Shown here: positions 1-64,000 of the stretch, piece after piece
Layout: every line of letters begins with the position of its first letter
Numbering within the stretch: the stretch's first letter is position 1
NCBI GenBank assembly: GCA_050250895.1
Contig: JBFWNU010000001.1
Location: 648,008-712,007, forward strand
Direction of reading: 5' to 3'
Source: Vulcanimicrobiota bacterium
GTDB lineage: Bacteria > Vulcanimicrobiota > Xenobia > Xenobiales > JADMJV01
DNA length: 64,000 nt
Made by a program: the position numbers and the translations under genes
The notes under the pieces: generated by a model
The model's input: the letters and a program-made list of their open reading frames with translations, nothing else
Told to the model about the DNA's origin: nothing
The model's database searches: none

Positions 1-11
1 AACCCGCCCTG

Positions 12-779
12 GTGGTCCTGGGGATCTCGTCCCTGGGATACTTACTGGCTACTGTTGGCATTCAGCGCCAGACCTTCATCCAGAATCGCGGTGATCTGGC
101 GGGGTGGCGCAAATTGTTGTGGGGTGCGCTGGCACTGCACACCCTTGGCCTGTTCCTCTTCATCCTGTCGGTGGGGCGGTTGCCTATCGGCCATATCGAA
201 GAGACCATCGCCCCCCTGGGTTGGGTCGTCATGGCCCTCTACCTGATCTTTGGAGAACGTTGGCGGGTCGAGGTCGTGGGCACTGTGGCCGCCCCCGCCG
301 CCTTTGCGATGACCGCTTTCTCGGCCTTTGCCCTGTGGGGACAGCAGGCTCAAGCTCCCCATAACAGCTGGATCACCGTGCATGTATTGTCGATCATCGC
401 CGGCTATGCCGCCTTCTCATTGGCCGCCTTTTGTGCCCTGCTCTATTTCATCCAGTCGCGATTGCTCAAGCAAAAGAAACTGGGCGGCGTGCTGGGAGTA
501 CTGCCCCCACTAGAAACCCTCGATCAGGTCTCTTATCGACTGATTCGCGGTGGCTTTCCTTTCATGGTGCTGGGAATCGTCACCGGCCTGTTGCTCAACC
601 ACTGGCACTGGGACTGGGATTTTCAGCAGACTCTGGTGGCCGCCACCGGCGCCGTCTACACGCTTTACCTGCACGCCCGTATCGCCGGCTGGCACGGTCG
701 TCAAGTCAACATGATGCTACTGGTCGCCTTCGGCTGTGTGCTGGTCAGCTTCATCGTCCCCGGAGGAGTGCACCGATGA
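12..779 (+). CDS. ccsA: Cytochrome c biogenesis CcsA / HemX-like membrane protein (may be 5'-truncated by the window edge)
   Basis: Multi-TM protein with WITVHV, LPPLETLD and a Trp-rich WHWDWD segment. It lies directly upstream of hemC, and the frame is open to the window start. Confidence 0.75.
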   Translation: MVLGISSLGYLLATVGIQRQTFIQNRGDLAGWRKLLWGALALHTLGLFLFILSVGRLPIGHIEETIAPLGWVVMALYLIFGERWRVEVVGTVAAPAAFAMTAFSAFALWGQQAQAPHNSWITVHVLSIIAGYAAFSLAAFCALLYFIQSRLLKQKKLGGVLGVLPPLETLDQVSYRLIRGGFPFMVLGIVTGLLLNHWHWDWDFQQTLVAATGAVYTLYLHARIAGWHGRQVNMMLLVAFGCVLVSFIVPGGVHR

Positions 780-1669
780 AACTGCGCCTGGGAACAAGAG
801 GTAGCAAGCTAGCGCTGACCCAGTCCAGAGGGGTGGCTGCCGACCTCGAGGCCGCCTGTTCAGGCCTGGAAGTCGAGGTGATCATTATCAAGACCCACGG
901 TGATCGCGACCAGAATTCGGCTCTGTCGAGCTTTCCGGGCAAGGGTATCTTCACCAAGGAAATCGAGGATGAACTGCTCGCCGGGGGCATCGACTTCGCC
1001 GTGCACAGCCTCAAGGATCTGCCCACCGAATTGCCGGAGGGACTGTGCCTGGCGCCCTCGCCGCCCCGGGCCGACCCGCGCGACGTACTCATCTCCGCGA
1101 CGGCTCTAAACGACCTGCCCCTTGGGGCCGTGGTGGGGACTGGTAGCGCCCGCCGCCGATGTCAACTGCAGGCGGCCCGACCAGACCTCGAATTTCGCGA
1201 GATTCGGGGCAACGTGCCCACCCGGGTACGCAAGTGGCGAGAGGGTTCCTACGACGCGGTGGTGCTGGCCATGGCCGGGGTGCGGCGGCTGGGACTCGAG
1301 GCAGCCGGACTGCTCGAATCCGAAATCCATCCCCTCTCACCCCGACTATGCCTGCCCGCCCCGGGTCAGGGCATTCTCGGTCTCGAGATTCGCCAGGGCG
1401 ATCAGGCCACGCTCGAGTTCCTGGGCCGTCTCTGTTCACCCGAGGCCGAAACCGCCAGCCAGGCTGAGCGCTCTTTCCTTCGCACCCTGGGCGGCGGCTG
1501 CCATATTCCGGCGGGAGCCCTGGCCCGGCTCGAGTCCGACGTATTAGTGGCCGATGGGTTCCTGGGCACCGAGAGCGGCCACATCCATCGCCATCGAGTC
1601 GAGGGCCGGCCCGACCAGGCCGAGGCTCTGGGACAAAGTCTGGCGGCCTACCTGATGGAGCGGGCTTGA
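776..1669 (+). CDS. hemC: Hydroxymethylbilane synthase (porphobilinogen deaminase)
   Basis: Motifs MKLRLGTRGSKLALTQS, KGIFTKEIE, AVHSLKDLP, IRGNVPTR and LGGGCHIP. The ATG at 776 overlaps the ccsA stop. Confidence 0.97.
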   Translation: MKLRLGTRGSKLALTQSRGVAADLEAACSGLEVEVIIIKTHGDRDQNSALSSFPGKGIFTKEIEDELLAGGIDFAVHSLKDLPTELPEGLCLAPSPPRADPRDVLISATALNDLPLGAVVGTGSARRRCQLQAARPDLEFREIRGNVPTRVRKWREGSYDAVVLAMAGVRRLGLEAAGLLESEIHPLSPRLCLPAPGQGILGLEIRQGDQATLEFLGRLCSPEAETASQAERSFLRTLGGGCHIPAGALARLESDVLVADGFLGTESGHIHRHRVEGRPDQAEALGQSLAAYLMERA

Positions 1670-2700
1670 CCAACGAGCCGTTGCTGGCTCAAGCTCGCTT
1701 TCTGGGGCTCGATCCGACCGCTCGGGTGGCTCTCGTCAATCAGCCCGTCGAGGTCTGGGACAGCTGGCTTGACCTACCTGCCCACCTGCTGATCGGTCCG
1801 GGTTGCGGCTCGCTGACCGAGGTGGTGGCGGGCCTCGAGCTGGCCGGCCTGGGGCCCCATCACCAGTTGACCGCCTGCGACGCCCGCGGCCGCCTCTTCG
1901 AGCCGGCCCAGGAGGAGCCCCCCAACTGGCTGTTGCTGGTGGGCCCGCGTCCCGCCCAGGCGGGCTGGGCCGAGCGGCTACCCCTCTTCGGCAAACACCT
2001 GGTGGTGACCCGAGCCCCTGAGCAATCGGGACGGCTGGTCGAGGCGCTCGAACAACTGGGAGCCATCGTCCATCGTTTTCCGGTGTTGCGCTTCGTGGAG
2101 CCTCCCGATCTCGACGAGGTCTATGCGACCTTGCGACGCCCGTTTGACTGGATCGTCTTGACCAGCCCCAACGGAGTCGACTTTCTGGTCCGTCATCTCG
2201 ACCACGCCGGGCTCGACCTGCGTAGTCTGGGCGGAGCCAGGCTGGCAGCCATCGGCACCGGCACGGCCGGCCGCCTGGAGCGGTACCATCTGCGCGCCGA
2301 TCTCATCCCCCAACGCTTCGTGGCTGAGGGGCTCGTCGAAGCCCTGAGCGACCACGACCTGAAAGGCCAGCGCATCCTGTTGCCCCGGGCAGCCGTGGCT
2401 CGCGACACGCTGCCGGGCGAGTTGACGGCCCGAGGAGCCGAGGTCCAGGTGCTGGCCACCTATGTGACCTTGCCTCCCGATCCAGCCCCCGAACTGCCGC
2501 CGCACATCGACCTGGTGCTTTTCACCTCCTCCTCGACGGTCACCAACTTTCATCGCCTCTCAGGCAGCAGCGGGCTCGACTGCGCAGCCATCGGTCCGGT
2601 CACGGCGGCCACCGCCCGCGAGCTAGGCTATCAGGTGGTGGTTGAAGCCGACCCTCACACCATCGACGGGTTGGTGGCGGCCGTTTCTACTTTTTTTTAG
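1666..2700 (+). CDS. hemD: Uroporphyrinogen-III synthase with degenerate N-terminal extension
   Basis: Motifs PLFGKHLVVTRA, DWIVLTSPNGV, AAIGTGTA, FTSSSTV and AAIGPVTA. Coupled to hemC. Confidence 0.9.
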   Translation: MTNEPLLAQARFLGLDPTARVALVNQPVEVWDSWLDLPAHLLIGPGCGSLTEVVAGLELAGLGPHHQLTACDARGRLFEPAQEEPPNWLLLVGPRPAQAGWAERLPLFGKHLVVTRAPEQSGRLVEALEQLGAIVHRFPVLRFVEPPDLDEVYATLRRPFDWIVLTSPNGVDFLVRHLDHAGLDLRSLGGARLAAIGTGTAGRLERYHLRADLIPQRFVAEGLVEALSDHDLKGQRILLPRAAVARDTLPGELTARGAEVQVLATYVTLPPDPAPELPPHIDLVLFTSSSTVTNFHRLSGSSGLDCAAIGPVTAATARELGYQVVVEADPHTIDGLVAAVSTFF

Positions 2701-2725
2701 GCATCGCGGCTAAGCTGGAAGAACT

Positions 2726-3445
2726 ATGATGATCCACGCCGCCTCCCTTGTTCCTGTACGCCGGGCTGCCCCTCTTTCGACCCGGCAGGTCGCCTCGATG
2801 ATCGACCACACCAACCTCAAGCCCGAGGCCACCCGCGACGACATTCTGGCCGCTTGCGAAGTGGCCAAGAAGCACAAGACCGCCTCGGTCTGCGTCAATC
2901 CGTACCGGGTCAAGTTGGCTGCCGACGCCCTCATCGGAAGCGGCGTGGCCGTGTGCAGCGTGATCGGATTTCCGCTGGGGGCCACCACTACCGCCCAGAA
3001 AGCCTTCGAGACTCGCAGCGCTATCGCCGACGGAGCTGACGAGATCGACATGGTCATGAATATCGGAGCCTTCAAAGACGGCGACTACGACACCGTCCGT
3101 TCAGACATCGCGGCGGTGGTAGAAGCGGCCGGCGGTCACACCGTAAAAGTCATTCTCGAGAATCACTACCTGCAGCCGGACGAGATCGTCCAGGCCTGCC
3201 ATTTGGTCGAAGAAGGCGGCGCCCACTTCGTCAAAACCTCGACCGGCTTTGCGGGCAGCGGGGCTAAGCTAGAGGATGTCGCCCTGATGCGAGCGTCGGT
3301 CTCGCCCCACATCAAGGTCAAGGCGGCCGGCGGAGTCGGTAGCCTGGAAGACGCTCGCCAGATGGCCGACGCCGGAGCCGACCGTTTCGGCGCCAGCCGG
3401 ACCGAGAAGATCCTGGCCGGAGAAGAGGCCGGCGCGGGGTATTAA
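2726..3445 (+). CDS. deoC: Deoxyribose-phosphate aldolase
   Basis: Motifs IDHTNLKP, VIGFPLGA, GADEIDMV, FVKTSTGF and KVKAAGG. Confidence 0.97.
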   Translation: MMIHAASLVPVRRAAPLSTRQVASMIDHTNLKPEATRDDILAACEVAKKHKTASVCVNPYRVKLAADALIGSGVAVCSVIGFPLGATTTAQKAFETRSAIADGADEIDMVMNIGAFKDGDYDTVRSDIAAVVEAAGGHTVKVILENHYLQPDEIVQACHLVEEGGAHFVKTSTGFAGSGAKLEDVALMRASVSPHIKVKAAGGVGSLEDARQMADAGADRFGASRTEKILAGEEAGAGY

Positions 3446-3486
3446 TCAGGGGGTCGTCCCCAGGCCGACAGGCTGAGGCGGGAGCT

Positions 3487-4287
3487 CTATTGGTGGCGAA
3501 GATACCATTCGGGCAAGAAGCCCTGAGTTCCGAGGATCTCTTCCATGGTGAGTTCTTCAAAGCCCGCCTGAGATAGGCGCTGGACTTCTCCGCTGATGCA
3601 GGCCAGGACCGTCTCGCGGTCGAGGGGCTTGCCGTGAGCGGTTTCGACGGGCACGCCCTTCTCGAGGGCGTCGCGCACTTCGTAAACACAACCTTTGCTG
3701 ACTTCCCAGCCAGGAGCAACCACTACCCGATCGGCCAACTGGTGAACCACGTCCAGCCAGTGCTCGAGATACATCTGCTGGGTCCAGCCAGGCATGCTGA
3801 TCTCGGAGGGGTCCATGACCAGTCCCAGTTCGGGCACGTCACGCAGGCATTCGGCGATACTGAACGCCTGGTCGGTATTGCCCCCAATGACGTCGCGGGC
3901 GAAGTCTGCCTGCTCTTGCTCGGCTAACTGCGACTTGCTCCTCTTGCCACGATCAGCCAAAAAATCGTACTTCCGAGTGCCCCCCGTGACCGGGGTGCTC
4001 ATGTACGTGATGGGCCGGCCGTTGGCGAATTCGCGACAAGCGCCGATAAACTGTTGGGTGAACTCTTCGCGGGTGAGGCTCAAAGGCGAGGAGATCTCGG
4101 CGAACTCTTCGGGCACGTCATCGCGCCCGGCCAGAGTCTGTAGCGCGGCCAGTTCGACTTTGCTGGGCACCCGGCTGGGACTGAATCGGTCCACGGGAAT
4201 CCCGTTCTTGAGAGCGGCCTGACCCACCACGGAGAGCATGCGAGCCAAAGACTTGAAGTTGACTGACGGCAGACCGTTGACTTGCAT
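3487..4287 (-). CDS. DUF4406 / nucleoside 2-deoxyribosyltransferase-fold protein with N-terminal extension
   Basis: YMSTPVTGG and PGWEVSKGCVYE resemble DUF4406 motifs. The ATG at 4287 is preceded by a GGGAGG RBS. Confidence 0.5.
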   Translation of the reverse strand: MQVNGLPSVNFKSLARMLSVVGQAALKNGIPVDRFSPSRVPSKVELAALQTLAGRDDVPEEFAEISSPLSLTREEFTQQFIGACREFANGRPITYMSTPVTGGTRKYDFLADRGKRSKSQLAEQEQADFARDVIGGNTDQAFSIAECLRDVPELGLVMDPSEISMPGWTQQMYLEHWLDVVHQLADRVVVAPGWEVSKGCVYEVRDALEKGVPVETAHGKPLDRETVLACISGEVQRLSQAGFEELTMEEILGTQGFLPEWYLRHQ

Positions 4288-4440
4288 GGTGGCGTGTTCC
4301 TCCCTGCACAGGGTATCCGGGCGGCCTAAAATTTCCATGAAAGCGGGGTTGCCAGCCGTCTCGAACATCTGTATGATAGCAAGGTGAGCTTGAAAAATAA
4401 TCAAGAAACCCGCAGGTCATCCCCGGGCTTTGAAAAAGGG

Positions 4441-4833
4441 ATGCGCACTGGTCTTGACTCGCGTCAGACCCTGGCCTCCCTGGTAGAACAAGAGGGATTT
4501 CCTGTGCCACCAGGTCTCGAGTCGCCCGGTCGACTGCTGCAAGGTCCTCACGTCTGTGGCGGAGACCTCTGCGATCTCTTGCCGGGCTGGGAAGCCATCG
4601 CACTGGTCTCGCCCCACGGCGAGAAAATCGTCCTGCAAGCGGATGGCCGCGTGACCTTTCACGTGCCTCCCGGCTGGCGTCTGATGGTGAGTTCGCTACC
4701 GATTCGCACCGAGCAGGTGGTCACTCAGACCGTCGACTTCGACGGCCAACTGCAGCAGTGTGAGCAATGCCGCACGGTGACGCGCCTGGATCACATTCCG
4801 CTGATCTATCAAGAGGCCGAAGGACTCGGTTAG
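4441..4833 (+). CDS. Hypothetical protein
   Basis: ORF fills the gap between genes, with ATG after GAAAAAGGG. No recognised motif. Confidence 0.5.
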   Translation: MRTGLDSRQTLASLVEQEGFPVPPGLESPGRLLQGPHVCGGDLCDLLPGWEAIALVSPHGEKIVLQADGRVTFHVPPGWRLMVSSLPIRTEQVVTQTVDFDGQLQQCEQCRTVTRLDHIPLIYQEAEGLG

Positions 4834-4875
4834 AGTCGCGGAGGCCTGGGCCGCCCCTTGCAGAATGGGGCAAGC

Positions 4876-6618
4876 ATGAGACCGTTTCTGACCTGCCTGC
4901 TGCTACTGACGCTGCCCTGCTGGGCGACCCCTCCCCTGGTCTCGAAGGCCCAGCTGTTCAAAGGCTCGGAAGGCCCGACCGAGATCGGCTTCGACAAAGC
5001 CGGTCGGGCCTACGTGCTCTATGGGCGCCAGGGCTACATCGATGTCTACAACAGCGACGGACATCGCCTGGAACGGCGGGGCAGCAAGGCCACCGATCGC
5101 GAGGCTCCCGACGAAATTCGGGTAGTCTCGCAGTGGGTCGGCCGGATGGCCAAGAGCCTGCTACTGGCCGAGGACCCCCGGCAAGGCCAGCTGGAGTGGG
5201 TACTCATTCCAGAAGACGATCGCATCGACGTTCTTCGTCTCACCGACTGCCCCACCGAGCTGAGCGGATTGGGCGCTATCGCCAGAGATCTGGCCGGCCG
5301 CATCTTCGTGTATCATGAACAGACTCATACCATCTATGTCTTTGGTGGCACCACTGGCAAGTTTCAGTCCAAACTCTCGTTGGCTGGCAATGGTCGTCGG
5401 GTCCTGCAATTTGCTGTCGATAGTCGCCACAACTACTACCTGCTCGGCCTCAACGGGCTGGATGTCTTCGGTCCCGACGGCTCCCCTGCCTACAACTTCC
5501 CAGGAGTCCAAGCCTTTTACCTGACTGGAGCCGACCGCCTGGCCGCCGGGGGGGACGGATGGATCCGTCGCTATCGACCCGGCGGCAGTCTCGAGCTTGA
5601 CCTCGACGCGCCTCGCGAAGGCAAGGGCAAAACCGTCAGTGCCATCTCGCTTGACGACGAAGAGAACATCACCATCTATTACCGCGACCCGGTCGAGGGC
5701 TCAGGCAGTATCGTGCTGCTCAAGCCTGACGGCACCTTCAAGCAAGACTTTGTCCAACCGATTCGCATCCCGTCCTCCCCCGACCCCGGCTTTCGTCTCG
5801 ACTACCAGAGCCGTCTCCACGTCTGGAACCAGCAGCGCCACAAGTCACTGAAGTTTCACCCCGGCGGCAAGGTCGAGCGCAACCTGAGCTATGTGCCCAC
5901 CCCAGACCCCAAAGGATTGATGGTCGCCGCCACCGACATGGCCGTCAGTCCCGACGGGACCGTCTGGATCGCCGATCCGTCCAACTTCCGCCTGCAGCGC
6001 TTCGACTACGATCAGGGTGGCTGGCTCAAGCCCATCACGGTGGGAATCCGCGACGGCGCCAAGCGCGCTCACCCACGCCATCTGGCGGTGGACGGCAAAG
6101 GCTACCTTCTTTGCGTGGTCTATCCTCCCGACAATCGGGGTCAGATCGTGCTCCATCGGCGCGATCCATCCGGCAAACTGCTGGGACAGCAAGATCTGGG
6201 CCCGGCCAGCCAGGACTCGGTGGTCAAGGTGGCTGTGAGCCCCAACGGAGACTTCTTCGTCTACAACTCGTCGGGCGACAGCGGCGCCCCACAACTCAAA
6301 CGTTTCACCGCCCGAGGGGGCGAGATCGCCACGGTGGGCGGCTCGGACAAGAATTTCCATCTGCCCAACAAGTTCACCAGCCGGGTGGCCCTGAGCGTCG
6401 ACCAGGATCTTCTGCCCTGGCACGGCGGGTTGCTCATTCCCTACTACGGACAGTTCCTGGTCCTGAGCGATCGGCTGCAGGTCCGCGAACTGATCGATTT
6501 TAAGGCCCCCCGAGAGTTCGTAACCCCCGAATTTGGCGGCTCGACCATCTACAAAAACACGCTCTATCTCACCGACATCTCGAATCGCTGCGTCCACAAG
6601 ATCCCGCTACCCCAGTGA
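4876..6618 (+). CDS. Secreted NHL/beta-propeller repeat protein
   Basis: Signal peptide MRPFLTCLLLLTLPCWA. NHL-like blades such as DMAVSPDGTVWIADPSNFRLQRF and LYLTDISNRCVHK. Confidence 0.75.
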   Translation: MRPFLTCLLLLTLPCWATPPLVSKAQLFKGSEGPTEIGFDKAGRAYVLYGRQGYIDVYNSDGHRLERRGSKATDREAPDEIRVVSQWVGRMAKSLLLAEDPRQGQLEWVLIPEDDRIDVLRLTDCPTELSGLGAIARDLAGRIFVYHEQTHTIYVFGGTTGKFQSKLSLAGNGRRVLQFAVDSRHNYYLLGLNGLDVFGPDGSPAYNFPGVQAFYLTGADRLAAGGDGWIRRYRPGGSLELDLDAPREGKGKTVSAISLDDEENITIYYRDPVEGSGSIVLLKPDGTFKQDFVQPIRIPSSPDPGFRLDYQSRLHVWNQQRHKSLKFHPGGKVERNLSYVPTPDPKGLMVAATDMAVSPDGTVWIADPSNFRLQRFDYDQGGWLKPITVGIRDGAKRAHPRHLAVDGKGYLLCVVYPPDNRGQIVLHRRDPSGKLLGQQDLGPASQDSVVKVAVSPNGDFFVYNSSGDSGAPQLKRFTARGGEIATVGGSDKNFHLPNKFTSRVALSVDQDLLPWHGGLLIPYYGQFLVLSDRLQVRELIDFKAPREFVTPEFGGSTIYKNTLYLTDISNRCVHKIPLPQ

Positions 6619-6652
6619 AGGCTCCCGAAGGCGTCTGTCGAACCGTACCCTC

Positions 6653-7123
6653 ATGCTGCCCAATGAACGACAAGCCCGCATCCATCGCGACCGCGCTCAC
6701 CGACTGGCCAACGATTGCCGGATGGCCGAGGCCATCGACGAGTTACGTCTGGCGGTAGGCCACGATACTCGCGACGGACGTACGTGGCAGCTGCTGGGTC
6801 AACTCTACGGCGCAGCGGGTTACCACGAGCAAGCGGTCTCTTATATCCAACTGGCGCTAGCCGAAGACTTCAACAACATGGCGGCCTGGATCGTATTGAT
6901 CAATCTCTACGCTCAGATCGGCGGCCCCTACTTCGAGCTAGCTCTCGAGCAGGTCGATCTGGCCAAAGAGGTCAACGATCGCATTCCGGATTTACACTAT
7001 CTCGAGGGCAACATTCTGGCTCAACGTGGCGAGATGGATGCGGCCAGGCGAGCCCTGCAAAAGGCTCTCGAACTCAACCCGGGCCATCAGCACGCGGCCA
7101 ACGATCTGGCCGCTATCAGCTAA
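6653..7123 (+). CDS. Tetratricopeptide repeat protein
   Basis: TPR helices (TWQLLGQLY; HYLEGNILAQRGEMDAARRALQKALELNP). Confidence 0.8.
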   Translation: MLPNERQARIHRDRAHRLANDCRMAEAIDELRLAVGHDTRDGRTWQLLGQLYGAAGYHEQAVSYIQLALAEDFNNMAAWIVLINLYAQIGGPYFELALEQVDLAKEVNDRIPDLHYLEGNILAQRGEMDAARRALQKALELNPGHQHAANDLAAIS

Positions 7124-7721
7124 GCCAGCGCAAGGGATAGGCAGTCAGGGTGTAGCCCAGAAAAGCCCCGGTCACCCCCTGGACCGGGTGATGACGTTTG
7201 CGAGCAGCCCGGGCCCAGATCAGCGGCAGCTGCAGCAAGATCCACCACGAACTCCAGCCCATCAACTGAATGCCCCCCGCCAGGCAAACGCCGAGCGAAC
7301 CGGTGTGGACACTGATTTTCCAGTGGCGGGAGATCTTGGCGAAGAGGATCGAGTTCATGAACACCACGCCCACGAGATGGGTTAAAGCCGATGGGGCCCC
7401 CAGCACCATCAGCGCCAGAGTAAGACTGCCCAAACCTACAACCCCGGCCAGGAAGGGGCCGTCGCGCTGCTCGAGCAGGCTGACATGGATGTCGGTAATC
7501 AATCCATGACGCACGTGCCAACCGATGTAGAGAAACGGCACACCGGTCGATAGAGCCACGCACAGGAGGTACCAACCGAAGAAGGCGGACCAGGTCTCGG
7601 TTACCGACCCGACCAGAAAAGCGGTGAAGATGGGCACTACCACAAATGGGCTCAAGGCCCCCGACAGCAACAGGGCCAACTTGTCGCTCAAAGTCGACTC
7701 AGGAGTCAGACCAAATCTCAC
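7116..7721 (-). CDS. PAP2-like integral membrane protein
   Basis: Multi-TM with WKISVH and WAR...RHH motifs typical of degenerate PAP2 membrane proteins. Confidence 0.6.
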   Translation of the reverse strand: MRFGLTPESTLSDKLALLLSGALSPFVVVPIFTAFLVGSVTETWSAFFGWYLLCVALSTGVPFLYIGWHVRHGLITDIHVSLLEQRDGPFLAGVVGLGSLTLALMVLGAPSALTHLVGVVFMNSILFAKISRHWKISVHTGSLGVCLAGGIQLMGWSSWWILLQLPLIWARAARKRHHPVQGVTGAFLGYTLTAYPLRWLS

Positions 7722-8320
7722 CTTGACTCCTTTGGCAAGAATGCTTCGAGGGCCTTTCGCTCAAGCACCTCAACTCGCCCCCTCGAGAGCTTGAGCCAAC
7801 CAGCCCGATTCATCGCTCCCAGGGCCTTGGTCACACTCTCTCGGGTGGCGGCCACCTGGGCGGCCATCTCTTGATGAGTCAGCGCCAGAGGGTTCTCCGA
7901 GACGCTCCTGTCCAACAGCAAACGCGCCACCCGGTGCTTCACGCTTTCAAAGCCGAGCTGGGCTATCTGACGGGACAGGCGCCGCACCCGCTGGTTTTGA
8001 CGAAGCAACAGATCCTCTAGCAGAGCTGGTTGACCGCGGGCGATGCGTCGAAACTCTTCGGCGGCCAGACGGCGAACCGAACAGTCGGTTCTGGCCCTGA
8101 CCGTCGCCGAGTGAGGTCCCTCGTCAAAACTCGACATCTCGCCCAAAAGAGCGCCGGGCCCGACCGTCTTGAACACCACGACCTCACCGTCCGGGCTCTC
8201 TTCAAGCACCTCCAATTCGCCCTCCACCACAATCACGACCCCGCAGCAGGGGTCTTCTTGGTACCAAAGATAGGTCCCCGCCTCGATGTAAGCGGGATGA
8301 CCCATTTCTAGCCACTGCAA
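7718..8320 (-). CDS. Crp/Fnr family transcriptional regulator
   Basis: cNMP-binding domain (LGEMS..HSATVRA) and HTH (LTHQEMAAQVAATRESVTKAL). Confidence 0.92.
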   Translation of the reverse strand: MQWLEMGHPAYIEAGTYLWYQEDPCCGVVIVVEGELEVLEESPDGEVVVFKTVGPGALLGEMSSFDEGPHSATVRARTDCSVRRLAAEEFRRIARGQPALLEDLLLRQNQRVRRLSRQIAQLGFESVKHRVARLLLDRSVSENPLALTHQEMAAQVAATRESVTKALGAMNRAGWLKLSRGRVEVLERKALEAFLPKESR

Positions 8321-9210
8321 GGGTATCGCTCCTCCAATTCACGCCGCTGGATGGGGCTGAGATAACGAGCTGCGAAGCCGTCGCGACTAATACCCACCTC
8401 ACCTTGCATCACCCTGGAGGCGACCGCCGCCATGGCGTCACGATAGGCCAGGTTGGGCCAGTCAGGATAGCGCGGCCCTAACAGGGCGGGCAGGCCGGTG
8501 GCGATGGTTCGGCTGCCATTTTGGCTGCCGTCACCTTCGATATAGTGGTCCAGCACGGTCGCTTGGGCCACCCTATCGATGGCCTCAAAGAATCGCTCGG
8601 GAGCCTCCAGCGGCAACAGTGGCGAGACCGTCACCACTACCCTGAGCCCGCAGTCCCGCAACTGGCCGGCCGCCTCGAATCGAGCCGCCACCGGGCTGGC
8701 GTGAGCAGGCAGCCCTTCAAAGCGCTCGCGGTCGGTTTCGATACTCAGATGCACCCGCAACTGGCAACGTTGGGCCAGGCGAGCCAGCAGCTCGGCCTGC
8801 TCGGCCACGGCGGCCGAGTGGGTCTGCACCACCAGGGCGTCCGGAGGTTCGTCGAGCATAGCCTCGAGAACGCTCCGAGTAACGCCAAACTGGCGTTCTT
8901 GAGGTAGGAAAGGCTCGGTCGAGGAGGCCATGAAGATGGAAAAATCTCGACCCTGACGGCGGGCCCAGCGTCGCTCGGCCGGGGCCCGCTCAAGATACGA
9001 TTCGGCGGCGTTAAGACGAGCTTCCAGAAAGCTACCCCAGGGCTCGCCGCGAGTCAAGAAACGGTTGTGCGCCACATAGCAGCTCTGGCCGCACAGACTC
9101 TTGCCGAAAGAACAACCGCGATAGGGCTGGAGTGAATGCGAGGTCACCTCGCTGAGGTAACCGCTGGTACGGGTGAGAATCCGCGCCACACGGCCCTGGG
9201 CAACCCTCAT
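8308..9210 (-). CDS. SplB (spore photoproduct lyase)-like radical SAM protein
   Basis: PYRGCSFGKSLCGQSCY cysteine cluster, plus MASSTEPF, LVVQTHS and VSPLLP. Probable ATG at 9210. Confidence 0.8.
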   Translation of the reverse strand: MRVAQGRVARILTRTSGYLSEVTSHSLQPYRGCSFGKSLCGQSCYVAHNRFLTRGEPWGSFLEARLNAAESYLERAPAERRWARRQGRDFSIFMASSTEPFLPQERQFGVTRSVLEAMLDEPPDALVVQTHSAAVAEQAELLARLAQRCQLRVHLSIETDRERFEGLPAHASPVAARFEAAGQLRDCGLRVVVTVSPLLPLEAPERFFEAIDRVAQATVLDHYIEGDGSQNGSRTIATGLPALLGPRYPDWPNLAYRDAMAAVASRVMQGEVGISRDGFAARYLSPIQRRELEERYPCSG

Positions 9211-9274
9211 CTTTCCGCCGTTTCCAAGGAAATGGTTAGCTGATTCTGGAACACTATAGTACTCGGTTCCCTCC

Positions 9275-10459
9275 TTGATCAGAGGAACCTGCTTGAGGTT
9301 CGAAGTGGACTGGATTTCCCTTTTGTCACGCCGCCCCCGCCTCCAAGACTGCCTGGAGGAAGTCCTCTCTGTCTCGCCCCCCCGGGGCCGGCCAGATCTG
9401 GCCATCGTCTTTGCCACCTCGGCCTTTCGGGATGACTTTGCCCTGATCGGCCAGGTGCAAGACCGACTGGGAGCGCCGGTCATGATCGGCTGCTCGGCCG
9501 ACGGTGTCATCGGCGCCGGACTCGAAATCGAGGGTGGCCCGGCTCTGAGCTTGAACCTGGGCTGGTTGCCCGGTGCCGAAGTGCGTAGCTTCCGGGTGGC
9601 CGACGGCAGCAACCTTCCCGGTCCCGACGATCCCCCCGAAGCCTGGCAAGACATGATCGGATTCGACCGCTCCGCCTCTCAAATCTTGTTGGTCGACCCC
9701 TTCTCGGACTTCATCTCCCATCTCTTATCGGGCCTCGACTTTGCCTTTCCCCGGGCGGTTCGCATCGGCGGCCTGGCCAGTGGAGCCCGCCAACCCGACG
9801 AAGTGGCCCTCTTCCTTGACGGCGACATCTGTCGCAACGGGGCCATCGGAGTGTCTCTGTCGGGACTGTCCATCAACTCGCTGGTAGCCCAGGGTTGCCG
9901 CCCCGTGGGCGCGCCCATGGTGATCACCGGATGCCAGGATACCAACGTCTATGAACTCGACCATCGCCCCGCCCTGCAACTACTGGCCTCGACCGTCGCA
10001 GCCCTTTCGCCCGATGACCGACTTTTGGCTCGCCACTCTCTCTTCGTGGGCCTGGCTACCGAGAGCCTGAGTTCGATCACGCCCGAAGACTTCCTCATTC
10101 GCAACATTCTCGGGGTTCATGCGCCCAGCGAGAGCATCGGCATTGCCGCCCCGACCCGACGCGGACAGATCCTGCAATTCCATCTCCGCGATGCCCGGGC
10201 CTCGACCCTCGATCTCGAGCGCGCTTTCTCGGGGCTGCAGCCCGAGAGCCTCAGCCAGGCCCGAGGGGCGCTGCTCTTTTCCTGTCTTGGTCGCGGTCAA
10301 GGTCTGTACGGACTGGCCAACCACGAATCCAACCTCTTCACCAGAATCATGCCCGATGTCCCGCTGGGTGGCTTTTTCTGCAACGGCGAGATCGGCCAGA
10401 TCGGCGGCTCGACCTACGTCCACGGATACACTTCATGTTTCGGTATCTTGTCCAACTGA
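9275..10459 (+). CDS. FIST N/C domain protein
   Basis: Motifs IGCSADGVIG, GGLASG, VAQGCRPVG, FSCLGRG, GFFCNGEIG and HGYT. Confidence 0.9.
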   Translation: MIRGTCLRFEVDWISLLSRRPRLQDCLEEVLSVSPPRGRPDLAIVFATSAFRDDFALIGQVQDRLGAPVMIGCSADGVIGAGLEIEGGPALSLNLGWLPGAEVRSFRVADGSNLPGPDDPPEAWQDMIGFDRSASQILLVDPFSDFISHLLSGLDFAFPRAVRIGGLASGARQPDEVALFLDGDICRNGAIGVSLSGLSINSLVAQGCRPVGAPMVITGCQDTNVYELDHRPALQLLASTVAALSPDDRLLARHSLFVGLATESLSSITPEDFLIRNILGVHAPSESIGIAAPTRRGQILQFHLRDARASTLDLERAFSGLQPESLSQARGALLFSCLGRGQGLYGLANHESNLFTRIMPDVPLGGFFCNGEIGQIGGSTYVHGYTSCFGILSN

Positions 10460-11439
10460 GTCTGCTGGCCTTGTTGGCCTGCTCGTCCCCACCCCATCCC
10501 ACGCCGTCAGCGGTGGCCACCACGCCCGTCAGGCCCGACCCTACTCCCCAGGCCACCCTGGCCCCGCCCGGCTTGAAGGTCGAGGTTCAGGGACCAGGGC
10601 AGGTCCTGGTCGAGTATTCCGGGGGACGTCTGGTCCGCAGCCTGACGCCGCTCGACTTTCCCAATCCACCCGCCACCGAACTCGAAGGCCCCAGCCCCTA
10701 TCTCGACCGGGAGGTCGCCTCGGGGGTGACCTATCAATATTCGCTCATCGACGGCGACCGGGTGCTCGAGAGTAGTCAGGTCCAGGTCCCGGCCACGTCC
10801 CTTCCGGCCTTGACCCACCCCCGGCTGGTGGTCGACAAAATCCACTACACGCTCTCGGTCTTCGACGGTCCCCAGCGGGTCAAACGCTATCCCTTCGTCA
10901 TGGGCGGAAAACCCCGCCAGCGCAAGCTCTGTCGCGACAATGCCTCCACGCCCGAGGGCATCTACACCATCTACAATCTGCAGCCTCAGGCCACCTTCTA
11001 TCGGGCCTACGACATCGACTATCCCAACCGGATCGACCACTTCCGTTACGGCTTTGCTCGGCGACACCTCGGCCTGGACGACCCCGGCATCGGTGGCGAG
11101 ATCCAGATCCACGGCTGTGGCCTCAACGGCAACTGGACGGCCGGCTGTATGGCCCTGCGCAACGCCGATATGGACGAGTTGTTCGCTCAGCCAGCTCTGG
11201 CCGCCGGCACCAGAGTCTGGATTACAGGCCACGAACTATCGCTGGCCGATCTCGAGGGCCTTTCCCAGGAGCAAAATCCCCAGCTGGTGCGCCAGCTGCA
11301 GAAAAAACTCGGACTCGAGCCCGACGGCCAGATGGGCCGGGCCACCCGCGAGGCCCTGGGACTCTATCAAAAGAAAGAGGGCTGGCCGGTCACGTGTCAG
11401 CTCGACCGCCGCAGCGCCGAGCGCTTGCTCAACCCCTAG
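10435..11439 (+). CDS. L,D-transpeptidase family lipoprotein with C-terminal peptidoglycan-binding domain
   Basis: Lipobox LLAC, TPEGIY, and catalytic IQIHG...WTAGC. C-terminal LQKKLGLEPDGQMGRAT. Confidence 0.85.
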   Translation: MFRYLVQLSLLALLACSSPPHPTPSAVATTPVRPDPTPQATLAPPGLKVEVQGPGQVLVEYSGGRLVRSLTPLDFPNPPATELEGPSPYLDREVASGVTYQYSLIDGDRVLESSQVQVPATSLPALTHPRLVVDKIHYTLSVFDGPQRVKRYPFVMGGKPRQRKLCRDNASTPEGIYTIYNLQPQATFYRAYDIDYPNRIDHFRYGFARRHLGLDDPGIGGEIQIHGCGLNGNWTAGCMALRNADMDELFAQPALAAGTRVWITGHELSLADLEGLSQEQNPQLVRQLQKKLGLEPDGQMGRATREALGLYQKKEGWPVTCQLDRRSAERLLNP

Positions 11440-12686
11440 ACCGTAACGTCCCAGCGCACCAGCTCGTGGTCGCTGCCCCCACCCTCGACCCTGTGCCGTC
11501 CCGAGGCCTGACTGCCGTGGCTGGTGTAAATCCGGTCGATCGAGTTGTCCGCATCGGGGTCGCTCCATCCCAGCGAGTCGGCTGAAGGATAGTGATGAAC
11601 GGGATTGTCCGGCAGCAGACCGCGCCAGCGAAAGTCGAGGTACCTTCCACCCGCCTTCGAATTGAAGTCACCCGCCACGATCGTGTGGTCGCCATAACCT
11701 TCGACGATATCTCCCAGGGTTTGATACTGGGTCACCCGGGCCTGTTGGTCGGCTTCGTCGCCGCCCGAGGTGAAGTGCGTACTGACGAAAGTCGCCTCTT
11801 GCCCACCGGCCTCGAAGCCCACCGCCAGAGCGGTGCGGTTCTCGTTGTCGGGGTCGTTGGCGCCGAGGTCGTGGCGACGCAGGCTGCCGGGCTCGATCTC
11901 GCCCTGGGCGTCGCGGCGCAACTGCGCCTCGGGACCCAGCAGCACGGCGTTGCCATAGGTGCCTGCGCCCGAATGGGCCAGGGACGAGCCAAAGACCACG
12001 GTGTAGTCGGTCTGCGCCCCGTCTTTTTCGATTTCGGCCGAGTAGACGGTGATGGGAGTGTCATTGCTGTCGTCAAAGGCTCGCCGGCCATTCTCGAGAT
12101 AGGGTTGACCGTGCTCGTCGTAACTCTCTTTGCTAACCACCAGGCTGGCACCGTTACTCTCATAGACGACGTGATCCGCGCCCTGGGCGACCCGCTCCAC
12201 CACCTGCTGCTCGCGGTGGTCGCCGAAGTCGGCCTCATACTGGGTGCGGTCATAGCGGACCGGGTCGTAGACGCGGTGGCCCTGCTCATCGACCACGGGT
12301 TGGCCGTGCTCGTCGAGACTGAACTTATCCACCGACTCAGCTTCGCTCCAGTTTGGCCCACTCTCGGCCCGAAAGACGTCCTTGAGGACCTCTTCATTGT
12401 AGTCCTGGCGGCCCGTGCGTTCCGCCCCCACGTCGACCTCTTGAAAAGCCACGACATCGAGACCCCCGCCGGTCACCTGCTCGGACACCTGCCGGGTAGT
12501 CTCGTCAAAGTGTTGGCGAGCCCCGGCGTTGCCGGCGCCCAGGTTGTAGGTGCCCACCTGGAGCCGGGCCGGCGGCGAGACCTCGGCCCGGTCGGCCGCA
12601 ACGGCTGCAGCGGGCCCCGGCGCCGGCTTGGGGTGTTTAGCCAGTCTGGTTTCGGCCCGGACCGGGCCAGCCTCTCGAATCAACAC
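11436..12686 (-). CDS. Endonuclease/exonuclease/phosphatase (EEP) family protein with large insertion
   Basis: Motifs VGTYNL, VAFQEVD, YGNAVL, STHF, IVAGDFN, IDRIY and SDH. Confidence 0.85.
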   Translation of the reverse strand: MLIREAGPVRAETRLAKHPKPAPGPAAAVAADRAEVSPPARLQVGTYNLGAGNAGARQHFDETTRQVSEQVTGGGLDVVAFQEVDVGAERTGRQDYNEEVLKDVFRAESGPNWSEAESVDKFSLDEHGQPVVDEQGHRVYDPVRYDRTQYEADFGDHREQQVVERVAQGADHVVYESNGASLVVSKESYDEHGQPYLENGRRAFDDSNDTPITVYSAEIEKDGAQTDYTVVFGSSLAHSGAGTYGNAVLLGPEAQLRRDAQGEIEPGSLRRHDLGANDPDNENRTALAVGFEAGGQEATFVSTHFTSGGDEADQQARVTQYQTLGDIVEGYGDHTIVAGDFNSKAGGRYLDFRWRGLLPDNPVHHYPSADSLGWSDPDADNSIDRIYTSHGSQASGRHRVEGGGSDHELVRWDVTV

Positions 12687-12857
12687 GCTTGCATTCTAAA
12701 GGCTCTGACCTGCCCAACGGCTGCCCAGATGGTGTCGACGTGAACAGCTCATTGCCGAAGCGTTAACTGGGGCGGGAAGAAGAGTGGGCGAGGGCGAAGG
12801 AATAAGATGTACGACTTGACGACGGGACTAGCCAAGTGATTCACAGGGGAGGTAGTT

Positions 12858-13886
12858 TTGAAGGTCTGCCTGGTTCTCACCCACCAATGCAATCTCGGTT
12901 GTAGCTACTGTTACGCGGGCGAAAAGTTCAAACGCACGATGAGCTACGAGTCGGGCCTCAAGAGTCTCGCTCTGGCTTTCTCGAAGGAAGGGCCTGTCGA
13001 AGTCTCGTTTTTTGGCGGCGAACCGATGATCGCCTTCGCTCAGATGGCCGCCCTCACCCGGGTGGCCCGCCGCTGGGCCGACCGCGCCGGTCGCCAACTG
13101 CGCTTCGCGGTCACCACCAATGCCACGATCCTCAACGAAAAGCACCTCAATTTCTTGCGCGACTACAACTTCTTTGTCGGCATTTCGGTGGACGGCGTCG
13201 AGGAAGAGCATGATCGCCATCGCCCCTTCGTGGGGGGACGAGGCTCCGGCGACCTGGTCTGGCGCAATCTCGAACGGGCCGCCCACTATCTCGACGATTT
13301 TCGGGTCTTGATGGTGGTCCGCCCCGACACCGTGGCCCGCCTGCCCGAAGCCATCGAGCGAATGTACCGCCTGGGCGTCTCGAAGGTTTCGCTCTTGCCC
13401 GAAACCGAAGCCGATTGGAGCGAGTCGCGCCATCTTCTCTCGGACGTCTACCAGCAACTGGCCCGTGTCTGCTACTTCTCGATGATGACCGACGAGCCCA
13501 TGTATATCAGCCCCTTCGCCGAACTGCATCCTCACCTTCGCAGCAACGGCAACGGCGGCGGTCGTGGTGGCTGCAACTTCGGCCGCGACGAGGTGGCCGT
13601 CTCGCCCGCCGGCAACTTCTACCCCTGCGCCCGTCTGGTCGGCCCCGATACTCGCCCCGAGGTGCGCATCGGCAATCTGGAGAACGGCTTTGACCTGGCC
13701 CGCATCGAAGAGCTCAACAGCTGTTCTGAGGCCAGCCTCTCCAAGTGCGGCAGCGGAGGCTGCAAGTGCCTGGCCCTGATGCCGGGCGATGTCGACTATC
13801 AGCTGGTCAACGTCAAGATGTTCACGGACGTCACCGGTGAGGCGTGCCGCGCCGCCGCAGCCTGCCTCGAAGAGGTGGCCGCGTGA
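12858..13886 (+). CDS. Radical SAM/SPASM(-twitch) enzyme, anSME-like; probable peptide/protein maturase
   Basis: CNLGCSYC (CxxxCxxC), FFGGEP, TTNAT and ISVDG. SPASM-type C-x12-G-x4-C (CNFGRDEVAVSPAGNFYPC) followed by further Cys. TTG start after a GGGGAGG RBS. Confidence 0.93.
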   Translation: MKVCLVLTHQCNLGCSYCYAGEKFKRTMSYESGLKSLALAFSKEGPVEVSFFGGEPMIAFAQMAALTRVARRWADRAGRQLRFAVTTNATILNEKHLNFLRDYNFFVGISVDGVEEEHDRHRPFVGGRGSGDLVWRNLERAAHYLDDFRVLMVVRPDTVARLPEAIERMYRLGVSKVSLLPETEADWSESRHLLSDVYQQLARVCYFSMMTDEPMYISPFAELHPHLRSNGNGGGRGGCNFGRDEVAVSPAGNFYPCARLVGPDTRPEVRIGNLENGFDLARIEELNSCSEASLSKCGSGGCKCLALMPGDVDYQLVNVKMFTDVTGEACRAAAACLEEVAA

Positions 13887-14209
13887 GCGAAGACAAAATC
13901 AAAAGGCGCCGCTTCCTGGCTGACGTGCTATTCGCTGGCGGCGGGCTGACCGCGGCTGCTTTCCTGGCCAAGGCCGGCTTTGACCGCGACCAACCCGACC
14001 AACTGCCCGGAGCGGTGGCCGTGCCCAACGACGGCCAAACGCCGACCTGCGAAGAGACCCCGAGCTGTGCGCCCACCCCCGACGATCCCAGCCTGGGCGG
14101 CGAACCGATGCCCCCCGAGCCCCCCATGCCCGGCCAAATGGCCCTGCCCCAGCAACCGCCCGAGGTCATCCCCGATGGTGACGTAGCCGCCCCCAGGGAG
14201 TGCAAATGA
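13883..14209 (+). CDS. Precursor/substrate paralogue P1 (twin-arginine leader + Pro-rich core), 108 aa
   Basis: GTG start overlaps the rSAM TGA (GTGA). Leader MSEDKIKRRRFLADVLFAGGGLTAAAFLAKA. Confidence 0.88.
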   Translation: MSEDKIKRRRFLADVLFAGGGLTAAAFLAKAGFDRDQPDQLPGAVAVPNDGQTPTCEETPSCAPTPDDPSLGGEPMPPEPPMPGQMALPQQPPEVIPDGDVAAPRECK

Positions 14210-14559
14210 GCGACGACAAGATCAAGAGACGCCGATTTCTAGCAGATGTGCTCTTCGCTGGCGGCGGACTGACGGCAGCGGCTTTTCTGGCCAAAGCCGG
14301 CCTGGACCGTCACGAGCCCAACCCCGGCGTAGCCGGCGACATGAAAATGCCCCAACCCGCCAACACTCCGGTGGCCTCGCCCACCTGCGAAGACCCCGAG
14401 ATCGAGGGCGACGTAGCCCTGCCCGAACCCGAGCAGACCCCCTGCGAAAAGCCGCCCCTCACGCCCCAAGACGAGCCCAACGTGGCCGGCGGCATGCGCC
14501 CGCCCCAACCCCCACCCGAGGCACTGCCCGGCCGAGTCGCCGTGCCCCGTGACCAATGA
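14206..14559 (+). CDS. Precursor/substrate paralogue P2, 117 aa
   Basis: ATGA overlap with the P1 stop and an AGGGAG RBS. Leader MSDDKIKRRRFLADVLFAGGGLTAAAFLAKA. Confidence 0.88.
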   Translation: MSDDKIKRRRFLADVLFAGGGLTAAAFLAKAGLDRHEPNPGVAGDMKMPQPANTPVASPTCEDPEIEGDVALPEPEQTPCEKPPLTPQDEPNVAGGMRPPQPPPEALPGRVAVPRDQ

Positions 14560-14891
14560 TGAGCAAAGGCAAGACTCGGCGCCGACGCTTTCTCGCCGAT
14601 CTGCTCTTTGCCGGCGGGACACTCACTGCCGTGGCCTTTCTGGCCAAGGTCGGGGGGACCGTCGACCCACCCACCCCGGCGGGACTGGCCGCAAAGCCCG
14701 CCGCCTCGCCGTCCTTCCAAGAGTGCCCCGAGACTCCAGCCCTGGAGACGCGGGAACCCATCCCGGGCCCCGGAGACCAGGGCACCATCAAAGTTGGCGG
14801 CATGGTCAAGCTGCCGCGCCAAACTGGCAAGGAAGTTCTTCCTGCTAATATCACAAGCAAGCCGGTGACAAGAAGCTATGAGCGAAGATAA
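14556..14891 (+). CDS. Precursor/substrate paralogue P3 (most divergent), 111 aa
   Basis: ATGA overlap with the P2 stop. Leader MMSKGKTRRRRFLADLLFAGGTLTAVAFLAKV. Confidence 0.82.
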   Translation: MMSKGKTRRRRFLADLLFAGGTLTAVAFLAKVGGTVDPPTPAGLAAKPAASPSFQECPETPALETREPIPGPGDQGTIKVGGMVKLPRQTGKEVLPANITSKPVTRSYERR

Positions 14892-15207
14892 GATCAAAAG
14901 GCGCAGATTTCTGGCCGACGTGCTGTTCGCGGGCGGTGGCCTGACGGCCGCAGCCTTTCTGGCCAAAGCCCAGTTCGGCCAACCCGACCCGCCCCTCGTC
15001 AAGCCATCGCCGCGGGAAACCCCCACTTGCGCCCACCCCCCCGAGCCAGACCTCCGGGTCAAAGGCGAGGTGGCGCCACCCCAACCAGCACCGCCAACCC
15101 AGCCCGAGCCGGCTGTGCCCGGCAAAATGAAAGCCCCCAACCCCAGGCCGATCGAGCTTCAGCTCGAGGGCGAGGTAGAGATGCCTGAACCGAGGGAGTG
15201 CAAATGA
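14878..15207 (+). CDS. Precursor/substrate paralogue P4, 109 aa
   Basis: Leader identical in amino acid sequence to P1. Overlaps the end of P3. Confidence 0.88.
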   Translation: MSEDKIKRRRFLADVLFAGGGLTAAAFLAKAQFGQPDPPLVKPSPRETPTCAHPPEPDLRVKGEVAPPQPAPPTQPEPAVPGKMKAPNPRPIELQLEGEVEMPEPRECK

Positions 15208-15527
15208 GCGAAGACAAGATCAAACGCCGCCGATTTCTAGCCGACATCCTGTTCGCCGGTGGAGGCCTGACGGCCGCGGCCTTTCTGGCCAAAGCCCAGT
15301 TCGGCCAAACCTCGCCGACCGACGTGCCTCAAACCTGCGAGACTCCCACCAGCTGCCAATCGCCCGACATCGACGGCAACGCCGTCCCCCCCGTCGAACC
15401 CCACCCCGCCGGCGCCGTCGCGCCCCCTCAGCCCGAAGAGCCCCAACTCGAGGGCAAGGTCGCCCAACCCGTCCAGATCAAAGGCGACGTGGCCGTGCCC
15501 GATGACAGGCTAGAGGGACGACGGTAG
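15204..15527 (+). CDS. Precursor/substrate paralogue P5, 107 aa
   Basis: ATGA overlap with the P4 stop. Leader MSEDKIKRRRFLADILFAGGGLTAAAFLAKA. Confidence 0.88.
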   Translation: MSEDKIKRRRFLADILFAGGGLTAAAFLAKAQFGQTSPTDVPQTCETPTSCQSPDIDGNAVPPVEPHPAGAVAPPQPEEPQLEGKVAQPVQIKGDVAVPDDRLEGRR

Positions 15528-15561
15528 ACGGTAGACGGTAGACGGTAGACGGTAGACGGTA
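15520..15561 (+). repeat. Tandem heptamer repeat (GACGGTA)x6
   Basis: Six perfect copies read directly. The P5 stop codon spans the junction of the first two units. Confidence 0.95.
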
Positions 15562-15693
15562 GAGAGCCGCATCTCGCTGCCGGCTCGCTGCCGGCTCTCT
15601 CCTGTTTCCCTGACGGCGCCCGGGCCCGCCCACTCGAAGCTGGTGAGTTCCCCTCTCGACGGCGAAGCCGCCCAGAATGACGACGCGAAGCGT

Positions 15694-15995
15694 CGAGTAC
15701 CTCAAAACTCGAGGTGAGCCCAGCGAACCTCGCTCCCCTCTCGCTGGCGAGCGCAAGCGAAGCCAGCGCTCCCCTCTCCGGGCGCAGCCCGGCTCCTCTC
15801 TCGCGAGCAAAGCGAGCGCTCCCTTCTCGACGGCGAAGCCGTCGCGAGTACCTCAAAACTCGAGGTGAGCCCAGCGAACCTCGCTCCCTTCTCGCTGGCG
15901 AGCGCAAGCGAAGCCAGCGCTCCCCTCTCCGGGCGCAGCCCGGCTCCTCTCTCGCGAGCAAAGCGAGCGCTCCCTTCTCGACGGCGAAGCCGTCG
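15694..15995. repeat. Tandem direct repeat, 2 x 151 bp, built from small hairpins joined by CTCCYYTCT linkers
   Basis: Units 15694-15844 and 15845-15995 differ at one position. A partial copy lies at about 15650-15670. Confidence 0.92.
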
Positions 15996-15999
15996 CCCG

Positions 16000-16977
16000 C
16001 TAGGCGGTGGCTACGAAGGAGGGAGCGCGGCCGAAGCTCTTGCGATAGCGATCGGCGAACTCATCACGGGTGTAGCTGTGATTCTGGGTGCCGTACTTCT
16101 CCACCACGTAAGCGGCGGCCACGCTGCCCATGCGTCCACATTCGGCCAACTCGCAGCCCGCGACCAGGCCAGCTACGAATCCGCCGCGATAGGCGTCGCC
16201 CGCGCCGGTGGGGTCGACCGCTTTCGAGATCACGCAGGGCGGGACCTCGATGGCCGTCTCGCCTTTGCGCAGAATGCGACTGCCTTTCTCGCCCAGGGTC
16301 ACCACCAGCATGTCCATCTGGTCGAGCAATTGCTCGGTGGTGCGACCGGTCTTCTCTTGGAAGACCGAGAACTCGTAGTCGTTGAGAATCATAGCGTGGG
16401 CGCCCAGAGCGCCTTCGAGCAAGGGTCCGCCCTCCATGGCCGTGACCTGGAAGGAGGGGTCGTAAATCAGCGGGATGCCGGCCTCTTTCGCCTCGCGGCA
16501 GTGACGCAGCATGGCTTCAGGATCGTCAGGGGCGACGATCAGCAGGGCCGGCGAGGGGCCGGCCGAGGCTTTGACACTGATGTTCTTGGAGTGGGGCATG
16601 GCGCCCACATAGAAGCCGGTAATCTGGTTGTTGGCCCGGTCGGTGGTGATGTAGCAGGTGGCCGTGATCTCGTCTTCGACTCGCAGGATGGCCGAGGTGT
16701 CGACCCCGTTCTTCTCGAGGAAGTCGGCGTAGGTGTCGAAATCGTTGCCGGCCGCCGCGATAATGCGGGGGTGGCGACCCAGAAGGGACAGGGTGTAGGC
16801 GATGTTGGCTGCACAGCCGCCCCGCTGCTTGGTGACCTTGTCCACCAGAAAAGAGATGTTGATCATGTGCAGCTTCTCGGGCAGGATGTGCTCCTTGAAG
16901 TAGCCGGGAAAGGACATGATGTTGTCAAAGGCCAGCGAGCCTGCTACCAGGATCTGGCCCTCCATCGTTTTGGCCAC
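16000..16977 (-). CDS. PfkB-family carbohydrate/adenosine kinase
   Basis: Motifs GSLAFD, GGCAANIAY, LNDYE, VTLGEKGS and DPTGAGDAYRGG. GTG start after AAGGAGG. Confidence 0.92.
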   Translation of the reverse strand: MAKTMEGQILVAGSLAFDNIMSFPGYFKEHILPEKLHMINISFLVDKVTKQRGGCAANIAYTLSLLGRHPRIIAAAGNDFDTYADFLEKNGVDTSAILRVEDEITATCYITTDRANNQITGFYVGAMPHSKNISVKASAGPSPALLIVAPDDPEAMLRHCREAKEAGIPLIYDPSFQVTAMEGGPLLEGALGAHAMILNDYEFSVFQEKTGRTTEQLLDQMDMLVVTLGEKGSRILRKGETAIEVPPCVISKAVDPTGAGDAYRGGFVAGLVAGCELAECGRMGSVAAAYVVEKYGTQNHSYTRDEFADRYRKSFGRAPSFVATA

Positions 16978-16990
16978 GGTATTGCCTCCT

Positions 16991-18397
16991 TCAGGGCGTC
17001 GCCGCCGCAGTGGGACTCGCGGCCGGCGTCTCGTTCTTGGAGTAGAGCGGCGCGACGATTCCGCGCCACTCTTCCAGGGGATTGCCCGACGCATTGTAGA
17101 CAGGCTTGGCGCCGTTGTCAACTTGAGTGCTTCCATCCCGGAAAGCTCCCAGGCGAACGTGGCCCAGACTCTTGCCCGACTTGTCGAAAAACTCCAGGTC
17201 GGCGACAGGCTCCTTCAGTTCCGCCGTTTGAGGCAAAGATTCCTCCCAACGAAGGTCCTTGATCTTCCAGAGCAGATCGGTCACTTCGGCGCCGTTATCG
17301 GAGTGGGCCGGCTCGCTGACCTTCCAGCCACCGCTGGTGCGTTTGGCTTCGAGCTTGTAGTCGCCGAGATGCCCGGTGACTTTCTCGACGTTTTCGACCT
17401 CGAAGTCGACCAGGTGGCGCTCTTGGAACTCGTGCACTTCGGGGTGCAGCAATTTGGCCGCTTTGTCACCGAGCTCGACCACCATGGCTTCTTCAGGGTC
17501 GAGTCGGCGGACATAGTACATTCCCGGTTTGACGGCCACCTCCGGACCGATTTCCATCACGAAGGGGCGGGGGTTGTCCTCGAGGGTGGCCTCGACTCGC
17601 AGCCACGGATGGTCCCATTTGACCTTCTCGTCGGGGCCGAGAAAACGTCCACCGGAGAGAGACTTGAGTGCCCAGATGTAATCGTTGACCTGCTGGCGAT
17701 CGGCGGGTGCTTTGATGGGCTCGACCAGCGAGAACTCGACCAGCGGTTCCGGCTCGTCTTCATCCTTCTTCTCGTCTTTGGTTTCGGGCTTTTTGCCGTC
17801 AATCACCAGGGTGTTTGTCGGAGTCACCAGCTTGAGCTTTCTCACCTGGGCCGGAATCACCGGCATCGGACTCTTTTCGCGCAGCGCTTCGATGTCTTGC
17901 TCGAGAGTCTGGCCGAAGGCGCCAGCCACCATATAGATAGGTCCGCTGCCGCCCACCTGAGCATAAAAATTCTGGCCGTCAGGCGTGCGCGAGCCCAGCA
18001 CCAGGTCGTATTCGGCTCCGTCTTCGACATGCAACTTGAGACGATAGCTGGGCTGGTCGAGCCCAAACTCGGCCAAATCCTCGGGCTTGGGGGTCTCGAT
18101 GATCACCTTCTCGTGAGAGAGTTGGCCCAGGTCGTTGGCCAACTGATCCAGCTGGGCTGCGCTGAGCAGCTGCTGACCGAAGAGCCAGCGACCGTCATGA
18201 CGTTCGAAGACCAGCTTCTTGTCGGCTTCTTTAGCTTCGACTTCGAGACGGTCCACCTGGTTCTCTTCGACTTTGGCGAACAGGCGCTTGGCTAGAGCCT
18301 CTTTCTCGGCCTCGTCGGCCTTGTGCTTGGTCGACCAGACATAGAAGCCGGCCAGCCCGATGACCAGCACCAGCATAATCACAGTTGAACGGTTCAT
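16991..18397 (-). CDS. DUF4340 domain protein (Gld-type ABC accessory)
   Basis: N-terminal TM and LAEFGLDQP motif. Last member of the GldA/F/G-like operon. Confidence 0.75.
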   Translation of the reverse strand: MNRSTVIMLVLVIGLAGFYVWSTKHKADEAEKEALAKRLFAKVEENQVDRLEVEAKEADKKLVFERHDGRWLFGQQLLSAAQLDQLANDLGQLSHEKVIIETPKPEDLAEFGLDQPSYRLKLHVEDGAEYDLVLGSRTPDGQNFYAQVGGSGPIYMVAGAFGQTLEQDIEALREKSPMPVIPAQVRKLKLVTPTNTLVIDGKKPETKDEKKDEDEPEPLVEFSLVEPIKAPADRQQVNDYIWALKSLSGGRFLGPDEKVKWDHPWLRVEATLEDNPRPFVMEIGPEVAVKPGMYYVRRLDPEEAMVVELGDKAAKLLHPEVHEFQERHLVDFEVENVEKVTGHLGDYKLEAKRTSGGWKVSEPAHSDNGAEVTDLLWKIKDLRWEESLPQTAELKEPVADLEFFDKSGKSLGHVRLGAFRDGSTQVDNGAKPVYNASGNPLEEWRGIVAPLYSKNETPAASPTAAATP

Positions 18398-18406
18398 GAG
18401 CGGCCC

Positions 18407-19831
18407 CTAGCGAGAATTGTTGCGACCCGAGGCGGTCACGAAGCCGGTCACGGCTACCAGTAAAGGCACCAGGACCATACTCACCAAACGGATCCAGGCC
18501 AGCTGGTTATTCTCGAGCACCAGGGGCTTTGACTTGGACTCGTCATCCCGGATGGTAATCTGGTCGTCGGCCTCGGCCAGCCAGTTGACGGCATTAAGAG
18601 CCAGGTCGCGATTGCCGTTGAGGGCCAGCATATTGTTAGAAAAGCAGTCGATGTCGCCGAAGACCAGCAGCCGCTGCTCTTTAGGCTTGGCCTCGGGCTG
18701 GTCAGGCGCCGGGGTCTCGGTCGGTTTTGGCTGGTCGATCGTTCGGGTCACCGCTACTGCCAGTCCCAGCGAAACCGCCTTCTCGGCATCGGGGGTAAAG
18801 GCGAACTGGGTCTTGCCCACCACCTCGGAGAGGGGCACCGGGTAAGCGCTGGGAGGCGTCTTGATCAGCGGGTCGACGCGGAAGCCTTCCTTCTCGGTCC
18901 CCTTCTCGACGGGGCGGGCCAGGCGGAACAGGGTATTGGTCTTGAAATCGCGGGTGACGGGGCTGTTGGGCGAATAGACGGCGCCCACAGCGAAGACCGG
19001 CTCGGCGTTGACCAGAGCCGAAGCCTCGTCGATGATGACCTCGTCTTTCAGGTCGACTCCGTATTCGGCCACCAGTTCCTGATACTGCTTGGGAGTTTCC
19101 ATCTCGGCCGCCAGCATCAGGTGCCCACCGGCCTCGAGAAAGTCCTTCACCTTCTTGAGTTCGCCTTCGAGCATGGCGCTGGTGGGGCCGGCTAGAATCA
19201 AAGCGGCGGCATCCTTGGGTACTTCCTTTTCAGAGACCAGACTCAACGGCTCGGAAACGAAGCCCTCGGTAGCCAGAGCGGCCTTCCATTCCGAAACCGA
19301 GCCCTGGTCCTTCTGCTCGAGACCACGCTCGCCGTGACCCTGGACAAAATAGACCTTGCGCTCTTTAGAGTGCGAGAGCTTGAGCAAAGCCGAGGTGATG
19401 GCCGCCTCCTCCAAATTGGTGGCGCGCTCGCGCCGCTGGCCCGCTTCTTCGCCTTTGAATTCGAGCACGGCCTGACTATTGGTGCGCACCTCGAGTTCTT
19501 GAGCCAGCGTGGGCCGGCGCTCGACATCGTTAATCTCGTATTCGAACTTCCCGGGGTTGACCTTCTGATAGCGCTCCATCAGCGACTCGACCTCTTTGCG
19601 GCCCCGCCCGTCGGCCTCGAAGACCCAGGCTTTGACGGGCTTGTCCAACCGCCTGAGCAGGTCGAGGCTCTGTTGCGTGAGAGTGTTGCGCTGATTCTTG
19701 GTCAAGTCAAAGGTGTGCTGGTTCTGCTTGGAGATGGCCAGCACCAAAAAGTAGATGGACAAAGCCAGGGCGGCCGAGAAAACGGTAGAGAGAAAAAGCT
19801 TGCTGCGCCGATTCACGATTAGAGCCTCCAC
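18407..19831 (-). CDS. GldG-family ABC auxiliary component
   Basis: Motifs FDLTKNQRNTLT, KVYFVQGHGE, LVFGD and NRDLALNAVNWL, with N- and C-terminal TMs. Confidence 0.85.
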   Translation of the reverse strand: MEALIVNRRSKLFLSTVFSAALALSIYFLVLAISKQNQHTFDLTKNQRNTLTQQSLDLLRRLDKPVKAWVFEADGRGRKEVESLMERYQKVNPGKFEYEINDVERRPTLAQELEVRTNSQAVLEFKGEEAGQRRERATNLEEAAITSALLKLSHSKERKVYFVQGHGERGLEQKDQGSVSEWKAALATEGFVSEPLSLVSEKEVPKDAAALILAGPTSAMLEGELKKVKDFLEAGGHLMLAAEMETPKQYQELVAEYGVDLKDEVIIDEASALVNAEPVFAVGAVYSPNSPVTRDFKTNTLFRLARPVEKGTEKEGFRVDPLIKTPPSAYPVPLSEVVGKTQFAFTPDAEKAVSLGLAVAVTRTIDQPKPTETPAPDQPEAKPKEQRLLVFGDIDCFSNNMLALNGNRDLALNAVNWLAEADDQITIRDDESKSKPLVLENNQLAWIRLVSMVLVPLLVAVTGFVTASGRNNSR

Positions 19832-20577
19832 TTCCGGCTCTCGAGGATGCGCACTGTCAAAAACAGGAATAGCGCTGTCCAGGCCAGGTAGTAGACGATG
19901 TTATGGGTCGAGACATTGCCTCTGGCCATGGCCTCGACGTGCGACATCATCGACAGGTCACCGAAGGTCTCTTTGACGGCCGTGATCTGGTCGTCGAGAA
20001 TCATGATCAACCAGCTGGCCATCAGCCCGCCATAGCTCACCACGGCCGCGATCATCTGACTCGACGTGGTGCTCGAGGCCCACAGGCCAAAGGCCGTGAA
20101 GGCGGCTCCCAGCAGCAGCAGGCCGAGATAGCCCGACCCGATGAGCTTCCACTCGATGTCGGTGAGGCGACTGAGCATCACCACCGACACCGAACTGAAA
20201 GCCAACATGGTGGCCACCACCGTCTGCGCGGCAAAAAACTTGCCGCCCACGATCTGCCACTCGGTCAGAGGATAGGTGAACAGCATCTCGAGGGTGCCCG
20301 AGCGACTCTCTTCGGCGATGAGGCGCATCGTCAAGAGCGGCAGGATGAACAACATGAGAAAGCCCATCCACCATTGCACCGGCACCACCAGATCGTCCAT
20401 GACGTTGACGCTGCGCGCCATGAACGGATTCATACCGGCGCTCATGGAGTACTGCGAATAGCTGTTGACCATGCCGGTGAAGATCAGGCCCAGCACGAAC
20501 AGGTAGATGGCCATCAGCACCCAGGCCAGGCTCGAGTTGAAATAGGCGGCCAGTTCGCGCCGATAGATTGCCAGCAT
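19819..20577 (-). CDS. GldF-like ABC-2 permease
   Basis: Motifs RRELAAYFNS and PLLTMRLIAEESRSGTLEMLFTYP. Confidence 0.9.
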   Translation of the reverse strand: MLAIYRRELAAYFNSSLAWVLMAIYLFVLGLIFTGMVNSYSQYSMSAGMNPFMARSVNVMDDLVVPVQWWMGFLMLFILPLLTMRLIAEESRSGTLEMLFTYPLTEWQIVGGKFFAAQTVVATMLAFSSVSVVMLSRLTDIEWKLIGSGYLGLLLLGAAFTAFGLWASSTTSSQMIAAVVSYGGLMASWLIMILDDQITAVKETFGDLSMMSHVEAMARGNVSTHNIVYYLAWTALFLFLTVRILESRKWRL

Positions 20578-21503
20578 CAGTTGGCCTCCTTGCGCACGAT
20601 TTTGAGAAAGATGTCTTCGAGGCTCAAACTCTGGGGAGTCAGCTCGAGCAGGTCCCACTCTTGAGCGATCACGGTGCGAGCCAATTCGGCCCGCACATCC
20701 ACCCCGGTGTCGGATTCGACCTCGTAGAGGTTGCCCTCGACCTTGCGCACCTCATTAATGCCTTCCACGGTCCCTAGCACACTGGAAACCTTGTCGCTGT
20801 CGGTCCCCACCCGCACCAGGATGCGGGCCATGCCCTGCAGACTCGAGGTCAGGTTGCGAGGAGTGTCGATGGCCTTGATCTTGCCTTCGGCGATGATGAT
20901 GACCCGGCTACACGTGGCCGAGACCTCGGGCAGAATGTGAGTCGAGAGGATGACCGTGGACGATTCGGCCAGTTCCCGAATCAATTCGCGGATATCGCGG
21001 ATCTGGGCCGGGTCGAGCCCCACGGTGGGCTCGTCGAGGATCAAGACCTTGGGATTGTTGACGATGGCCTGAGCCAATCCCACCCGCTGCTTGTAGCCTC
21101 GGGAGATGGTGCCGATCAACTGGTTCTCGACCGAGCCCAGGTTGCAGCGGCCCATGGCCAGCTTGACGGCCTTCTCCCGCTCGCTGCCGGGAATGCCCTT
21201 GGCGGCGGCGGCAAAGGTCAAGAATTCTCGAGTGGTCATCTCGTGATAGAGCGGCACATGTTCGGGCAGGTATCCAACGCTGCGGCGCACCTCGATGGAC
21301 TCATCCGAGACGTCATGACCGGCGATGCTGGCTGTTCCCGAAGTCGGCGGGAAATAACCCGTCAGCATACGCATTGTAGTGGTCTTGCCGGCGGCGTTGG
21401 GGCCGAGGAAACCGAGGATCTCCCCCTTGTGGACCTCGAAAGTCAACCCGTCGACAGCCACTTTATCTCCGAAAACCTTCGTGAGCTTGTTAGCGGCAAT
21501 CAC
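20577..21503 (-). CDS. GldA-like ABC transporter ATP-binding protein
   Basis: Walker A GPNAAGKTT, signature ISRGYKQR, Walker B LILDEPT. Confidence 0.95.
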   Translation of the reverse strand: MIAANKLTKVFGDKVAVDGLTFEVHKGEILGFLGPNAAGKTTTMRMLTGYFPPTSGTASIAGHDVSDESIEVRRSVGYLPEHVPLYHEMTTREFLTFAAAAKGIPGSEREKAVKLAMGRCNLGSVENQLIGTISRGYKQRVGLAQAIVNNPKVLILDEPTVGLDPAQIRDIRELIRELAESSTVILSTHILPEVSATCSRVIIIAEGKIKAIDTPRNLTSSLQGMARILVRVGTDSDKVSSVLGTVEGINEVRKVEGNLYEVESDTGVDVRAELARTVIAQEWDLLELTPQSLSLEDIFLKIVRKEAN

Positions 21504-21576
21504 ACCAGGTCCCTCCTACTAGCGGCGAGGTTGTTCTGCGATGCAGATCACATTCCTCCCTTAACCGCTAGAGGCC

Positions 21577-23070
21577 CTAAAGGTTTCGCTGGTCGTCCAC
21601 CAGTCGACCCACCACAGCCTGAATCTCATCGAGGTCGAACGGCTTGGTCAACCAGGCAGCCACTCCGGGCAGATCAGCCTGCTGCTCGCCGCCGCTAAAG
21701 ACCACCACCGGGATGCCCGAGGTCGCCTCCTGGCTGGCCAGTTCGGCGATCAGCTCAAGCCCGGTCATGCCAGGCATGGTGATGTCGGTGATGATCAGCT
21801 TGGGAAACAATTGGCGAGCGGTGTCGAGGCCGGCCTCGGCCGTATTGGCCACGTGGACGGTGAAGCCGCGCACGCTCAAGAGTCCGCGCAAGACCTCGAG
21901 GGTCGGCACCTCGTCATCGATCACCAGCAGGTCGGGGCCTTCTCCGAGAGGGGGCAGCTCGATACGCTCGAGCAGCGAGCTTCGGGCCAGCGACAGGCGA
22001 AACAGAGCGCCTCCCTCGGGGCGATTGAAAGCCGCGAGGCTACCACCGAGCACCTCGGCGTGGCGGCGGGCCAGGCTCAGCCCCAGCCCACTGCCCTCGG
22101 AACTCTGGTCTTTGCTAAACGGCTCGAAGACGGCCTCAGGGTCGGTCAGCCCCGGCCCCTGGTCGACCACCTCGAACCGCACTTCCTCTGGCTCGTGGGC
22201 GGGGTAGCGATAGCAGCGCACCACTACCTCGTTGTGGCCACCAAAACGCAAGGCGTTGGACACCAACTGGTCGAGGATCTGGCGCAGGCGCTCGGGATCG
22301 CTGCGCAGACAGAGTGGTGACGCCACCACCTCGGTGAACAATCTCGTTCCCTGCTGCGAGGCCTCAAGAGCAAAACGCCGCTCCAGGGCGTCGAAAAGTT
22401 CAGCACAATCCAGGGGAGCCAACCGAGTAAGCGAGTGGTGGCCAGAGCCGCCTTCGTGCTCCTTGAGTTCCTCAAGCATGGCCTGCAATTGGCGCGCCGA
22501 GGCTTCGATCTGGTCGAGATTGGCCAGCTGCTTGTCGGCCAGGACATCTTCGGCCTTACGCCGCACCAGGCGAGCAAAGCCGACAATAGCATTGAGGGGA
22601 TTGCGCAAGTCGTGCAGCGTCTGGCGGAAGGTCAGGTCGCGGCGCTCGCGCTCCTTGGCCAGGGCTGCCGAGACCAATTCATATTCTACGTGAAGGTGGC
22701 GCAACTGAGCCATCAGACTTCGGCTGGTCTCGAGGGCCCGACCTTTCTCGCCGTCGGTCCTGCCACAGGCCAACAGACTGCCCACTCTGGCCAGCACCTC
22801 CCAGCCCGCCAGCGGTTGGCGGATGAACTCGTCAGCGCGCGGATCGGGCTGGTTCGAGGCCACGATCAATAGGACCGGCGGCCGGTCGGTCTGGGCCAGG
22901 ATGGTCGACGACTGACCGCTCGCCTGGTCGAGCAGAATCAAATCGGGAAGATCCTCGTCGGGCAGGCACCAGCCGATCTCGAGACGGTAGTCTGCTTGAA
23001 GAAATTCTCTGAGATTGGCCCCGAGTTCGGCCCTCTCCGTGATCAGAAGCAGGCGTGGGGGGTCGACCAT
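21577..23070 (-). CDS. Hybrid sensor histidine kinase (degenerate REC - HisKA - HATPase - REC)
   Basis: H-box HDLRNPL, N-box LVSNALRF, DQGPG and GSGLGL, plus a C-terminal receiver (TDITMPGMTG). Confidence 0.9.
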   Translation of the reverse strand: MVDPPRLLLITERAELGANLREFLQADYRLEIGWCLPDEDLPDLILLDQASGQSSTILAQTDRPPVLLIVASNQPDPRADEFIRQPLAGWEVLARVGSLLACGRTDGEKGRALETSRSLMAQLRHLHVEYELVSAALAKERERRDLTFRQTLHDLRNPLNAIVGFARLVRRKAEDVLADKQLANLDQIEASARQLQAMLEELKEHEGGSGHHSLTRLAPLDCAELFDALERRFALEASQQGTRLFTEVVASPLCLRSDPERLRQILDQLVSNALRFGGHNEVVVRCYRYPAHEPEEVRFEVVDQGPGLTDPEAVFEPFSKDQSSEGSGLGLSLARRHAEVLGGSLAAFNRPEGGALFRLSLARSSLLERIELPPLGEGPDLLVIDDEVPTLEVLRGLLSVRGFTVHVANTAEAGLDTARQLFPKLIITDITMPGMTGLELIAELASQEATSGIPVVVFSGGEQQADLPGVAAWLTKPFDLDEIQAVVGRLVDDQRNL

Positions 23071-23122
23071 TCCTGCAGTGTTCCAAGGAGGGTAGGGGCC
23101 CTCCTCTTTTGAACCTGCCGAT

Positions 23123-23485
23123 ATGCGTATCCTGGTGGTCGAAGACAACCCCGTCAACCTCGACCTCGTCGTCCAGCTCCTCGAAGACGACCATGACATC
23201 CTTACCGCCGAAGACGGGCAAACAGGCATTGACCTCGCCCTCGAATCTCGACCCGACTTGATCCTGATGGACCTGTCGCTGCCCCGCAAGAATGGTTGGG
23301 AGGCCTGTCAGGCGCTGCGCGAGAGCGGCAAACTCGAGGGGGTCCCGATCGTGGCCCTGACCGCCCATGCCATCAAGGGTGACCGGGAGAAGGCGCTAGC
23401 CGCCGGCTTTGACGACTATGTCACCAAGCCCATCGACGAAGACCAGTTGTTCTCGGTCCTCGAGCGCTACGACCCCCAGAAATGA
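23123..23485 (+). CDS. Single-domain response regulator (DivK-like)
   Basis: Motifs ILVVEDN, LMDLSLP, ALTAHA and YVTKP. Confidence 0.93.
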   Translation: MRILVVEDNPVNLDLVVQLLEDDHDILTAEDGQTGIDLALESRPDLILMDLSLPRKNGWEACQALRESGKLEGVPIVALTAHAIKGDREKALAAGFDDYVTKPIDEDQLFSVLERYDPQK

Positions 23486-23488
23486 CGA

Positions 23489-23516
23489 GCCCCCCGAACC
23501 TTTGTGTCGGAGGGCC
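23489..23516. terminator. Imperfect GC-rich hairpin between convergent genes
   Basis: GCCCCCCGA...TCGGAGGGC stem just after the response regulator stop. No clear U-tract. Confidence 0.4.
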
Positions 23517-23540
23517 AGGATGATTCAGATTCCATAGGAG

Positions 23541-23630
23541 TCATTTGGTCGCAGGAGCGGACTTCTTCTTCTGAGCAATCAGAAGCAGAATCGTTTCGCG
23601 TACTTTGGAGAGATCTTTGGTAGCGCTCAT
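23541..23630 (-). CDS. Small 29-aa protein MSATKDLSKVRETILLLIAQKKKSAPATK (not in ORF track)
   Basis: Perfect SD AAAGGAGGTG 6 nt before the ATG, in an otherwise empty intergenic region. Confidence 0.55.
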   Translation of the reverse strand: MSATKDLSKVRETILLLIAQKKKSAPATK

Positions 23631-23801
23631 GCTAGACACCTCCTTTCGTGTGACGATATTAGCACACCAGCAGTGCAGTTTGGCAACCCCTTGAAGCACA
23701 TTTTTTTTGGCTGCTGTCGAATTTACATTTCCGTCACTTTTGCGAGCGAAATGAGCCCTCCTAATGACGGATTTGTTACCTTCTGTTCAGAACATTGAAG
23801 A

Positions 23802-25034
23802 ATGCGAGAGAGCCTCGGAAGGGCCGACCTGGTTTGCCTCGGACTCAACTGTGTGGTGGGTTCAGGCATTTTTCTGGCACCCGGCAGCATCGCCAAGAAT
23901 CTGGGACCGGCTTCGGTGCCGGCCATCGCCCTGGCCGCCGCTTTGTGTTTGATGATCGCACTTTGCTTTGCCGAGATGGCGGCCACCATCGAAGGCACCG
24001 GGGGAGCCTTTCTCTACTGCACCGAGGCCTTCGGACCCAGGCCCGGCTTTATGGTCGGCTGGGTGATGTGGCTCTCGGGCCTGATCGGCGGCGCCAGCGT
24101 GGCCGTGGGCCTGGGCCAGTATGTCCACGAACTATGGAGGGCGATTCCAGCCACTGCGGTGGCCCTTGTGACGGTCGGCCTGCTGGCGCTGCTCAACTAT
24201 TTCGGGGCCCGGGCCGGAGCTTTGAGCAACGATATCCTGGCCCTGCTCAAGTTCGTGCCGCTGGTCTTGTTCGCCGCCTGGGCGTTAAGCCGTGTGGCCC
24301 CCTCCCGGGTGGTTGGACTGCCCCAGGGCGAGGATCACCTGCTGGGCTTTCTGCTCATCCTTTATGCCTTTAGCGGCTTCGAATGGCTGGCCGTGCCGGC
24401 CGGTGAGGTCAGCGAGCCCCAGAAGAGCGTCCCGTTCGCGTTGACCACGGTGTTGGCTCTGGCTGCGGTGCTCTACATGGCCATCCAGGCAGGAGTGGTC
24501 TCGCTCGGACTGCATGGCTCGGATGCTCCCCTGGCCGAGGCGGCCAAAGGCACCTGGCTGGCCGGACTGGTCACCTTCGGGGGGCTGGCCAGCATCGCCA
24601 GTGTCAATGCCGCCATCGCCTTCACGGGTCCGCGCAGTCTGTGGGCTCTGGCCCATCAGGGCTGGCTGCCCGAGTGGCTGGCCCGGCGACACCCGAGCCT
24701 GGACAGCCCGGCCCACGCCGTCCTGGCCACTTCAGCGGCCACGGCCGCTCTAGTGGTGATCGGCAACTTCGAGTTGCTGGCTCGCTGCACCGTGCTGGTT
24801 AGCCTGCTGCAATACGTGGCCACCATCGGAGCCGTCATCCGTCTGCGCTTCACCCAGCCCGCCCGACCTCGACCCTACCGCCTGCCCGGCGGCCTGACCA
24901 TTCCCATCCTGGCCCTCTCCGTGTGCGTGTTGCTGTTGGCTACCTCCCAATTGCAGTACATCGTCGGGATGGCCGTTGCCCTGGCCGCCGGCTGGGTTCT
25001 TTCGTTCTTTGGCAAGGCTCGCCGAGCCAGCTAG
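23802..25034 (+). CDS. APC-family amino acid permease
   Basis: Motifs NCVVGSGIF, FAEMA, GGAFLY and YAFSGFE, with about 12 TMs. Confidence 0.92.
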   Translation: MRESLGRADLVCLGLNCVVGSGIFLAPGSIAKNLGPASVPAIALAAALCLMIALCFAEMAATIEGTGGAFLYCTEAFGPRPGFMVGWVMWLSGLIGGASVAVGLGQYVHELWRAIPATAVALVTVGLLALLNYFGARAGALSNDILALLKFVPLVLFAAWALSRVAPSRVVGLPQGEDHLLGFLLILYAFSGFEWLAVPAGEVSEPQKSVPFALTTVLALAAVLYMAIQAGVVSLGLHGSDAPLAEAAKGTWLAGLVTFGGLASIASVNAAIAFTGPRSLWALAHQGWLPEWLARRHPSLDSPAHAVLATSAATAALVVIGNFELLARCTVLVSLLQYVATIGAVIRLRFTQPARPRPYRLPGGLTIPILALSVCVLLLATSQLQYIVGMAVALAAGWVLSFFGKARRAS

Positions 25035-25132
25035 GCGTCGGTTTCAACCCCCCTGATTCTGACGAAATTTGAGCGAGTCGAAGGGACTTTGGGTCGACTT
25101 CTGAATTCTCCTGAACGGAGGACCCCGGGTAT

Positions 25133-26344
25133 ATGATCAGAGGACTGGAATTGATGGGAGCCGAGGAACTATCGGCTGTGGCCGCCTTGACCGGCATCGA
25201 GGAAGGCGCCACCCCCGACGAAACTCGCAAGAAGGCCGTGGCCTGGATGGGCAAATCGGTGGGGTGCGAGAATTCCTCGAAGGACATTGTAGAACGACTG
25301 GTGTTGGAGTGGACCGCTCGGCGCCTGGACGTTGCCTTCGACAAGTCGATCTCGACCGACGATCTCGAGCGCAAACTGCGCCTGCACATTGCCGCCTCCG
25401 CCTCCGAGTTCCTGACTCCGGGGTGGCGACTGGTGTGCGCCTTGATGTCGGCCGGCCCGGCCAACACCCTGCCCACCAAGCTGGCTATGCTCGAGCAGGC
25501 AGCCGCCCTGGCGGTTCCCTCGCGCACGGCCCTGCGCGAGCGTAGAGCCGAGTGGTCTGAGCTGTGCAAACGCTGGACCGGGGGCGATCCGCGGCCAGAG
25601 CTCGAACCCGAACTCGAGCAGCTCAAACAAGCCGGCGATCGGGGCCGCGACTGTCTGACAGTAGGAGTGATCATCTGCCTGGTGGACGGCCGCATCTCGG
25701 TCGACGAAGAACGCCTGTTCCGCCACTGCACCGAGCAGATCGGCATCTCTCGCGAACAGACCAACGACATTCTGGCCCGAGTCAACGACCTCTTCTGGCG
25801 CCACCAGAACGAGCTGACCCCCACTTCGGCCCGCCAGGGCAGCAAGGTTCGCCTGGCCGAAGAGGCAGCCCGCCGCACCATGTTCGAATCGGGAGCCCTG
25901 GAAGGGCTGGCCACCGAAGCCCGCCTGGACCTGCTGGCTCACGCCGTGCCCGAAGAAGACGACCAGAAGACCGGATGGTCCCGCCTGATGGGGCGCTTTT
26001 CGGGCCTGGGCGGCTTCTTCTCGAGCAAGCTCAAAGACGAACGCGACGCCACGATGGCTCGCATCGTCTACCACACGATTCTCAAGCAGCACGAAGAAGT
26101 GGCGGTAGCCGAAGCGGCCAGGTCGGCCGAGAATCGTCAGGCTGTCAAAGCGGCCGAACTCATTCCCTCGGTCAACAGCGCCCCCGCTCCCGTGGCTCCG
26201 CCGTCCGAACCAGAATCCAAGCCAGAACCTGAGCCAGAACCCGTCCCCGCCCCCGCTCAAGCGCCGGCCGTGCCGGCGCCATTCTCCGAGCTGTCGCAAA
26301 CCGTAGCCCCTCCGCCCCCGAAGCGCATCATCAAACTCGACTAG
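25133..26344 (+). CDS. Hypothetical protein with TerB-like segment and Pro-rich tail
   Basis: ICLVDGRISVDEERLF resembles the TerB-like motif. ACGGAGG RBS. Confidence 0.55.
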   Translation: MIRGLELMGAEELSAVAALTGIEEGATPDETRKKAVAWMGKSVGCENSSKDIVERLVLEWTARRLDVAFDKSISTDDLERKLRLHIAASASEFLTPGWRLVCALMSAGPANTLPTKLAMLEQAAALAVPSRTALRERRAEWSELCKRWTGGDPRPELEPELEQLKQAGDRGRDCLTVGVIICLVDGRISVDEERLFRHCTEQIGISREQTNDILARVNDLFWRHQNELTPTSARQGSKVRLAEEAARRTMFESGALEGLATEARLDLLAHAVPEEDDQKTGWSRLMGRFSGLGGFFSSKLKDERDATMARIVYHTILKQHEEVAVAEAARSAENRQAVKAAELIPSVNSAPAPVAPPSEPESKPEPEPEPVPAPAQAPAVPAPFSELSQTVAPPPPKRIIKLD

Positions 26345-26408
26345 CTTGGGGTGCTTTCGCCGGGGTTCGCCAGGGAGGATTTACACCATCAATGAAGAAT
26401 TCTTCATT

Positions 26409-26675
26409 GTGGCTCTGAACATCAAGAACGAGGAAGTCGAAAGACTTGCTAGCGAGGTGGCCGCCCTCACCGGCGAGACCAAGACCGAGGCGGTCCGCAA
26501 GGCGCTTGAAGAGCGAAGGCGCAGACTGACACTGCATAGGTCCACGTCTGAGCGGAATATTCTGCAGACTCTCGAAGCCGAGATTTGGAGCGCTTTGCCG
26601 CCCGAGGCTCTCGGTCAGGGATTAGCCTACGAGGCTATCGACGGCATTCTTGGATTCGGCCCAGAAGGCTACTAG
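26409..26675 (+). CDS. vapB: VapB antitoxin (Rv0623-like)
   Basis: ALNIKNEEVERLASEVAALTGETKTEAVRKAL. Adjacent to a PIN toxin. Confidence 0.88.
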   Translation: MALNIKNEEVERLASEVAALTGETKTEAVRKALEERRRRLTLHRSTSERNILQTLEAEIWSALPPEALGQGLAYEAIDGILGFGPEGY

Positions 26676-27086
26676 TTGATCCTGGATTCTTCGTCAATCC
26701 TGGCCATTCTTCTGAAAGAAGCAGAGGCGCCTGCTCTGGTGGCAGCGGTCCGTGACGCCCCGTTGCTAGGAGTAGGCGCCCCCACCCTCTCGAAGACGGG
26801 GGTCGTGCTCGGCAGTCGCCTGGGATTTCAACACCTGCCGATCCTTCATCGTTTCCTGCAACTGTTCGATGTCAACATAATATCATTCGAAACCGGCCAT
26901 TGGCTCGAGGCTATGGAAGCCTACCGGCGTTTTGGAAAGGGCCGGCATCCTGCAGGCCTCAACTTTGGAGACTGTCTAACTTATGCCGTGGCCCGAATCG
27001 CCGCACTCCCGCTACTGTGCGTGGGAGATGACTTCCCGCAGACGGATCTACCACTGGTCGCGTGGAAACTCGACGAGGCTGATTAG
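26676..27086 (+). CDS. vapC: VapC PIN-domain toxin
   Basis: Motifs ILDSSSILA, FGKGRHPAGLNFGDC and GDDF. Confidence 0.92.
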   Translation: MILDSSSILAILLKEAEAPALVAAVRDAPLLGVGAPTLSKTGVVLGSRLGFQHLPILHRFLQLFDVNIISFETGHWLEAMEAYRRFGKGRHPAGLNFGDCLTYAVARIAALPLLCVGDDFPQTDLPLVAWKLDEAD

Positions 27087-27108
27087 GAACCCCGCACCCG
27101 CCAGCGGG

Positions 27109-27747
27109 CTACTTTTCGGCCTTGAGCCCGTCGATCTGTTTGCGGATGGCGGGGCCGTTGCGGTAGCCTAGCTTTACTGCCTGCTCGAGGGCCTCTTCGG
27201 CCTCTTCGAAGCGGTCAGCCATGGCGTAGGCTAACGAGATATTGGCATAAGCCACCGGCAGCTTGGGATCGAGTTCGATCGCTTTCTCGAGGCTCGCGAT
27301 GGCCTTCTTGGGCTGCTCGCGATAGATGTAGAGAGCTCCGAGGCTGGCATGCAACTCGGCGTAGTCAGGCTTGATCTCGAGTGCCTTCTGATAGGCCTTT
27401 TCGGCCGCATCATAGTCGCCGACATGGCGATAAGCCACCCCCAGGTTGGTCCATCCCTGATAGAGCTTGGGATTCTCGCGCAAGGCCTGCTTGTGGGAAG
27501 CGATGGCCTGGTCATAGTCTTCGAGCTCATCGTAGGCATTGCCCAGGATGGTCAAGATGAGCGGGCGCTCTTTCACACCCAGGTCGAGAGCCGACTTGAG
27601 CAGCTGGACCGACTCTTGAAAACGCCTCGCCTGATAGGCTTTGACACCGTCGCGGGCCTTGTCTTCGCCTTTGTAGTCGGTTTTGTCGGCCCAGCCGGCC
27701 GCGGTCAGGAGCAGGGCCAGGAAAATGGCCACCCAAGGTCTTTGCAT
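27109..27747 (-). CDS. Secreted TPR protein
   Basis: Signal peptide and about five TPRs (e.g. WTNLGVAYRHVGDYDAAEKAYQKALEIKP). Confidence 0.88.
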   Translation of the reverse strand: MQRPWVAIFLALLLTAAGWADKTDYKGEDKARDGVKAYQARRFQESVQLLKSALDLGVKERPLILTILGNAYDELEDYDQAIASHKQALRENPKLYQGWTNLGVAYRHVGDYDAAEKAYQKALEIKPDYAELHASLGALYIYREQPKKAIASLEKAIELDPKLPVAYANISLAYAMADRFEEAEEALEQAVKLGYRNGPAIRKQIDGLKAEK

Positions 27748-27756
27748 GGCGGGTTC

Positions 27757-29571
27757 TTAACGCTCGGCGGTCGATTCTCCTGGCGGCACCACATCTAGCC
27801 AACCGAACCAGAGCGGGTGGCGCTGCCGATACCACTGCAAGAGTTCGAGCAAACGCTTCTGTTTTTGGGCCGGAATCACCGAGGTGGGGATTCGGTCAAA
27901 ATGCAGTACCATCCGCTCGTTGCCGGGAAACTCGAGGGCCTCGGCGCAGAGCGTTTGCAGCTCGTTGCGGATGCGGCCCGAGTCGGAAATCTTGACCGGT
28001 CGCGCTTGATAGTCCTCACCCCCCAGGAAACGGTTCAAGAGCGGGTTGAAAATGAGCCGACTCTTGTCCTGGCCTTCCATCAGTCGAAAAGTCAGGATGC
28101 TGTGCTTGTCGGTCCGCTCCGACACCAACCGGACGGTGACCTTATAGGTGTCGGGCCCGACCTTCTCGACACCGGGTAAGCCAGTGTAGGGCTCGGGACC
28201 CATGTACCCCGAGATGGCCAGGACCTCCCAACGTTTCTCGGGGAAGAAGTCATCGGCGGCCAGGACCGCCTTGTGAAGGGGCAAGCCGGCTCCGCTGGCC
28301 TCTTCGATCATCTCGCGATAGTGGTTGGCGTCGAGCTCGGTGCCGGCCACCTCATGGAGACGAGCCTCAAAGTCGTCTGCTTCGGGATCGAGGTGCATGA
28401 TCTTGCGCTCGCGCTCGTAGGGCAGCTCGAAGGCCGAGGTGAAGACCGAGAGTGAAGCGTGCAGCCCCAGGATGGGGGCCAGACTGGCCGCCTGCAAAGC
28501 CTCGGCCGAGGCGGCATAGCCATCGCATAGAAACAGGTGAGTATTGCCCTGCTCGTCGGACCAACTGCCCACCCGATAGGTGGGCGAATAGGTGCCCGAC
28601 TCGGTGAAAGCCTCGCCACCCGTGGGCATCACCCAGCCGTCTTCGACCAGATGGACGCCCAGGGCTTTCCAGTCGTTCCACAGTCCGGACAGACGCTTTT
28701 CCCGGCTCTTGCCGGCCAGCGTCCAGACATGGACATGTTCGGGTTTGATGCCGGGATAGGTGGCCTCGATAGCCTTGAGCACCAGCCTGCGCGGAGTGCG
28801 ATAATCGATCAGGATGGCTCGCTCGGCGGCTGCGTCGACCACCTGCCTGGGCAGGGTCAAGGTGCCCATGTAGCCCTCATAAGGTCGCAACACATGCAGC
28901 GGCTGATTGAAGACGTGCAGGATCGTCATGGTGCCGGGAGCCCTGCCCAGAGCGAAACGAGAAGTGTTCTCTAAAGTATCGATAGCGGCTCCCCAGACGG
29001 TGATGCCCGAGGCTTTGATCTCGCCGTAAAACTCGCTCCAGCCATAGCTGCTGTCATTGAGCAGGCGCAGCACCCGAGCGTCGAGCCAGCGGGCGATCTC
29101 GGGGCGGGCATAGACCCGACCGAAGCCTAGTTGAGGGTTAGAGCCCATCTCGGGGGTCTCGCCGGCCTTCGGCATCAGGCCCTCACCCAGGCAAACCATG
29201 ATAGCGTGATTCTCGGGTAGGTGGCGGGTCAGATACCAGAGGCTCTCGCTCATAGCGTAGGCCGAGATGGCGTCGGCCTCTTTCTTGACCTGGTTGAGCC
29301 CAGCTTTGTCCAAGCCGGCGCCCTCGCCGAATCGACCGTAAATCTTGGTACCCAGGGCGGTGACGGCGGCGGTCACCGCCAGTTGGCGCTCGATCTGCCC
29401 GCTCACGAACGACATGGGCTGGGGCGTCGGGGCCGGCGGCTTGCCGCGGGTCCAGCGCGTCTCGACATCCTCTAGCCAGAGGTGGAAGCGTCCCAAAATC
29501 GGTCGGGTGTCAAAAGCCCACTGGGCCAGGACATCCCGTTTGTCCTGGCTGGTTTCGGTGATGGTTTGCAT
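27757..29571 (-). CDS. Divergent, enlarged GlpX (class II FBPase)-like protein
   Basis: Ordered GlpX-like motifs KEADAISAYAM, VCLGEG, AAIDTLENT, GYMG and GYAASAEA. Confidence 0.55.
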   Translation of the reverse strand: MQTITETSQDKRDVLAQWAFDTRPILGRFHLWLEDVETRWTRGKPPAPTPQPMSFVSGQIERQLAVTAAVTALGTKIYGRFGEGAGLDKAGLNQVKKEADAISAYAMSESLWYLTRHLPENHAIMVCLGEGLMPKAGETPEMGSNPQLGFGRVYARPEIARWLDARVLRLLNDSSYGWSEFYGEIKASGITVWGAAIDTLENTSRFALGRAPGTMTILHVFNQPLHVLRPYEGYMGTLTLPRQVVDAAAERAILIDYRTPRRLVLKAIEATYPGIKPEHVHVWTLAGKSREKRLSGLWNDWKALGVHLVEDGWVMPTGGEAFTESGTYSPTYRVGSWSDEQGNTHLFLCDGYAASAEALQAASLAPILGLHASLSVFTSAFELPYERERKIMHLDPEADDFEARLHEVAGTELDANHYREMIEEASGAGLPLHKAVLAADDFFPEKRWEVLAISGYMGPEPYTGLPGVEKVGPDTYKVTVRLVSERTDKHSILTFRLMEGQDKSRLIFNPLLNRFLGGEDYQARPVKISDSGRIRNELQTLCAEALEFPGNERMVLHFDRIPTSVIPAQKQKRLLELLQWYRQRHPLWFGWLDVVPPGESTAER

Positions 29572-29618
29572 CGCTGCAGATTAGACCTCGCGGCCCCGGG
29601 CCCTGCCTGCTATGACGT

Positions 29619-31121
29619 CTAGTAGACGCGCATCTCGACGAGTCGTTGCTGCTTGAGCACGAACTGAATCCCGGGCAGCTTGTAGACGGTGGTGGAGAAA
29701 TCCTCAGACAGACCTTCCTTGGCGTCGGGATAAGCCCGCGTGAGCTTGGCCTGGGAGCTGCCCAAAAAGACTTTGCGTTCGGTAATGGCGCGAACACCCT
29801 GGACCGTAATCGAGGTCACCGCGTCGGGGGCACGACCGTTGTGGGTGGTCACCTCGACCATGTGTCCGGGTGTCCCCCAGCGCACCAGCCCGCTGTTGGC
29901 CTGGCCTCGTTCGGGGGGACGAGTGTAGGTTGGCTCGCCGAGCAGTTGGTAGGCTTCGGCCGAAACCTTCTCGCCCAGTTTGATGGGCCCGACACCCAGG
30001 CCTGGCTCCACCACCAGCTTCTCGAAACGCCAACCCTCCCGGTTGGGAGGTTCGATAATCATCTCGTCGAGCTGGCGAGCCCGCACGCGCAGAACCAGGC
30101 CGGGGGTCAGAAAATCGCTGCTGTTCGAATCGGGGCCGGCTTCTTTCTGAGCCTCGGGCGCCAGTTCCTTGAGCTTGTCCACGGGCACTCCCAGGTAAAG
30201 GCCTTCGGATGTGGTCGCGCGCAGACCACGAAGGACCACTCGCGTCACGCGCAGATTCTCTTTGTCGCGCTCGATTTTGAGCATCTTCGCGCCGCCGCCC
30301 CAGACCAGCGAGGCCGGCGTCTCGGAAGCGGGGGGACCCAGCAGCGTGAAGGCCTCGCCCGACATCGGTTCCCCCAGGCTGGCCAACTCTTTTAGCCCCT
30401 CACCAGGCAGGACCACCAAACGCATCTTGTCCCAGCCCCGCACCTCGACCTCAGGCGTGGGGGTGGCGGTGGGTGCGGGGGTACTCACTGGGACGGGGCT
30501 GGGGCTGGGAGTCGAGGTGACTTCGGGAGCAGGTTCGGTGGTAGCCACCGGCTCGGGGGTTTCAGGGGGGGCGGCCTCTCTGGCCTCGACCAGATGGCTC
30601 TCGGGCAACTCCACCACCGGCGGTTCGCCCTGGATTTTGAGGTCGCTGTGAGAAATGGGAGCGTAGCCTTCGGCTCCGACCGTGACCGAACAAAGTCTAG
30701 GAGGGTCGTTCCCCGGATAGGCGACGGCCGCCTTGAAGGACCCGTCAGCAGCGACCCGGACCGTGTCGAGACCGACTTGCCGGCCGGACTCAGGAAGAGT
30801 CACCATCAATCGAATCTGGTCCTGGCCGGTGGTCAGGCCGCGGACGCTCCCGCGGACTTCAAAAGTGGGCAACTCGACCGGCTGGGTAAACATGAGTCGA
30901 TGGGCCACCGGCAGGGCCACCAACAGCAACAGCACTCCGATGCCGAGCGCGGTCAGAGCCGGCATGAAGGGTCGCATCCCCTGGGTCAAACGGCTCAGGT
31001 GGAGAATTCGGTAGCCACGCCCTGCCAGCGTCTCACGAGCATGTTGTTCATCATCAGCGACTAGGCGAAAGGTCCTGACAGCGCCGGTGTCGTCGATAAT
31101 TTTGCAAAGATACTTGGGCAT
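29619..31121 (-). CDS. Membrane-anchored protein with PilC/GspF-like N-terminal cytoplasmic motif and duplicated exported domain
   Basis: MPKYLCKIIDDTG...ADDEQHARETLAGRGYRIL, one TM, a Pro/Thr linker and two internal repeats. Confidence 0.55.
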   Translation of the reverse strand: MPKYLCKIIDDTGAVRTFRLVADDEQHARETLAGRGYRILHLSRLTQGMRPFMPALTALGIGVLLLLVALPVAHRLMFTQPVELPTFEVRGSVRGLTTGQDQIRLMVTLPESGRQVGLDTVRVAADGSFKAAVAYPGNDPPRLCSVTVGAEGYAPISHSDLKIQGEPPVVELPESHLVEAREAAPPETPEPVATTEPAPEVTSTPSPSPVPVSTPAPTATPTPEVEVRGWDKMRLVVLPGEGLKELASLGEPMSGEAFTLLGPPASETPASLVWGGGAKMLKIERDKENLRVTRVVLRGLRATTSEGLYLGVPVDKLKELAPEAQKEAGPDSNSSDFLTPGLVLRVRARQLDEMIIEPPNREGWRFEKLVVEPGLGVGPIKLGEKVSAEAYQLLGEPTYTRPPERGQANSGLVRWGTPGHMVEVTTHNGRAPDAVTSITVQGVRAITERKVFLGSSQAKLTRAYPDAKEGLSEDFSTTVYKLPGIQFVLKQQRLVEMRVY

Positions 31122-31168
31122 GAACTACCAGGGCAGGGATTCCACGATTCCTAGACAATATCTACACA

Positions 31169-32611
31169 ATGATTCCAACAGGCGTCCCTACCACCAGACT
31201 TCGAGACCTCAACGGGGGCTCCATCCATCCAGAAGGAGAATTTGTTCTCTATTGGATGATTGCCAACCGGCGTTCCTGCTGGAACTTTTCCCTAGATCGT
31301 GCCCTTGATTACGCGCGCGCGCTGGCCAAACCGTTACTGGTCCTCGAAGCCCTGAGGCTTGACTACAAGTGGGCCAGTCAGCGCCTTCACCAATTCGTCA
31401 TCGATGGCATGCGCGCCAACCAGGCTGCGTTTGCGGATTCTCCCATCACCTATTTTCCCTATCTCGAGACCAGGTCCGGCGAAGGAAGCGGCCTGCTCGA
31501 GTGGCTGGCCGAGCGGGCGGCCGTGGTGGTCACCGACGACTTTCCGTGTTTCTTCCTGCCTCGCATGCTAACGGCGGCAGCGCGACGAATCCAACCAAAA
31601 CTCGAAGCCGTAGACTCCAACGGTCTCTTTCCTATGCGAGCCACCGACCGAACCTTTGCTCGGGCTGTCGACTTTCGTCGCTATCTCCAGAAGCACCTGG
31701 AACGCCATCTGGACCACTTTCCTCAGGCCTCCCCCCTGGCCCGACTCGAACTCAAAAGACTCTCGTCTCTGCCTCAGGGCCGCTGGCGGCCCAGCGACCT
31801 GAGCCAGCTGCGCCTCGAGGACCTGCCGGTACCGGCGCTGCCCGGCCCCGTCCGCTTTCAAGGCGGTTCGGCGGCAGCCACCGAGCTGCTGGACCATTTT
31901 CTGCACCAACGGTTGGCTGGCTATGACGAACGCAACGACCCGGAACGCAAGGCCACCAGCGGCTTCTCTCCTTACCTGCACTTCGGCCACCTCTCGAGCC
32001 ACCAGGTCTTTCACGAGGTCGCCGAGAGGGCCGGCTGGCGCCGAGCACGCCTGGGCCCTCAGGCCAGGGGACAGCGGACGGGATGGTGGGGCCTCGAACT
32101 GGCTACCGAGTCTTTCCTCGACCAGTTGGTCACCTGGCGAGAACTGGGCTACAACATGTGCGCCACCCAGCCCGCTTATGACCGCTGGGAGTCTCTGCCC
32201 CAATGGGCTAGCGCCAGTCTGGAAGAACACGCCGACGACCCCCGCGACCACGTCTATAGCCTGGACCGGTTCGAACAGGCGAACACGCATGACCCGCTCT
32301 GGAATGCCGTTCAGAACCAGTTGCGCCAGGAGGGGGTCATTCACAACTATCTGCGCATGCTATGGGGCAAGAAGGTGCTCCACTGGACCCGCCACCCTCG
32401 TGAAGCTCTCGAGATCTTGATTGAACTCAACAACAAATATGCCCTGGACGGCCGCAACCCTAATTCTTATAGCGGGATCTTTTGGATCTTCGGGCGCTAC
32501 GACAGGGCCTGGGGCCCCGAGCGCCCGATTTTCGGAAAGATTCGTTATATGACCAGCGATAGCACCCGGCGCAAGTTCAACCTGGAGCAGTATCTGGCGC
32601 GCTACAGCTAG
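31169..32611 (+). CDS. phrB: Class II CPD DNA photolyase
   Basis: Motifs VLYWM, SPYLHFG, THDPLWNA, YLRMLWGKK, DGRNPNSY and DRAWGPERPIFGKIRYM. Confidence 0.95.
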   Translation: MIPTGVPTTRLRDLNGGSIHPEGEFVLYWMIANRRSCWNFSLDRALDYARALAKPLLVLEALRLDYKWASQRLHQFVIDGMRANQAAFADSPITYFPYLETRSGEGSGLLEWLAERAAVVVTDDFPCFFLPRMLTAAARRIQPKLEAVDSNGLFPMRATDRTFARAVDFRRYLQKHLERHLDHFPQASPLARLELKRLSSLPQGRWRPSDLSQLRLEDLPVPALPGPVRFQGGSAAATELLDHFLHQRLAGYDERNDPERKATSGFSPYLHFGHLSSHQVFHEVAERAGWRRARLGPQARGQRTGWWGLELATESFLDQLVTWRELGYNMCATQPAYDRWESLPQWASASLEEHADDPRDHVYSLDRFEQANTHDPLWNAVQNQLRQEGVIHNYLRMLWGKKVLHWTRHPREALEILIELNNKYALDGRNPNSYSGIFWIFGRYDRAWGPERPIFGKIRYMTSDSTRRKFNLEQYLARYS

Positions 32612-32642
32612 GGGACTCGAGCCGGCGGCCGAAGTCCCCGGG

Positions 32643-33977
32643 GTGGTGCGGCCCCTGCGTGAAGAGGATCTACCCGTTCTGGACCAATTGATCCAGCGCT
32701 GCCCCCAGCTGGGCAGCGAGCGTCCTTCGCTCCTGTGGCTTTTTTGGCGATTCTTTCCCACGACCAGCTGGGTGGTCGAGCGGGAAGGACGGCTGGCGGG
32801 CGCCGTGCTGGCTTTGCCGAGTTTTCGCGAAAGCTCTACGCTATATGTCTATCTGCTGGCCGTCGACCCCGATTTTCAGGGTCGGGGACTGGGTCGAGTT
32901 TTGCTCGAGCAGCTGCAAAGCCAGGCCAGAGCCCATCTCTTCTTGACCACTACCCCGGACAATCCGGCTGCTCTGGCCTTCTACCAAAGAGTCGGTTTCG
33001 AGCCCCCTCAACCGCTCGAGAAAGTGGGCCAGCCTCGGCTGGCCCTGCGGCGCGCCTATCCAGAGGCGGGCTCGGCCATCCTCGCGCGCATCGAGCGAGA
33101 GAGCGGCCTGAGCGGGCTCGCCGAGAGGCTGGCGAATCTGCCCGCCGGCGACCTTCAAAGCCTGCTGTTGGCCGTCTATCACCAGCGCAGCCAAAAGCTC
33201 ACCCCGCCCCAGGTGCTGGCCCAATATCGACAGAGCCGCTTCACCCCCGCCAGCCCCCTGGACGGCCTTACCTCGAGCCGCCTCGAGGTGGCGGCCTTCG
33301 AATGCCTGCCGGAGGGCTTCGAGACCCTCGAGTTATCACCGCTAGCTCCGCTGGGAGCCTGTTCCGTGCTGGGACCGGTGCACCAGAATAAAGTGGTGAG
33401 CACGTCTCGCAATCTCGAGGTAGCCGCCGACCCAACCTGTGGCCTGGCCATGGAGTGCGCCCTGCGTCGTCGCCGGGGCCAATCCGCCCGCCTGGCCGCC
33501 AGCCAGCGGGTGGTCCGGGCCCAGGCCCTGCCGGGGCCGGGGTTCTATGCTCACTTCCGCATGCTGGCCCTGGCTTCGGCCGACCGCTACAGTCGCGCCT
33601 TTCAAACCCAGAGCCTGAGACAGCATCTGGAGTTCTACCTCAGGCTCTTTAGCCGCCTCTGCGAGGGCCGCCAGATCCAGGTGCGCCTGACCGACCTGGG
33701 AGCCGGGCTCGACTCGGGTTTCTTCATGCCGTTGCGCAGCCAGTTCCCAGCCGTGAGCTACGGACTCGACCCGGACCGCGAGGTCGGGGCCTATTATCGT
33801 AGCTGCTGCTTCAAGCTCTGGGTCGACGACCTCGAACTGGGAGATGGCGGTTTTCTCGACTGGACTGCCAGGCTACTCGAAGACGGCCGCGAAACCATGC
33901 TCAGCAGCGGCATCGGTCTCGAACGTCTGGCCGAGTTGTGCAACTGGAAACGCCCAGGCGAGCCGACTGGGGCCTAG
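32643..33977 (+). CDS. GNAT acetyltransferase fused to class II aminoacyl-tRNA synthetase-like domain
   Basis: GNAT LAVDPDFQGRGLG and NPAALAFY. C-terminal ELGDGG and SGIGLERL (class II motif 3-like). Confidence 0.65.
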   Translation: MVRPLREEDLPVLDQLIQRCPQLGSERPSLLWLFWRFFPTTSWVVEREGRLAGAVLALPSFRESSTLYVYLLAVDPDFQGRGLGRVLLEQLQSQARAHLFLTTTPDNPAALAFYQRVGFEPPQPLEKVGQPRLALRRAYPEAGSAILARIERESGLSGLAERLANLPAGDLQSLLLAVYHQRSQKLTPPQVLAQYRQSRFTPASPLDGLTSSRLEVAAFECLPEGFETLELSPLAPLGACSVLGPVHQNKVVSTSRNLEVAADPTCGLAMECALRRRRGQSARLAASQRVVRAQALPGPGFYAHFRMLALASADRYSRAFQTQSLRQHLEFYLRLFSRLCEGRQIQVRLTDLGAGLDSGFFMPLRSQFPAVSYGLDPDREVGAYYRSCCFKLWVDDLELGDGGFLDWTARLLEDGRETMLSSGIGLERLAELCNWKRPGEPTGA

Positions 33978-34678
33978 CGTTCGTCAATCTGGTAGCTCCA
34001 GGTGCCCGGGAATTCCCAGGGCTCCCGACGGATGCGATAGTGACGGTCCAGCACCCTGGAGTAGGCAAAGCCGTCCTCCGTCGTTGGCGCCGATCGGAAT
34101 TCTCCATCCACCAGGTGACAGAGATGAAACGAAATCTCTCCACTGCGGGCATCGACCAGCCAAAGCTCCTCTACCCCGGCAGCGGCATAGAGCGGGGGCA
34201 GTCGCTTCCTGTCCTTTCCCGCCGAGCTGTCGCTGAGAATCTCGACCACCAGGGCTGCGCTGCCCTCAATCTCGATGAGGCGTTCAGGACGAGACCCGGA
34301 AAGATAGCGAGAGCGCCCCTCTCGCAGAGCCTTCAATGAGATCAGCAGAAGGTCCGGCTCGCAGGACAGACCGGCACGGTCGTTGCTCAAGCGAGCGCGA
34401 TCGATGAACAACTGGCCCAGATTCTCGGCTTTGACCCGCCTGTGGAGGGCGGCGTGGAGTTCGCTCTTGAGGGCGCCGTGGCTCTGGAGTTCTTCGGGAG
34501 ACATATCGATCTCGAGGGTTCCGTCCAGAAAGTCGATTCTCCCCCGTTCAGGAAACGCGTCCGAGCGGGCCCATTCCCGAAAGGCGTCGATGCGGCCGGA
34601 ATCGGCCGGAATGACCAGTTCGTCTTCCCAAAGAATGGCGGGTCTCATCAGGTGGGATTTCGTCACGAACGACGCCAT
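33974..34678 (-). CDS. Uma2 family (DUF820) PD-(D/E)XK endonuclease
   Basis: Motifs CEPDLL, LVVEILSDSS..KDR and YAAAGVEELWLVD. Confidence 0.88.
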   Translation of the reverse strand: MASFVTKSHLMRPAILWEDELVIPADSGRIDAFREWARSDAFPERGRIDFLDGTLEIDMSPEELQSHGALKSELHAALHRRVKAENLGQLFIDRARLSNDRAGLSCEPDLLLISLKALREGRSRYLSGSRPERLIEIEGSAALVVEILSDSSAGKDRKRLPPLYAAAGVEELWLVDARSGEISFHLCHLVDGEFRSAPTTEDGFAYSRVLDRHYRIRREPWEFPGTWSYQIDER

Positions 34679-34694
34679 TTCCCGTAGCCGGCGA

Positions 34695-34712
34695 GCCCGC
34701 CTCAAGGCGGGC
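34695..34712. terminator. GC hairpin downstream of the giant TPM-like gene
   Basis: GCCCGCC-TCAA-GGCGGGC. No U-tract. Confidence 0.35.
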
Positions 34713-34725
34713 CCGCCTGGGTCTG

Positions 34726-37632
34726 TTACCAGCTGCCGCCGCTGGAGCCACCGCTCCAACTGCCGCCGCTCGAGCCTCCACTCGACCCACTGCCCCAGCT
34801 GCTGCCACTAGAGCCACTGCTGCTGTCGCTGCCACTGCCCCAACTGCTGCCGCTCGAGCCGCTGTCGCTTGAACCAGAACCCCAGCTGCTACCGCTCGAG
34901 CCGCTGCCCCACGAACTGCCGCCAGAGCTGCTGCTACCCGAACCGCTGCTTCCACTGCTTCCACTGCTTCCACTGCTTCCGCTGCTGCCACCCCAGGAGC
35001 TGCCACCACCCCCATAGCCGCCACCATAGTAGTCGTCGTGGCGGTGACTTTCGCGATAGCGACGCTGCTCTTCAGCCCTACGAGCGGCCTCGCGGGCGCG
35101 TTCGGCCGCTTCCTCCATGGCCCGATCCACCTCCCGATTGTGCAAGTCCCTAAGCTGGTCGCGCGCCTCAGAGACGGTTTTCTGAGCCAGGTCAACCTTC
35201 TCACGAGCGCCCTGAATATTGCCCTCGGCCTGATCAATGTCGCTCTCGCGGAGATGAGCCTCAGCGCCTTCCAACAATAGCTCGCCGTCCCGAAGAGCCA
35301 TTTCGGCCGGTTTGATCCATTCGCTCTTCATGCCGGTGACCACGCCGGCCCGGCTCAGCTTTTCGGCTTTAGCTGTAGAAGCATCCTCGCTGCTGGCCTG
35401 GATCAGGCCTCTCACCTCGACGATAGCATCCAGGCAATCCTGAAAGCGATCCCCTTCACCGGCCGCTTTGGCCTTTTCAAGCGCTTCCAGGAGAGCGAGC
35501 CTGGCGAGCAGTTCGTTAGCGTTGTCGCGCTTTTCGGCCATAGCCAGCAAGATCTCATGGAGCGACTTCTCGAAGTCGCGCGAGGCACCCCGCTTGAGCA
35601 ACTCGTCCTTCCAGCTGCGGGCTTTGTCCGAACCGTCCAGGACGGCCCGCGAGGGGTCGCTCAGGCTAAAGCGGACCCGCTCGTCCTCTTTGGTCAACAG
35701 AGCCAGGGCTTTATCATAGTTGCGCGGCGAGAACCAGTTGATCATCGACTTCGACTCGATGAGTTCCGACGACTCGGCCAGAACCTTGTCGGCGCCACCC
35801 ATCAAGGTGAGGGCGTCGCCGACATTCTCAGACAGCTGAGCCACCAGGTCGCCCAGCTGGCCCGAATAGTTCGACAGCTTGTGCACGTCTGTTTCATCGA
35901 GCAGGTCCATCAGAGCCCTGGTCTTCTCGGCGATCTCGGTCTGGGCGTCGGTCAACGCCTCTTGAGCCTCTTTACGGTGCCGCTTGGAATTCTGATGTGC
36001 CATCAGGGCCGCTACCGCGATGCCTCCGGCCACCGTCACGATGGCCAGCTTGCGCACGTTGGCTGCCTGCTGGTCCAACTTCTCCAATCGTTGCGCCTCG
36101 GACACCGCACGATTGGCATCGCGGGTGGCTTGCTGCTGGCTGGCGTAGAAGCCGGTGTCCTTCGATGAGAGTTTGGCCTGGAACGATGCGTAGCTGGCCC
36201 GAGCCTGCTCGAGCACTGCCTGAGCCTGGCCTCGTGAGCCCTCGGGCAGACCGGCGATGATGGTCTCGGCGCGGGTCAGCTGACTGCCGATACGGGATGC
36301 CTCGGCAGGGGCCTGTGCGAAACGAGCCATCAGTTCCTGTTGCGAGTGGATTGCGTCGAGCACCTCGCGGGCTGCGTCGCGGGCGGCCTCGAACTGGCCG
36401 GCGGCAGCGTTCCTTTCGGCCTGGTCAAGGGTGGATGCCCAGCCCGACAAATTGGGGTTGGCCAGGCCTCCGTCGCCATGCTCGGCCCGAAACTCGCTAA
36501 CCGACTCGCGCACGCCCTCGAGGGCGGTCTTGGCGCTGGCCACGGCGCTCAGGGCTTCGCCCCGAATGCGCTCGTAGTTCGTCATGGCCGTCTGCGCGCC
36601 GGTCACGCCCGAGAGCACTCCCTCGGCCAACTCTCGCGCCGCCTGGTAGTCCTTGCGCTCGAGGGCGCCGCGCGCCCTGGCCAGCTCCTCTTCCCAGCGT
36701 GTGGTGTCGAGGGGGACCGCGGTGCTGCCGTTCTTCTCGGTAAACTCCTGGGCCTGCTCGCGCCCTTCGGCCAAAGCCGTCTCGGCCCGGCGAACGGCCG
36801 AGTTGGCTCCCTCCACCACTTCCACCACGTGGGTCTGGATCGTGGTGTTGATACGGCGGGCAACCGCCCCCAGACCCGAGGCGATATCGCCCTGACCGAC
36901 GTTGGCCTTAAAGACCTCGATCAGAGTGCTGCTGCGCGGACCGGCGAAGTTCTCTTCGCCTACACCCAGCTGGTCAGGTAGACCCTCGGAGCGCATGAAA
37001 ATCTTGCGTCCCTGGCTGCTGTCCATGTAGACGAAGAAGACCACACCCTTTTTCTCGCCGGTGGTCTCGTCGACCACGGAGTGAAAGGCGCTGCTCTCTC
37101 CCAGGCCGTGGTTGGCCGTGCCGTGATAGCTCTCGAGCTGGCCGGCGTTGTCGACCACCACCACAAAGACGTTGGGGTTCTGGGCCAACATACGCTCCAA
37201 ACGCTGCTCCTGGTCGGCGCTCACGGGGTGGCCCTGGATATAGAGTTGGCGGTCCGCGCTGAATTTGCGAATCAAATCCTGAGCGCTGTTTACCCTGACC
37301 GGATCGGTGCTGCGTATGGCCTCCTGAGAGATCGACTGGGCCATAGCCGGCGAGGCGGCTCCCATCAGGCCCACTCCGGCCCCGACGGCCGAGAGGGCCA
37401 GGGCGCCGATGGTGGCGGCTTTCTGCCACCCGGACTCGGCTCTGTCGGGAGCCTCGGGAGCAGACATTTCTTTGAGTTCTGGCGTGGGGGTGATGAGACC
37501 GAGCCGGTGAGAACCAGGCGGGGCCTGATACTCGAGCCGGTCGAGAGACTGGTGGCTGGTTTGGGTGCTCGTGCTACGAGCAGTATATTTAACAGGCCGG
37601 CTGGCCTGACCGATCACGGGATTCAACGACAT
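34726..37632 (-). CDS. Large TPM(DUF477)-like membrane/coiled-coil protein with Gly/Ser/Trp tail, paralogue A
   Basis: Delayed signal-like segment ending ASPAMA, globular domain, helical repeats, a second TM, coiled coil, and a C-terminal GGSSGGSW. Confidence 0.7.
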   Translation of the reverse strand: MSLNPVIGQASRPVKYTARSTSTQTSHQSLDRLEYQAPPGSHRLGLITPTPELKEMSAPEAPDRAESGWQKAATIGALALSAVGAGVGLMGAASPAMAQSISQEAIRSTDPVRVNSAQDLIRKFSADRQLYIQGHPVSADQEQRLERMLAQNPNVFVVVVDNAGQLESYHGTANHGLGESSAFHSVVDETTGEKKGVVFFVYMDSSQGRKIFMRSEGLPDQLGVGEENFAGPRSSTLIEVFKANVGQGDIASGLGAVARRINTTIQTHVVEVVEGANSAVRRAETALAEGREQAQEFTEKNGSTAVPLDTTRWEEELARARGALERKDYQAARELAEGVLSGVTGAQTAMTNYERIRGEALSAVASAKTALEGVRESVSEFRAEHGDGGLANPNLSGWASTLDQAERNAAAGQFEAARDAAREVLDAIHSQQELMARFAQAPAEASRIGSQLTRAETIIAGLPEGSRGQAQAVLEQARASYASFQAKLSSKDTGFYASQQQATRDANRAVSEAQRLEKLDQQAANVRKLAIVTVAGGIAVAALMAHQNSKRHRKEAQEALTDAQTEIAEKTRALMDLLDETDVHKLSNYSGQLGDLVAQLSENVGDALTLMGGADKVLAESSELIESKSMINWFSPRNYDKALALLTKEDERVRFSLSDPSRAVLDGSDKARSWKDELLKRGASRDFEKSLHEILLAMAEKRDNANELLARLALLEALEKAKAAGEGDRFQDCLDAIVEVRGLIQASSEDASTAKAEKLSRAGVVTGMKSEWIKPAEMALRDGELLLEGAEAHLRESDIDQAEGNIQGAREKVDLAQKTVSEARDQLRDLHNREVDRAMEEAAERAREAARRAEEQRRYRESHRHDDYYGGGYGGGGSSWGGSSGSSGSSGSSGSSGSGSSSSGGSSWGSGSSGSSWGSGSSDSGSSGSSWGSGSDSSSGSSGSSWGSGSSGGSSGGSWSGGSSGGSW

Positions 37633-37709
37633 CCTTTTCTTCCTCCATTAGAAAAGAAGACGAGCCTGGTGCTGTGTGTGTGGTGACCTGAGAAATGGCA
37701 GTGGTCAGA

Positions 37710-37737
37710 CGGTAGGCCCGGCGCCCCGGGCCTACCG
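37710..37737. terminator. Perfect 12-bp inverted repeat (terminator-like or GTAG-type REP-like)
   Basis: CGGTAGGCCCGG-CGCC-CCGGGCCTACCG, between the two paralogues. Confidence 0.55.
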
Positions 37738-37750
37738 CAAAACGCGCGTG

Positions 37751-40642
37751 TTACCAGCTAGAACCGCTGGAGCCGCCGCTCCAACTGCCGCCGCTCGAGC
37801 CGCCGCTGGAACCCGAGCCAGAGCCCCAACTGCTTCCGCTCGAGCCGCTGTCGCTCGAGCCAGAGCCCCAGCTGCTACCGCTCGAGCCCCAGCTGCTGCT
37901 ACTGCTGTCGTCATTGTCGCTCGACGACGAGCCGCCGCCCCAGTTCCAAGAACTGGAACTAGAACCCGAGCTAGACGAGCCGCTGTCGCTGCTGCCCCAA
38001 TTCCAGGAACTGGAGCTTGAACTCGAGCTGCCGCTAGAGTAGTTGTCATCGCGGTCCCAGCCTCCCGAGCTGTAGCTGTCACGATAACGCCGGGCCTCTT
38101 CGGCACGCTGGCGGGCCTGCTCTTCCACGGCGGCCACCACGTTGTCGTGGCGCTCCTTGAGGGCATCATTGGCCGAGCGAATGCCCGCTTTGGCTTCGTT
38201 GTTCTTGGCGCGGGCCTCTTGCACGTGCTCTTCACCCTGGTCGACCTGATTCTGGCGCAGCGAATTCTCGGCCGCCGCCAGAGCCTGCTGACCCTGGCCC
38301 AGAGCCGTCTCGGCCGGCTGAATCTCGGAACTGGCCATGGTGGTGGTGACACTGTTGCCCACATCGACCAGTTGGCTGCCTTTGGCCGTATTGATGTCAG
38401 CGGCGGTGTTCTCGAGACTGGCGCGAACCGAGGCGATGCTGTCGAAGCAAGCCTGGAAGCGGTCGCCGTTGCCGGATGCTTTAGCCCGTTCCAGAGCCTC
38501 GAGCAAGGCCAGCCGGTCGAGCAATTCCTGTGCGTTGTCGCGCTTTTCGGCCATGGCCAGCAAAATCTCGTAGAGCGACTTTTCGTATTCGCGCGAGGCG
38601 CCTCGCTTGAGCAGCTCTTCTTTCCAGCTGCGGGCCTGGTCCGAGCCCTCCATGACAGCCCGCGAGGGGTCGCTCAGACTAAAGCGCACGCGCTCGTCCT
38701 CTTTGGTCAACAGGGCCAGCGCTTTGTTGTAGTTGTGAGGCGAAACCCAGTTGAGAGCCGACTTAGAATCCACCCGTTCCGAGGCCTCGGCCAGCACCTT
38801 CTCGGCCCCGCCCATCAAGGTCAGGGCCGCACCCACATTCTCCGAGAGAGAAGCGACCAGGTCGCCCATCTCGCCCGAATAGTTCGACAGTTTGTGAACG
38901 TCCACTTCGTCGAGCAGGTCCATCAGAGCCTTCGTCTTAGCCGCGATCTCGGTATTGGCGTCCTCGAGGGCCAGTCTTGCCTCTTTACGGCGCGACGAAG
39001 CCCGATAGTTGGCCACCAGACCCAGCACCGCGATGCCCGCAGCCACACCCCCGATGGCCAGTTTGCGCATGGTCTCGGCCTGGTGGACCCGATTCTCGGC
39101 GCCCTCGATTACCTCGACCGCGGTGTCGGCGTCGTGGGCGGCGTGTTGTTGGCTGGTATAGAAGCCCGCATCCTTGGATTGGAGTTTGGCCTGGAAGTCG
39201 GCGTAGCTGCTCCTGGCCTGCTCGAGGACCCCCCGCAAGGGGGTTTGTTCGGACTCGGGCAGTCCCGCCAACTTCGCCTCGGCCTGAGCGAGTTGCCCGG
39301 CGATCCGTTCAGAAGCGGCCGGCGCCTGCTCGAAGCGAGCCATCAGTTCTTGCTGGGTGCGAATGGCATCGAGCACCTCCTGAGCCGTGTCGCGGGCCAC
39401 CTGGAACTGACCGGCGGCCGCGTTCTTTTCGGCCTGGTCCAGAGTGGCGCTCCAGCCCGAGAGATTGGGGCTGGCCAAGCCGCCGTCGCCATGTTCGACC
39501 CGGAAGCTATTGACCGACTCGCGCATGCCCTCGAGGGCGGTGCGGGCGCTGGCCACTGTGCTGAGAGCCTGGCTGCGAATGCGCTCGAAGTTGGCCATGG
39601 CGGTCTGGGCCCCGGTCACGCCCGAGAGCACGCCTTCGGCCAAATTCTTGGCCGTCTGGTAGTCTCTGCGCTCGAGCGCGTTCCGGGCTCGAGCCAGGTC
39701 CTGCTCCCAACTGCCCACGTCGACCGGCACCGAGGTGCTGCCGTTCTTCTCGCGAAACTCTTGGACCTGTTGGCGCCCTTCGGCCACCGCCGACTCCGCC
39801 CGACGGACGGCCGAGTTGGCTCCGTCGGCGAGTCCGACCACATAGTTGTGGACGGTGGTATTGATGCGGTTGGCCACGGCGCCGATGCCCGAAGCCAGGT
39901 CGCCCTGACCGACGTTGGCCTTGAAGATGTCCACCAGCGTGTTGCTGCGCGGTCCGGCGAAATTCTCTTCACCCACCCCGAGCTGGTCAGGCAGGCCCTC
40001 GGCCCGCATGTAGATTTTCTTGCCCTGGCTGCTGTCCATGTAGACGAAGAAGACGACTCCATCTTTCTGGCCGGTAGTCTCGTCGACGACCGAATGGAAG
40101 GCACCGCTTTCGCCGATGCCATGGTTGGCCGTGCCGTGATAGCCTTCGAGCTGGCCGGCGTTGTCGACCACTACAACATAGATGTTGGGATGGCGAGCCA
40201 GCATTTGCTCGAGGCGATGCTCCTGATCGGCGCTGACCGGACGCCCCTGGATATAGAGTTGGCGTTCGGCCGTGAAACGGTTGACCAGATCCTGGGCGCT
40301 GGTGATACGCACCGGGTCGGTGTTACGGGCGGCCGGAACCGAGATGGACTGGGCCATCGCCGGTGACGAGGCGCCCAATAGTCCGGCTCCGGCACCCACG
40401 GCCGAAAGCGCCAGGGCGCTCAGGGTAGCAACTTTACGCCAGCCTGACTCTTGCCTTTCAGGAGCTTCGGGAGCGGCCGGCTCCAGCAGTTCGGGGGTCG
40501 GTTGGATCAGGCCGAGGCTTTGGGCTCCTGGCGGGGCCTGACGGTCCAGACCGTCGATGGGGTTGGCGTGGGGGATGCTCGCCCGAGGCGCGCTATAAAC
40601 AACAGGCCGCTTGGCCTGGCCGGGAATGCCGATCGAAGACAT
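37751..40642 (-). CDS. Large TPM(DUF477)-like membrane/coiled-coil protein with Gly/Ser/Trp tail, paralogue B
   Basis: Colinear paralogue of 34726-37632. ATG at 40642 follows an AGGAGGAG RBS. Confidence 0.7.
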   Translation of the reverse strand: MSSIGIPGQAKRPVVYSAPRASIPHANPIDGLDRQAPPGAQSLGLIQPTPELLEPAAPEAPERQESGWRKVATLSALALSAVGAGAGLLGASSPAMAQSISVPAARNTDPVRITSAQDLVNRFTAERQLYIQGRPVSADQEHRLEQMLARHPNIYVVVVDNAGQLEGYHGTANHGIGESGAFHSVVDETTGQKDGVVFFVYMDSSQGKKIYMRAEGLPDQLGVGEENFAGPRSNTLVDIFKANVGQGDLASGIGAVANRINTTVHNYVVGLADGANSAVRRAESAVAEGRQQVQEFREKNGSTSVPVDVGSWEQDLARARNALERRDYQTAKNLAEGVLSGVTGAQTAMANFERIRSQALSTVASARTALEGMRESVNSFRVEHGDGGLASPNLSGWSATLDQAEKNAAAGQFQVARDTAQEVLDAIRTQQELMARFEQAPAASERIAGQLAQAEAKLAGLPESEQTPLRGVLEQARSSYADFQAKLQSKDAGFYTSQQHAAHDADTAVEVIEGAENRVHQAETMRKLAIGGVAAGIAVLGLVANYRASSRRKEARLALEDANTEIAAKTKALMDLLDEVDVHKLSNYSGEMGDLVASLSENVGAALTLMGGAEKVLAEASERVDSKSALNWVSPHNYNKALALLTKEDERVRFSLSDPSRAVMEGSDQARSWKEELLKRGASREYEKSLYEILLAMAEKRDNAQELLDRLALLEALERAKASGNGDRFQACFDSIASVRASLENTAADINTAKGSQLVDVGNSVTTTMASSEIQPAETALGQGQQALAAAENSLRQNQVDQGEEHVQEARAKNNEAKAGIRSANDALKERHDNVVAAVEEQARQRAEEARRYRDSYSSGGWDRDDNYSSGSSSSSSSSWNWGSSDSGSSSSGSSSSSWNWGGGSSSSDNDDSSSSSWGSSGSSWGSGSSDSGSSGSSWGSGSGSSGGSSGGSWSGGSSGSSW

Positions 40643-40763
40643 TTTTCTCCTCCTGTAGAAAGGAGAGAGCACAACGAGAGACCTGGCATGAGAGTAGGCC
40701 GCGGCCCTGAAAGTATCCTTACTTCTCGGGGGGTTTTGACTGCAGGAAGAGGAATGGTCGCCC

Positions 40764-41126
40764 ATGTCCAATCGAGGCGGATACCACCAGCGCGCGCTCA
40801 ACCTCATCGACCAGACCGCTCGCGCCCTGCGGGGCCAACTCGACGTTGACCACGTGCTCGACGAGATCGAAGCCCTCAGCGAGGACATTCACGCCGCCTT
40901 TACGGTCTTGCCAGAACCGCCTGATAGCCTGCAAGCTCTGGTGGGCGAACTCGATACTGCCTTCGCCGAAGCCGGCGAGTTGCATCTCGAAGGGTTGACG
41001 CTGGCCGCGGAGGCTCTGGAACAGGGCGAGCCCGCTCAGCTCGAGCGAGCTCGCCAACTGGTCGAAAAAGGCGGCCTGCGCATCGTGGCCGCTGAAGAGC
41101 AGGCCCACAAACGGCTGCTGGGCTAA
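40764..41126 (+). CDS. Hypothetical helical protein
   Basis: ORF with a GAGGA RBS and typical codon usage. Confidence 0.6.
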   Translation: MSNRGGYHQRALNLIDQTARALRGQLDVDHVLDEIEALSEDIHAAFTVLPEPPDSLQALVGELDTAFAEAGELHLEGLTLAAEALEQGEPAQLERARQLVEKGGLRIVAAEEQAHKRLLG

Positions 41127-42946
41127 CCCGCCTCGAAGGCCAGGGTCGAGAAGCTGGCCTGGAACTCGGACAGCGGCATCTGGACGAGACCGTCGTTGCT
41201 GCCGTCGTGGTCGGCCGGATCGCGCCCCCAGGGGTTGCGTACCGTAACCATCTGGGTGACCGGGTCGTAGGCCATCACCGCATAGGCGTGGCTGGTGACC
41301 ATCTGATTGCCGTTGGCGTCGTTGTTTAGAACCCCGGCCGTGACCATCTTGCCTTCAGCCAGCGTCGCCTCGAGGATATCGCCCACCACGGCCGGGTCGC
41401 GGCCGTCGATGTTGGAGTTGAGGTTGTAGTGATTGCCGTGAGCGCCGAGACCGTGCATCGACACCGTCATGGCCCGATGTCCGGTGAACAACTCGATACC
41501 AGCCGCGGCCGGGCCGCCTTCGCTGATCTCCTGGCCCATTTGCTGTGAGCGCTGGGCGGCGGCCTTCTCGAGCAGGGCGGCCCAATCGCCGTTCGAGGTC
41601 GCGTAGATACCGCGCTCGGCTTCGGTCAAACCGGCCACGACCTGGGTGTTGCCGTCGGGGAAGGTAACCTGGTAGCCACCTCCCTTGAGGGGGGTAAGCA
41701 TGCGCTCGATCTGGTCGGGAGTTAGCCGCGACATGGCCGAGAGCACCCAGCAGTCACCGGCCAGCCCCTGCGAGATCGAGTTGGGATCGGGCCGTCCCTG
41801 GAATAGCCGCTCTTCGGCGCCGGCCCGCTGGCGGGTTCGCTGCCAGCCCGACTGCATGCGCTTGTGGGCCGTCGTCCACTGCTGGTCACCAGCCCCTCGA
41901 GGGCCGGCCTCGTAGGCCTGCAGATCGGCCCGGGACAGTCCTGGGCCACCACCCTCGTTGTTCAAGCCGGCCAGCTCTTCGAACGCATTGAGAGCCACCG
42001 CGGCGAGCTCGGCCTCGGTGCCGCGATTGCCAGGCTCACTCAAGACCCGGTCCATCTCCTGACGCGAGACCCGACCGTCATGGTCGAGATCCCACTTGTC
42101 CAGCCGCGAACTCAGGGCCTGACTCAAGTTGGCGTCAGCCTGGGTGGGCTCTTGAGCCGGGCCCTGGCCGGGCCGAAAGTCCCCCTGGCTGTGGTAGCGC
42201 CGCACCGCCTCGCGTTCTTCTTCATAGACCATGCCGTGTTGGTCGAGCACGGCCTCGCCATAGGCGGCTTTGTCGTTTTGACGCAGACCCTCGATAGCCT
42301 GTCTCTGGTTGATTTGGCCGTTGCGCACGCCATCGAAGATCTGCCCGGCCCGCAGGTAATTCTGCATGGAAGTCTCGTCACTGGTGGCCAATTCCGGCTG
42401 GTAGTCGCCCACCATGAACTGGTTGCGCAGCCCCTGATACTGGCGATAACGCTGGTCAAGGAAAGCCGCTTCCTGAGGTGAGTAGCCTCCCTCGCGAAAG
42501 AGAGCGCGCAAGCGCTGGGTCTCTCCCGAGAAAGCGTCGAGATACTGAAACTCGCTCCGGTTGATCATGCCCGAGCGAACACCTTGAAGGTCGTTAGAGC
42601 GAGCCAGACCGGTCTGCATTTCGTCATACTGAAAAGACGAGCGGGTGGCCCCCGGACCCATCAAGGGGCCACCCTGGTAGTCGCCCATCATGAACTGCCC
42701 CGCCAGCATTCGCCACTGTTGCATCCGCTGGTCGAGATAGGCGGCTTCGATTGGCGAGTAGCCGCCGGCTCTTAGCTGTTGGGCCAGGAGCCCTGCCTGC
42801 TGATGGTAGAGGTCGAGGGCGACAAACTGGTTACGGTTGATGAGCCCGCTGGCGACACCTTGAACCAGGACGTCGCTGTTGGCGCGGAACTCGAGGGAAA
42901 AGGAGGAAGTGGATGAGCGTGGTTGGACGCTACCAAAATCGAACAA
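41123..42946 (-). CDS. Calpain-like (C2) cysteine protease with EF-hand and N-terminal repeats
   Basis: QGLAGDCWVLS (Cys), SHAYAV (His), RNPWG (Asn). EF-hand DLDHDGRVSRQE. Confidence 0.85.
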   Translation of the reverse strand: MFDFGSVQPRSSTSSFSLEFRANSDVLVQGVASGLINRNQFVALDLYHQQAGLLAQQLRAGGYSPIEAAYLDQRMQQWRMLAGQFMMGDYQGGPLMGPGATRSSFQYDEMQTGLARSNDLQGVRSGMINRSEFQYLDAFSGETQRLRALFREGGYSPQEAAFLDQRYRQYQGLRNQFMVGDYQPELATSDETSMQNYLRAGQIFDGVRNGQINQRQAIEGLRQNDKAAYGEAVLDQHGMVYEEEREAVRRYHSQGDFRPGQGPAQEPTQADANLSQALSSRLDKWDLDHDGRVSRQEMDRVLSEPGNRGTEAELAAVALNAFEELAGLNNEGGGPGLSRADLQAYEAGPRGAGDQQWTTAHKRMQSGWQRTRQRAGAEERLFQGRPDPNSISQGLAGDCWVLSAMSRLTPDQIERMLTPLKGGGYQVTFPDGNTQVVAGLTEAERGIYATSNGDWAALLEKAAAQRSQQMGQEISEGGPAAAGIELFTGHRAMTVSMHGLGAHGNHYNLNSNIDGRDPAVVGDILEATLAEGKMVTAGVLNNDANGNQMVTSHAYAVMAYDPVTQMVTVRNPWGRDPADHDGSNDGLVQMPLSEFQASFSTLAFEAG

Positions 42947-43348
42947 GAAACCGTTCCCCTATGTTTTCTGGCCGACAGACTCTCGCGGAACCTGTCTAAC
43001 CAAATTTCGCACACACACTCACACTGCCAGAAAAAAATACTGACAGTAGTGTTCAATGACACATATCGATGTCTGTAATGTGGGGGGGGTCGCGATCCGT
43101 CGAGGGGGATCAGGGCGTGGTCGTGGAGATGAGCAATCTGGCCTCTTATCGGGCTCTTTGTGCAGTTCTTCCGGGGCTAGAATAGCACACCCGTCAACCC
43201 GAAGTCGTTACGAAGAGGTAACAAAGTCCTGAAACTGTAACAGAATTGTTGCAAGGAAGTTTCCATGCGGACAATCCGGACCACTGCTGTCTATTTCACG
43301 CCCGGCTGGCGATCTGTCTAGGGGGGCAAGACAAGAGCGGCGAACTGG

Positions 43349-44422
43349 GTGGCTGTGTCCGACATCAGAGTGCCGCGAGAAGACGCTAACGACGACAGCG
43401 CCGTGCTGGTCAAGTGGCTGGTAGAAGACGGCCAGGAGGTCCAGGCGGGTCAGACCATCTGTGAAATGGAGACCACCAAAACGGTCTTCGCCGTGGTCGC
43501 CCCCGCCACGGGTCGCGTTCAGAGACTGGTGGAGCAGGGACAGGAGATCGAGGTTGGCGCTCCCCTGGCCCGTTTGCTGCAGGCCGGTGAGAGCCCTCAG
43601 GAAGAGACAGTTCAACGCGACAGCGGTGGCCCTCGCCTGACCCGAGAGGCCGAGCGCTACGCAGCCGAGCACCAGCTCGAGGTGAGCGCCCTCAAGAAGC
43701 GGGGTATCGTCACTCTGACCGATCTGCAAGCCATGGTCGCTCCGGCCCGGCCCAACGTCTGGGATAGGCTGCCCAGGCAAAAGCGCGTGCTCTTGATGGG
43801 GGCCGGCAGCGTGGCCTGGCAAGCCGCCGATATCTTGTTGCACGACTACTCCCGCACCGTCATCGGATGCCTGGACGACTCGCCCTCGACCTGGGGCCGG
43901 GACGTGCTGGGAGCCCCCGTCCTGGGGGCGATCTCCGACCTGGAACGCCTGTGGCAAGAGCAAAAGTTCGACGAGGCGGTGGTGGCCATGGGCAACAACC
44001 GCATCGACCTGCGTCGGGGATGGTACGAGCGTTGCCGGGCCCTGGAAATACCACTGGCCAACGTCATCGACCCCAGCGCTCGCCTCAACTCGGGCGTAGA
44101 ACTGGGTCAGGGCAATCTACTGCTGAGTTTCGTCCATGTCGGTGTGGGGGCGTGTCTGGGTGACAACAACTTCATCGCTGCCCACAGCAGCATCGACCAC
44201 CACTGCCAGCTGGGCAGCCACGTCTTCATGGGTCCCGGTTGCCTGCTCTCGGGCCTGGTGACGGTAGGTGACGAGACGCTCTTTGGTTCGGGAGTGGTGG
44301 TGCAGCCCTCGCTGCGGATTGGCACCGGTTGTCGCCTCTCTTCGGGAGCGGTAGTCATTCGCGATGTACCCGACCGTCACGCCGTCAAGTGCAGCTTCGA
44401 GCAGACGGTCACCCCCATCTGA
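43349..44422 (+). CDS. Lipoyl domain - peripheral subunit-binding domain - PglD/NeuD-type LbH acetyltransferase fusion
   Basis: EMETTK lipoyl site, LTREAERYA...GIVTLTDL, LMGAGSVA/CLDD, NVIDPSA, IDHHC and hexapeptide repeats. Confidence 0.85.
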   Translation: MAVSDIRVPREDANDDSAVLVKWLVEDGQEVQAGQTICEMETTKTVFAVVAPATGRVQRLVEQGQEIEVGAPLARLLQAGESPQEETVQRDSGGPRLTREAERYAAEHQLEVSALKKRGIVTLTDLQAMVAPARPNVWDRLPRQKRVLLMGAGSVAWQAADILLHDYSRTVIGCLDDSPSTWGRDVLGAPVLGAISDLERLWQEQKFDEAVVAMGNNRIDLRRGWYERCRALEIPLANVIDPSARLNSGVELGQGNLLLSFVHVGVGACLGDNNFIAAHSSIDHHCQLGSHVFMGPGCLLSGLVTVGDETLFGSGVVVQPSLRIGTGCRLSSGAVVIRDVPDRHAVKCSFEQTVTPI

Positions 44423-46359
44423 TGGAATTGGCCAGCCTCTACTACGAGATGCTGCGCATCCGGCGTTTTGAGGAGCGTATCCTGGAGCTGTTCTCGCAGG
44501 GCGAACTGCATGGCACGACCCACGCCTATATCGGTCAGGAAGCCATCGCGGTGGGAGTGCTCAGCCACCTCGAGCCGACGGACCGGGTGGTCTCGAACCA
44601 CCGCTGCCACGGACACTTCTTGATGCATCGCCGCGACATGACGGCGCTTTTAGCCGAACTGATGGGCAAGGCCAACGGTGTCTGCTCAGGTCGAGGGGGC
44701 AGCCAGCATCTATGCCGCGACGGTTTCTTCACCAACGGAGTGCAGGGCGGAACCTTGAGCCTGGCGGTGGGCCTGGCGCTGGCCACCCGTTTTTCCCCCG
44801 GGGGCCTGGTGGCGGTGTTCATGGGTGACGGCACCCTGGGCGAAGGGCAGACCTATGAGGCCTTCAATCTGGCTTCGCTGTGGAATCTGCCGCTGCTGTT
44901 CGTGATCGAGAACAACTTCTATTCTCAGAGCACCCCCAGCAATCTTCAGGTGGCCGGCTCGATCGCTGCCCGCCCCCGCGCCTTTGGCATCGAGACCCTC
45001 GAGGTGACCAGCAATCGTTTGCAGGATTGCTGGCGGGTGGCCGGCCAGGCGGTAGCCGACCTGCGCGCCGACGGCAAGCCACGGGCGCTGGTTTTTGACA
45101 CCTTTCGCCTTTGCTCTCACTCCAAAAGCGACGACGGTCGTCCCGAGAGCGTCATCGAGCCGTGGCGCGAGCGCGACCCGCTGTTGGCGGTGGCCCGAGA
45201 ACTGGCAGCGCCCCAAGCCAGCGAGCTCAGCCAGCGCGTCGAGGCCGAACTCGAGGCCGCGGTGGCCGCCAGTTTGACCGCCCCCATCGCCGACCAGGCG
45301 GTGCTGCCGGCCCTGCCCTGGCCCGAGCCCACCCCGCGCCAACCCTCGACGGGCCGGGTGGTCGAGGTGCTCAACGCGGCCCTGCACGAATTGATGGCCG
45401 AGGACGAACGGGTGATCCTGCTGGGCGAGGACCTGCTCGACCCTTACGGCGGCGCCTTCAAGGCTACTCGCGGGCTGTCCACCGCCTACCCGGCCCGGGT
45501 TCTGGCCACACCGCTGTCAGAGACCGGCTTCACCGGCGCCGCCGCCGGCCTGGCCCTGGCGGGCATGCGACCGATCGTCGAGATCATGTTCGGCGACTTC
45601 GTTACGCTTTGCGTCGACCCGCTGGTCAACTATGTGAGCAAGTACCGCGAGATGTATGACGATCAGGTTCGCTGCCCCCTGGTGGTGCGCACCCCGATGG
45701 GTGGCCGGCGAGGCTATGGCCCCACCCATAGCCAATCCTTGGAGCGGTTGTTCCTCGGTATCCCCGAACTGCGGCTGGTGGCTTTGAGCGCGCTGCACGA
45801 CCCTCGAGCCCTGCTGCGCACGGCCGTGGCCGATCTCGCTCCCGTGCTGTTCATCGAAAACAAACTGCTCTACACCCGGCGCCCCAGAGTCGCCGACGCT
45901 GAAGGATGGCTCGACGATCTGGCCTGGCGCGAAAGCGATCACCCCTATCCCACCGTGACCCTCTCGCCCACCGGCTTCCAACCGGGTCAGGTGAGCCTCA
46001 TCACCTACGGCGGAATGGGCGAGATGACCATGGAGGCGGCGGTGCGCCTGCTGGTCGAGCACGAGATCCGGGCCGAAGTGGTGGTGGTGAGCTGCCTGCA
46101 ACCGCTGGAACTGGGGCCCATCGAAGCGAGCCTGCAGCGCTGCGGCGGTAGAGCCGTGACCGTCGAAGAGGGCCCGGCCAGCGGTGGCTGGGGTAGCGAG
46201 GTGCTGGCCAGCTGCGCCGAAGCCGGTTGCTTGCGGGCCGGCCAACGGGTGGGCGCGGCCAACATTCCCATTCCGTCGGCCCGCGCCCTGGAAGACCAGG
46301 TACTGCCCTCGCTCGAACAGATCGTGGCTGCGGCCCGGTCGGTGGTGAGCCGGCGTTGA
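44422..46359 (+). CDS. Fused 2-oxoacid/acetoin dehydrogenase E1 alpha+beta (ThDP-dependent)
   Basis: HAYIGQEA, HRCHGH, GDG...ENN ThDP motif and HSKSD. Beta part LLGED, TPLSE and GPTHSQ. Confidence 0.92.
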   Translation: MELASLYYEMLRIRRFEERILELFSQGELHGTTHAYIGQEAIAVGVLSHLEPTDRVVSNHRCHGHFLMHRRDMTALLAELMGKANGVCSGRGGSQHLCRDGFFTNGVQGGTLSLAVGLALATRFSPGGLVAVFMGDGTLGEGQTYEAFNLASLWNLPLLFVIENNFYSQSTPSNLQVAGSIAARPRAFGIETLEVTSNRLQDCWRVAGQAVADLRADGKPRALVFDTFRLCSHSKSDDGRPESVIEPWRERDPLLAVARELAAPQASELSQRVEAELEAAVAASLTAPIADQAVLPALPWPEPTPRQPSTGRVVEVLNAALHELMAEDERVILLGEDLLDPYGGAFKATRGLSTAYPARVLATPLSETGFTGAAAGLALAGMRPIVEIMFGDFVTLCVDPLVNYVSKYREMYDDQVRCPLVVRTPMGGRRGYGPTHSQSLERLFLGIPELRLVALSALHDPRALLRTAVADLAPVLFIENKLLYTRRPRVADAEGWLDDLAWRESDHPYPTVTLSPTGFQPGQVSLITYGGMGEMTMEAAVRLLVEHEIRAEVVVVSCLQPLELGPIEASLQRCGGRAVTVEEGPASGGWGSEVLASCAEAGCLRAGQRVGAANIPIPSARALEDQVLPSLEQIVAAARSVVSRR

Positions 46360-47825
46360 CCAACCGCCTGCGGGTCTGGCTCGCGCTGGCTACCGGTCTG
46401 GCCATGGCCGCCTTCACCCTGGTGACCTTGCCGCCGGCCGACACCTGGTGGCATCTGGCCGCCGGCCGTTACATTCTCGAGCATGGCCTGCCGGCCACCG
46501 ATCCCTTCTCCTTTACCGCTGGCGACCACCCCTGGGTCAACCATGAGTGGCTGGTCACGGTGTGGTTCGAACTGCTCTATCGAGCCGGCGGCCTGACCCT
46601 GCTCTACGCCATGCGCAGCCTGGTGGTGGTCGTCGCTTTCGTGGGCCTGCCGCTGGTGTGGGCCTGGCGTCGCCAGAGCGAGCCGCTGGGGTGGCCGATG
46701 CTGGTGGTGCTCGCCTGGGCCTGCCAAACCATGTTTTTTATCGACCTGCGGGCCTATCTGGTCAGCTATCTGCTCTTGTCACTCACCTTTCTCTGCATTC
46801 TGTTCTATCGCGAGAGCGAGAAGATCGCCTGGCTGCTGGGCCCCGTGCTGGCCCTACCGCTCTGGGCCAACTGCCACGGAGCGTTCGTGCTGGGGGCGGC
46901 GGCGCTGGGCAGCGCCGCCCTCGGGTGCTGGCTCGAGGGTCGCCGGCCCCAGGCCGGCTGGCTGGCGGGCGGAGCCTTGCTCGGCTATCTGCTGACGGCC
47001 CTGAACCCCTATGGAACCTCGATCTGGATGTTCCCCTTCAGCCTGCTGGGCCGCGACGCCTTTCGATTGGGACTCAACGAGTGGGCCGCCCCCGACCTGT
47101 CGGGAGCCCAGCTGGCCTATTTGCTGCTGACTCTGGTGGCAGCCGTCCTGGTCCTGTGGCGAGGTCGGGAGGACCGAGTGCTATGCTTGTGGGCCCTGCT
47201 CTTTCTGGCTGCCGGGCTCAAGACCTGGCGCCACGAGCCTCTGGCCGGGCTGGCTCTGGCCTACATCCTGCCCGGCCTGGTGCCCGAGATCCGCTGGCCC
47301 TCGCGCTGGATAGTCGGTCCGTTGCTCAGTCTAGCAGCGGGCCTGCTGCTATGGCAGCGGGCCAGCGGTGGAGTCGAGCGGCTGACCGGCCTGCACACCT
47401 TCTTTCCTGTGCACGCTTGCGACTGGATCGAGGCCAATCCCGGTTTGCCGGGACGAATTCTCAATCCCTACGAGTGGGGAGGCTACCTGCTCTGGAGGCT
47501 CGGCCCGCAACGAAAAATCTTTTTCGACGGCCGAGCCCACACCGTTTATCCCGAGCAGGTCTATATCGACGGTCTTTTCACCCAGTTCGGCGAGCCCTGG
47601 TCTCGCCTGCTCGAACGCGAGGGGTTCGCCCCGCCCAGCGGCGACCTCGGCGCCTTGCTGGATCGCTACCAGGTAGAGATGGTGCTGGTCAACCGGTTGC
47701 AGGGCAACCTGGCCACCCGCTTGCCCCCGGGCTGGTATCTGGCCTATGAAGACAGCAATTGCCTGGCCTTTTTGCGCAATACCCCCGAAAACCGCTCGCG
47801 CACGTTGCTGGTTCCGCCGCGCTAG
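46356..47825 (+). CDS. GT-C-like polytopic membrane protein (putative glycosyltransferase)
   Basis: Motifs DTWWHLAAG, WVNHEW, LWANCHG, NEW, YEWGGYL and FFDGRA. TTG start overlaps the E1 stop. Confidence 0.65.
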   Translation: MTNRLRVWLALATGLAMAAFTLVTLPPADTWWHLAAGRYILEHGLPATDPFSFTAGDHPWVNHEWLVTVWFELLYRAGGLTLLYAMRSLVVVVAFVGLPLVWAWRRQSEPLGWPMLVVLAWACQTMFFIDLRAYLVSYLLLSLTFLCILFYRESEKIAWLLGPVLALPLWANCHGAFVLGAAALGSAALGCWLEGRRPQAGWLAGGALLGYLLTALNPYGTSIWMFPFSLLGRDAFRLGLNEWAAPDLSGAQLAYLLLTLVAAVLVLWRGREDRVLCLWALLFLAAGLKTWRHEPLAGLALAYILPGLVPEIRWPSRWIVGPLLSLAAGLLLWQRASGGVERLTGLHTFFPVHACDWIEANPGLPGRILNPYEWGGYLLWRLGPQRKIFFDGRAHTVYPEQVYIDGLFTQFGEPWSRLLEREGFAPPSGDLGALLDRYQVEMVLVNRLQGNLATRLPPGWYLAYEDSNCLAFLRNTPENRSRTLLVPPR

Positions 47826-50392
47826 CGGGGGGTGCCCAGCAGCTTCTGGCCGAGCTCGATCGGCTCGAGCGGCTCGGACACGGCGTAGCCCTGAGCAAAG
47901 TCAAAGCCCAGCCTCATCAGATTGCGATAATCGAACTTCTCTTGCACCGACTTGATGGTGGCGGCAATACCCCGGTCTTTGAGCAAAGACCGCACCAGGG
48001 GCATCAGGGCCTCAGCCATCGAAGCCTCGATCTTGACCATCTTGATGCCCGGTCGGGCCAGAGTGGTCAAACGCGACTCGCGAAAGCCGAAGTCGTCCAG
48101 GCAGATCTTGAAGCCTTCGCGCTCAAGCCCAGAGATGATAGCGTTCCAGCGGTCGGTGCCTCGCACCTGGCCACCCTCTCGCACCTCGAGCATCACCTGG
48201 TCGCGGCTCACGCCGTGGCGGGCCAACACCTGAGAGAGCAACATTCCCAGGTCGGGCTCGAGCAACTGCCGGTGAGAGAGATTGATCGAGACTACCAATC
48301 CGAGTCGCTGTTGGCGCCATTGCAAGATCTGGGCAGCCACCATGTCGAACATGCGGTGACCGATCTCGATGAGCACGCCGGAGCGTTCGGCCGTCTCGAG
48401 GAAATTCTCTGGCCCCAGGACGCCCATCTGGCGATGACGCCAGCGCAGCAGCGCCTCGACCTGGACCACTTTGCGTCCAGCCAGCTGAATGACTGGCTGA
48501 TAGACCACGAAGAATTCGTTCTTCTCGACAGCCGTGCGCAGCTGCCCTTCGAGGCTTTGCTGATGTTGGCGCCAGCGCTTGAATTCTCCGGTGAAAACAC
48601 AGATGCGGCCGCGCCCCTCGTCCTTGGCCTGGTACATGGCCGTTTCGGCCTGGTGAAGCAGGGCCTCGCCCGAATCAGCATCGGAAGGATAGAGACTGAC
48701 GCCGATGCTGGCTCCCAGGTGGAAACGCTGACCCTGCACCGTGAAAGGATAACTGAGGGCTTCGAGAATGCGCTCGGCCGTCCCCATCACCAGCGGACCC
48801 GGATTGCGTCCCTCGATCTCCGAGAGCAGCAAAGCGAATTCGTCCTCGCCTCGACGGGCCAGCACGTCGGAGTTGCGGACCAACTCTTTGAGGCGAGTCG
48901 CCACCGCTCGCAACAACTCATTGCCGGCCTGGTGTCCCATGGTTTCGTTGACCACCCGAAAGTGATCGAGATCCATGACCATCAAAGCCACCACTCGATT
49001 GTAACGGCTGGCCTGTTGCAGTGCGAACTCGAGATACTTCTTGAGGATATTGAGATTGGGCAAGCCGGTGAGACTGTCTTCAAAAGCCAATCGCTGGGTT
49101 TCTTTGGCGTTGGCCGTGGCCCCCCGCTCCTGCTTTAGTTCCATCACGGTGGCGTCGAGTTTCTTCTCGGTCTCGGTGAGCCGCGATTGCAGCCAGTTGA
49201 CCTGGGTGCGGGCTTGCTCGAGCATGGTCTCGGCTTTCTTGGTGCGCACTCCGAGTTCGTCTCCCGAGCCGGTCGAGAGCGAGGCGGTGGCCGTCCGCAG
49301 CTGCTCGCGCAAGCTGTCGTTCTGGCGCTGGAGCTGCTCGAGAGCGGCCGGGTCGACGCCGGACTCGTGCTTGAGGGCGAGCGTCTGTTGCAACTCGTCG
49401 CGCAACCCCTCGAGCCCTTCCAGGCGGGCTTTGAGCACTTCTTCGCGTTCGCGGGCGGTCTCGCGCTCCTGGCGCATCACCCGCAGCGACTCGTTCAATT
49501 CTTCGTTGAGGCCCAGCAACGATTGCACCCGGCGCTCGGCCCTGGCCACCTCGGCCCGCTGTTTTTGCAGCTCTTGCTCGAGCCCTTCGTCGGCCGGAGC
49601 AGAAGTAGCTTCCTGGGCAGCTGCCAAAAGGGCGGTTAGTCGCACCACTTCACGCTCGAGCCCGGCCGCCTTCTCGGTCGCCTCTTCCAGCCTGGGGGCC
49701 AGTTCTTCAGCCCGCCTGGCCTCTTCTAGCTCGACCCTGGCCAGGCGCAGCTCTTCTTCGAGGTCGGTCACCAGCTCGGCCGGAATGGATTGTTCGAGTT
49801 CGCCCCTCAAGTGGTCGACCATGGCCTCGGCTCGAGCCAGGTCGGCCTCCAGGCGCTCTACGGCGGGATCGGTAAGAGGTTCGGCCTGGGCCCTGGCCTT
49901 CCACTCATCACGCTCTTCAAGGGCCTTTTCGAGCTTCTTCTCGAGCCTGGCCAGGTCGGCCGAACGATCGATGGCCGGCTCGGGTTGCTGCTCGAGTTGG
50001 TCCTCGAGCTTTTGATTCTTGTTTTTCGAGCGAGCTAACTTAGACAGAGCCTGCTGCAATTGGCGCTCGGCATCGCGCTGGGCCGACTCGGCCTGACGCT
50101 TCTTGCGAGCCGTCTGGCGCTGGGTCCGCTGCAGGGCCGCCAGCTTCTCGCGCAACTGCTCGACTTCACCCTCGAGGGGGTTCAGGGTTACGGCCAATTC
50201 GAGTCGAGCGGGTTGGTTTTGCCATTGGCAGGGAGTCGCTTTGACCGGGGGCTCGAAACTGGTCTCGGCGGCCCGGTTGGCATACAGCAGGGCCCCATCT
50301 TCGGCCACCACCCGAAGCGGACTGGGCAGGTCATCTAGAAGCTTTTGTAGTTCTCCGGTGCGAGGACGAGGGTGCTTGCGCCGTGGGGCCAT
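47822..50392 (-). CDS. Coiled-coil GGDEF-EAL protein
   Basis: DSLTGLPN, DLDHFRVVN, RGEDEF, YQP, EALLR and DDFG, with about 370 aa of heptad repeats. Confidence 0.9.
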   Translation of the reverse strand: MAPRRKHPRPRTGELQKLLDDLPSPLRVVAEDGALLYANRAAETSFEPPVKATPCQWQNQPARLELAVTLNPLEGEVEQLREKLAALQRTQRQTARKKRQAESAQRDAERQLQQALSKLARSKNKNQKLEDQLEQQPEPAIDRSADLARLEKKLEKALEERDEWKARAQAEPLTDPAVERLEADLARAEAMVDHLRGELEQSIPAELVTDLEEELRLARVELEEARRAEELAPRLEEATEKAAGLEREVVRLTALLAAAQEATSAPADEGLEQELQKQRAEVARAERRVQSLLGLNEELNESLRVMRQERETAREREEVLKARLEGLEGLRDELQQTLALKHESGVDPAALEQLQRQNDSLREQLRTATASLSTGSGDELGVRTKKAETMLEQARTQVNWLQSRLTETEKKLDATVMELKQERGATANAKETQRLAFEDSLTGLPNLNILKKYLEFALQQASRYNRVVALMVMDLDHFRVVNETMGHQAGNELLRAVATRLKELVRNSDVLARRGEDEFALLLSEIEGRNPGPLVMGTAERILEALSYPFTVQGQRFHLGASIGVSLYPSDADSGEALLHQAETAMYQAKDEGRGRICVFTGEFKRWRQHQQSLEGQLRTAVEKNEFFVVYQPVIQLAGRKVVQVEALLRWRHRQMGVLGPENFLETAERSGVLIEIGHRMFDMVAAQILQWRQQRLGLVVSINLSHRQLLEPDLGMLLSQVLARHGVSRDQVMLEVREGGQVRGTDRWNAIISGLEREGFKICLDDFGFRESRLTTLARPGIKMVKIEASMAEALMPLVRSLLKDRGIAATIKSVQEKFDYRNLMRLGFDFAQGYAVSEPLEPIELGQKLLGTPR

Positions 50393-50407
50393 GACAGAAC
50401 CTTCCTT

Positions 50408-52297
50408 CTATGTCCGCACAACCCTTTTGTCGTCGACTCTTTGGGTGAATCCGGTCAGATCAAAATACTCTAGCACCGGAATGATATATTTGCGGGTGGT
50501 GTCGAGCGCCGTCCGGGCTTCGGAGGCGGTGAAGCCATCGCCCAGTTCTCGCAAGGCCTGGCGAGCCGCCTCCAGCGTCTCTTCGAGGAAATACATTCCC
50601 TCGGCCACCTTCTTGACCGCCTGGGTTTCGATCAGAAAGCCAGCCACGACGTTCCACATCCTGGGGGGTAGGCCGGCTTGCTTTTCCAGCTCTTTCCAAT
50701 CGGGCGGGGCGCAACCGCCCGACCGCAATAGCTCGACCACGCGGTCACAAGCCTTTCGCTGCTCCGGGTCAAGCACGGCCTCGTGACCAGCCAGGGACAA
50801 CAGGGCCTGACGCTCCTGCAAACGCCCCCGGGCCAGACCATCGGCCAGCACGGCCTGGGCCAGTTGCGGCTTGTCGCTATTGAGCAACTTGAGCAACTCT
50901 TCCTTACGCCAGCCCACCCGCCAGGGCGCGGCCTCTTGCAACCGTTCGAGCACCGACTCCAGGCGAGCGCTCAAAGCCTGAGCAGCCGGCCCACTGGCAT
51001 ACCACTTGCCGAGCCGGGCCACCGCCCCCTCGGCCAGCAGGCGTTGCACCAGCTCGTCGAAGGTGGCCTCGTCGAGCTGCAGCTCCTGGGCCAGCGCCTG
51101 AGCCGTGCGGGTCCCGCCGGCGGCCGACTCGAGCACGGCCAAGAGACCGCCTTCGGTGCCGCCTTGCTCGCGGTCTTTGAGCCGGTTGAGCAGCTTAGGG
51201 TCGCTGCGCCGACGATAGGGAGCCGAATAGGGGTCGAGCACGGTCCCGCCCCCCACCGTAAAGCTCGAGGTGAACTCGCGCAAGATGTAGCGGTCTTGCC
51301 GCAACACCACGGTGGGTTCCTCGAGACGAATCTGGACCAGACCACTGCGGCCGGCCTCGAGACGGTCCTGCTCGAGCAGATAGACCCGCCCGATGCACTC
51401 CTGGGTCCCGGCGTAGAAGCGCACCGGGGCCCGGTGCTTGAGGGCCCGAGGCACCGAGGCCAGCACCTCGAGGCGAGCATCGATACAGGTCGTGGCCCGC
51501 ATCAAGCCGGGAGGAGCCAGTACCTGTCCACGGGCCAGGCTGCCGGGCTCGACCCCCGAGAAGTTGACGGCCACGCGCTGGCCGGCCAGCGCCTGCTCGA
51601 CTTTGGCCCCATGAACCTGCAACCCCCGAATGCGCGCCTCGATACCGGCCGGCAAGATCTCGACCCGGTCGCCCACATTGAGGGTGCCGCTCCAGAGCGA
51701 GCCGGTGACCACGGTACCAAAGCCAGATTTGAGAAATACCCGGTCCACCGGCAGCCGGAAGGGCGCATCGACCGAGCGAGGCGCCAGTCCGGCCAGCCGC
51801 TCGGCCAGCACCTTCTTGAGCTCGTCCATGCCACGGCCGGTGCGGGCTGATACGCGCACCACCGGGGCCTGGTGCAAGAAGGTCGGGGCCAGAGCCTGGG
51901 CCAGCTCTTCCTCCACCAACTCGAGGAACTCTTCCTCGGCCAGATCGACCTTGGTCAGCGCGACCACCCCGGCCCGCGTCTTGAGCAGGTCCAGGATCTC
52001 GACATGCTCGGTGGTCTGGGGCATGACGCTTTCCTGGGCGTCGACTACCAGCAGTCCGAGGTCGTAACCACCCACCCCGGCCAGCATGTTCTTGAGAAAG
52101 CGTTCATGACCGGGCACGTCCACGATCCCGGCCGTCACCCCCCGGTCAAGCTCGAGGGAGGCAAAGCCCAGATCGATCGACAGCCCGCGGGCTTGCTCTT
52201 CGGGCAACCGATCGGTCTCGGTGCCGGTGAGAGCCCGAATGAGCGTGCTCTTGCCGTGGTCAACGTGACCAGCCGTGCCTACAATGTAGTGAGCCAT
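50408..52297 (-). CDS. selB: Selenocysteine-specific elongation factor
   Basis: GTAGHVDHGKS and DVPGHERF, plus C-terminal winged helices (TTRKYIIPVLEYFD). Confidence 0.97.
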   Translation of the reverse strand: MAHYIVGTAGHVDHGKSTLIRALTGTETDRLPEEQARGLSIDLGFASLELDRGVTAGIVDVPGHERFLKNMLAGVGGYDLGLLVVDAQESVMPQTTEHVEILDLLKTRAGVVALTKVDLAEEEFLELVEEELAQALAPTFLHQAPVVRVSARTGRGMDELKKVLAERLAGLAPRSVDAPFRLPVDRVFLKSGFGTVVTGSLWSGTLNVGDRVEILPAGIEARIRGLQVHGAKVEQALAGQRVAVNFSGVEPGSLARGQVLAPPGLMRATTCIDARLEVLASVPRALKHRAPVRFYAGTQECIGRVYLLEQDRLEAGRSGLVQIRLEEPTVVLRQDRYILREFTSSFTVGGGTVLDPYSAPYRRRSDPKLLNRLKDREQGGTEGGLLAVLESAAGGTRTAQALAQELQLDEATFDELVQRLLAEGAVARLGKWYASGPAAQALSARLESVLERLQEAAPWRVGWRKEELLKLLNSDKPQLAQAVLADGLARGRLQERQALLSLAGHEAVLDPEQRKACDRVVELLRSGGCAPPDWKELEKQAGLPPRMWNVVAGFLIETQAVKKVAEGMYFLEETLEAARQALRELGDGFTASEARTALDTTRKYIIPVLEYFDLTGFTQRVDDKRVVRT

Positions 52298-53628
52298 CGA
52301 AAGGCCTCCTCGATATGGTCCTCGTCCCCGGCCAGCAAAGTCCGCGGGTCGAGCAACACGGCGCCTTTGGCCCGGCGGGCGACCACCGGCGGGCGCGCTC
52401 TTCTCAAACCGTCAAGCAGTTCATCTTCGGAGCGGGTGTGGGGGCGAACCTCGACCAGCCAGGTGGGGAGCTCTTGACCGGGCAAACTGCCGCCCCCGAC
52501 GCTCGAGCCGCCTTCCACCACCGCCACGGTGGCCGTCTCGGACACGATCGATTCGAGCCGGTGGGCCAGCCCCTCGGCCCGCTGGCGCAGCTGGTCAGGG
52601 GTCGCCTTGAGCATGGCCCACACCGGCAGACTCTCGAGGGCGCCCAGATGGGCCCGCAAGGTGCCTTCCAAAGCCGCATACACCAGCTTATCCACCCGCA
52701 GCGCCCGCATCAGGGGATTGGCGGCCAGCTGCTTGACCCAGGTCGCCCGGCCCACGACGATGCCGGCCTGAGGCCCCCCCAGCAGCTTATCGCCTGAAAA
52801 CGCCACCAGGTCGAAATCCAACGAACCGCTCACGGTCGGCTCATCGGGCCAAAGCGGATGCATCAGCCCCGAACCCAGATCGAGACAGGTGGGGATCTTG
52901 CGCTCGCGGCCCAGGGCCGTGAGCACGCCCGGGTCGACCGACTCGGTGAAGCCCACCACTTTGAAGTTCGAGGAGTGGGTCGACAGCAGCAAGCCCGTCT
53001 CGTCGGTGATCGCCGAGGAATAGTCGGCTAAGCGCGTTTTGTTGGTGGTGCCCACTTCAACCAGTCGGGCTCCGGCCCGGGCCAGGATATCAGGGATGCG
53101 AAAGCTGCCTCCAATCTCGATCAACTCGCCGCGACTGACGATCACCTCTTTGCCCCGGGCCAGGGTGTCGAGAATCAACACCATGGCAGCCGCGCAATTA
53201 TTGACCACCAGCGCGTCTTCAGCCCCGGTCAGACGAGTCAGATAAGACTTGACGAGACTGTCGCGCTTGCCTCTGCCCCCGCTCTCGAGCGAAAACTCGA
53301 GGTTGCAGTAGCCACTGCAGGTCTCGACCACGTGCTCGAGGGCCTGGGCGGAAAGCGGGGCCCTGCCCAGGTTGGTGTGCAACACGACGCCGGTAGCGTT
53401 AATGATTTTCTGCAGCCGGACCTCGAGCCAGACGGCCAGCCGCTCCATCACCCACTCGGCCTCGGTTCCCGGCTCGGGAAAATCGCGGATCGAGCGAAGT
53501 TGGTCGGCGGCCAACCGCAACCCCTCGACGACCATGGGCCGGCCGTGGCGGGCGCACCAGTCCGCTGCCCGGGGATGCCCGAGCAGAGACTCGACACTGG
53601 GAATGCGCCGCAGATTGTTCAAGGACAC
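52279..53628 (-). CDS. selA: L-seryl-tRNA(Sec) selenium transferase
   Basis: Motifs INATGVVLHTNLGRAPL, VVNNCAAA, EIGGSFRIP and FSGDKLLGGPQAG. Confidence 0.97.
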   Translation of the reverse strand: MSLNNLRRIPSVESLLGHPRAADWCARHGRPMVVEGLRLAADQLRSIRDFPEPGTEAEWVMERLAVWLEVRLQKIINATGVVLHTNLGRAPLSAQALEHVVETCSGYCNLEFSLESGGRGKRDSLVKSYLTRLTGAEDALVVNNCAAAMVLILDTLARGKEVIVSRGELIEIGGSFRIPDILARAGARLVEVGTTNKTRLADYSSAITDETGLLLSTHSSNFKVVGFTESVDPGVLTALGRERKIPTCLDLGSGLMHPLWPDEPTVSGSLDFDLVAFSGDKLLGGPQAGIVVGRATWVKQLAANPLMRALRVDKLVYAALEGTLRAHLGALESLPVWAMLKATPDQLRQRAEGLAHRLESIVSETATVAVVEGGSSVGGGSLPGQELPTWLVEVRPHTRSEDELLDGLRRARPPVVARRAKGAVLLDPRTLLAGDEDHIEEAFRWLTTL

Positions 53629-54635
53629 ACGCGTAGACTCACTTCTTCGGCTTCGAGCACCTGCCCGATCTCCCAAAAGCCGGCCGGAGTCGGATGCTCG
53701 GGGGGAATGGCTCCGAGCAAGCCACCCGAGGTCTGGGCATCGTTGAGCAGGTCGCGCACTTCAGGGTCTACACCCTCTTCCCAGCCCAGGGCGCCGGCCC
53801 CTTCCAACCAGGCTCGATTGGCCCGCGAGCCCCCCGGAAAGTGGCCCTGGCGATAGTAGTCAAATACCCCGTCAAGCCAGGGAATGCGACTCGCTTCGAG
53901 CCGCATGGTCACCTGGGAAGCACGGGCCATCTCGAAGAGGTGTCCCAGCAGGCCATAGCCGGTGATATCCGTACCACCGGTGGTGCCGGCCGCCACCAGA
54001 GCCTCGGCCGCCTCACGGTTGAGTCGCTCCATCCACTCCACGGCCGCGTCCAGGTGAGCCGCACTGGCCGCCTCGCGCTTATGAGCGGTGGTGAGCACCC
54101 CCGTTCCCAGCGGCTTGCTGAGCACCAGCCGTTGGCCCGGACGGGCCCCTCCCTTGGTCATCATGCGATCGGGATCGATCACCCCGGTCACCGCCAGGCC
54201 GTACTTGGGCTCCTGGTCCTCGACAGTGTGCCCGCCGGCCAGCAGAGCGCCCGCCTCGAGGATGGTGTCGAGGCCTCCTCTGAGAATCTCGGCCAGGACC
54301 TCGCCCCCCAGTTGGCGAGTGGGAAAGCAACAGATGTTCATCGCCGTGACCGGCTGCCCGCCCATGGCATAGACATCTGACAAACTGTTGGCCGCGGCGA
54401 TGCGGCCGTAGTGGTAGGGCGAGTCTACCACGGGCGTGAAAAAGTCAACGGTCTGTACCAACACGGTCGAATCGTTGAGGCGAACGACCACCGCATCGTC
54501 ACCGACCGAATCCCCCACCAGGACCCGGGAGTCTTTTGGCTTGATTAAACGGAGCAGCACCTGCTCCAGATCCTCAGGTCGGATCTTGGAGGCTCAACCG
54601 GCGCAGGCTGCGTATTGGGTCATTCGGATTTGCAT
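53619..54635 (-). CDS. selD: Selenide, water dikinase (selenophosphate synthetase), selenocysteine-containing
   Basis: Reads MQIRMTQYAACAG-UGA-ASKIRPEDL in frame into DDAVV, QTVDFFTP, ANSLSDVYAMGG, GGHT, TDITGYGLLGH and DAQTSGGLL. Confidence 0.95.
54564..54591 (-). promoter_or_regulatory. Candidate bacterial SECIS hairpin immediately 3' of the selD UGA
   Basis: mRNA CUCC-A-AGAUCC-GACCUGA-GGAUCU-GGAG begins 2 nt after the UGA (54594-54596). Confidence 0.7.
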
Positions 54636-54695
54636 AGGCGGCTGTTCCGCCCACCCGGCCAGGATTCCCGCCCCCTCGGCCGAAGCCGCCAGAGT

Positions 54696-56009
54696 ATGGT
54701 CAAGAAAAAAGTCGTGGTGCTGGGAGCCGGATTTGGCGGGCTGCAAGCCGCCCGCACCTTCCGTCGCCGCTCGGATGTCGAAGTCACCATCATCGACCGC
54801 ACCAACCATCACCTTTTTCAGCCCCTGCTCTACCAGGTGGCCACGGGAGGACTCAACCCTTCCGAGATCGCCAGTCCGGTGCGGGCGGTGTTGGGCCGGC
54901 AGAAAAACCTTACCTCGCTGATGGGCAACGTCACCAGCGTCGACTACGAGCACAACCGGGTCGAACTCGACGGGGGCCAGATCACTCTCGAGTATGACTA
55001 TCTAGTCCTGGCCATGGGAGGCCGCACCAGCTACTTCGGCAACGACCAGTGGGAGAAAGTGGCGCCGGGCCTCAAGTCGTTGCAAGACGCCCTGACCATC
55101 CGCCAGCGCGTGCTGTGGGCCTTTGAGCGGGCCGAAAAACTCGAGGACGGCCCCGAACGCGAAAAGCTCATGACCATCGTGGTGGTCGGCGGCGGCCCCA
55201 CCGGGGTAGAGCTGGCCGGAGCCATGGCCGAACTGCGTCGCCACGTGTTGCGATGGGATTTCAAGAACATCGACCCCAACAAGGCTCGGGTTTTGCTGGT
55301 GGAGGGCGGACCGGGGCTGCTGGGAGCCTTTCCCGAGCGGCTCGGCAAGTACGCCACCCGCAAGCTCGAGAACCTCGGCGTCGAGCTGCTCTTCAACGAG
55401 CGCGTCAAGACCATCGAAGCCGGCCGCGTGGTCACCGAGGCCCGCACCATCGAGGCCGAAAACATCATCTGGGCGGCGGGCGTGGGTGGTCACGAACTGG
55501 CTCCGCGGCTGGGGGATGACCGGGACCGGGCCGGGCGGCTGACGGTCGAAGCCGACCTGCACCTACCTGGCCGAGACAACGTCTATTGTGTCGGCGACAT
55601 GGCCCACTACGAGCACTCCCAAACCAACGACGGCAAGCTGCTTCCCGGGGTGGCCCAGGTGGCCATTCAACAGGGCAAGCTGGCAGCCAAGAACATTCTG
55701 CGTCAACTCGACGGCCAGCCGACTCAGCCCTTTCACTACTTCGACAAGGGCAGCATGGCCACCATCGGTCGGAGTGCTGCCGTGGCCCACACTCCCTTCA
55801 ATCTGCAAATGACCGGGCCGCTGGCCTGGCTGGCCTGGCTGTTCGTTCACCTGATGTTTCTGGTCGACTATCGCAATCGCTTGATCGTGCTCCTGCGCTG
55901 GACCTGGAAGTACTTCGGCTGGCGCTGGAACGTGCGCCTGATCACGGCCCCGCCCGAAACCAGTGAAGAGAGCGCCGAAGAGCCCAGGACCCCCGTCGAG
56001 AGTTCGTGA
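54696..56009 (+). CDS. ndh: Type II NADH dehydrogenase
   Basis: Motifs GAGFGG, HHLFQPLLYQVAT, VVGGGPTGVELAG, AQVAIQQG and KGSMATIGR. Confidence 0.95.
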   Translation: MVKKKVVVLGAGFGGLQAARTFRRRSDVEVTIIDRTNHHLFQPLLYQVATGGLNPSEIASPVRAVLGRQKNLTSLMGNVTSVDYEHNRVELDGGQITLEYDYLVLAMGGRTSYFGNDQWEKVAPGLKSLQDALTIRQRVLWAFERAEKLEDGPEREKLMTIVVVGGGPTGVELAGAMAELRRHVLRWDFKNIDPNKARVLLVEGGPGLLGAFPERLGKYATRKLENLGVELLFNERVKTIEAGRVVTEARTIEAENIIWAAGVGGHELAPRLGDDRDRAGRLTVEADLHLPGRDNVYCVGDMAHYEHSQTNDGKLLPGVAQVAIQQGKLAAKNILRQLDGQPTQPFHYFDKGSMATIGRSAAVAHTPFNLQMTGPLAWLAWLFVHLMFLVDYRNRLIVLLRWTWKYFGWRWNVRLITAPPETSEESAEEPRTPVESS

Positions 56010-57511
56010 AACGGCCCCGGGCAACCGGTCCCAAACAGATGGTGGGTCGCCTCATGAACGACCCCACTTTCGTTCCCAAGCGCTGGCTCGATGGCTTCAT
56101 CGCACTCTTGATCGTGTTTTCGGCCGGCGAGATCATTCACTACTCCCTGAGCGAGGCCACTCCACCCGCTTGGATGGTCAACCTCGACCACGCCATTCTG
56201 GGCCTGTTCCTGGTAGAATACCTGGCCCGGCTTTGGGTGGTGGACCCCGAACTACCCGAAGTTCTCCAACTGAGCGACAGCCAGCGGCTCTGGTATCATC
56301 TCAAGGCGCGTCTTGCCTGGGCCCTGACTCCCCTGGCTCTCATCGACCTGCTGGCTCTTTTGCCACTGTTCTCGCTGGCCGATTCGTTGCGCTTGCTGAG
56401 GGTGATGCGGGTGCTGCGCCTGCTCAGGCTCTATCGAGCCTTCGTCTATCACGATACCTTCGTCAAACTGGCCAAGGCCTTTCGTTCCAACACGCTGCTC
56501 TATCTCGTGGCCTTCAGTCTGGTAGGAGTTACCGTCCTGATCGGGTCGCTCAGCTTCTTTGTGGTCGAAAGCCGTGTCAACGAAAGGGTTCAGACTCCCT
56601 GGGACGCTCTTTGGTGGACGGTGGTCACACTGACCACCGTGGGTTACGGCGACACCGTGCCCGCCACTCCGGCCGGGCGGGTGGTGGCACTGGTTCTGAT
56701 GCTGGCCGGAATGATCTTGCTGGCCGTGTTCGCCGGTGTCATGTCCCAAACCATGGTAGGGTACCTTTTGGACGTGCGAGAAGAGCGCGTGCGTATGAGT
56801 TCGGTGGTGGACCAGGTAGTGGTTTGCGGCTGGAACAGCCGCGGCCCGATGATCGTTGAAGAACTGGCCGCCCTGGATCCCGACCGCTCGGTAGTGGTCT
56901 TTTCGGCGGGCGAGTCGCCGGAGGATCTACCCTCGACGGCCACCCATATCCGCGGCGATCCAACCAGGGAGGCCGAACTGGACAAGGTTCGTATGGCGGT
57001 GGCCTCGGCCGCTATCGTGCTGGCCACCCCGGGCGAGGCACTGTCGGCCTCGGATGGCCACACGGCCCTGGTGGTCTATACTGTCCGTTCGTTCGAGGCC
57101 AAGTTGAGCCGGCGCGAGGTCCACCGCAAGCGGCCACTGCATATATGCGCCGAACTGATGGATCCCGAGAACTTTGACCACCTCAAGACGGCCGGGGCCG
57201 ACGAGGTGGTCCATACCGCCCAGATCGGCAGCAACCTGATCGCCCACTCTTCGAACCGACCGGGCATGGCCAGTGTGGTCAAAGAGTTGTTATCCTGGTG
57301 GGGTCAGCAGATCGACATCTCTACCCCACCCGAGGGGCTGGCCCTGCCGGCCTCCTTCGAGCAGGTGGGCGACGAGGTGCGCCAGCGGGGGCGCTATCTC
57401 GTCATCGGCCTCATTCGCGCTGGCGGTGAGGTCTTGCTCAACCCCCCCAACGACACCCCGGTGAACCCGGGAGACCGCATCGTGTACCTGCGCGATGGAG
57501 ATGAGGACTGA
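56006..57511 (+). CDS. 6TM potassium channel with RCK domain
   Basis: S4 LRLLRVMRVLRLLR, selectivity filter TTVGYGD, VVVCGW and GDPT, plus RCK-C. Confidence 0.93.
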   Translation: MKRPRATGPKQMVGRLMNDPTFVPKRWLDGFIALLIVFSAGEIIHYSLSEATPPAWMVNLDHAILGLFLVEYLARLWVVDPELPEVLQLSDSQRLWYHLKARLAWALTPLALIDLLALLPLFSLADSLRLLRVMRVLRLLRLYRAFVYHDTFVKLAKAFRSNTLLYLVAFSLVGVTVLIGSLSFFVVESRVNERVQTPWDALWWTVVTLTTVGYGDTVPATPAGRVVALVLMLAGMILLAVFAGVMSQTMVGYLLDVREERVRMSSVVDQVVVCGWNSRGPMIVEELAALDPDRSVVVFSAGESPEDLPSTATHIRGDPTREAELDKVRMAVASAAIVLATPGEALSASDGHTALVVYTVRSFEAKLSRREVHRKRPLHICAELMDPENFDHLKTAGADEVVHTAQIGSNLIAHSSNRPGMASVVKELLSWWGQQIDISTPPEGLALPASFEQVGDEVRQRGRYLVIGLIRAGGEVLLNPPNDTPVNPGDRIVYLRDGDED

Positions 57512-58431
57512 TGTTTGATTCGAGGATGGCCGAGGCGGCGGTGGCTGCCGTGGCCGAAGCGGCCGAGGTGGTTGGTCGGGTCAGCCGGCCCGAGAGCCTG
57601 GCTAAAGCCGATACTTCCCCCGTCACCCTGGCGGACTACGCCTCCCAGGCGGTGGTCACCCGGTCGCTGCGCGACCACCTGGGTCCCCAGACCCGGTTGG
57701 TGGGCGAAGAAGGGTCCGATCTGCTGGAGCGAAATCCTGAATTCTCCGCCCAGCTCGCCGAACTGCTCGGCTTCGTCCCCGGCCCTGATCTGTTCAAACC
57801 GAGCTCGCTGGAGGAGGGGGCCTGCTGGGTGCTCGACCCCATCGACGGCACTAAAGGCTTTCTGCGAGGGGATCAGTATGCCATCGCCCTGGCCCTGGTA
57901 AAACAGGGAAGGGTGCAAGTGGCCGTGCTGGGCTGCCCGAACCTGCTCCTCGAGTGCCTGGGAGGTCGTGGCTGCCTGGTCACGGCGGCGCGTGGCCAGG
58001 GTTGTTGGGCTCGACTGCTCCAGGGCCAGGATTGGGTCCAGCTCAAGACCAGCGAGCGAGAGCACGACCTGCGCATTCTCACTTCGGTCGAACCGGCTCA
58101 CTCCGACGACGCCGTGGCCCGCCGGGTGACCGAACGCTTCGGCGCCACCGCCATCCCCATGGACAGCCAGGCCAAATACGCCGTGCTGGCGGCGGGCGAA
58201 GGCGAGGTCTATCTGCGCATTCCCCACCGGGAAAAAATCCATCGGGAGTATATCTGGGACCAGGCGGCCGGCGCTTTGGTCGTCGAAGAGGCCGGGGGGA
58301 TCATTACCGATTTGCAAGCGCGCCCTCTGGATTTTTCCACCGGCACCCGGCTGCTGAACAACCTGGGAGTCTGCGCCAGCAACGGCCCCCCCCATCAGGC
58401 CCTCATCGAGCTGTTCAGCCAGCTGGTGTGA
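57511..58431 (+). CDS. 3'(2'),5'-bisphosphate nucleotidase, HAL2/CysQ (inositol monophosphatase) family
   Basis: Motifs SPVTLADY, WVLDPIDGTKGFLRG, DSQAKY and IWDQAAG. Confidence 0.92.
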   Translation: MFDSRMAEAAVAAVAEAAEVVGRVSRPESLAKADTSPVTLADYASQAVVTRSLRDHLGPQTRLVGEEGSDLLERNPEFSAQLAELLGFVPGPDLFKPSSLEEGACWVLDPIDGTKGFLRGDQYAIALALVKQGRVQVAVLGCPNLLLECLGGRGCLVTAARGQGCWARLLQGQDWVQLKTSEREHDLRILTSVEPAHSDDAVARRVTERFGATAIPMDSQAKYAVLAAGEGEVYLRIPHREKIHREYIWDQAAGALVVEEAGGIITDLQARPLDFSTGTRLLNNLGVCASNGPPHQALIELFSQLV

Positions 58432-59569
58432 CGATGGCCTCGAGTTCGGGCGAATCGTAACCCCACCGGCGGGCCTCTTTGACCAGTTCGGCCGCTTTGG
58501 CGGGCTGGCCGGCAGCCGCGAAGGCCCGGGCGGCCACGGTCAGAGTCTCGTTGTCCCGCCGGCGTTCCAGTTCGTTCTTCATCACCTCGACCGCCCGCGC
58601 CACGTCCTCGGGCCGCCCGCGCTCGAGATAAAGTCGGCCCAAATCCCGGCCGTGGCCGTAGTGACCGCGGGCAAGGTCGCCTTCAAGAATCGTCTGGGCC
58701 TGCTCCCACACCCGCTCGGCTTCTTGATCACGTCCAGCCAGATGATGACACAACCCCAACCACACCAGGGGTGCCGCTTCTTGATTTTTGGCGAAAGCCC
58801 GGGTGTAGAACTCGCCGGCCCTGGAGTAATCCATCTGCTCACGGGCTAGATGCCCCAGCCAGAGCAGAGCGGCCGGGTCATCCTGGCGGGCCTGCAGGGC
58901 CCCCAAAAAGGCCTGCCGAGCAGCCTCGAAACGCTCTAGCCGCATCAAGCACCGCCCCATCTCGACCCGCAGCAGGGCCGACAAGCTGCGCTGCTGGGGT
59001 TGCTCTAGATTGATGGCCTCTTGATAATACTCGGCTGCCTGCTCGAATTGGCCGCGCGCCTCGGCCAGACGACCCTTGAGACCCAGATAACCCGGTCCCG
59101 GCTCGCGGGGCAACCGTTTGAACCAGGCTTCGGCCTGATCGACGCGACCCAGCTCGATATTCGCCGTGGTCAGCAGACTCAAAGCGCCCTCGTTGTTCGA
59201 GTCGCGATGCAGCACGTCTTCGCAAAGAGCGACGCACTGAGCGAACTCATGCGTTGCCTCATGGACTTGAGCCAACACCAGGGTGGCGCCGGGATTGGGC
59301 TGGCGCTCGATCGACTCGCGCGCCAGTTGAGCCGCCAACTCGAAAAAGCTGGGGTCCCGGGTGAGGCGGGCCTTCTCTAGATAAGCCTCCGCCAAAGTGG
59401 CCCGGTCCACGAAGCCTTTCGGGTTGCGCTCCACGCGGTCCCGATAGAACGTGATCAGCTCATCGGTCGTGGGGCCCGAGGCCTGGACATATTGATAGTC
59501 GTAGGGGTTTGCCGCCGGCCGGCTACAGGCCACCAGCCCGAGCAGCAGCAGCCACCACAGCTTGCTCAC
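58415..59569 (-). CDS. TPR lipoprotein
   Basis: Lipobox LVAC and multiple TPRs. Confidence 0.85.
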   Translation of the reverse strand: MSKLWWLLLLGLVACSRPAANPYDYQYVQASGPTTDELITFYRDRVERNPKGFVDRATLAEAYLEKARLTRDPSFFELAAQLARESIERQPNPGATLVLAQVHEATHEFAQCVALCEDVLHRDSNNEGALSLLTTANIELGRVDQAEAWFKRLPREPGPGYLGLKGRLAEARGQFEQAAEYYQEAINLEQPQQRSLSALLRVEMGRCLMRLERFEAARQAFLGALQARQDDPAALLWLGHLAREQMDYSRAGEFYTRAFAKNQEAAPLVWLGLCHHLAGRDQEAERVWEQAQTILEGDLARGHYGHGRDLGRLYLERGRPEDVARAVEVMKNELERRRDNETLTVAARAFAAAGQPAKAAELVKEARRWGYDSPELEAIVTPAG

Positions 59570-60258
59570 TTCTTTTCGAGCTTGGCCAACTTGTCGGCCA
59601 GGGCGTCGTGCTTGTTCTGGCGAGCCCGAATGGCCGGGGTGCGCCCGTCGTTATCCACCACGCCCGGGTTGGCCCCGGCCTCGAGCAGCAGCTGGCAAAC
59701 CTCATCCTGGCCACTGGCCGCGGCCCAGTGCAGCGGGGTCGAGTTGGTGGCATCCCGGGCGTTGAGGTCGGCCCCCTGTTCTAGCAAGAAACTGCACATT
59801 TCGGTCTTGCCGTTGATGGCCGCCGTGTGCAGGGCGAACAGACCCATAGAGTCGGTGGCGTCTTTCTGGGCCCCTCGCTCCAGCAGATAGCGGGCCGCCT
59901 CGACGTGGCCACCCCCGGCGGCCACCAAGAAAGGGGTGCTGTCAAAGGCGCCCCGGGCCTCGATATCGGCGCCCTGGTCGAGCAGATAGGCGAGCATCTC
60001 GACCTGGCCATAGTGGGCGGCTGTATGAAGTGGAGCAAACTGAGACTGATTGCGGCCGTTCACCGAAATCGGGCTGCCCGAAAGAAGGCCCTTTAGCTCT
60101 TCAAGCTTGCCCCCCTCGATGACCCTGGTGACCTCTACTTGCAGCTCGGCCTCTTTGACGATCTCTTGCTGTGTTGGTGGCTTCGGCTTCGTCGGGGTCG
60201 ACTGGCAGCCCACCATGGTCAGCGTTAGCACAACAAGCAAGCAGTGGTAAATCCTCAT
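59566..60258 (-). CDS. Ankyrin-repeat lipoprotein
   Basis: Lipobox MVGC. Ankyrin repeats PLHTAA, TPFLVAA and TPLHWAA. Confidence 0.9.
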   Translation of the reverse strand: MRIYHCLLVVLTLTMVGCQSTPTKPKPPTQQEIVKEAELQVEVTRVIEGGKLEELKGLLSGSPISVNGRNQSQFAPLHTAAHYGQVEMLAYLLDQGADIEARGAFDSTPFLVAAGGGHVEAARYLLERGAQKDATDSMGLFALHTAAINGKTEMCSFLLEQGADLNARDATNSTPLHWAAASGQDEVCQLLLEAGANPGVVDNDGRTPAIRARQNKHDALADKLAKLEKK

Positions 60259-60357
60259 GGCTTTCCATACCATCGAGGCATGGGGTCCAAACGTATAAGA
60301 GGACCCTCGAGATTTTCTGCGAACGGAACCAGACTTGCAAATCCCAGGGAGGTCAAT

Positions 60358-61179
60358 ATGCAGCTTCGGCAATGGGCCGCTCGCTTTGTCCTCGGCGCTC
60401 TCGTCGCCGGCCTAGCGTTTTCCATCGTCGGTTTGCGAAGCGATCGCGTGAAAGCTTCCGACCACGATGACGGCGAAACCAATATTAAATCTCGTAACAC
60501 GGGTCTCACCGACCTGTTCGTCTTCCGCGAAGACTGGTACACCGGCATCGGAGCTGATGCCAACAACCTGATTTTCATCATGTGCACCAATCCTCGCTCG
60601 CTGCCCCGTCAGCACTACTACTTCAACACCAACGCGCTCTACAATTTCCACGTCACCCGCAACGCCACCAATAACGACGTCGTAAGTGGCCGCGAAGATT
60701 TGCGCTTCGAATTCTCCTTCGGCGCCCCCGACGCCAACAACCAGCAAGCCATCCGCTTCAACGTGCACACCGTGGCCAACGGCGTGCCCACCAACACCAC
60801 TCTGGGCGTGGCCACCAACCCGGTGACCACCGCCGCCCGCCCCCTGCTGGCCGGCACCAACACCCCCGTGGTCAATAGCTTCAACGTCAACGGCACCAAC
60901 ATCGACGTGTTTGCCGGACTGCGCGAAGACCCGTTCTTCTTCGATGTCGAGGCCTACTTCCGGCTGCGCGCCTCGCTGCGCGGCTCGAACAGCCCCACCG
61001 ATGTCGACCCGATCGGCTTTGCTCCCAGCACGGCCACTTCCGTCGACTTCGCCCAGGGCTATAACGTGAACGCCATCGTGATGCGCGTTCCCATCGCCTT
61101 CCTGCAGGCGAATGGCGAGACCAGCTTTGACGCTTGGGAAACCATCACCATTCCCGGCAACATCGCGGTGTACCAATAG
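60358..61179 (+). CDS. Secreted DUF4331 family protein
   Basis: Motifs ASDHDDG, TDLFVF, FAGLREDPFFFD and GYNVNAIV. GGGAGG RBS. Confidence 0.85.
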   Translation: MQLRQWAARFVLGALVAGLAFSIVGLRSDRVKASDHDDGETNIKSRNTGLTDLFVFREDWYTGIGADANNLIFIMCTNPRSLPRQHYYFNTNALYNFHVTRNATNNDVVSGREDLRFEFSFGAPDANNQQAIRFNVHTVANGVPTNTTLGVATNPVTTAARPLLAGTNTPVVNSFNVNGTNIDVFAGLREDPFFFDVEAYFRLRASLRGSNSPTDVDPIGFAPSTATSVDFAQGYNVNAIVMRVPIAFLQANGETSFDAWETITIPGNIAVYQ

Positions 61180-61191
61180 GAGGCAGCTAAC

Positions 61192-61857
61192 ATGAAGACT
61201 TACAAGTTCCTTGCATCAGTCGCCCTGGCCGCCAGCCTGTTCGTCACCGGTTGCGGTACCAGTTCCGACATTATCCCTCAACCCGCCCAGGCCCAGAACG
61301 GCGTGGGTGTGGTCCAGGTCGAGCAGTTAGCTCGTCCGGCCATCAACGAAGGTTTGCTGGTCGACAACGCCCTGCTCAACGCCTATAACAGCGTGCCGCC
61401 GTCGTTCGTGCGGGCGGCCCTCGACAACCAAAACGGACCAGAATTCGCCAGGGCGCTCCCGCTCATCACCGACGCCACGGCGACCCTGAATGCCCTGCTG
61501 CAGGCCAACAACAACGACGGGCCTTTTGCTGCCGTCAACAACGGCAACGGCCCCGACGCGGGCTTCTTTCTGGGCATCTTCCTGCCCGACGTGATGCGCA
61601 TCAACACCCAGCTGAACTTCGCCCCCGGGGCTCAGGCCTTCGGTGCGAGCTTCAACGGCAACTTCGTCCTCGACAGCGGTCGCAAAACCACTGACGACGT
61701 GATGGATGTGGTGTCGACGGCGTTGACCAACAACGCAGCGGTAAGAGACAACGTGCCCTACACCCGCCAGGGCGGGAACCAGGCCACCGGCCACTCGGCC
61801 CTGCCGGTGGGCGGCAACGCCAACCCGACCTTCCCCTTCCTGGCCCCGGCCAACTAG
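61192..61857 (+). CDS. DUF4331 family lipoprotein (C-terminal-half type)
   Basis: Lipobox VTGC. Motifs QVEQLARPAINE, GRKTTDDVMD and FPFLAPAN. Confidence 0.8.
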   Translation: MKTYKFLASVALAASLFVTGCGTSSDIIPQPAQAQNGVGVVQVEQLARPAINEGLLVDNALLNAYNSVPPSFVRAALDNQNGPEFARALPLITDATATLNALLQANNNDGPFAAVNNGNGPDAGFFLGIFLPDVMRINTQLNFAPGAQAFGASFNGNFVLDSGRKTTDDVMDVVSTALTNNAAVRDNVPYTRQGGNQATGHSALPVGGNANPTFPFLAPAN

Positions 61858-61875
61858 GCGACGGTCAACAACACG

Positions 61876-61907
61876 AAAAAGCCTCGGCGGCCCGCCGAGG
61901 CTTTTTT
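61876..61907. terminator. Bidirectional intrinsic terminator
   Basis: AAAAAGCCTCGGCG-GCC-CGCCGAGGCTTTTTT, between convergent genes. Confidence 0.9.
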
Positions 61908-61925
61908 CTTTGGGCTAGAGACGTC

Positions 61926-63368
61926 CTACCGGGACAGCCAACCTTCGAGGTTGCTGAACTCCTGGCGAATGGCGGCCCGTTGACCGTCGTCTTTGGCCCC
62001 GGACAGGGCCAAGCCCTGAAGCTCGTCAAGGGTCATCGATTCGACCAGGCGCCGCTGGGCGAAGGCAAAGCCCTCCTCCACCTTGGTGCGCACCCGGTCT
62101 TTCACCTCGTCGGTGGCAAAGGCCGAATTGACGCCGTTGTCGACCAGCTGACGCAGGTCGGTGGCCGAGAAGCCGAAGGCCTGAGTGATGTTGACGTAGT
62201 CGTCGGTCAGGGTGATTCCCGACACGCCAGGGTCATCGTTGTTGACGGTGACCACCGCCCCTTTGCGCATCAAGTCTGGCAGAGGATGGCTGGCCATGTC
62301 TTTGACCGCCTGGGTTTGCACGTTCGAGAGCGGGCAGATCTCATAGGGAATGCCTTTGTCGATCATCATCTGCTCGACGGCCGGGTCCTCCGAAGAGCGC
62401 ACCCCGTGGCCGATGCGATCGGCACCGAGTTCCTCAACGGCTACACGCACGTTGTTCGCTCCGCCGATACTCTTGTCGGCGTGGTGCACCGGCACCTCAC
62501 CGGCATGCACGGTGACTCCTAGACCGGCCTGCTTGGCGGCCTGAAAGACCTCTTTGTAAGGTCCCGGAGGATAATCGTATTCATTGTTGGCCAGGTCGAG
62601 CGCGACCACACCGGCATCTTTGTACTTCTCGGCTAGCTTCTCGACCACCCAACCAGACTCGACGCCCATCTGGCGCTCGATGATCATGATCAGACCCAGG
62701 TCCATCCCGAAGTCCTGAGAAGCCCGCTTGGCGCCTTTAAGGACGGCCTGGGTAACAGCGTCCAGGTCGAGGTTGTTGGTGGAGGCCATATACATCGGCG
62801 AGAACCGCAATTCGGCGTACTGGAGATTGTCGTCAGAGCAATCCTTGGCCACATGATAGGTAAGATCTTCAATGACCTGGGGATCTTTGAAGATCTTGCC
62901 GATCAGATTGAACTTCTCCAAGAACACCTTGAGCCCGTCCTCGGCCGCGGCATCCTTATCCTTGGCGGTGATCTGAATCAGCTCGCGCAGTTCTTCGACA
63001 TCGTAGGTCGGCAGTTCGATATCGTTCTTCTTGGCCACGTCCGCCAGCGCCTCGGGAGTGATGGCTCCTTCGAGGTGGCGGTGCAGGTCGGTCTTGGGAA
63101 CGTCCTGGCTGAATTGGCGAAGCTGTTCGTTGCGCAGGCCCGACAGAGGAGCCAGAGCAACCGAGGCCAGGGCCTGGTCCAATTGAGCGAAAATCGCTTC
63201 TTTGGACACCCCCGAGCCGCACAACTCGGCGATGGTTCGGCCGCTGAGCTCGCTCGTCTCGCGACCTCCGATGGTCACCTGATCGCCATCCGGCCTCTTC
63301 TGGCAACCGCAGGCGCGAGCGGTGGGCGACGGAGTCGTGGGACTGAAGTTCCTCTGAATCGAGACCAT
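61926..63368 (-). CDS. add: Adenosine deaminase with N- and C-terminal extensions
   Basis: Motifs PKTDLHRHLEG, YAELRFSP, TVHAGE, RIGHG, EICPLSN and NNDDP. Confidence 0.92.
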   Translation of the reverse strand: MVSIQRNFSPTTPSPTARACGCQKRPDGDQVTIGGRETSELSGRTIAELCGSGVSKEAIFAQLDQALASVALAPLSGLRNEQLRQFSQDVPKTDLHRHLEGAITPEALADVAKKNDIELPTYDVEELRELIQITAKDKDAAAEDGLKVFLEKFNLIGKIFKDPQVIEDLTYHVAKDCSDDNLQYAELRFSPMYMASTNNLDLDAVTQAVLKGAKRASQDFGMDLGLIMIIERQMGVESGWVVEKLAEKYKDAGVVALDLANNEYDYPPGPYKEVFQAAKQAGLGVTVHAGEVPVHHADKSIGGANNVRVAVEELGADRIGHGVRSSEDPAVEQMMIDKGIPYEICPLSNVQTQAVKDMASHPLPDLMRKGAVVTVNNDDPGVSGITLTDDYVNITQAFGFSATDLRQLVDNGVNSAFATDEVKDRVRTKVEEGFAFAQRRLVESMTLDELQGLALSGAKDDGQRAAIRQEFSNLEGWLSR

Positions 63369-63432
63369 TGGCAAACCTCCTATTGTCTGTCATGTCAGAA
63401 TAGGAAGAATGCCTCAAAAATCGCTGAAAGGA

Positions 63433-63921
63433 CTACATGCGGGGGGCGCCGGGCGGAAGCTGCTGATCATCGTCATTCGCCTGCCACTGCTGCTGCGGGG
63501 GCGGCGATTGCGACTGGGCAGCGGCCATCTGGGCCGGATTGATGGCCGCCTCTTCAGCCTGGTGAACCGGGGCAGCCGCTGGAGCGCTACCGGCCTGCAC
63601 CAGGGGCTCGGGAGCCTCGCTGGCCGGCGCATCGTCTGGCTTCTTACCGCGAAACGCGTCATAGAGAGCCTTGATGAACAACCCGGTGAGATAGCGATAG
63701 TAGCCAAACCGTCGGCGTTCGAGGCTCTTGATGACCGCCTCGACCCCAACCAGCTCTTCTTCGACCAGAGGATGCTCAAAGCCGCAAGACTGGATGTGAA
63801 GGCGCAGCTTGAGAGCCAGGGTCAGGGCTTCTTCGTGCTTTTTGAAGCGCAACTGCGTGTTGACCTGGGCGGCGCGCTTTTGAATCTCTTGCACGGGTCC
63901 CGGGGCATTGTTCTCGACCAT
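63433..63921 (-). CDS. Hypothetical protein with Pro/Gln-rich tail
   Basis: ORF with a strong AAGGAGGAG RBS. Confidence 0.65.
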   Translation of the reverse strand: MVENNAPGPVQEIQKRAAQVNTQLRFKKHEEALTLALKLRLHIQSCGFEHPLVEEELVGVEAVIKSLERRRFGYYRYLTGLFIKALYDAFRGKKPDDAPASEAPEPLVQAGSAPAAAPVHQAEEAAINPAQMAAAQSQSPPPQQQWQANDDDQQLPPGAPRM

Positions 63922-63930
63922 GGCTCCTCC

Positions 63931-64000
63931 TTACCTCAGCAAATTGATCAGGTCGTCTCGACCGGCCGCTTTAGCCAGACTCATCGGGGTCTTACCAGAA
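63931..64000 (-). CDS. C-terminal end of an ankyrin-repeat protein (truncated by the window edge)
   Basis: Translates SGKTPMSLAKAAGRDDLINLLR*, an ankyrin-type terminal repeat. Confidence 0.55.
   Translation of the reverse strand, partial: SGKTPMSLAKAAGRDDLINLLR

Follow-up and report, generated by a model that had tools for sequence, protein, structure and literature searches.

A lipoyl-armed acyltransferase paired with a 2-oxoacid dehydrogenase-type E1 suggests a route for acylating amino sugars straight from a 2-oxoacid

In the E2 components of PDH, BCKDH and acetoin dehydrogenase, an N-terminal lipoyl domain with a conserved lysine is joined to the catalytic part through a docking domain with linkers on either side, and the E1 alpha/beta encoded alongside retains the ThDP motif. 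The locus described here lies in a 64-kb stretch of DNA that was analysed as a whole (the window), and its first gene encodes a fusion protein with the same domain order, including a putative docking domain, next to an E1 of this kind. Unlike in an E2, however, the PF00198 domain is replaced by a PglD_N domain and a left-handed beta-helix, three E3 queries from the same genome gave no match across 80 related loci, and the likely acceptor is a sugar amine rather than CoA. The replacing part has the two-domain build and the conserved catalytic histidine of the NeuD/PglB/VioB family (Campylobacter jejuni PglD; Neisseria gonorrhoeae PglB-ATD, 4m98; Caulobacter crescentus PerB, 4ea7; VioB, 7txp); as in that family, the setting is that of amino-sugar pathways, with DegT aminotransferases adjoining in many relatives. 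The fusion differs from these enzymes in its N-terminal lipoyl arm and docking domain, its E1 partner and its separate clade, and its donor is probably its own acyl-lipoyl arm and not acetyl-CoA.

LpxA and LpxD are left-handed beta-helix enzymes that pass an acyl group from a protein-borne thioester arm to a UDP-sugar, and both show weak sequence similarity to the beta-helix of the fusion. Their arm, a phosphopantetheine, is borne by a separate ACP, whereas the fusion would carry its own in the form of dihydrolipoyl-lysine; no ACP was present among the Pfam-scanned neighbours in the window. A second parallel comes from the QncN/QncL/QncM-type glycolicacyl cassette (also SclQ1-4) and from the Photorhabdus pepteridine cluster with its E1 and E2-T-C fusion, which, according to two articles, also use a cluster-borne E1-type ThDP enzyme and a lipoyl carrier to feed an acceptor other than free CoA (PMC6335953, PMC5384830). 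The same articles state that the pepteridine cluster lacks an E3, for which its authors assume a host enzyme (PMC6335953, PMC5384830). As described there, the Qnc and pepteridine systems keep an ordinary E2 domain and deliver the acyl group to a carrier protein; the fusion has no E2 domain and no evident carrier protein, which by description sets it apart from the Qnc type. A full-text literature search, with most subscription journals outside its coverage, returned no publication on a lipoyl-acyltransferase fusion. E1-like genes have been mentioned in connection with a Legionella LPS cluster. PMC4875605 was set aside, since 'lipoyl' there loosely denotes fatty acylation and is irrelevant to the fusion.

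Architecture of the fusion and its E1 partner

The features of the locus are listed in Table 1. Gene 1 is divergent from a calpain-like gene, and a consensus scan of the gap between them found no sigma-70-type site. At the junction of genes 1 and 2 (TGATG), the stop codon TGA shares one base with the ATG of gene 2, and at the junction of genes 2 and 3 (TTGA) the TTG start of gene 3 overlaps the E1 stop codon. Because of this overlap, we consider the start of gene 3 at 46356 likelier than one at 46227, and the genes are taken to be co-transcribed and probably translationally coupled. The initial annotation, which was based on the letters and open reading frames only, had described three coupled genes without an adjacent E3. 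Both statements hold, given the stop/start overlaps at the two junctions and the flanking genes, which on inspection encode the calpain-like protease and a GGDEF-EAL protein and no E3. Gene 1 could also start at 43355, a second GTG with which the MSDIRVP N-terminus of the closest relative agrees.

Table 1. Positions of the features of the locus within the window.
Feature	Position	Strand	Remarks
Upstream intergenic region	42947..43348	+	presumed operon promoter; ~400-bp gap
Gene 1, lipoyl-PSBD-PglD_N-LbH fusion, 357 aa	43349..44422	+	
Lipoyl domain, residues 1-77	43349..43579	+	Pfam Biotin_lipoyl 8-76, 1.3e-14
Small helical PSBD-type domain, residues 95-131	43631..43741	+	AlphaFold2 fold, docking model
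PglD_N-type Rossmann-like domain, residues 145-231	43781..44041	+	Pfam PglD_N 146-228, 8.9e-8
Left-handed beta-helix acyltransferase domain, residues 240-340	44066..44368	+	Hexapep 271-336, 7.7e-15
Gene 2, fused E1 alpha/beta, 645 aa	44422..46359	+	
Gene 3, GT-C-fold polytopic membrane protein, 489 aa	46356..47825	+	

The AlphaFold2 model of gene 1 consists of a beta-barrel (residues 1-77), a two-helix domain (95-131) set between disordered segments (84-93 and 133-140), a Rossmann domain (145-231) and a beta-helix (240-330). A Pfam scan found no match to 2-oxoacid_dh (PF00198), the CAT-like E2 catalytic domain, and residues 147-346 instead matched the NCBIfam NeuD/PglB/VioB model TIGR03570 with an E-value of 2.5e-43, at a score (148.1 bits) under the cut-off of 160.8. 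Pfam, NCBIfam and AlphaFold2 thus agree with the earlier description of a lipoyl domain that runs into a PglD/NeuD-type Rossmann and LbH part and not into an E2 domain. In the databases, members of the fusion family are named only 'biotin/lipoyl-containing protein' or 'sugar O-acyltransferase'.

The putative lipoyl-lysine is K44 (codon 43478-43480) in the motif ETTK, which the model places with a pLDDT of about 90 or more in the turn between the strands 36-41 and 46-50; E41, T42 and K44 are invariant among 20 aligned relatives of 29-86% identity. Identification of the segment that follows is less direct. Pfam E3_binding matches only 5 of the 20 family members (best E-value 0.0023) and leaves the window's own protein unmatched, and phmmer aligns residues 16-139 with the E3-binding protein 1zy8_K. 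The predicted helices span residues 99-107 and 123-130, and T98 and A101 are invariant in the 20 relatives. When the PSBD-type domain was modelled in complex with two E1 beta parts, the score was 0.63, compared with 0.00 for the best control, the runs shared at least 96% of contacts and the pLDDT of the partners was at least 77. Among solved complexes, 116 of 157 reach the mark applied to this score, as do 2 of 215 mismatched pairs, and since solved E1-PSBD complexes exist, the pass may reflect likeness to them. The E1/E3-binding-like segment of the initial annotation is therefore only weakly supported by sequence, while fold and complex model speak for it.

The catalytic part of gene 1 aligns over about 200 residues with PglB-ATD (4m98) and PerB (4ea7), and the nearest solved proteins (PglB-ATD, PerB and VioB) are all NDP-amino-sugar N-acetyltransferases. 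PglD_N was matched in 19 of the 20 relatives, and this half presumably binds the nucleotide sugar, as we take it to do in the solved relatives. The putative catalytic residue His284 (codon 44198-44200) is invariant in all 20 and aligns with a PerB residue that is H in 4ea7 and N in 4eaa; we assume this histidine to correspond to PerB His141 and PglD His125.

Gene 2 carries E1_dh (1.9e-44), Transket_pyr (1.3e-28) and Transketolase_C (3.6e-15) on a single chain, which confirms its earlier description as a fused E1 alpha/beta, and its best solved relatives are alpha and beta chains of PDH and 2-oxoacid E1 enzymes. The ThDP motif is intact (GDG135-137, ENN163-165), and G135, D136, G137, N165, H233, E367 and H436 are invariant in the E1s of 15 modules. 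H233 lies within CSHSKSDD and H436 within PTHSQS, the latter residue falling on the HS motif in an alignment to E1 beta chains of known structure; we take these two residues to be the histidines for reductive acylation of a lipoyl group. Scores fall below the NCBIfam PDH E1 equivalog cut-offs for both the alpha (228.4 vs 393.85) and the beta part (189.7 vs 321). Judged by its sequence, gene 2 is predicted to be a ThDP-dependent 2-oxoacid decarboxylase/dehydrogenase component.

Conservation of the gene pair and the position of gene 3

To compare the locus across genomes, we used 80 loci from one-genome-per-species contigs, 67 of which contain a full-length fusion and which, going by record titles, span more than 12 phyla. 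An E1 gene lies within 400 bp of the full-length fusion in 61 of the 67 and within 1 kb in two more, and four have no E1 in the fetched flanks. Gene order (55 upstream, 6 downstream) and fusion of the E1 (18 cases) vary, yet adjacency is kept. In the four loci without E1 (L015, L022, L057 and L069), no other ThDP enzyme was found in the flanks. Among LbH-only matches, two (L073 and L075) have an E1 650-727 bp upstream, and five remote homologs (L076-L080) gave no E1 match. On these comparative sequence grounds, the fusion and its E1 are a real, widespread two-gene module. Cultured carriers of the fusion include Catellatospora sichuanensis and Aliidiomarina celeris.

Gene 3 matched no Pfam or NCBIfam family. 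A Foldseek search with its AlphaFold2 model (mean pLDDT 95.1) gave 25 matches at E <= 0.001, every one a GT-C enzyme; these, and most of the entries listed directly after them, are STT3/AglB/PglB, AftA, DPY19, ArnT or ALG enzymes. TM-scores are mostly 0.4-0.6 on query length, and solved GT-C enzymes share 8-17% sequence identity with gene 3. Gene 3 resembles these enzymes in the fold of the membrane part, and its first loop has conserved acidic residues that are candidates for a catalytic role, D29 (DTWWH) and D49 (DPFSF), which are nearly invariant in 33 relatives; many relatives carry C-terminal TPR repeats that this copy lacks. The confident model and the Foldseek matches bear out the view of gene 3 as a polytopic, GT-C-like protein.

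The initial annotation had also made this membrane enzyme the third member of the system. In a three-gene unit, the acylated sugar would be carried on a polyprenyl carrier and gene 3 would transfer it to a surface glycan, a reading in line with the TTGA overlap, the co-transcription and probable translational coupling that follow from it, the confident GT-C fold and the nearly invariant first-loop aspartates. A relative with 86-90% identity may also keep the three-gene arrangement, its genes being split over two short contigs. We nevertheless consider the three-gene unit unlikely: the gene 3 family was absent from the 80 related loci, both by tblastn and by a family profile run over 3068 ORFs, two further paralogs lie elsewhere in the genome, no polytopic membrane gene follows E1 in the same-genus relative or in five other close loci, and no aminotransferase, polyprenyl-phosphate glycosyltransferase or flippase was found near the module in the window. 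Gene 3 looks like a chance neighbour of the fusion and E1 that is co-transcribed in this lineage only and probably not mechanistically tied to them. With respect to co-conservation, the fusion and E1 pair therefore stands and the proposed unit of three falls.

Genomic context and the likely acceptor

Recurrent neighbours of the module are DegT aminotransferases and GFO_IDH_MocA oxidoreductases (19 loci each), epimerases/dehydratases (17), NTP_transferase (12) and Bac_transf (11), and Wzy, GT1, GT2 and GT4 genes are also found. These counts are lower bounds, because greedy longest-ORF calling picked antisense shadow ORFs in high-GC loci (clusters 2, 3, 11 and 15), which were ignored. Caldilineae-type loci have a different set, with an aldo-keto reductase counted in 11 loci, a 4HBT thioesterase in 9 and a Fumble-like kinase in 8.

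This second set raises the question of whether the acceptor is a nucleotide sugar at all, or another amine or hydroxyl, such as that of a small metabolite or a lipid-linked intermediate. Such an acceptor would cover this genome, where the 64-kb window contains no sugar gene other than gene 3, as well as the lineages that have the module outside glycan clusters, including the Caldilineae-type loci and three loci with an enoyl-CoA hydratase (L013, L057 and L069), and the long stem of the family leaves room for a change of substrate. Set against this are the retention of PglD_N in all but one of the 20 relatives, the exclusive similarity to NDP-amino-sugar N-acetyltransferases among the nearest solved proteins, the rank of DegT and sugar genes as the commonest recurring neighbours and the presence of at least four strong DegT genes elsewhere in the same genome. 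Overall, we judge a non-sugar acceptor to be rather improbable.

In another reading, the E1 would add a two-carbon unit to a keto sugar, with the fusion acting separately. ThDP enzymes of the AviB1/AviB2 and YerE types act in this way in branched-sugar pathways, and E1-like pairs occur in deoxysugar clusters; in our set, two loci (L066 and L071) contain genes for a C-methyltransferase and a dehydratase, as is typical of branched deoxysugars. However, carbon-branch chemistry needs neither a lipoyl arm nor a docking domain, yet both are invariant partners of the E1, and the residues that align with the reductive-acylation histidines are conserved, so that we give this explanation hardly any weight.

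Taken together, the E1 and the lipoyl-armed acyltransferase suggest an undescribed route that acylates an amino sugar straight from a 2-oxoacid. On balance, we lean towards the reading that the two proteins form a cut-down machine of the 2-oxoacid dehydrogenase type which yields an N-acylated amino sugar instead of acyl-CoA. In such a machine, K44 would be lipoylated by the housekeeping lipoylation system, and the docking domain would keep the E1 on a trimeric core, like that of the solved PglD-type enzymes, which are trimeric. The E1 would decarboxylate a 2-oxoacid, or cleave a ketose in the manner of Qnc-type enzymes, and then reductively acylate the lipoyl arm. The acyl-dihydrolipoyl arm would take the place of the pantetheine arm of acyl-CoA in the donor site of the beta-helix, and His284 would activate the amine of the NDP-amino sugar for acyl transfer. 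Finally, the arm would be re-oxidised by a housekeeping E3 encoded elsewhere, an enzyme that has to be assumed given that the 80 loci contain no E3. The genome itself encodes LipA, three ordinary E2s with adjacent E3s and five Pyr_redox_dim proteins. The acyl group may be acetyl, or one that is scarce in CoA-bound form, for instance glycolyl or propionyl. Comparative data lend good support to the idea, already put forward in the initial annotation, that E1 loads the arm and the beta-helix domain acylates a sugar: 63 of 67 full-length fusions adjoin an E1, K44 and His284 are invariant, DegT and nucleotide-sugar genes occur in many loci, and a clade without the arm also lacks the E1 (see below).

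If the mechanism holds, 2-oxoacid dehydrogenases would gain a new output, in which the lipoyl arm passes its acyl group to the amine of a sugar and not to CoA or a carrier protein, and the N-acyl diversity of bacterial surface glycans would have a new source. A beta-helix trimer would then have replaced the E2 core, a clear domain swap within a classic multienzyme complex, and a widespread family would receive a function. That the system is a trimeric sugar N-acyltransferase with its own lipoyl arms and a dedicated E1, making N-acyl amino sugars from 2-oxoacids or ketoses with no acyl-CoA and decorating the cell-surface glycans of more than 12 phyla, seems possible to us, though we stop short of calling it probable; if true, it would give lipoate an undescribed biosynthetic role. 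The acyl groups could then include ones unavailable as CoA esters, for example glycolyl.

Arm-less relatives and the phylogeny of the family

In a tree of database homologs, the catalytic domains of the fusion family form one clade (SH-aLRT 100) on a stem of 1.57 changes per site, which stands apart from ordinary PglD-like enzymes. Nested within it is a coherent clade of arm-less proteins (SH-aLRT 100) that includes two Candidatus Bruticola proteins. The arm-less catalytic part, 51-61% identical, was also found in 11 genomes of two genera in the phylum of the window; a profile of the lipoyl and PSBD domains run over six frames matched all 8 full-length loci and none of the 11 arm-less ones. 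We infer that the arm-less proteins in the databases belong to the same lineage as these genomes. Genome-wide searches for the E1 found none in the 7 arm-less genomes tested, while each of three positive controls gave an E1 of 58-69% identity beside the fusion.

Arm and E1 are strictly paired, which argues for the arm as the substrate of the E1. At the same time, no E1 accompanies the arm-less clade, which presumably uses acyl-CoA, so that acyl-CoA may still fit the donor site of the family; in the armed proteins, acyl transfer may be independent of CoA. The arm-less relatives bear on a further explanation, in which the fusion is a non-homologous E2 whose beta-helix passes the acyl group to CoA, or in which acetyl-CoA is used and the arm serves regulation or redox chemistry. 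This explanation fits the binding of CoA thioesters by hexapeptide acyltransferases and the fact that the arm-less proteins must function without an E1. We regard it as distinctly improbable, since the genome already has three ordinary E2s next to E3s, conservation extends to the acceptor-side domain and to the catalytic histidine of amino-sugar N-acyltransferases, and the glycan-cluster context suits the slot of a sugar N-acyltransferase. Loss of lipoate as the cause of the loss of the arm was ruled out, as LipA is retained in 4 of 4 arm-less genomes.

Domain architecture of the fusion and its E1

Three genes run head to tail on the plus strand of the window, flanked on one side by a calpain-like protease gene (divergent) and on the other by a GGDEF-EAL gene (convergent). 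The stop codon of gene 1 and the ATG of gene 2 have one base in common (TGATG), and the stop of gene 2 is overlapped by the TTG start of gene 3 (TTGA). This is the arrangement described in the initial annotation, except for the start of gene 3, which is more likely the TTG at 46356.

Features of the three-gene run and its surroundings in the window
Feature	Coordinates	Strand	Length	Remarks
Protein gene with N-terminal GNAT	32643-33977	+	444 aa	beside Uma2-family gene; long C-terminal part without assignment
Uma2-family putative endonuclease	33974-34759	-		
Two very large ORFs	34726-40888	-	968 and 1045 aa	no Pfam match
Calpain-like protease gene	41123-42946	-	607 aa	calpain-family cysteine protease domain; follows the two large ORFs; divergent flank of the run
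Gene 1 (the fusion)	43349-44422	+	357 aa	
Gene 2 (E1)	44422-46359	+		starts at ATG 44422; single chain with Pfam domains E1_dh, Transket_pyr and Transketolase_C
Gene 3 (GT-C-fold membrane protein)	46356-47825	+		most likely TTG start at 46356
GGDEF-EAL gene	47822-50392	-		convergent flank of the run
Selenocysteine machinery cluster	50408-54560	-	629, 465 and 313 aa	SelB, SelA and SelD-like AIR-synthase-family protein; just downstream of the run

In gene 1, which is single-copy in the window's genome, Pfam matched Biotin_lipoyl at residues 8-76, PglD_N at 146-228 and Hexapep at 271-336, and the NCBIfam model for NeuD/PglB/VioB sugar acetyltransferases matched residues 147-346 with 148.1 bits, slightly below its cut-off of 160.8. 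Neither Pfam nor NCBIfam found a 2-oxoacid_dh domain. These matches agree with the original description of a lipoyl part joined to a PglD/NeuD-type Rossmann and left-handed beta-helix (LbH) protein without the usual E2 domain. In the AlphaFold2 model, built with 20 relatives as input (mean pLDDT 79), residues 1-77 form a beta-barrel (pLDDT about 90), 95-131 a small domain (helices 99-107 and 123-130), 145-231 a Rossmann-like domain and 240-330 a beta-helix; 84-93 and 133-140 are disordered. As modelled, gene 1 follows the beads-on-a-string layout of an E2 in which the last bead is exchanged, and the module formed by the fusion and E1 is a 2-oxoacid dehydrogenase scaffold whose catalytic core has been swapped.

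When gene 1 was aligned with 20 relatives (29-86% identity), residues E41, T42 and K44 of the ETTK motif, T98 and A101 of the small domain, and H284 proved invariant. K44 lies at a hairpin turn of the model, the usual lysine site of lipoyl domains. By sequence, the solved structure nearest to the C-terminal half is the acetyltransferase domain of Neisseria PglB (4m98, 1e-22), followed by the perosamine N-acetyltransferase PerB (4ea7, 8e-22) and VioB (7txp). H284 aligns with the catalytic base of PerB, a position occupied by H in 4ea7 but by N in the variant 4eaa.

The small domain had been called an E1/E3-binding-like segment. The fold and a complex model favour this reading. By sequence the domain is weak, as Pfam E3_binding hits 5 of the 20 relatives but misses the protein of the window itself. 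For the complex model, gene 1 residues 92-135 were paired with the E1 beta part (305-645) in two copies. The model scored 0.63, a mark that 116 of 157 solved complexes and 2 of 215 mismatched pairs attain; the best control scored 0.00. Contacts were at least 96% concordant between runs, partner pLDDT was at least 77, and the modelled interface joins E1 residues 494-550 with gene 1 residues 96-100 and 118-123. Since E1-PSBD complexes have already been solved, this pass indicates likeness to them and is no proof of binding by the window copy.

Gene 2 encodes, as first annotated, a fused E1 alpha/beta with three E1 domains in a single chain. Its best relatives among solved proteins are alpha and beta chains of heterotetrameric-type 2-oxoacid E1s, PDH included. 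The ThDP motif residues G135, D136, G137 and N165 (within ENN163-165) are invariant among 15 E1s from fusion-E1 modules, and so are H233 (CSHSKSDD), E367 and H436 (PTHSQS). The score of gene 2 lies below the NCBIfam equivalog cut-offs for PDH E1.

Spread of the fusion and its pairing with E1

The fusion is real and widespread. A protein search listed 120 clusters of homologs, and the lipoyl part is present in 93 of the 119 usable ones, which databases name only 'biotin/lipoyl-containing protein', 'hypothetical' or 'sugar O-acyltransferase (NeuD family)'. By record title, carriers belong to Eremiobacterota/Vulcanimicrobiota, UBP9, Kapaibacteriota, Bacteroidota, Planctomycetota, Bdellovibrionota, Nitrospinota, Acidobacteriota, Actinomycetota, Chloroflexota, Verrucomicrobiota, Armatimonadota and Alpha-, Beta- and Gammaproteobacteria, and include the cultured Catellatospora sichuanensis (Actinomycetota) and Aliidiomarina celeris (Gammaproteobacteria).

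Scanning one genome per species yielded 80 loci, 67 of them with a full-length fusion. E1 lies within 400 bp at 61 of these and within 1 kb at two (L048, L072); the fetched flanks of the remaining four (L015, L022, L057, L069) showed neither E1 nor any other ThDP enzyme. To call E1 a constant neighbour would overstate these counts (63 of 67). No E1 match was found at six loci cut by a contig end or at five LbH-only remote homologs (L076-L080). Two further LbH-only loci, L073 and L075, have E1 650-727 bp upstream, and the gap between E1 and the LbH match could house an arm that has diverged or a carrier encoded by its own gene. E1 is upstream of the fusion in 55 cases and downstream in 6, fused in 18 and split in 43; in the Eremiobacterota clade it is fused and downstream. 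That adjacency is kept through such rearrangements argues for a functional link rather than one inherited arrangement. E3 homologs were detected at 0 of the 80 loci.

Within the window's phylum, 34 of 151 genomes match at E <= 1e-20, and we examined the 19 best loci besides the window's own. Eight are full-length, all eight with E1 directly adjacent. The arm-less homologs, from 11 genomes of two genera, retain only residues ~120-357 (about 50-60% identity), and no E1 was found in the 1.5-kb flanks of these 11 loci. A lipoyl and docking profile searched in six frames hit 8/8 full-length loci versus 0/11 arm-less ones. Genome-wide searches of seven arm-less genomes (95-98% complete) gave no E1 family match in 7/7, and the positive controls returned the cognate E1 at 58-69% identity, together with housekeeping paralogs, in 3/3. 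These searches indicate that arm and E1 go together. Because the arm-less genomes retain LipA (4/4), it is E1, not lipoate, to which the loss of the arm is linked.

A tree built from the catalytic parts of 119 database homologs groups the fusion family as a single clade (SH-aLRT 100), whose stem measures 1.57 changes per site. Five arm-less proteins, two of them named Candidatus Bruticola, form a coherent clade nested within it (SH-aLRT 100), and this nesting implies that the arm was lost secondarily in the five. We infer that these proteins and the 11 arm-less genomes represent one lineage; the remaining arm-less members of the fusion clade are mostly fragments. Outside the main fusion clade, a lipoyl-bearing PglD-like protein (P0109, 365 aa, 13 member sequences) sits on a long branch and could represent a second independent fusion or a misplacement. 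At L113 (genome G019, 5626-7720) and L114 (genome G064, 6708-12738), the arm-less relatives lie in a conserved envelope-type neighbourhood of PglD-like, FabA-like dehydratase, Met_gamma_lyase-family, Asp/Glu racemase, BacA and AnmK genes, in an order common to two genera.

Gene neighbourhoods and a proposed acyl relay

Clustering all ORFs of the 80 loci identified as recurrent neighbours a DegT/DnrJ/EryC1 aminotransferase and a GFO_IDH_MocA oxidoreductase (19 loci each), an epimerase/dehydratase (17), a LuxR-type response regulator (14), an NTP_transferase (12), the initiating phosphoglycosyl transferase Bac_transf and an aldo-keto reductase (11 each), SIS and a 4HBT thioesterase (9 each) and a Fumble-like protein (8). 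Of 16 loci inspected closely, most are glycan clusters, in which Wzy, GT1/2/4, UDP-sugar dehydrogenases and a flippase occur. Two loci, L066 and L071, carry a complete-looking branched aminodeoxysugar set in the order dehydratase, RmlC-like, C-methyltransferase, DegT, E1 alpha, E1 beta, fusion, which puts the fusion in the slot of an N-acyltransferase after the aminotransferase. Contexts that do not fit are L013, L057, L069 and the Caldilineae-type loci, which have acyl-CoA-type neighbours. In the latter (Chloroflexota; L044, L046, L047, L049, L053, L061, L067), Fumble-like, aldo-keto reductase and 4HBT thioesterase genes precede E1 and replace the sugar genes, hinting at a different acceptor or donor-supply route. 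The window module itself stands isolated, outside any glycan cluster, with no other glycan genes within the 64 kb besides gene 3; at least four strong DegT genes of this genome are on other contigs or distant.

The best reading of the observed architecture, conservation and E1 pairing is an acyl relay from E1 via the lipoyl arm and the beta-helix to an amino sugar, every chemical step of which we infer. E1 would make the acyl group and reductively acylate the arm, which would carry it to the beta-helix active site; there, His284 would activate the amine of an NDP-amino sugar, and the arm would be re-oxidised by a housekeeping E3. The window's genome encodes three ordinary E2s, five Pyr_redox_dim proteins and LipA. 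Hexapeptide acyltransferases fed by a thioester on a protein-borne arm are known in LpxA and LpxD, which use acyl-ACP. The arm-less clade provides the main caveat: if it uses acyl-CoA, the donor site of the fusion family may still take CoA esters, so that a bypass of acyl-CoA is no more than plausible. Cassettes of E1 and a lipoyl carrier that serve non-CoA acceptors without their own E3 are described for the QncN/L/M homologs of the scleric acid cluster and for the pepteridine E1 with its E2-T-C fusion (PMC6335953, PMC5384830). As presented there, both systems retain an ordinary E2 catalytic domain. In the window fusion it is replaced. We found no description of the fusion in the full-text literature searched, which covers few subscription journals.

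The GT-C gene

Gene 3 matches no family of Pfam or NCBIfam. Its model (33 relatives as input, mean pLDDT 95.1) retrieved 25 PDB matches by Foldseek at E <= 0.001, all of them GT-C glycosyltransferases (STT3, AglB, PglB, AftA, DPY19, ArnT), with ALG9/12, AftD, AftB and Pmt4 slightly weaker. These matches, TM-scores mostly of 0.4-0.6 (query length) and the near-invariance of first-loop D29 and D49 make 'GT-C-like' a correct label.

The initial annotation had joined arm, E1, sugar acetyltransferase and GT-C protein into one three-gene system. What it observed is confirmed and its interpretation partly supported: fusion and E1 are co-conserved at 63 of 67 full-length loci, but the gene 3 family was found at 0 of 80, neither by tblastn nor by a profile of 33 relatives run against 3068 ORFs of at least 100 aa. 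At the same-genus locus L001, E1 is followed by a soluble opposite-strand gene, and at the other close loci no gene for a polytopic membrane protein comes after E1. The sole possible second trio, in an 86-90% identical MAG with its genes split over two short contigs, was not counted because it is too close and too broken. Judged by these comparisons, gene 3 lies outside the conserved module, as a lineage-specific GT-C neighbour.

The window's genome holds two gene 3 paralogs (contig C1, 532600-534021; contig C3, 330655-332187). Gene 3 belongs to a GT-C family without a name or Pfam model that is, among the matches seen, largely limited to the phylum, and many of its relatives, mostly of that same phylum, carry C-terminal TPR repeats that the window copy lacks.
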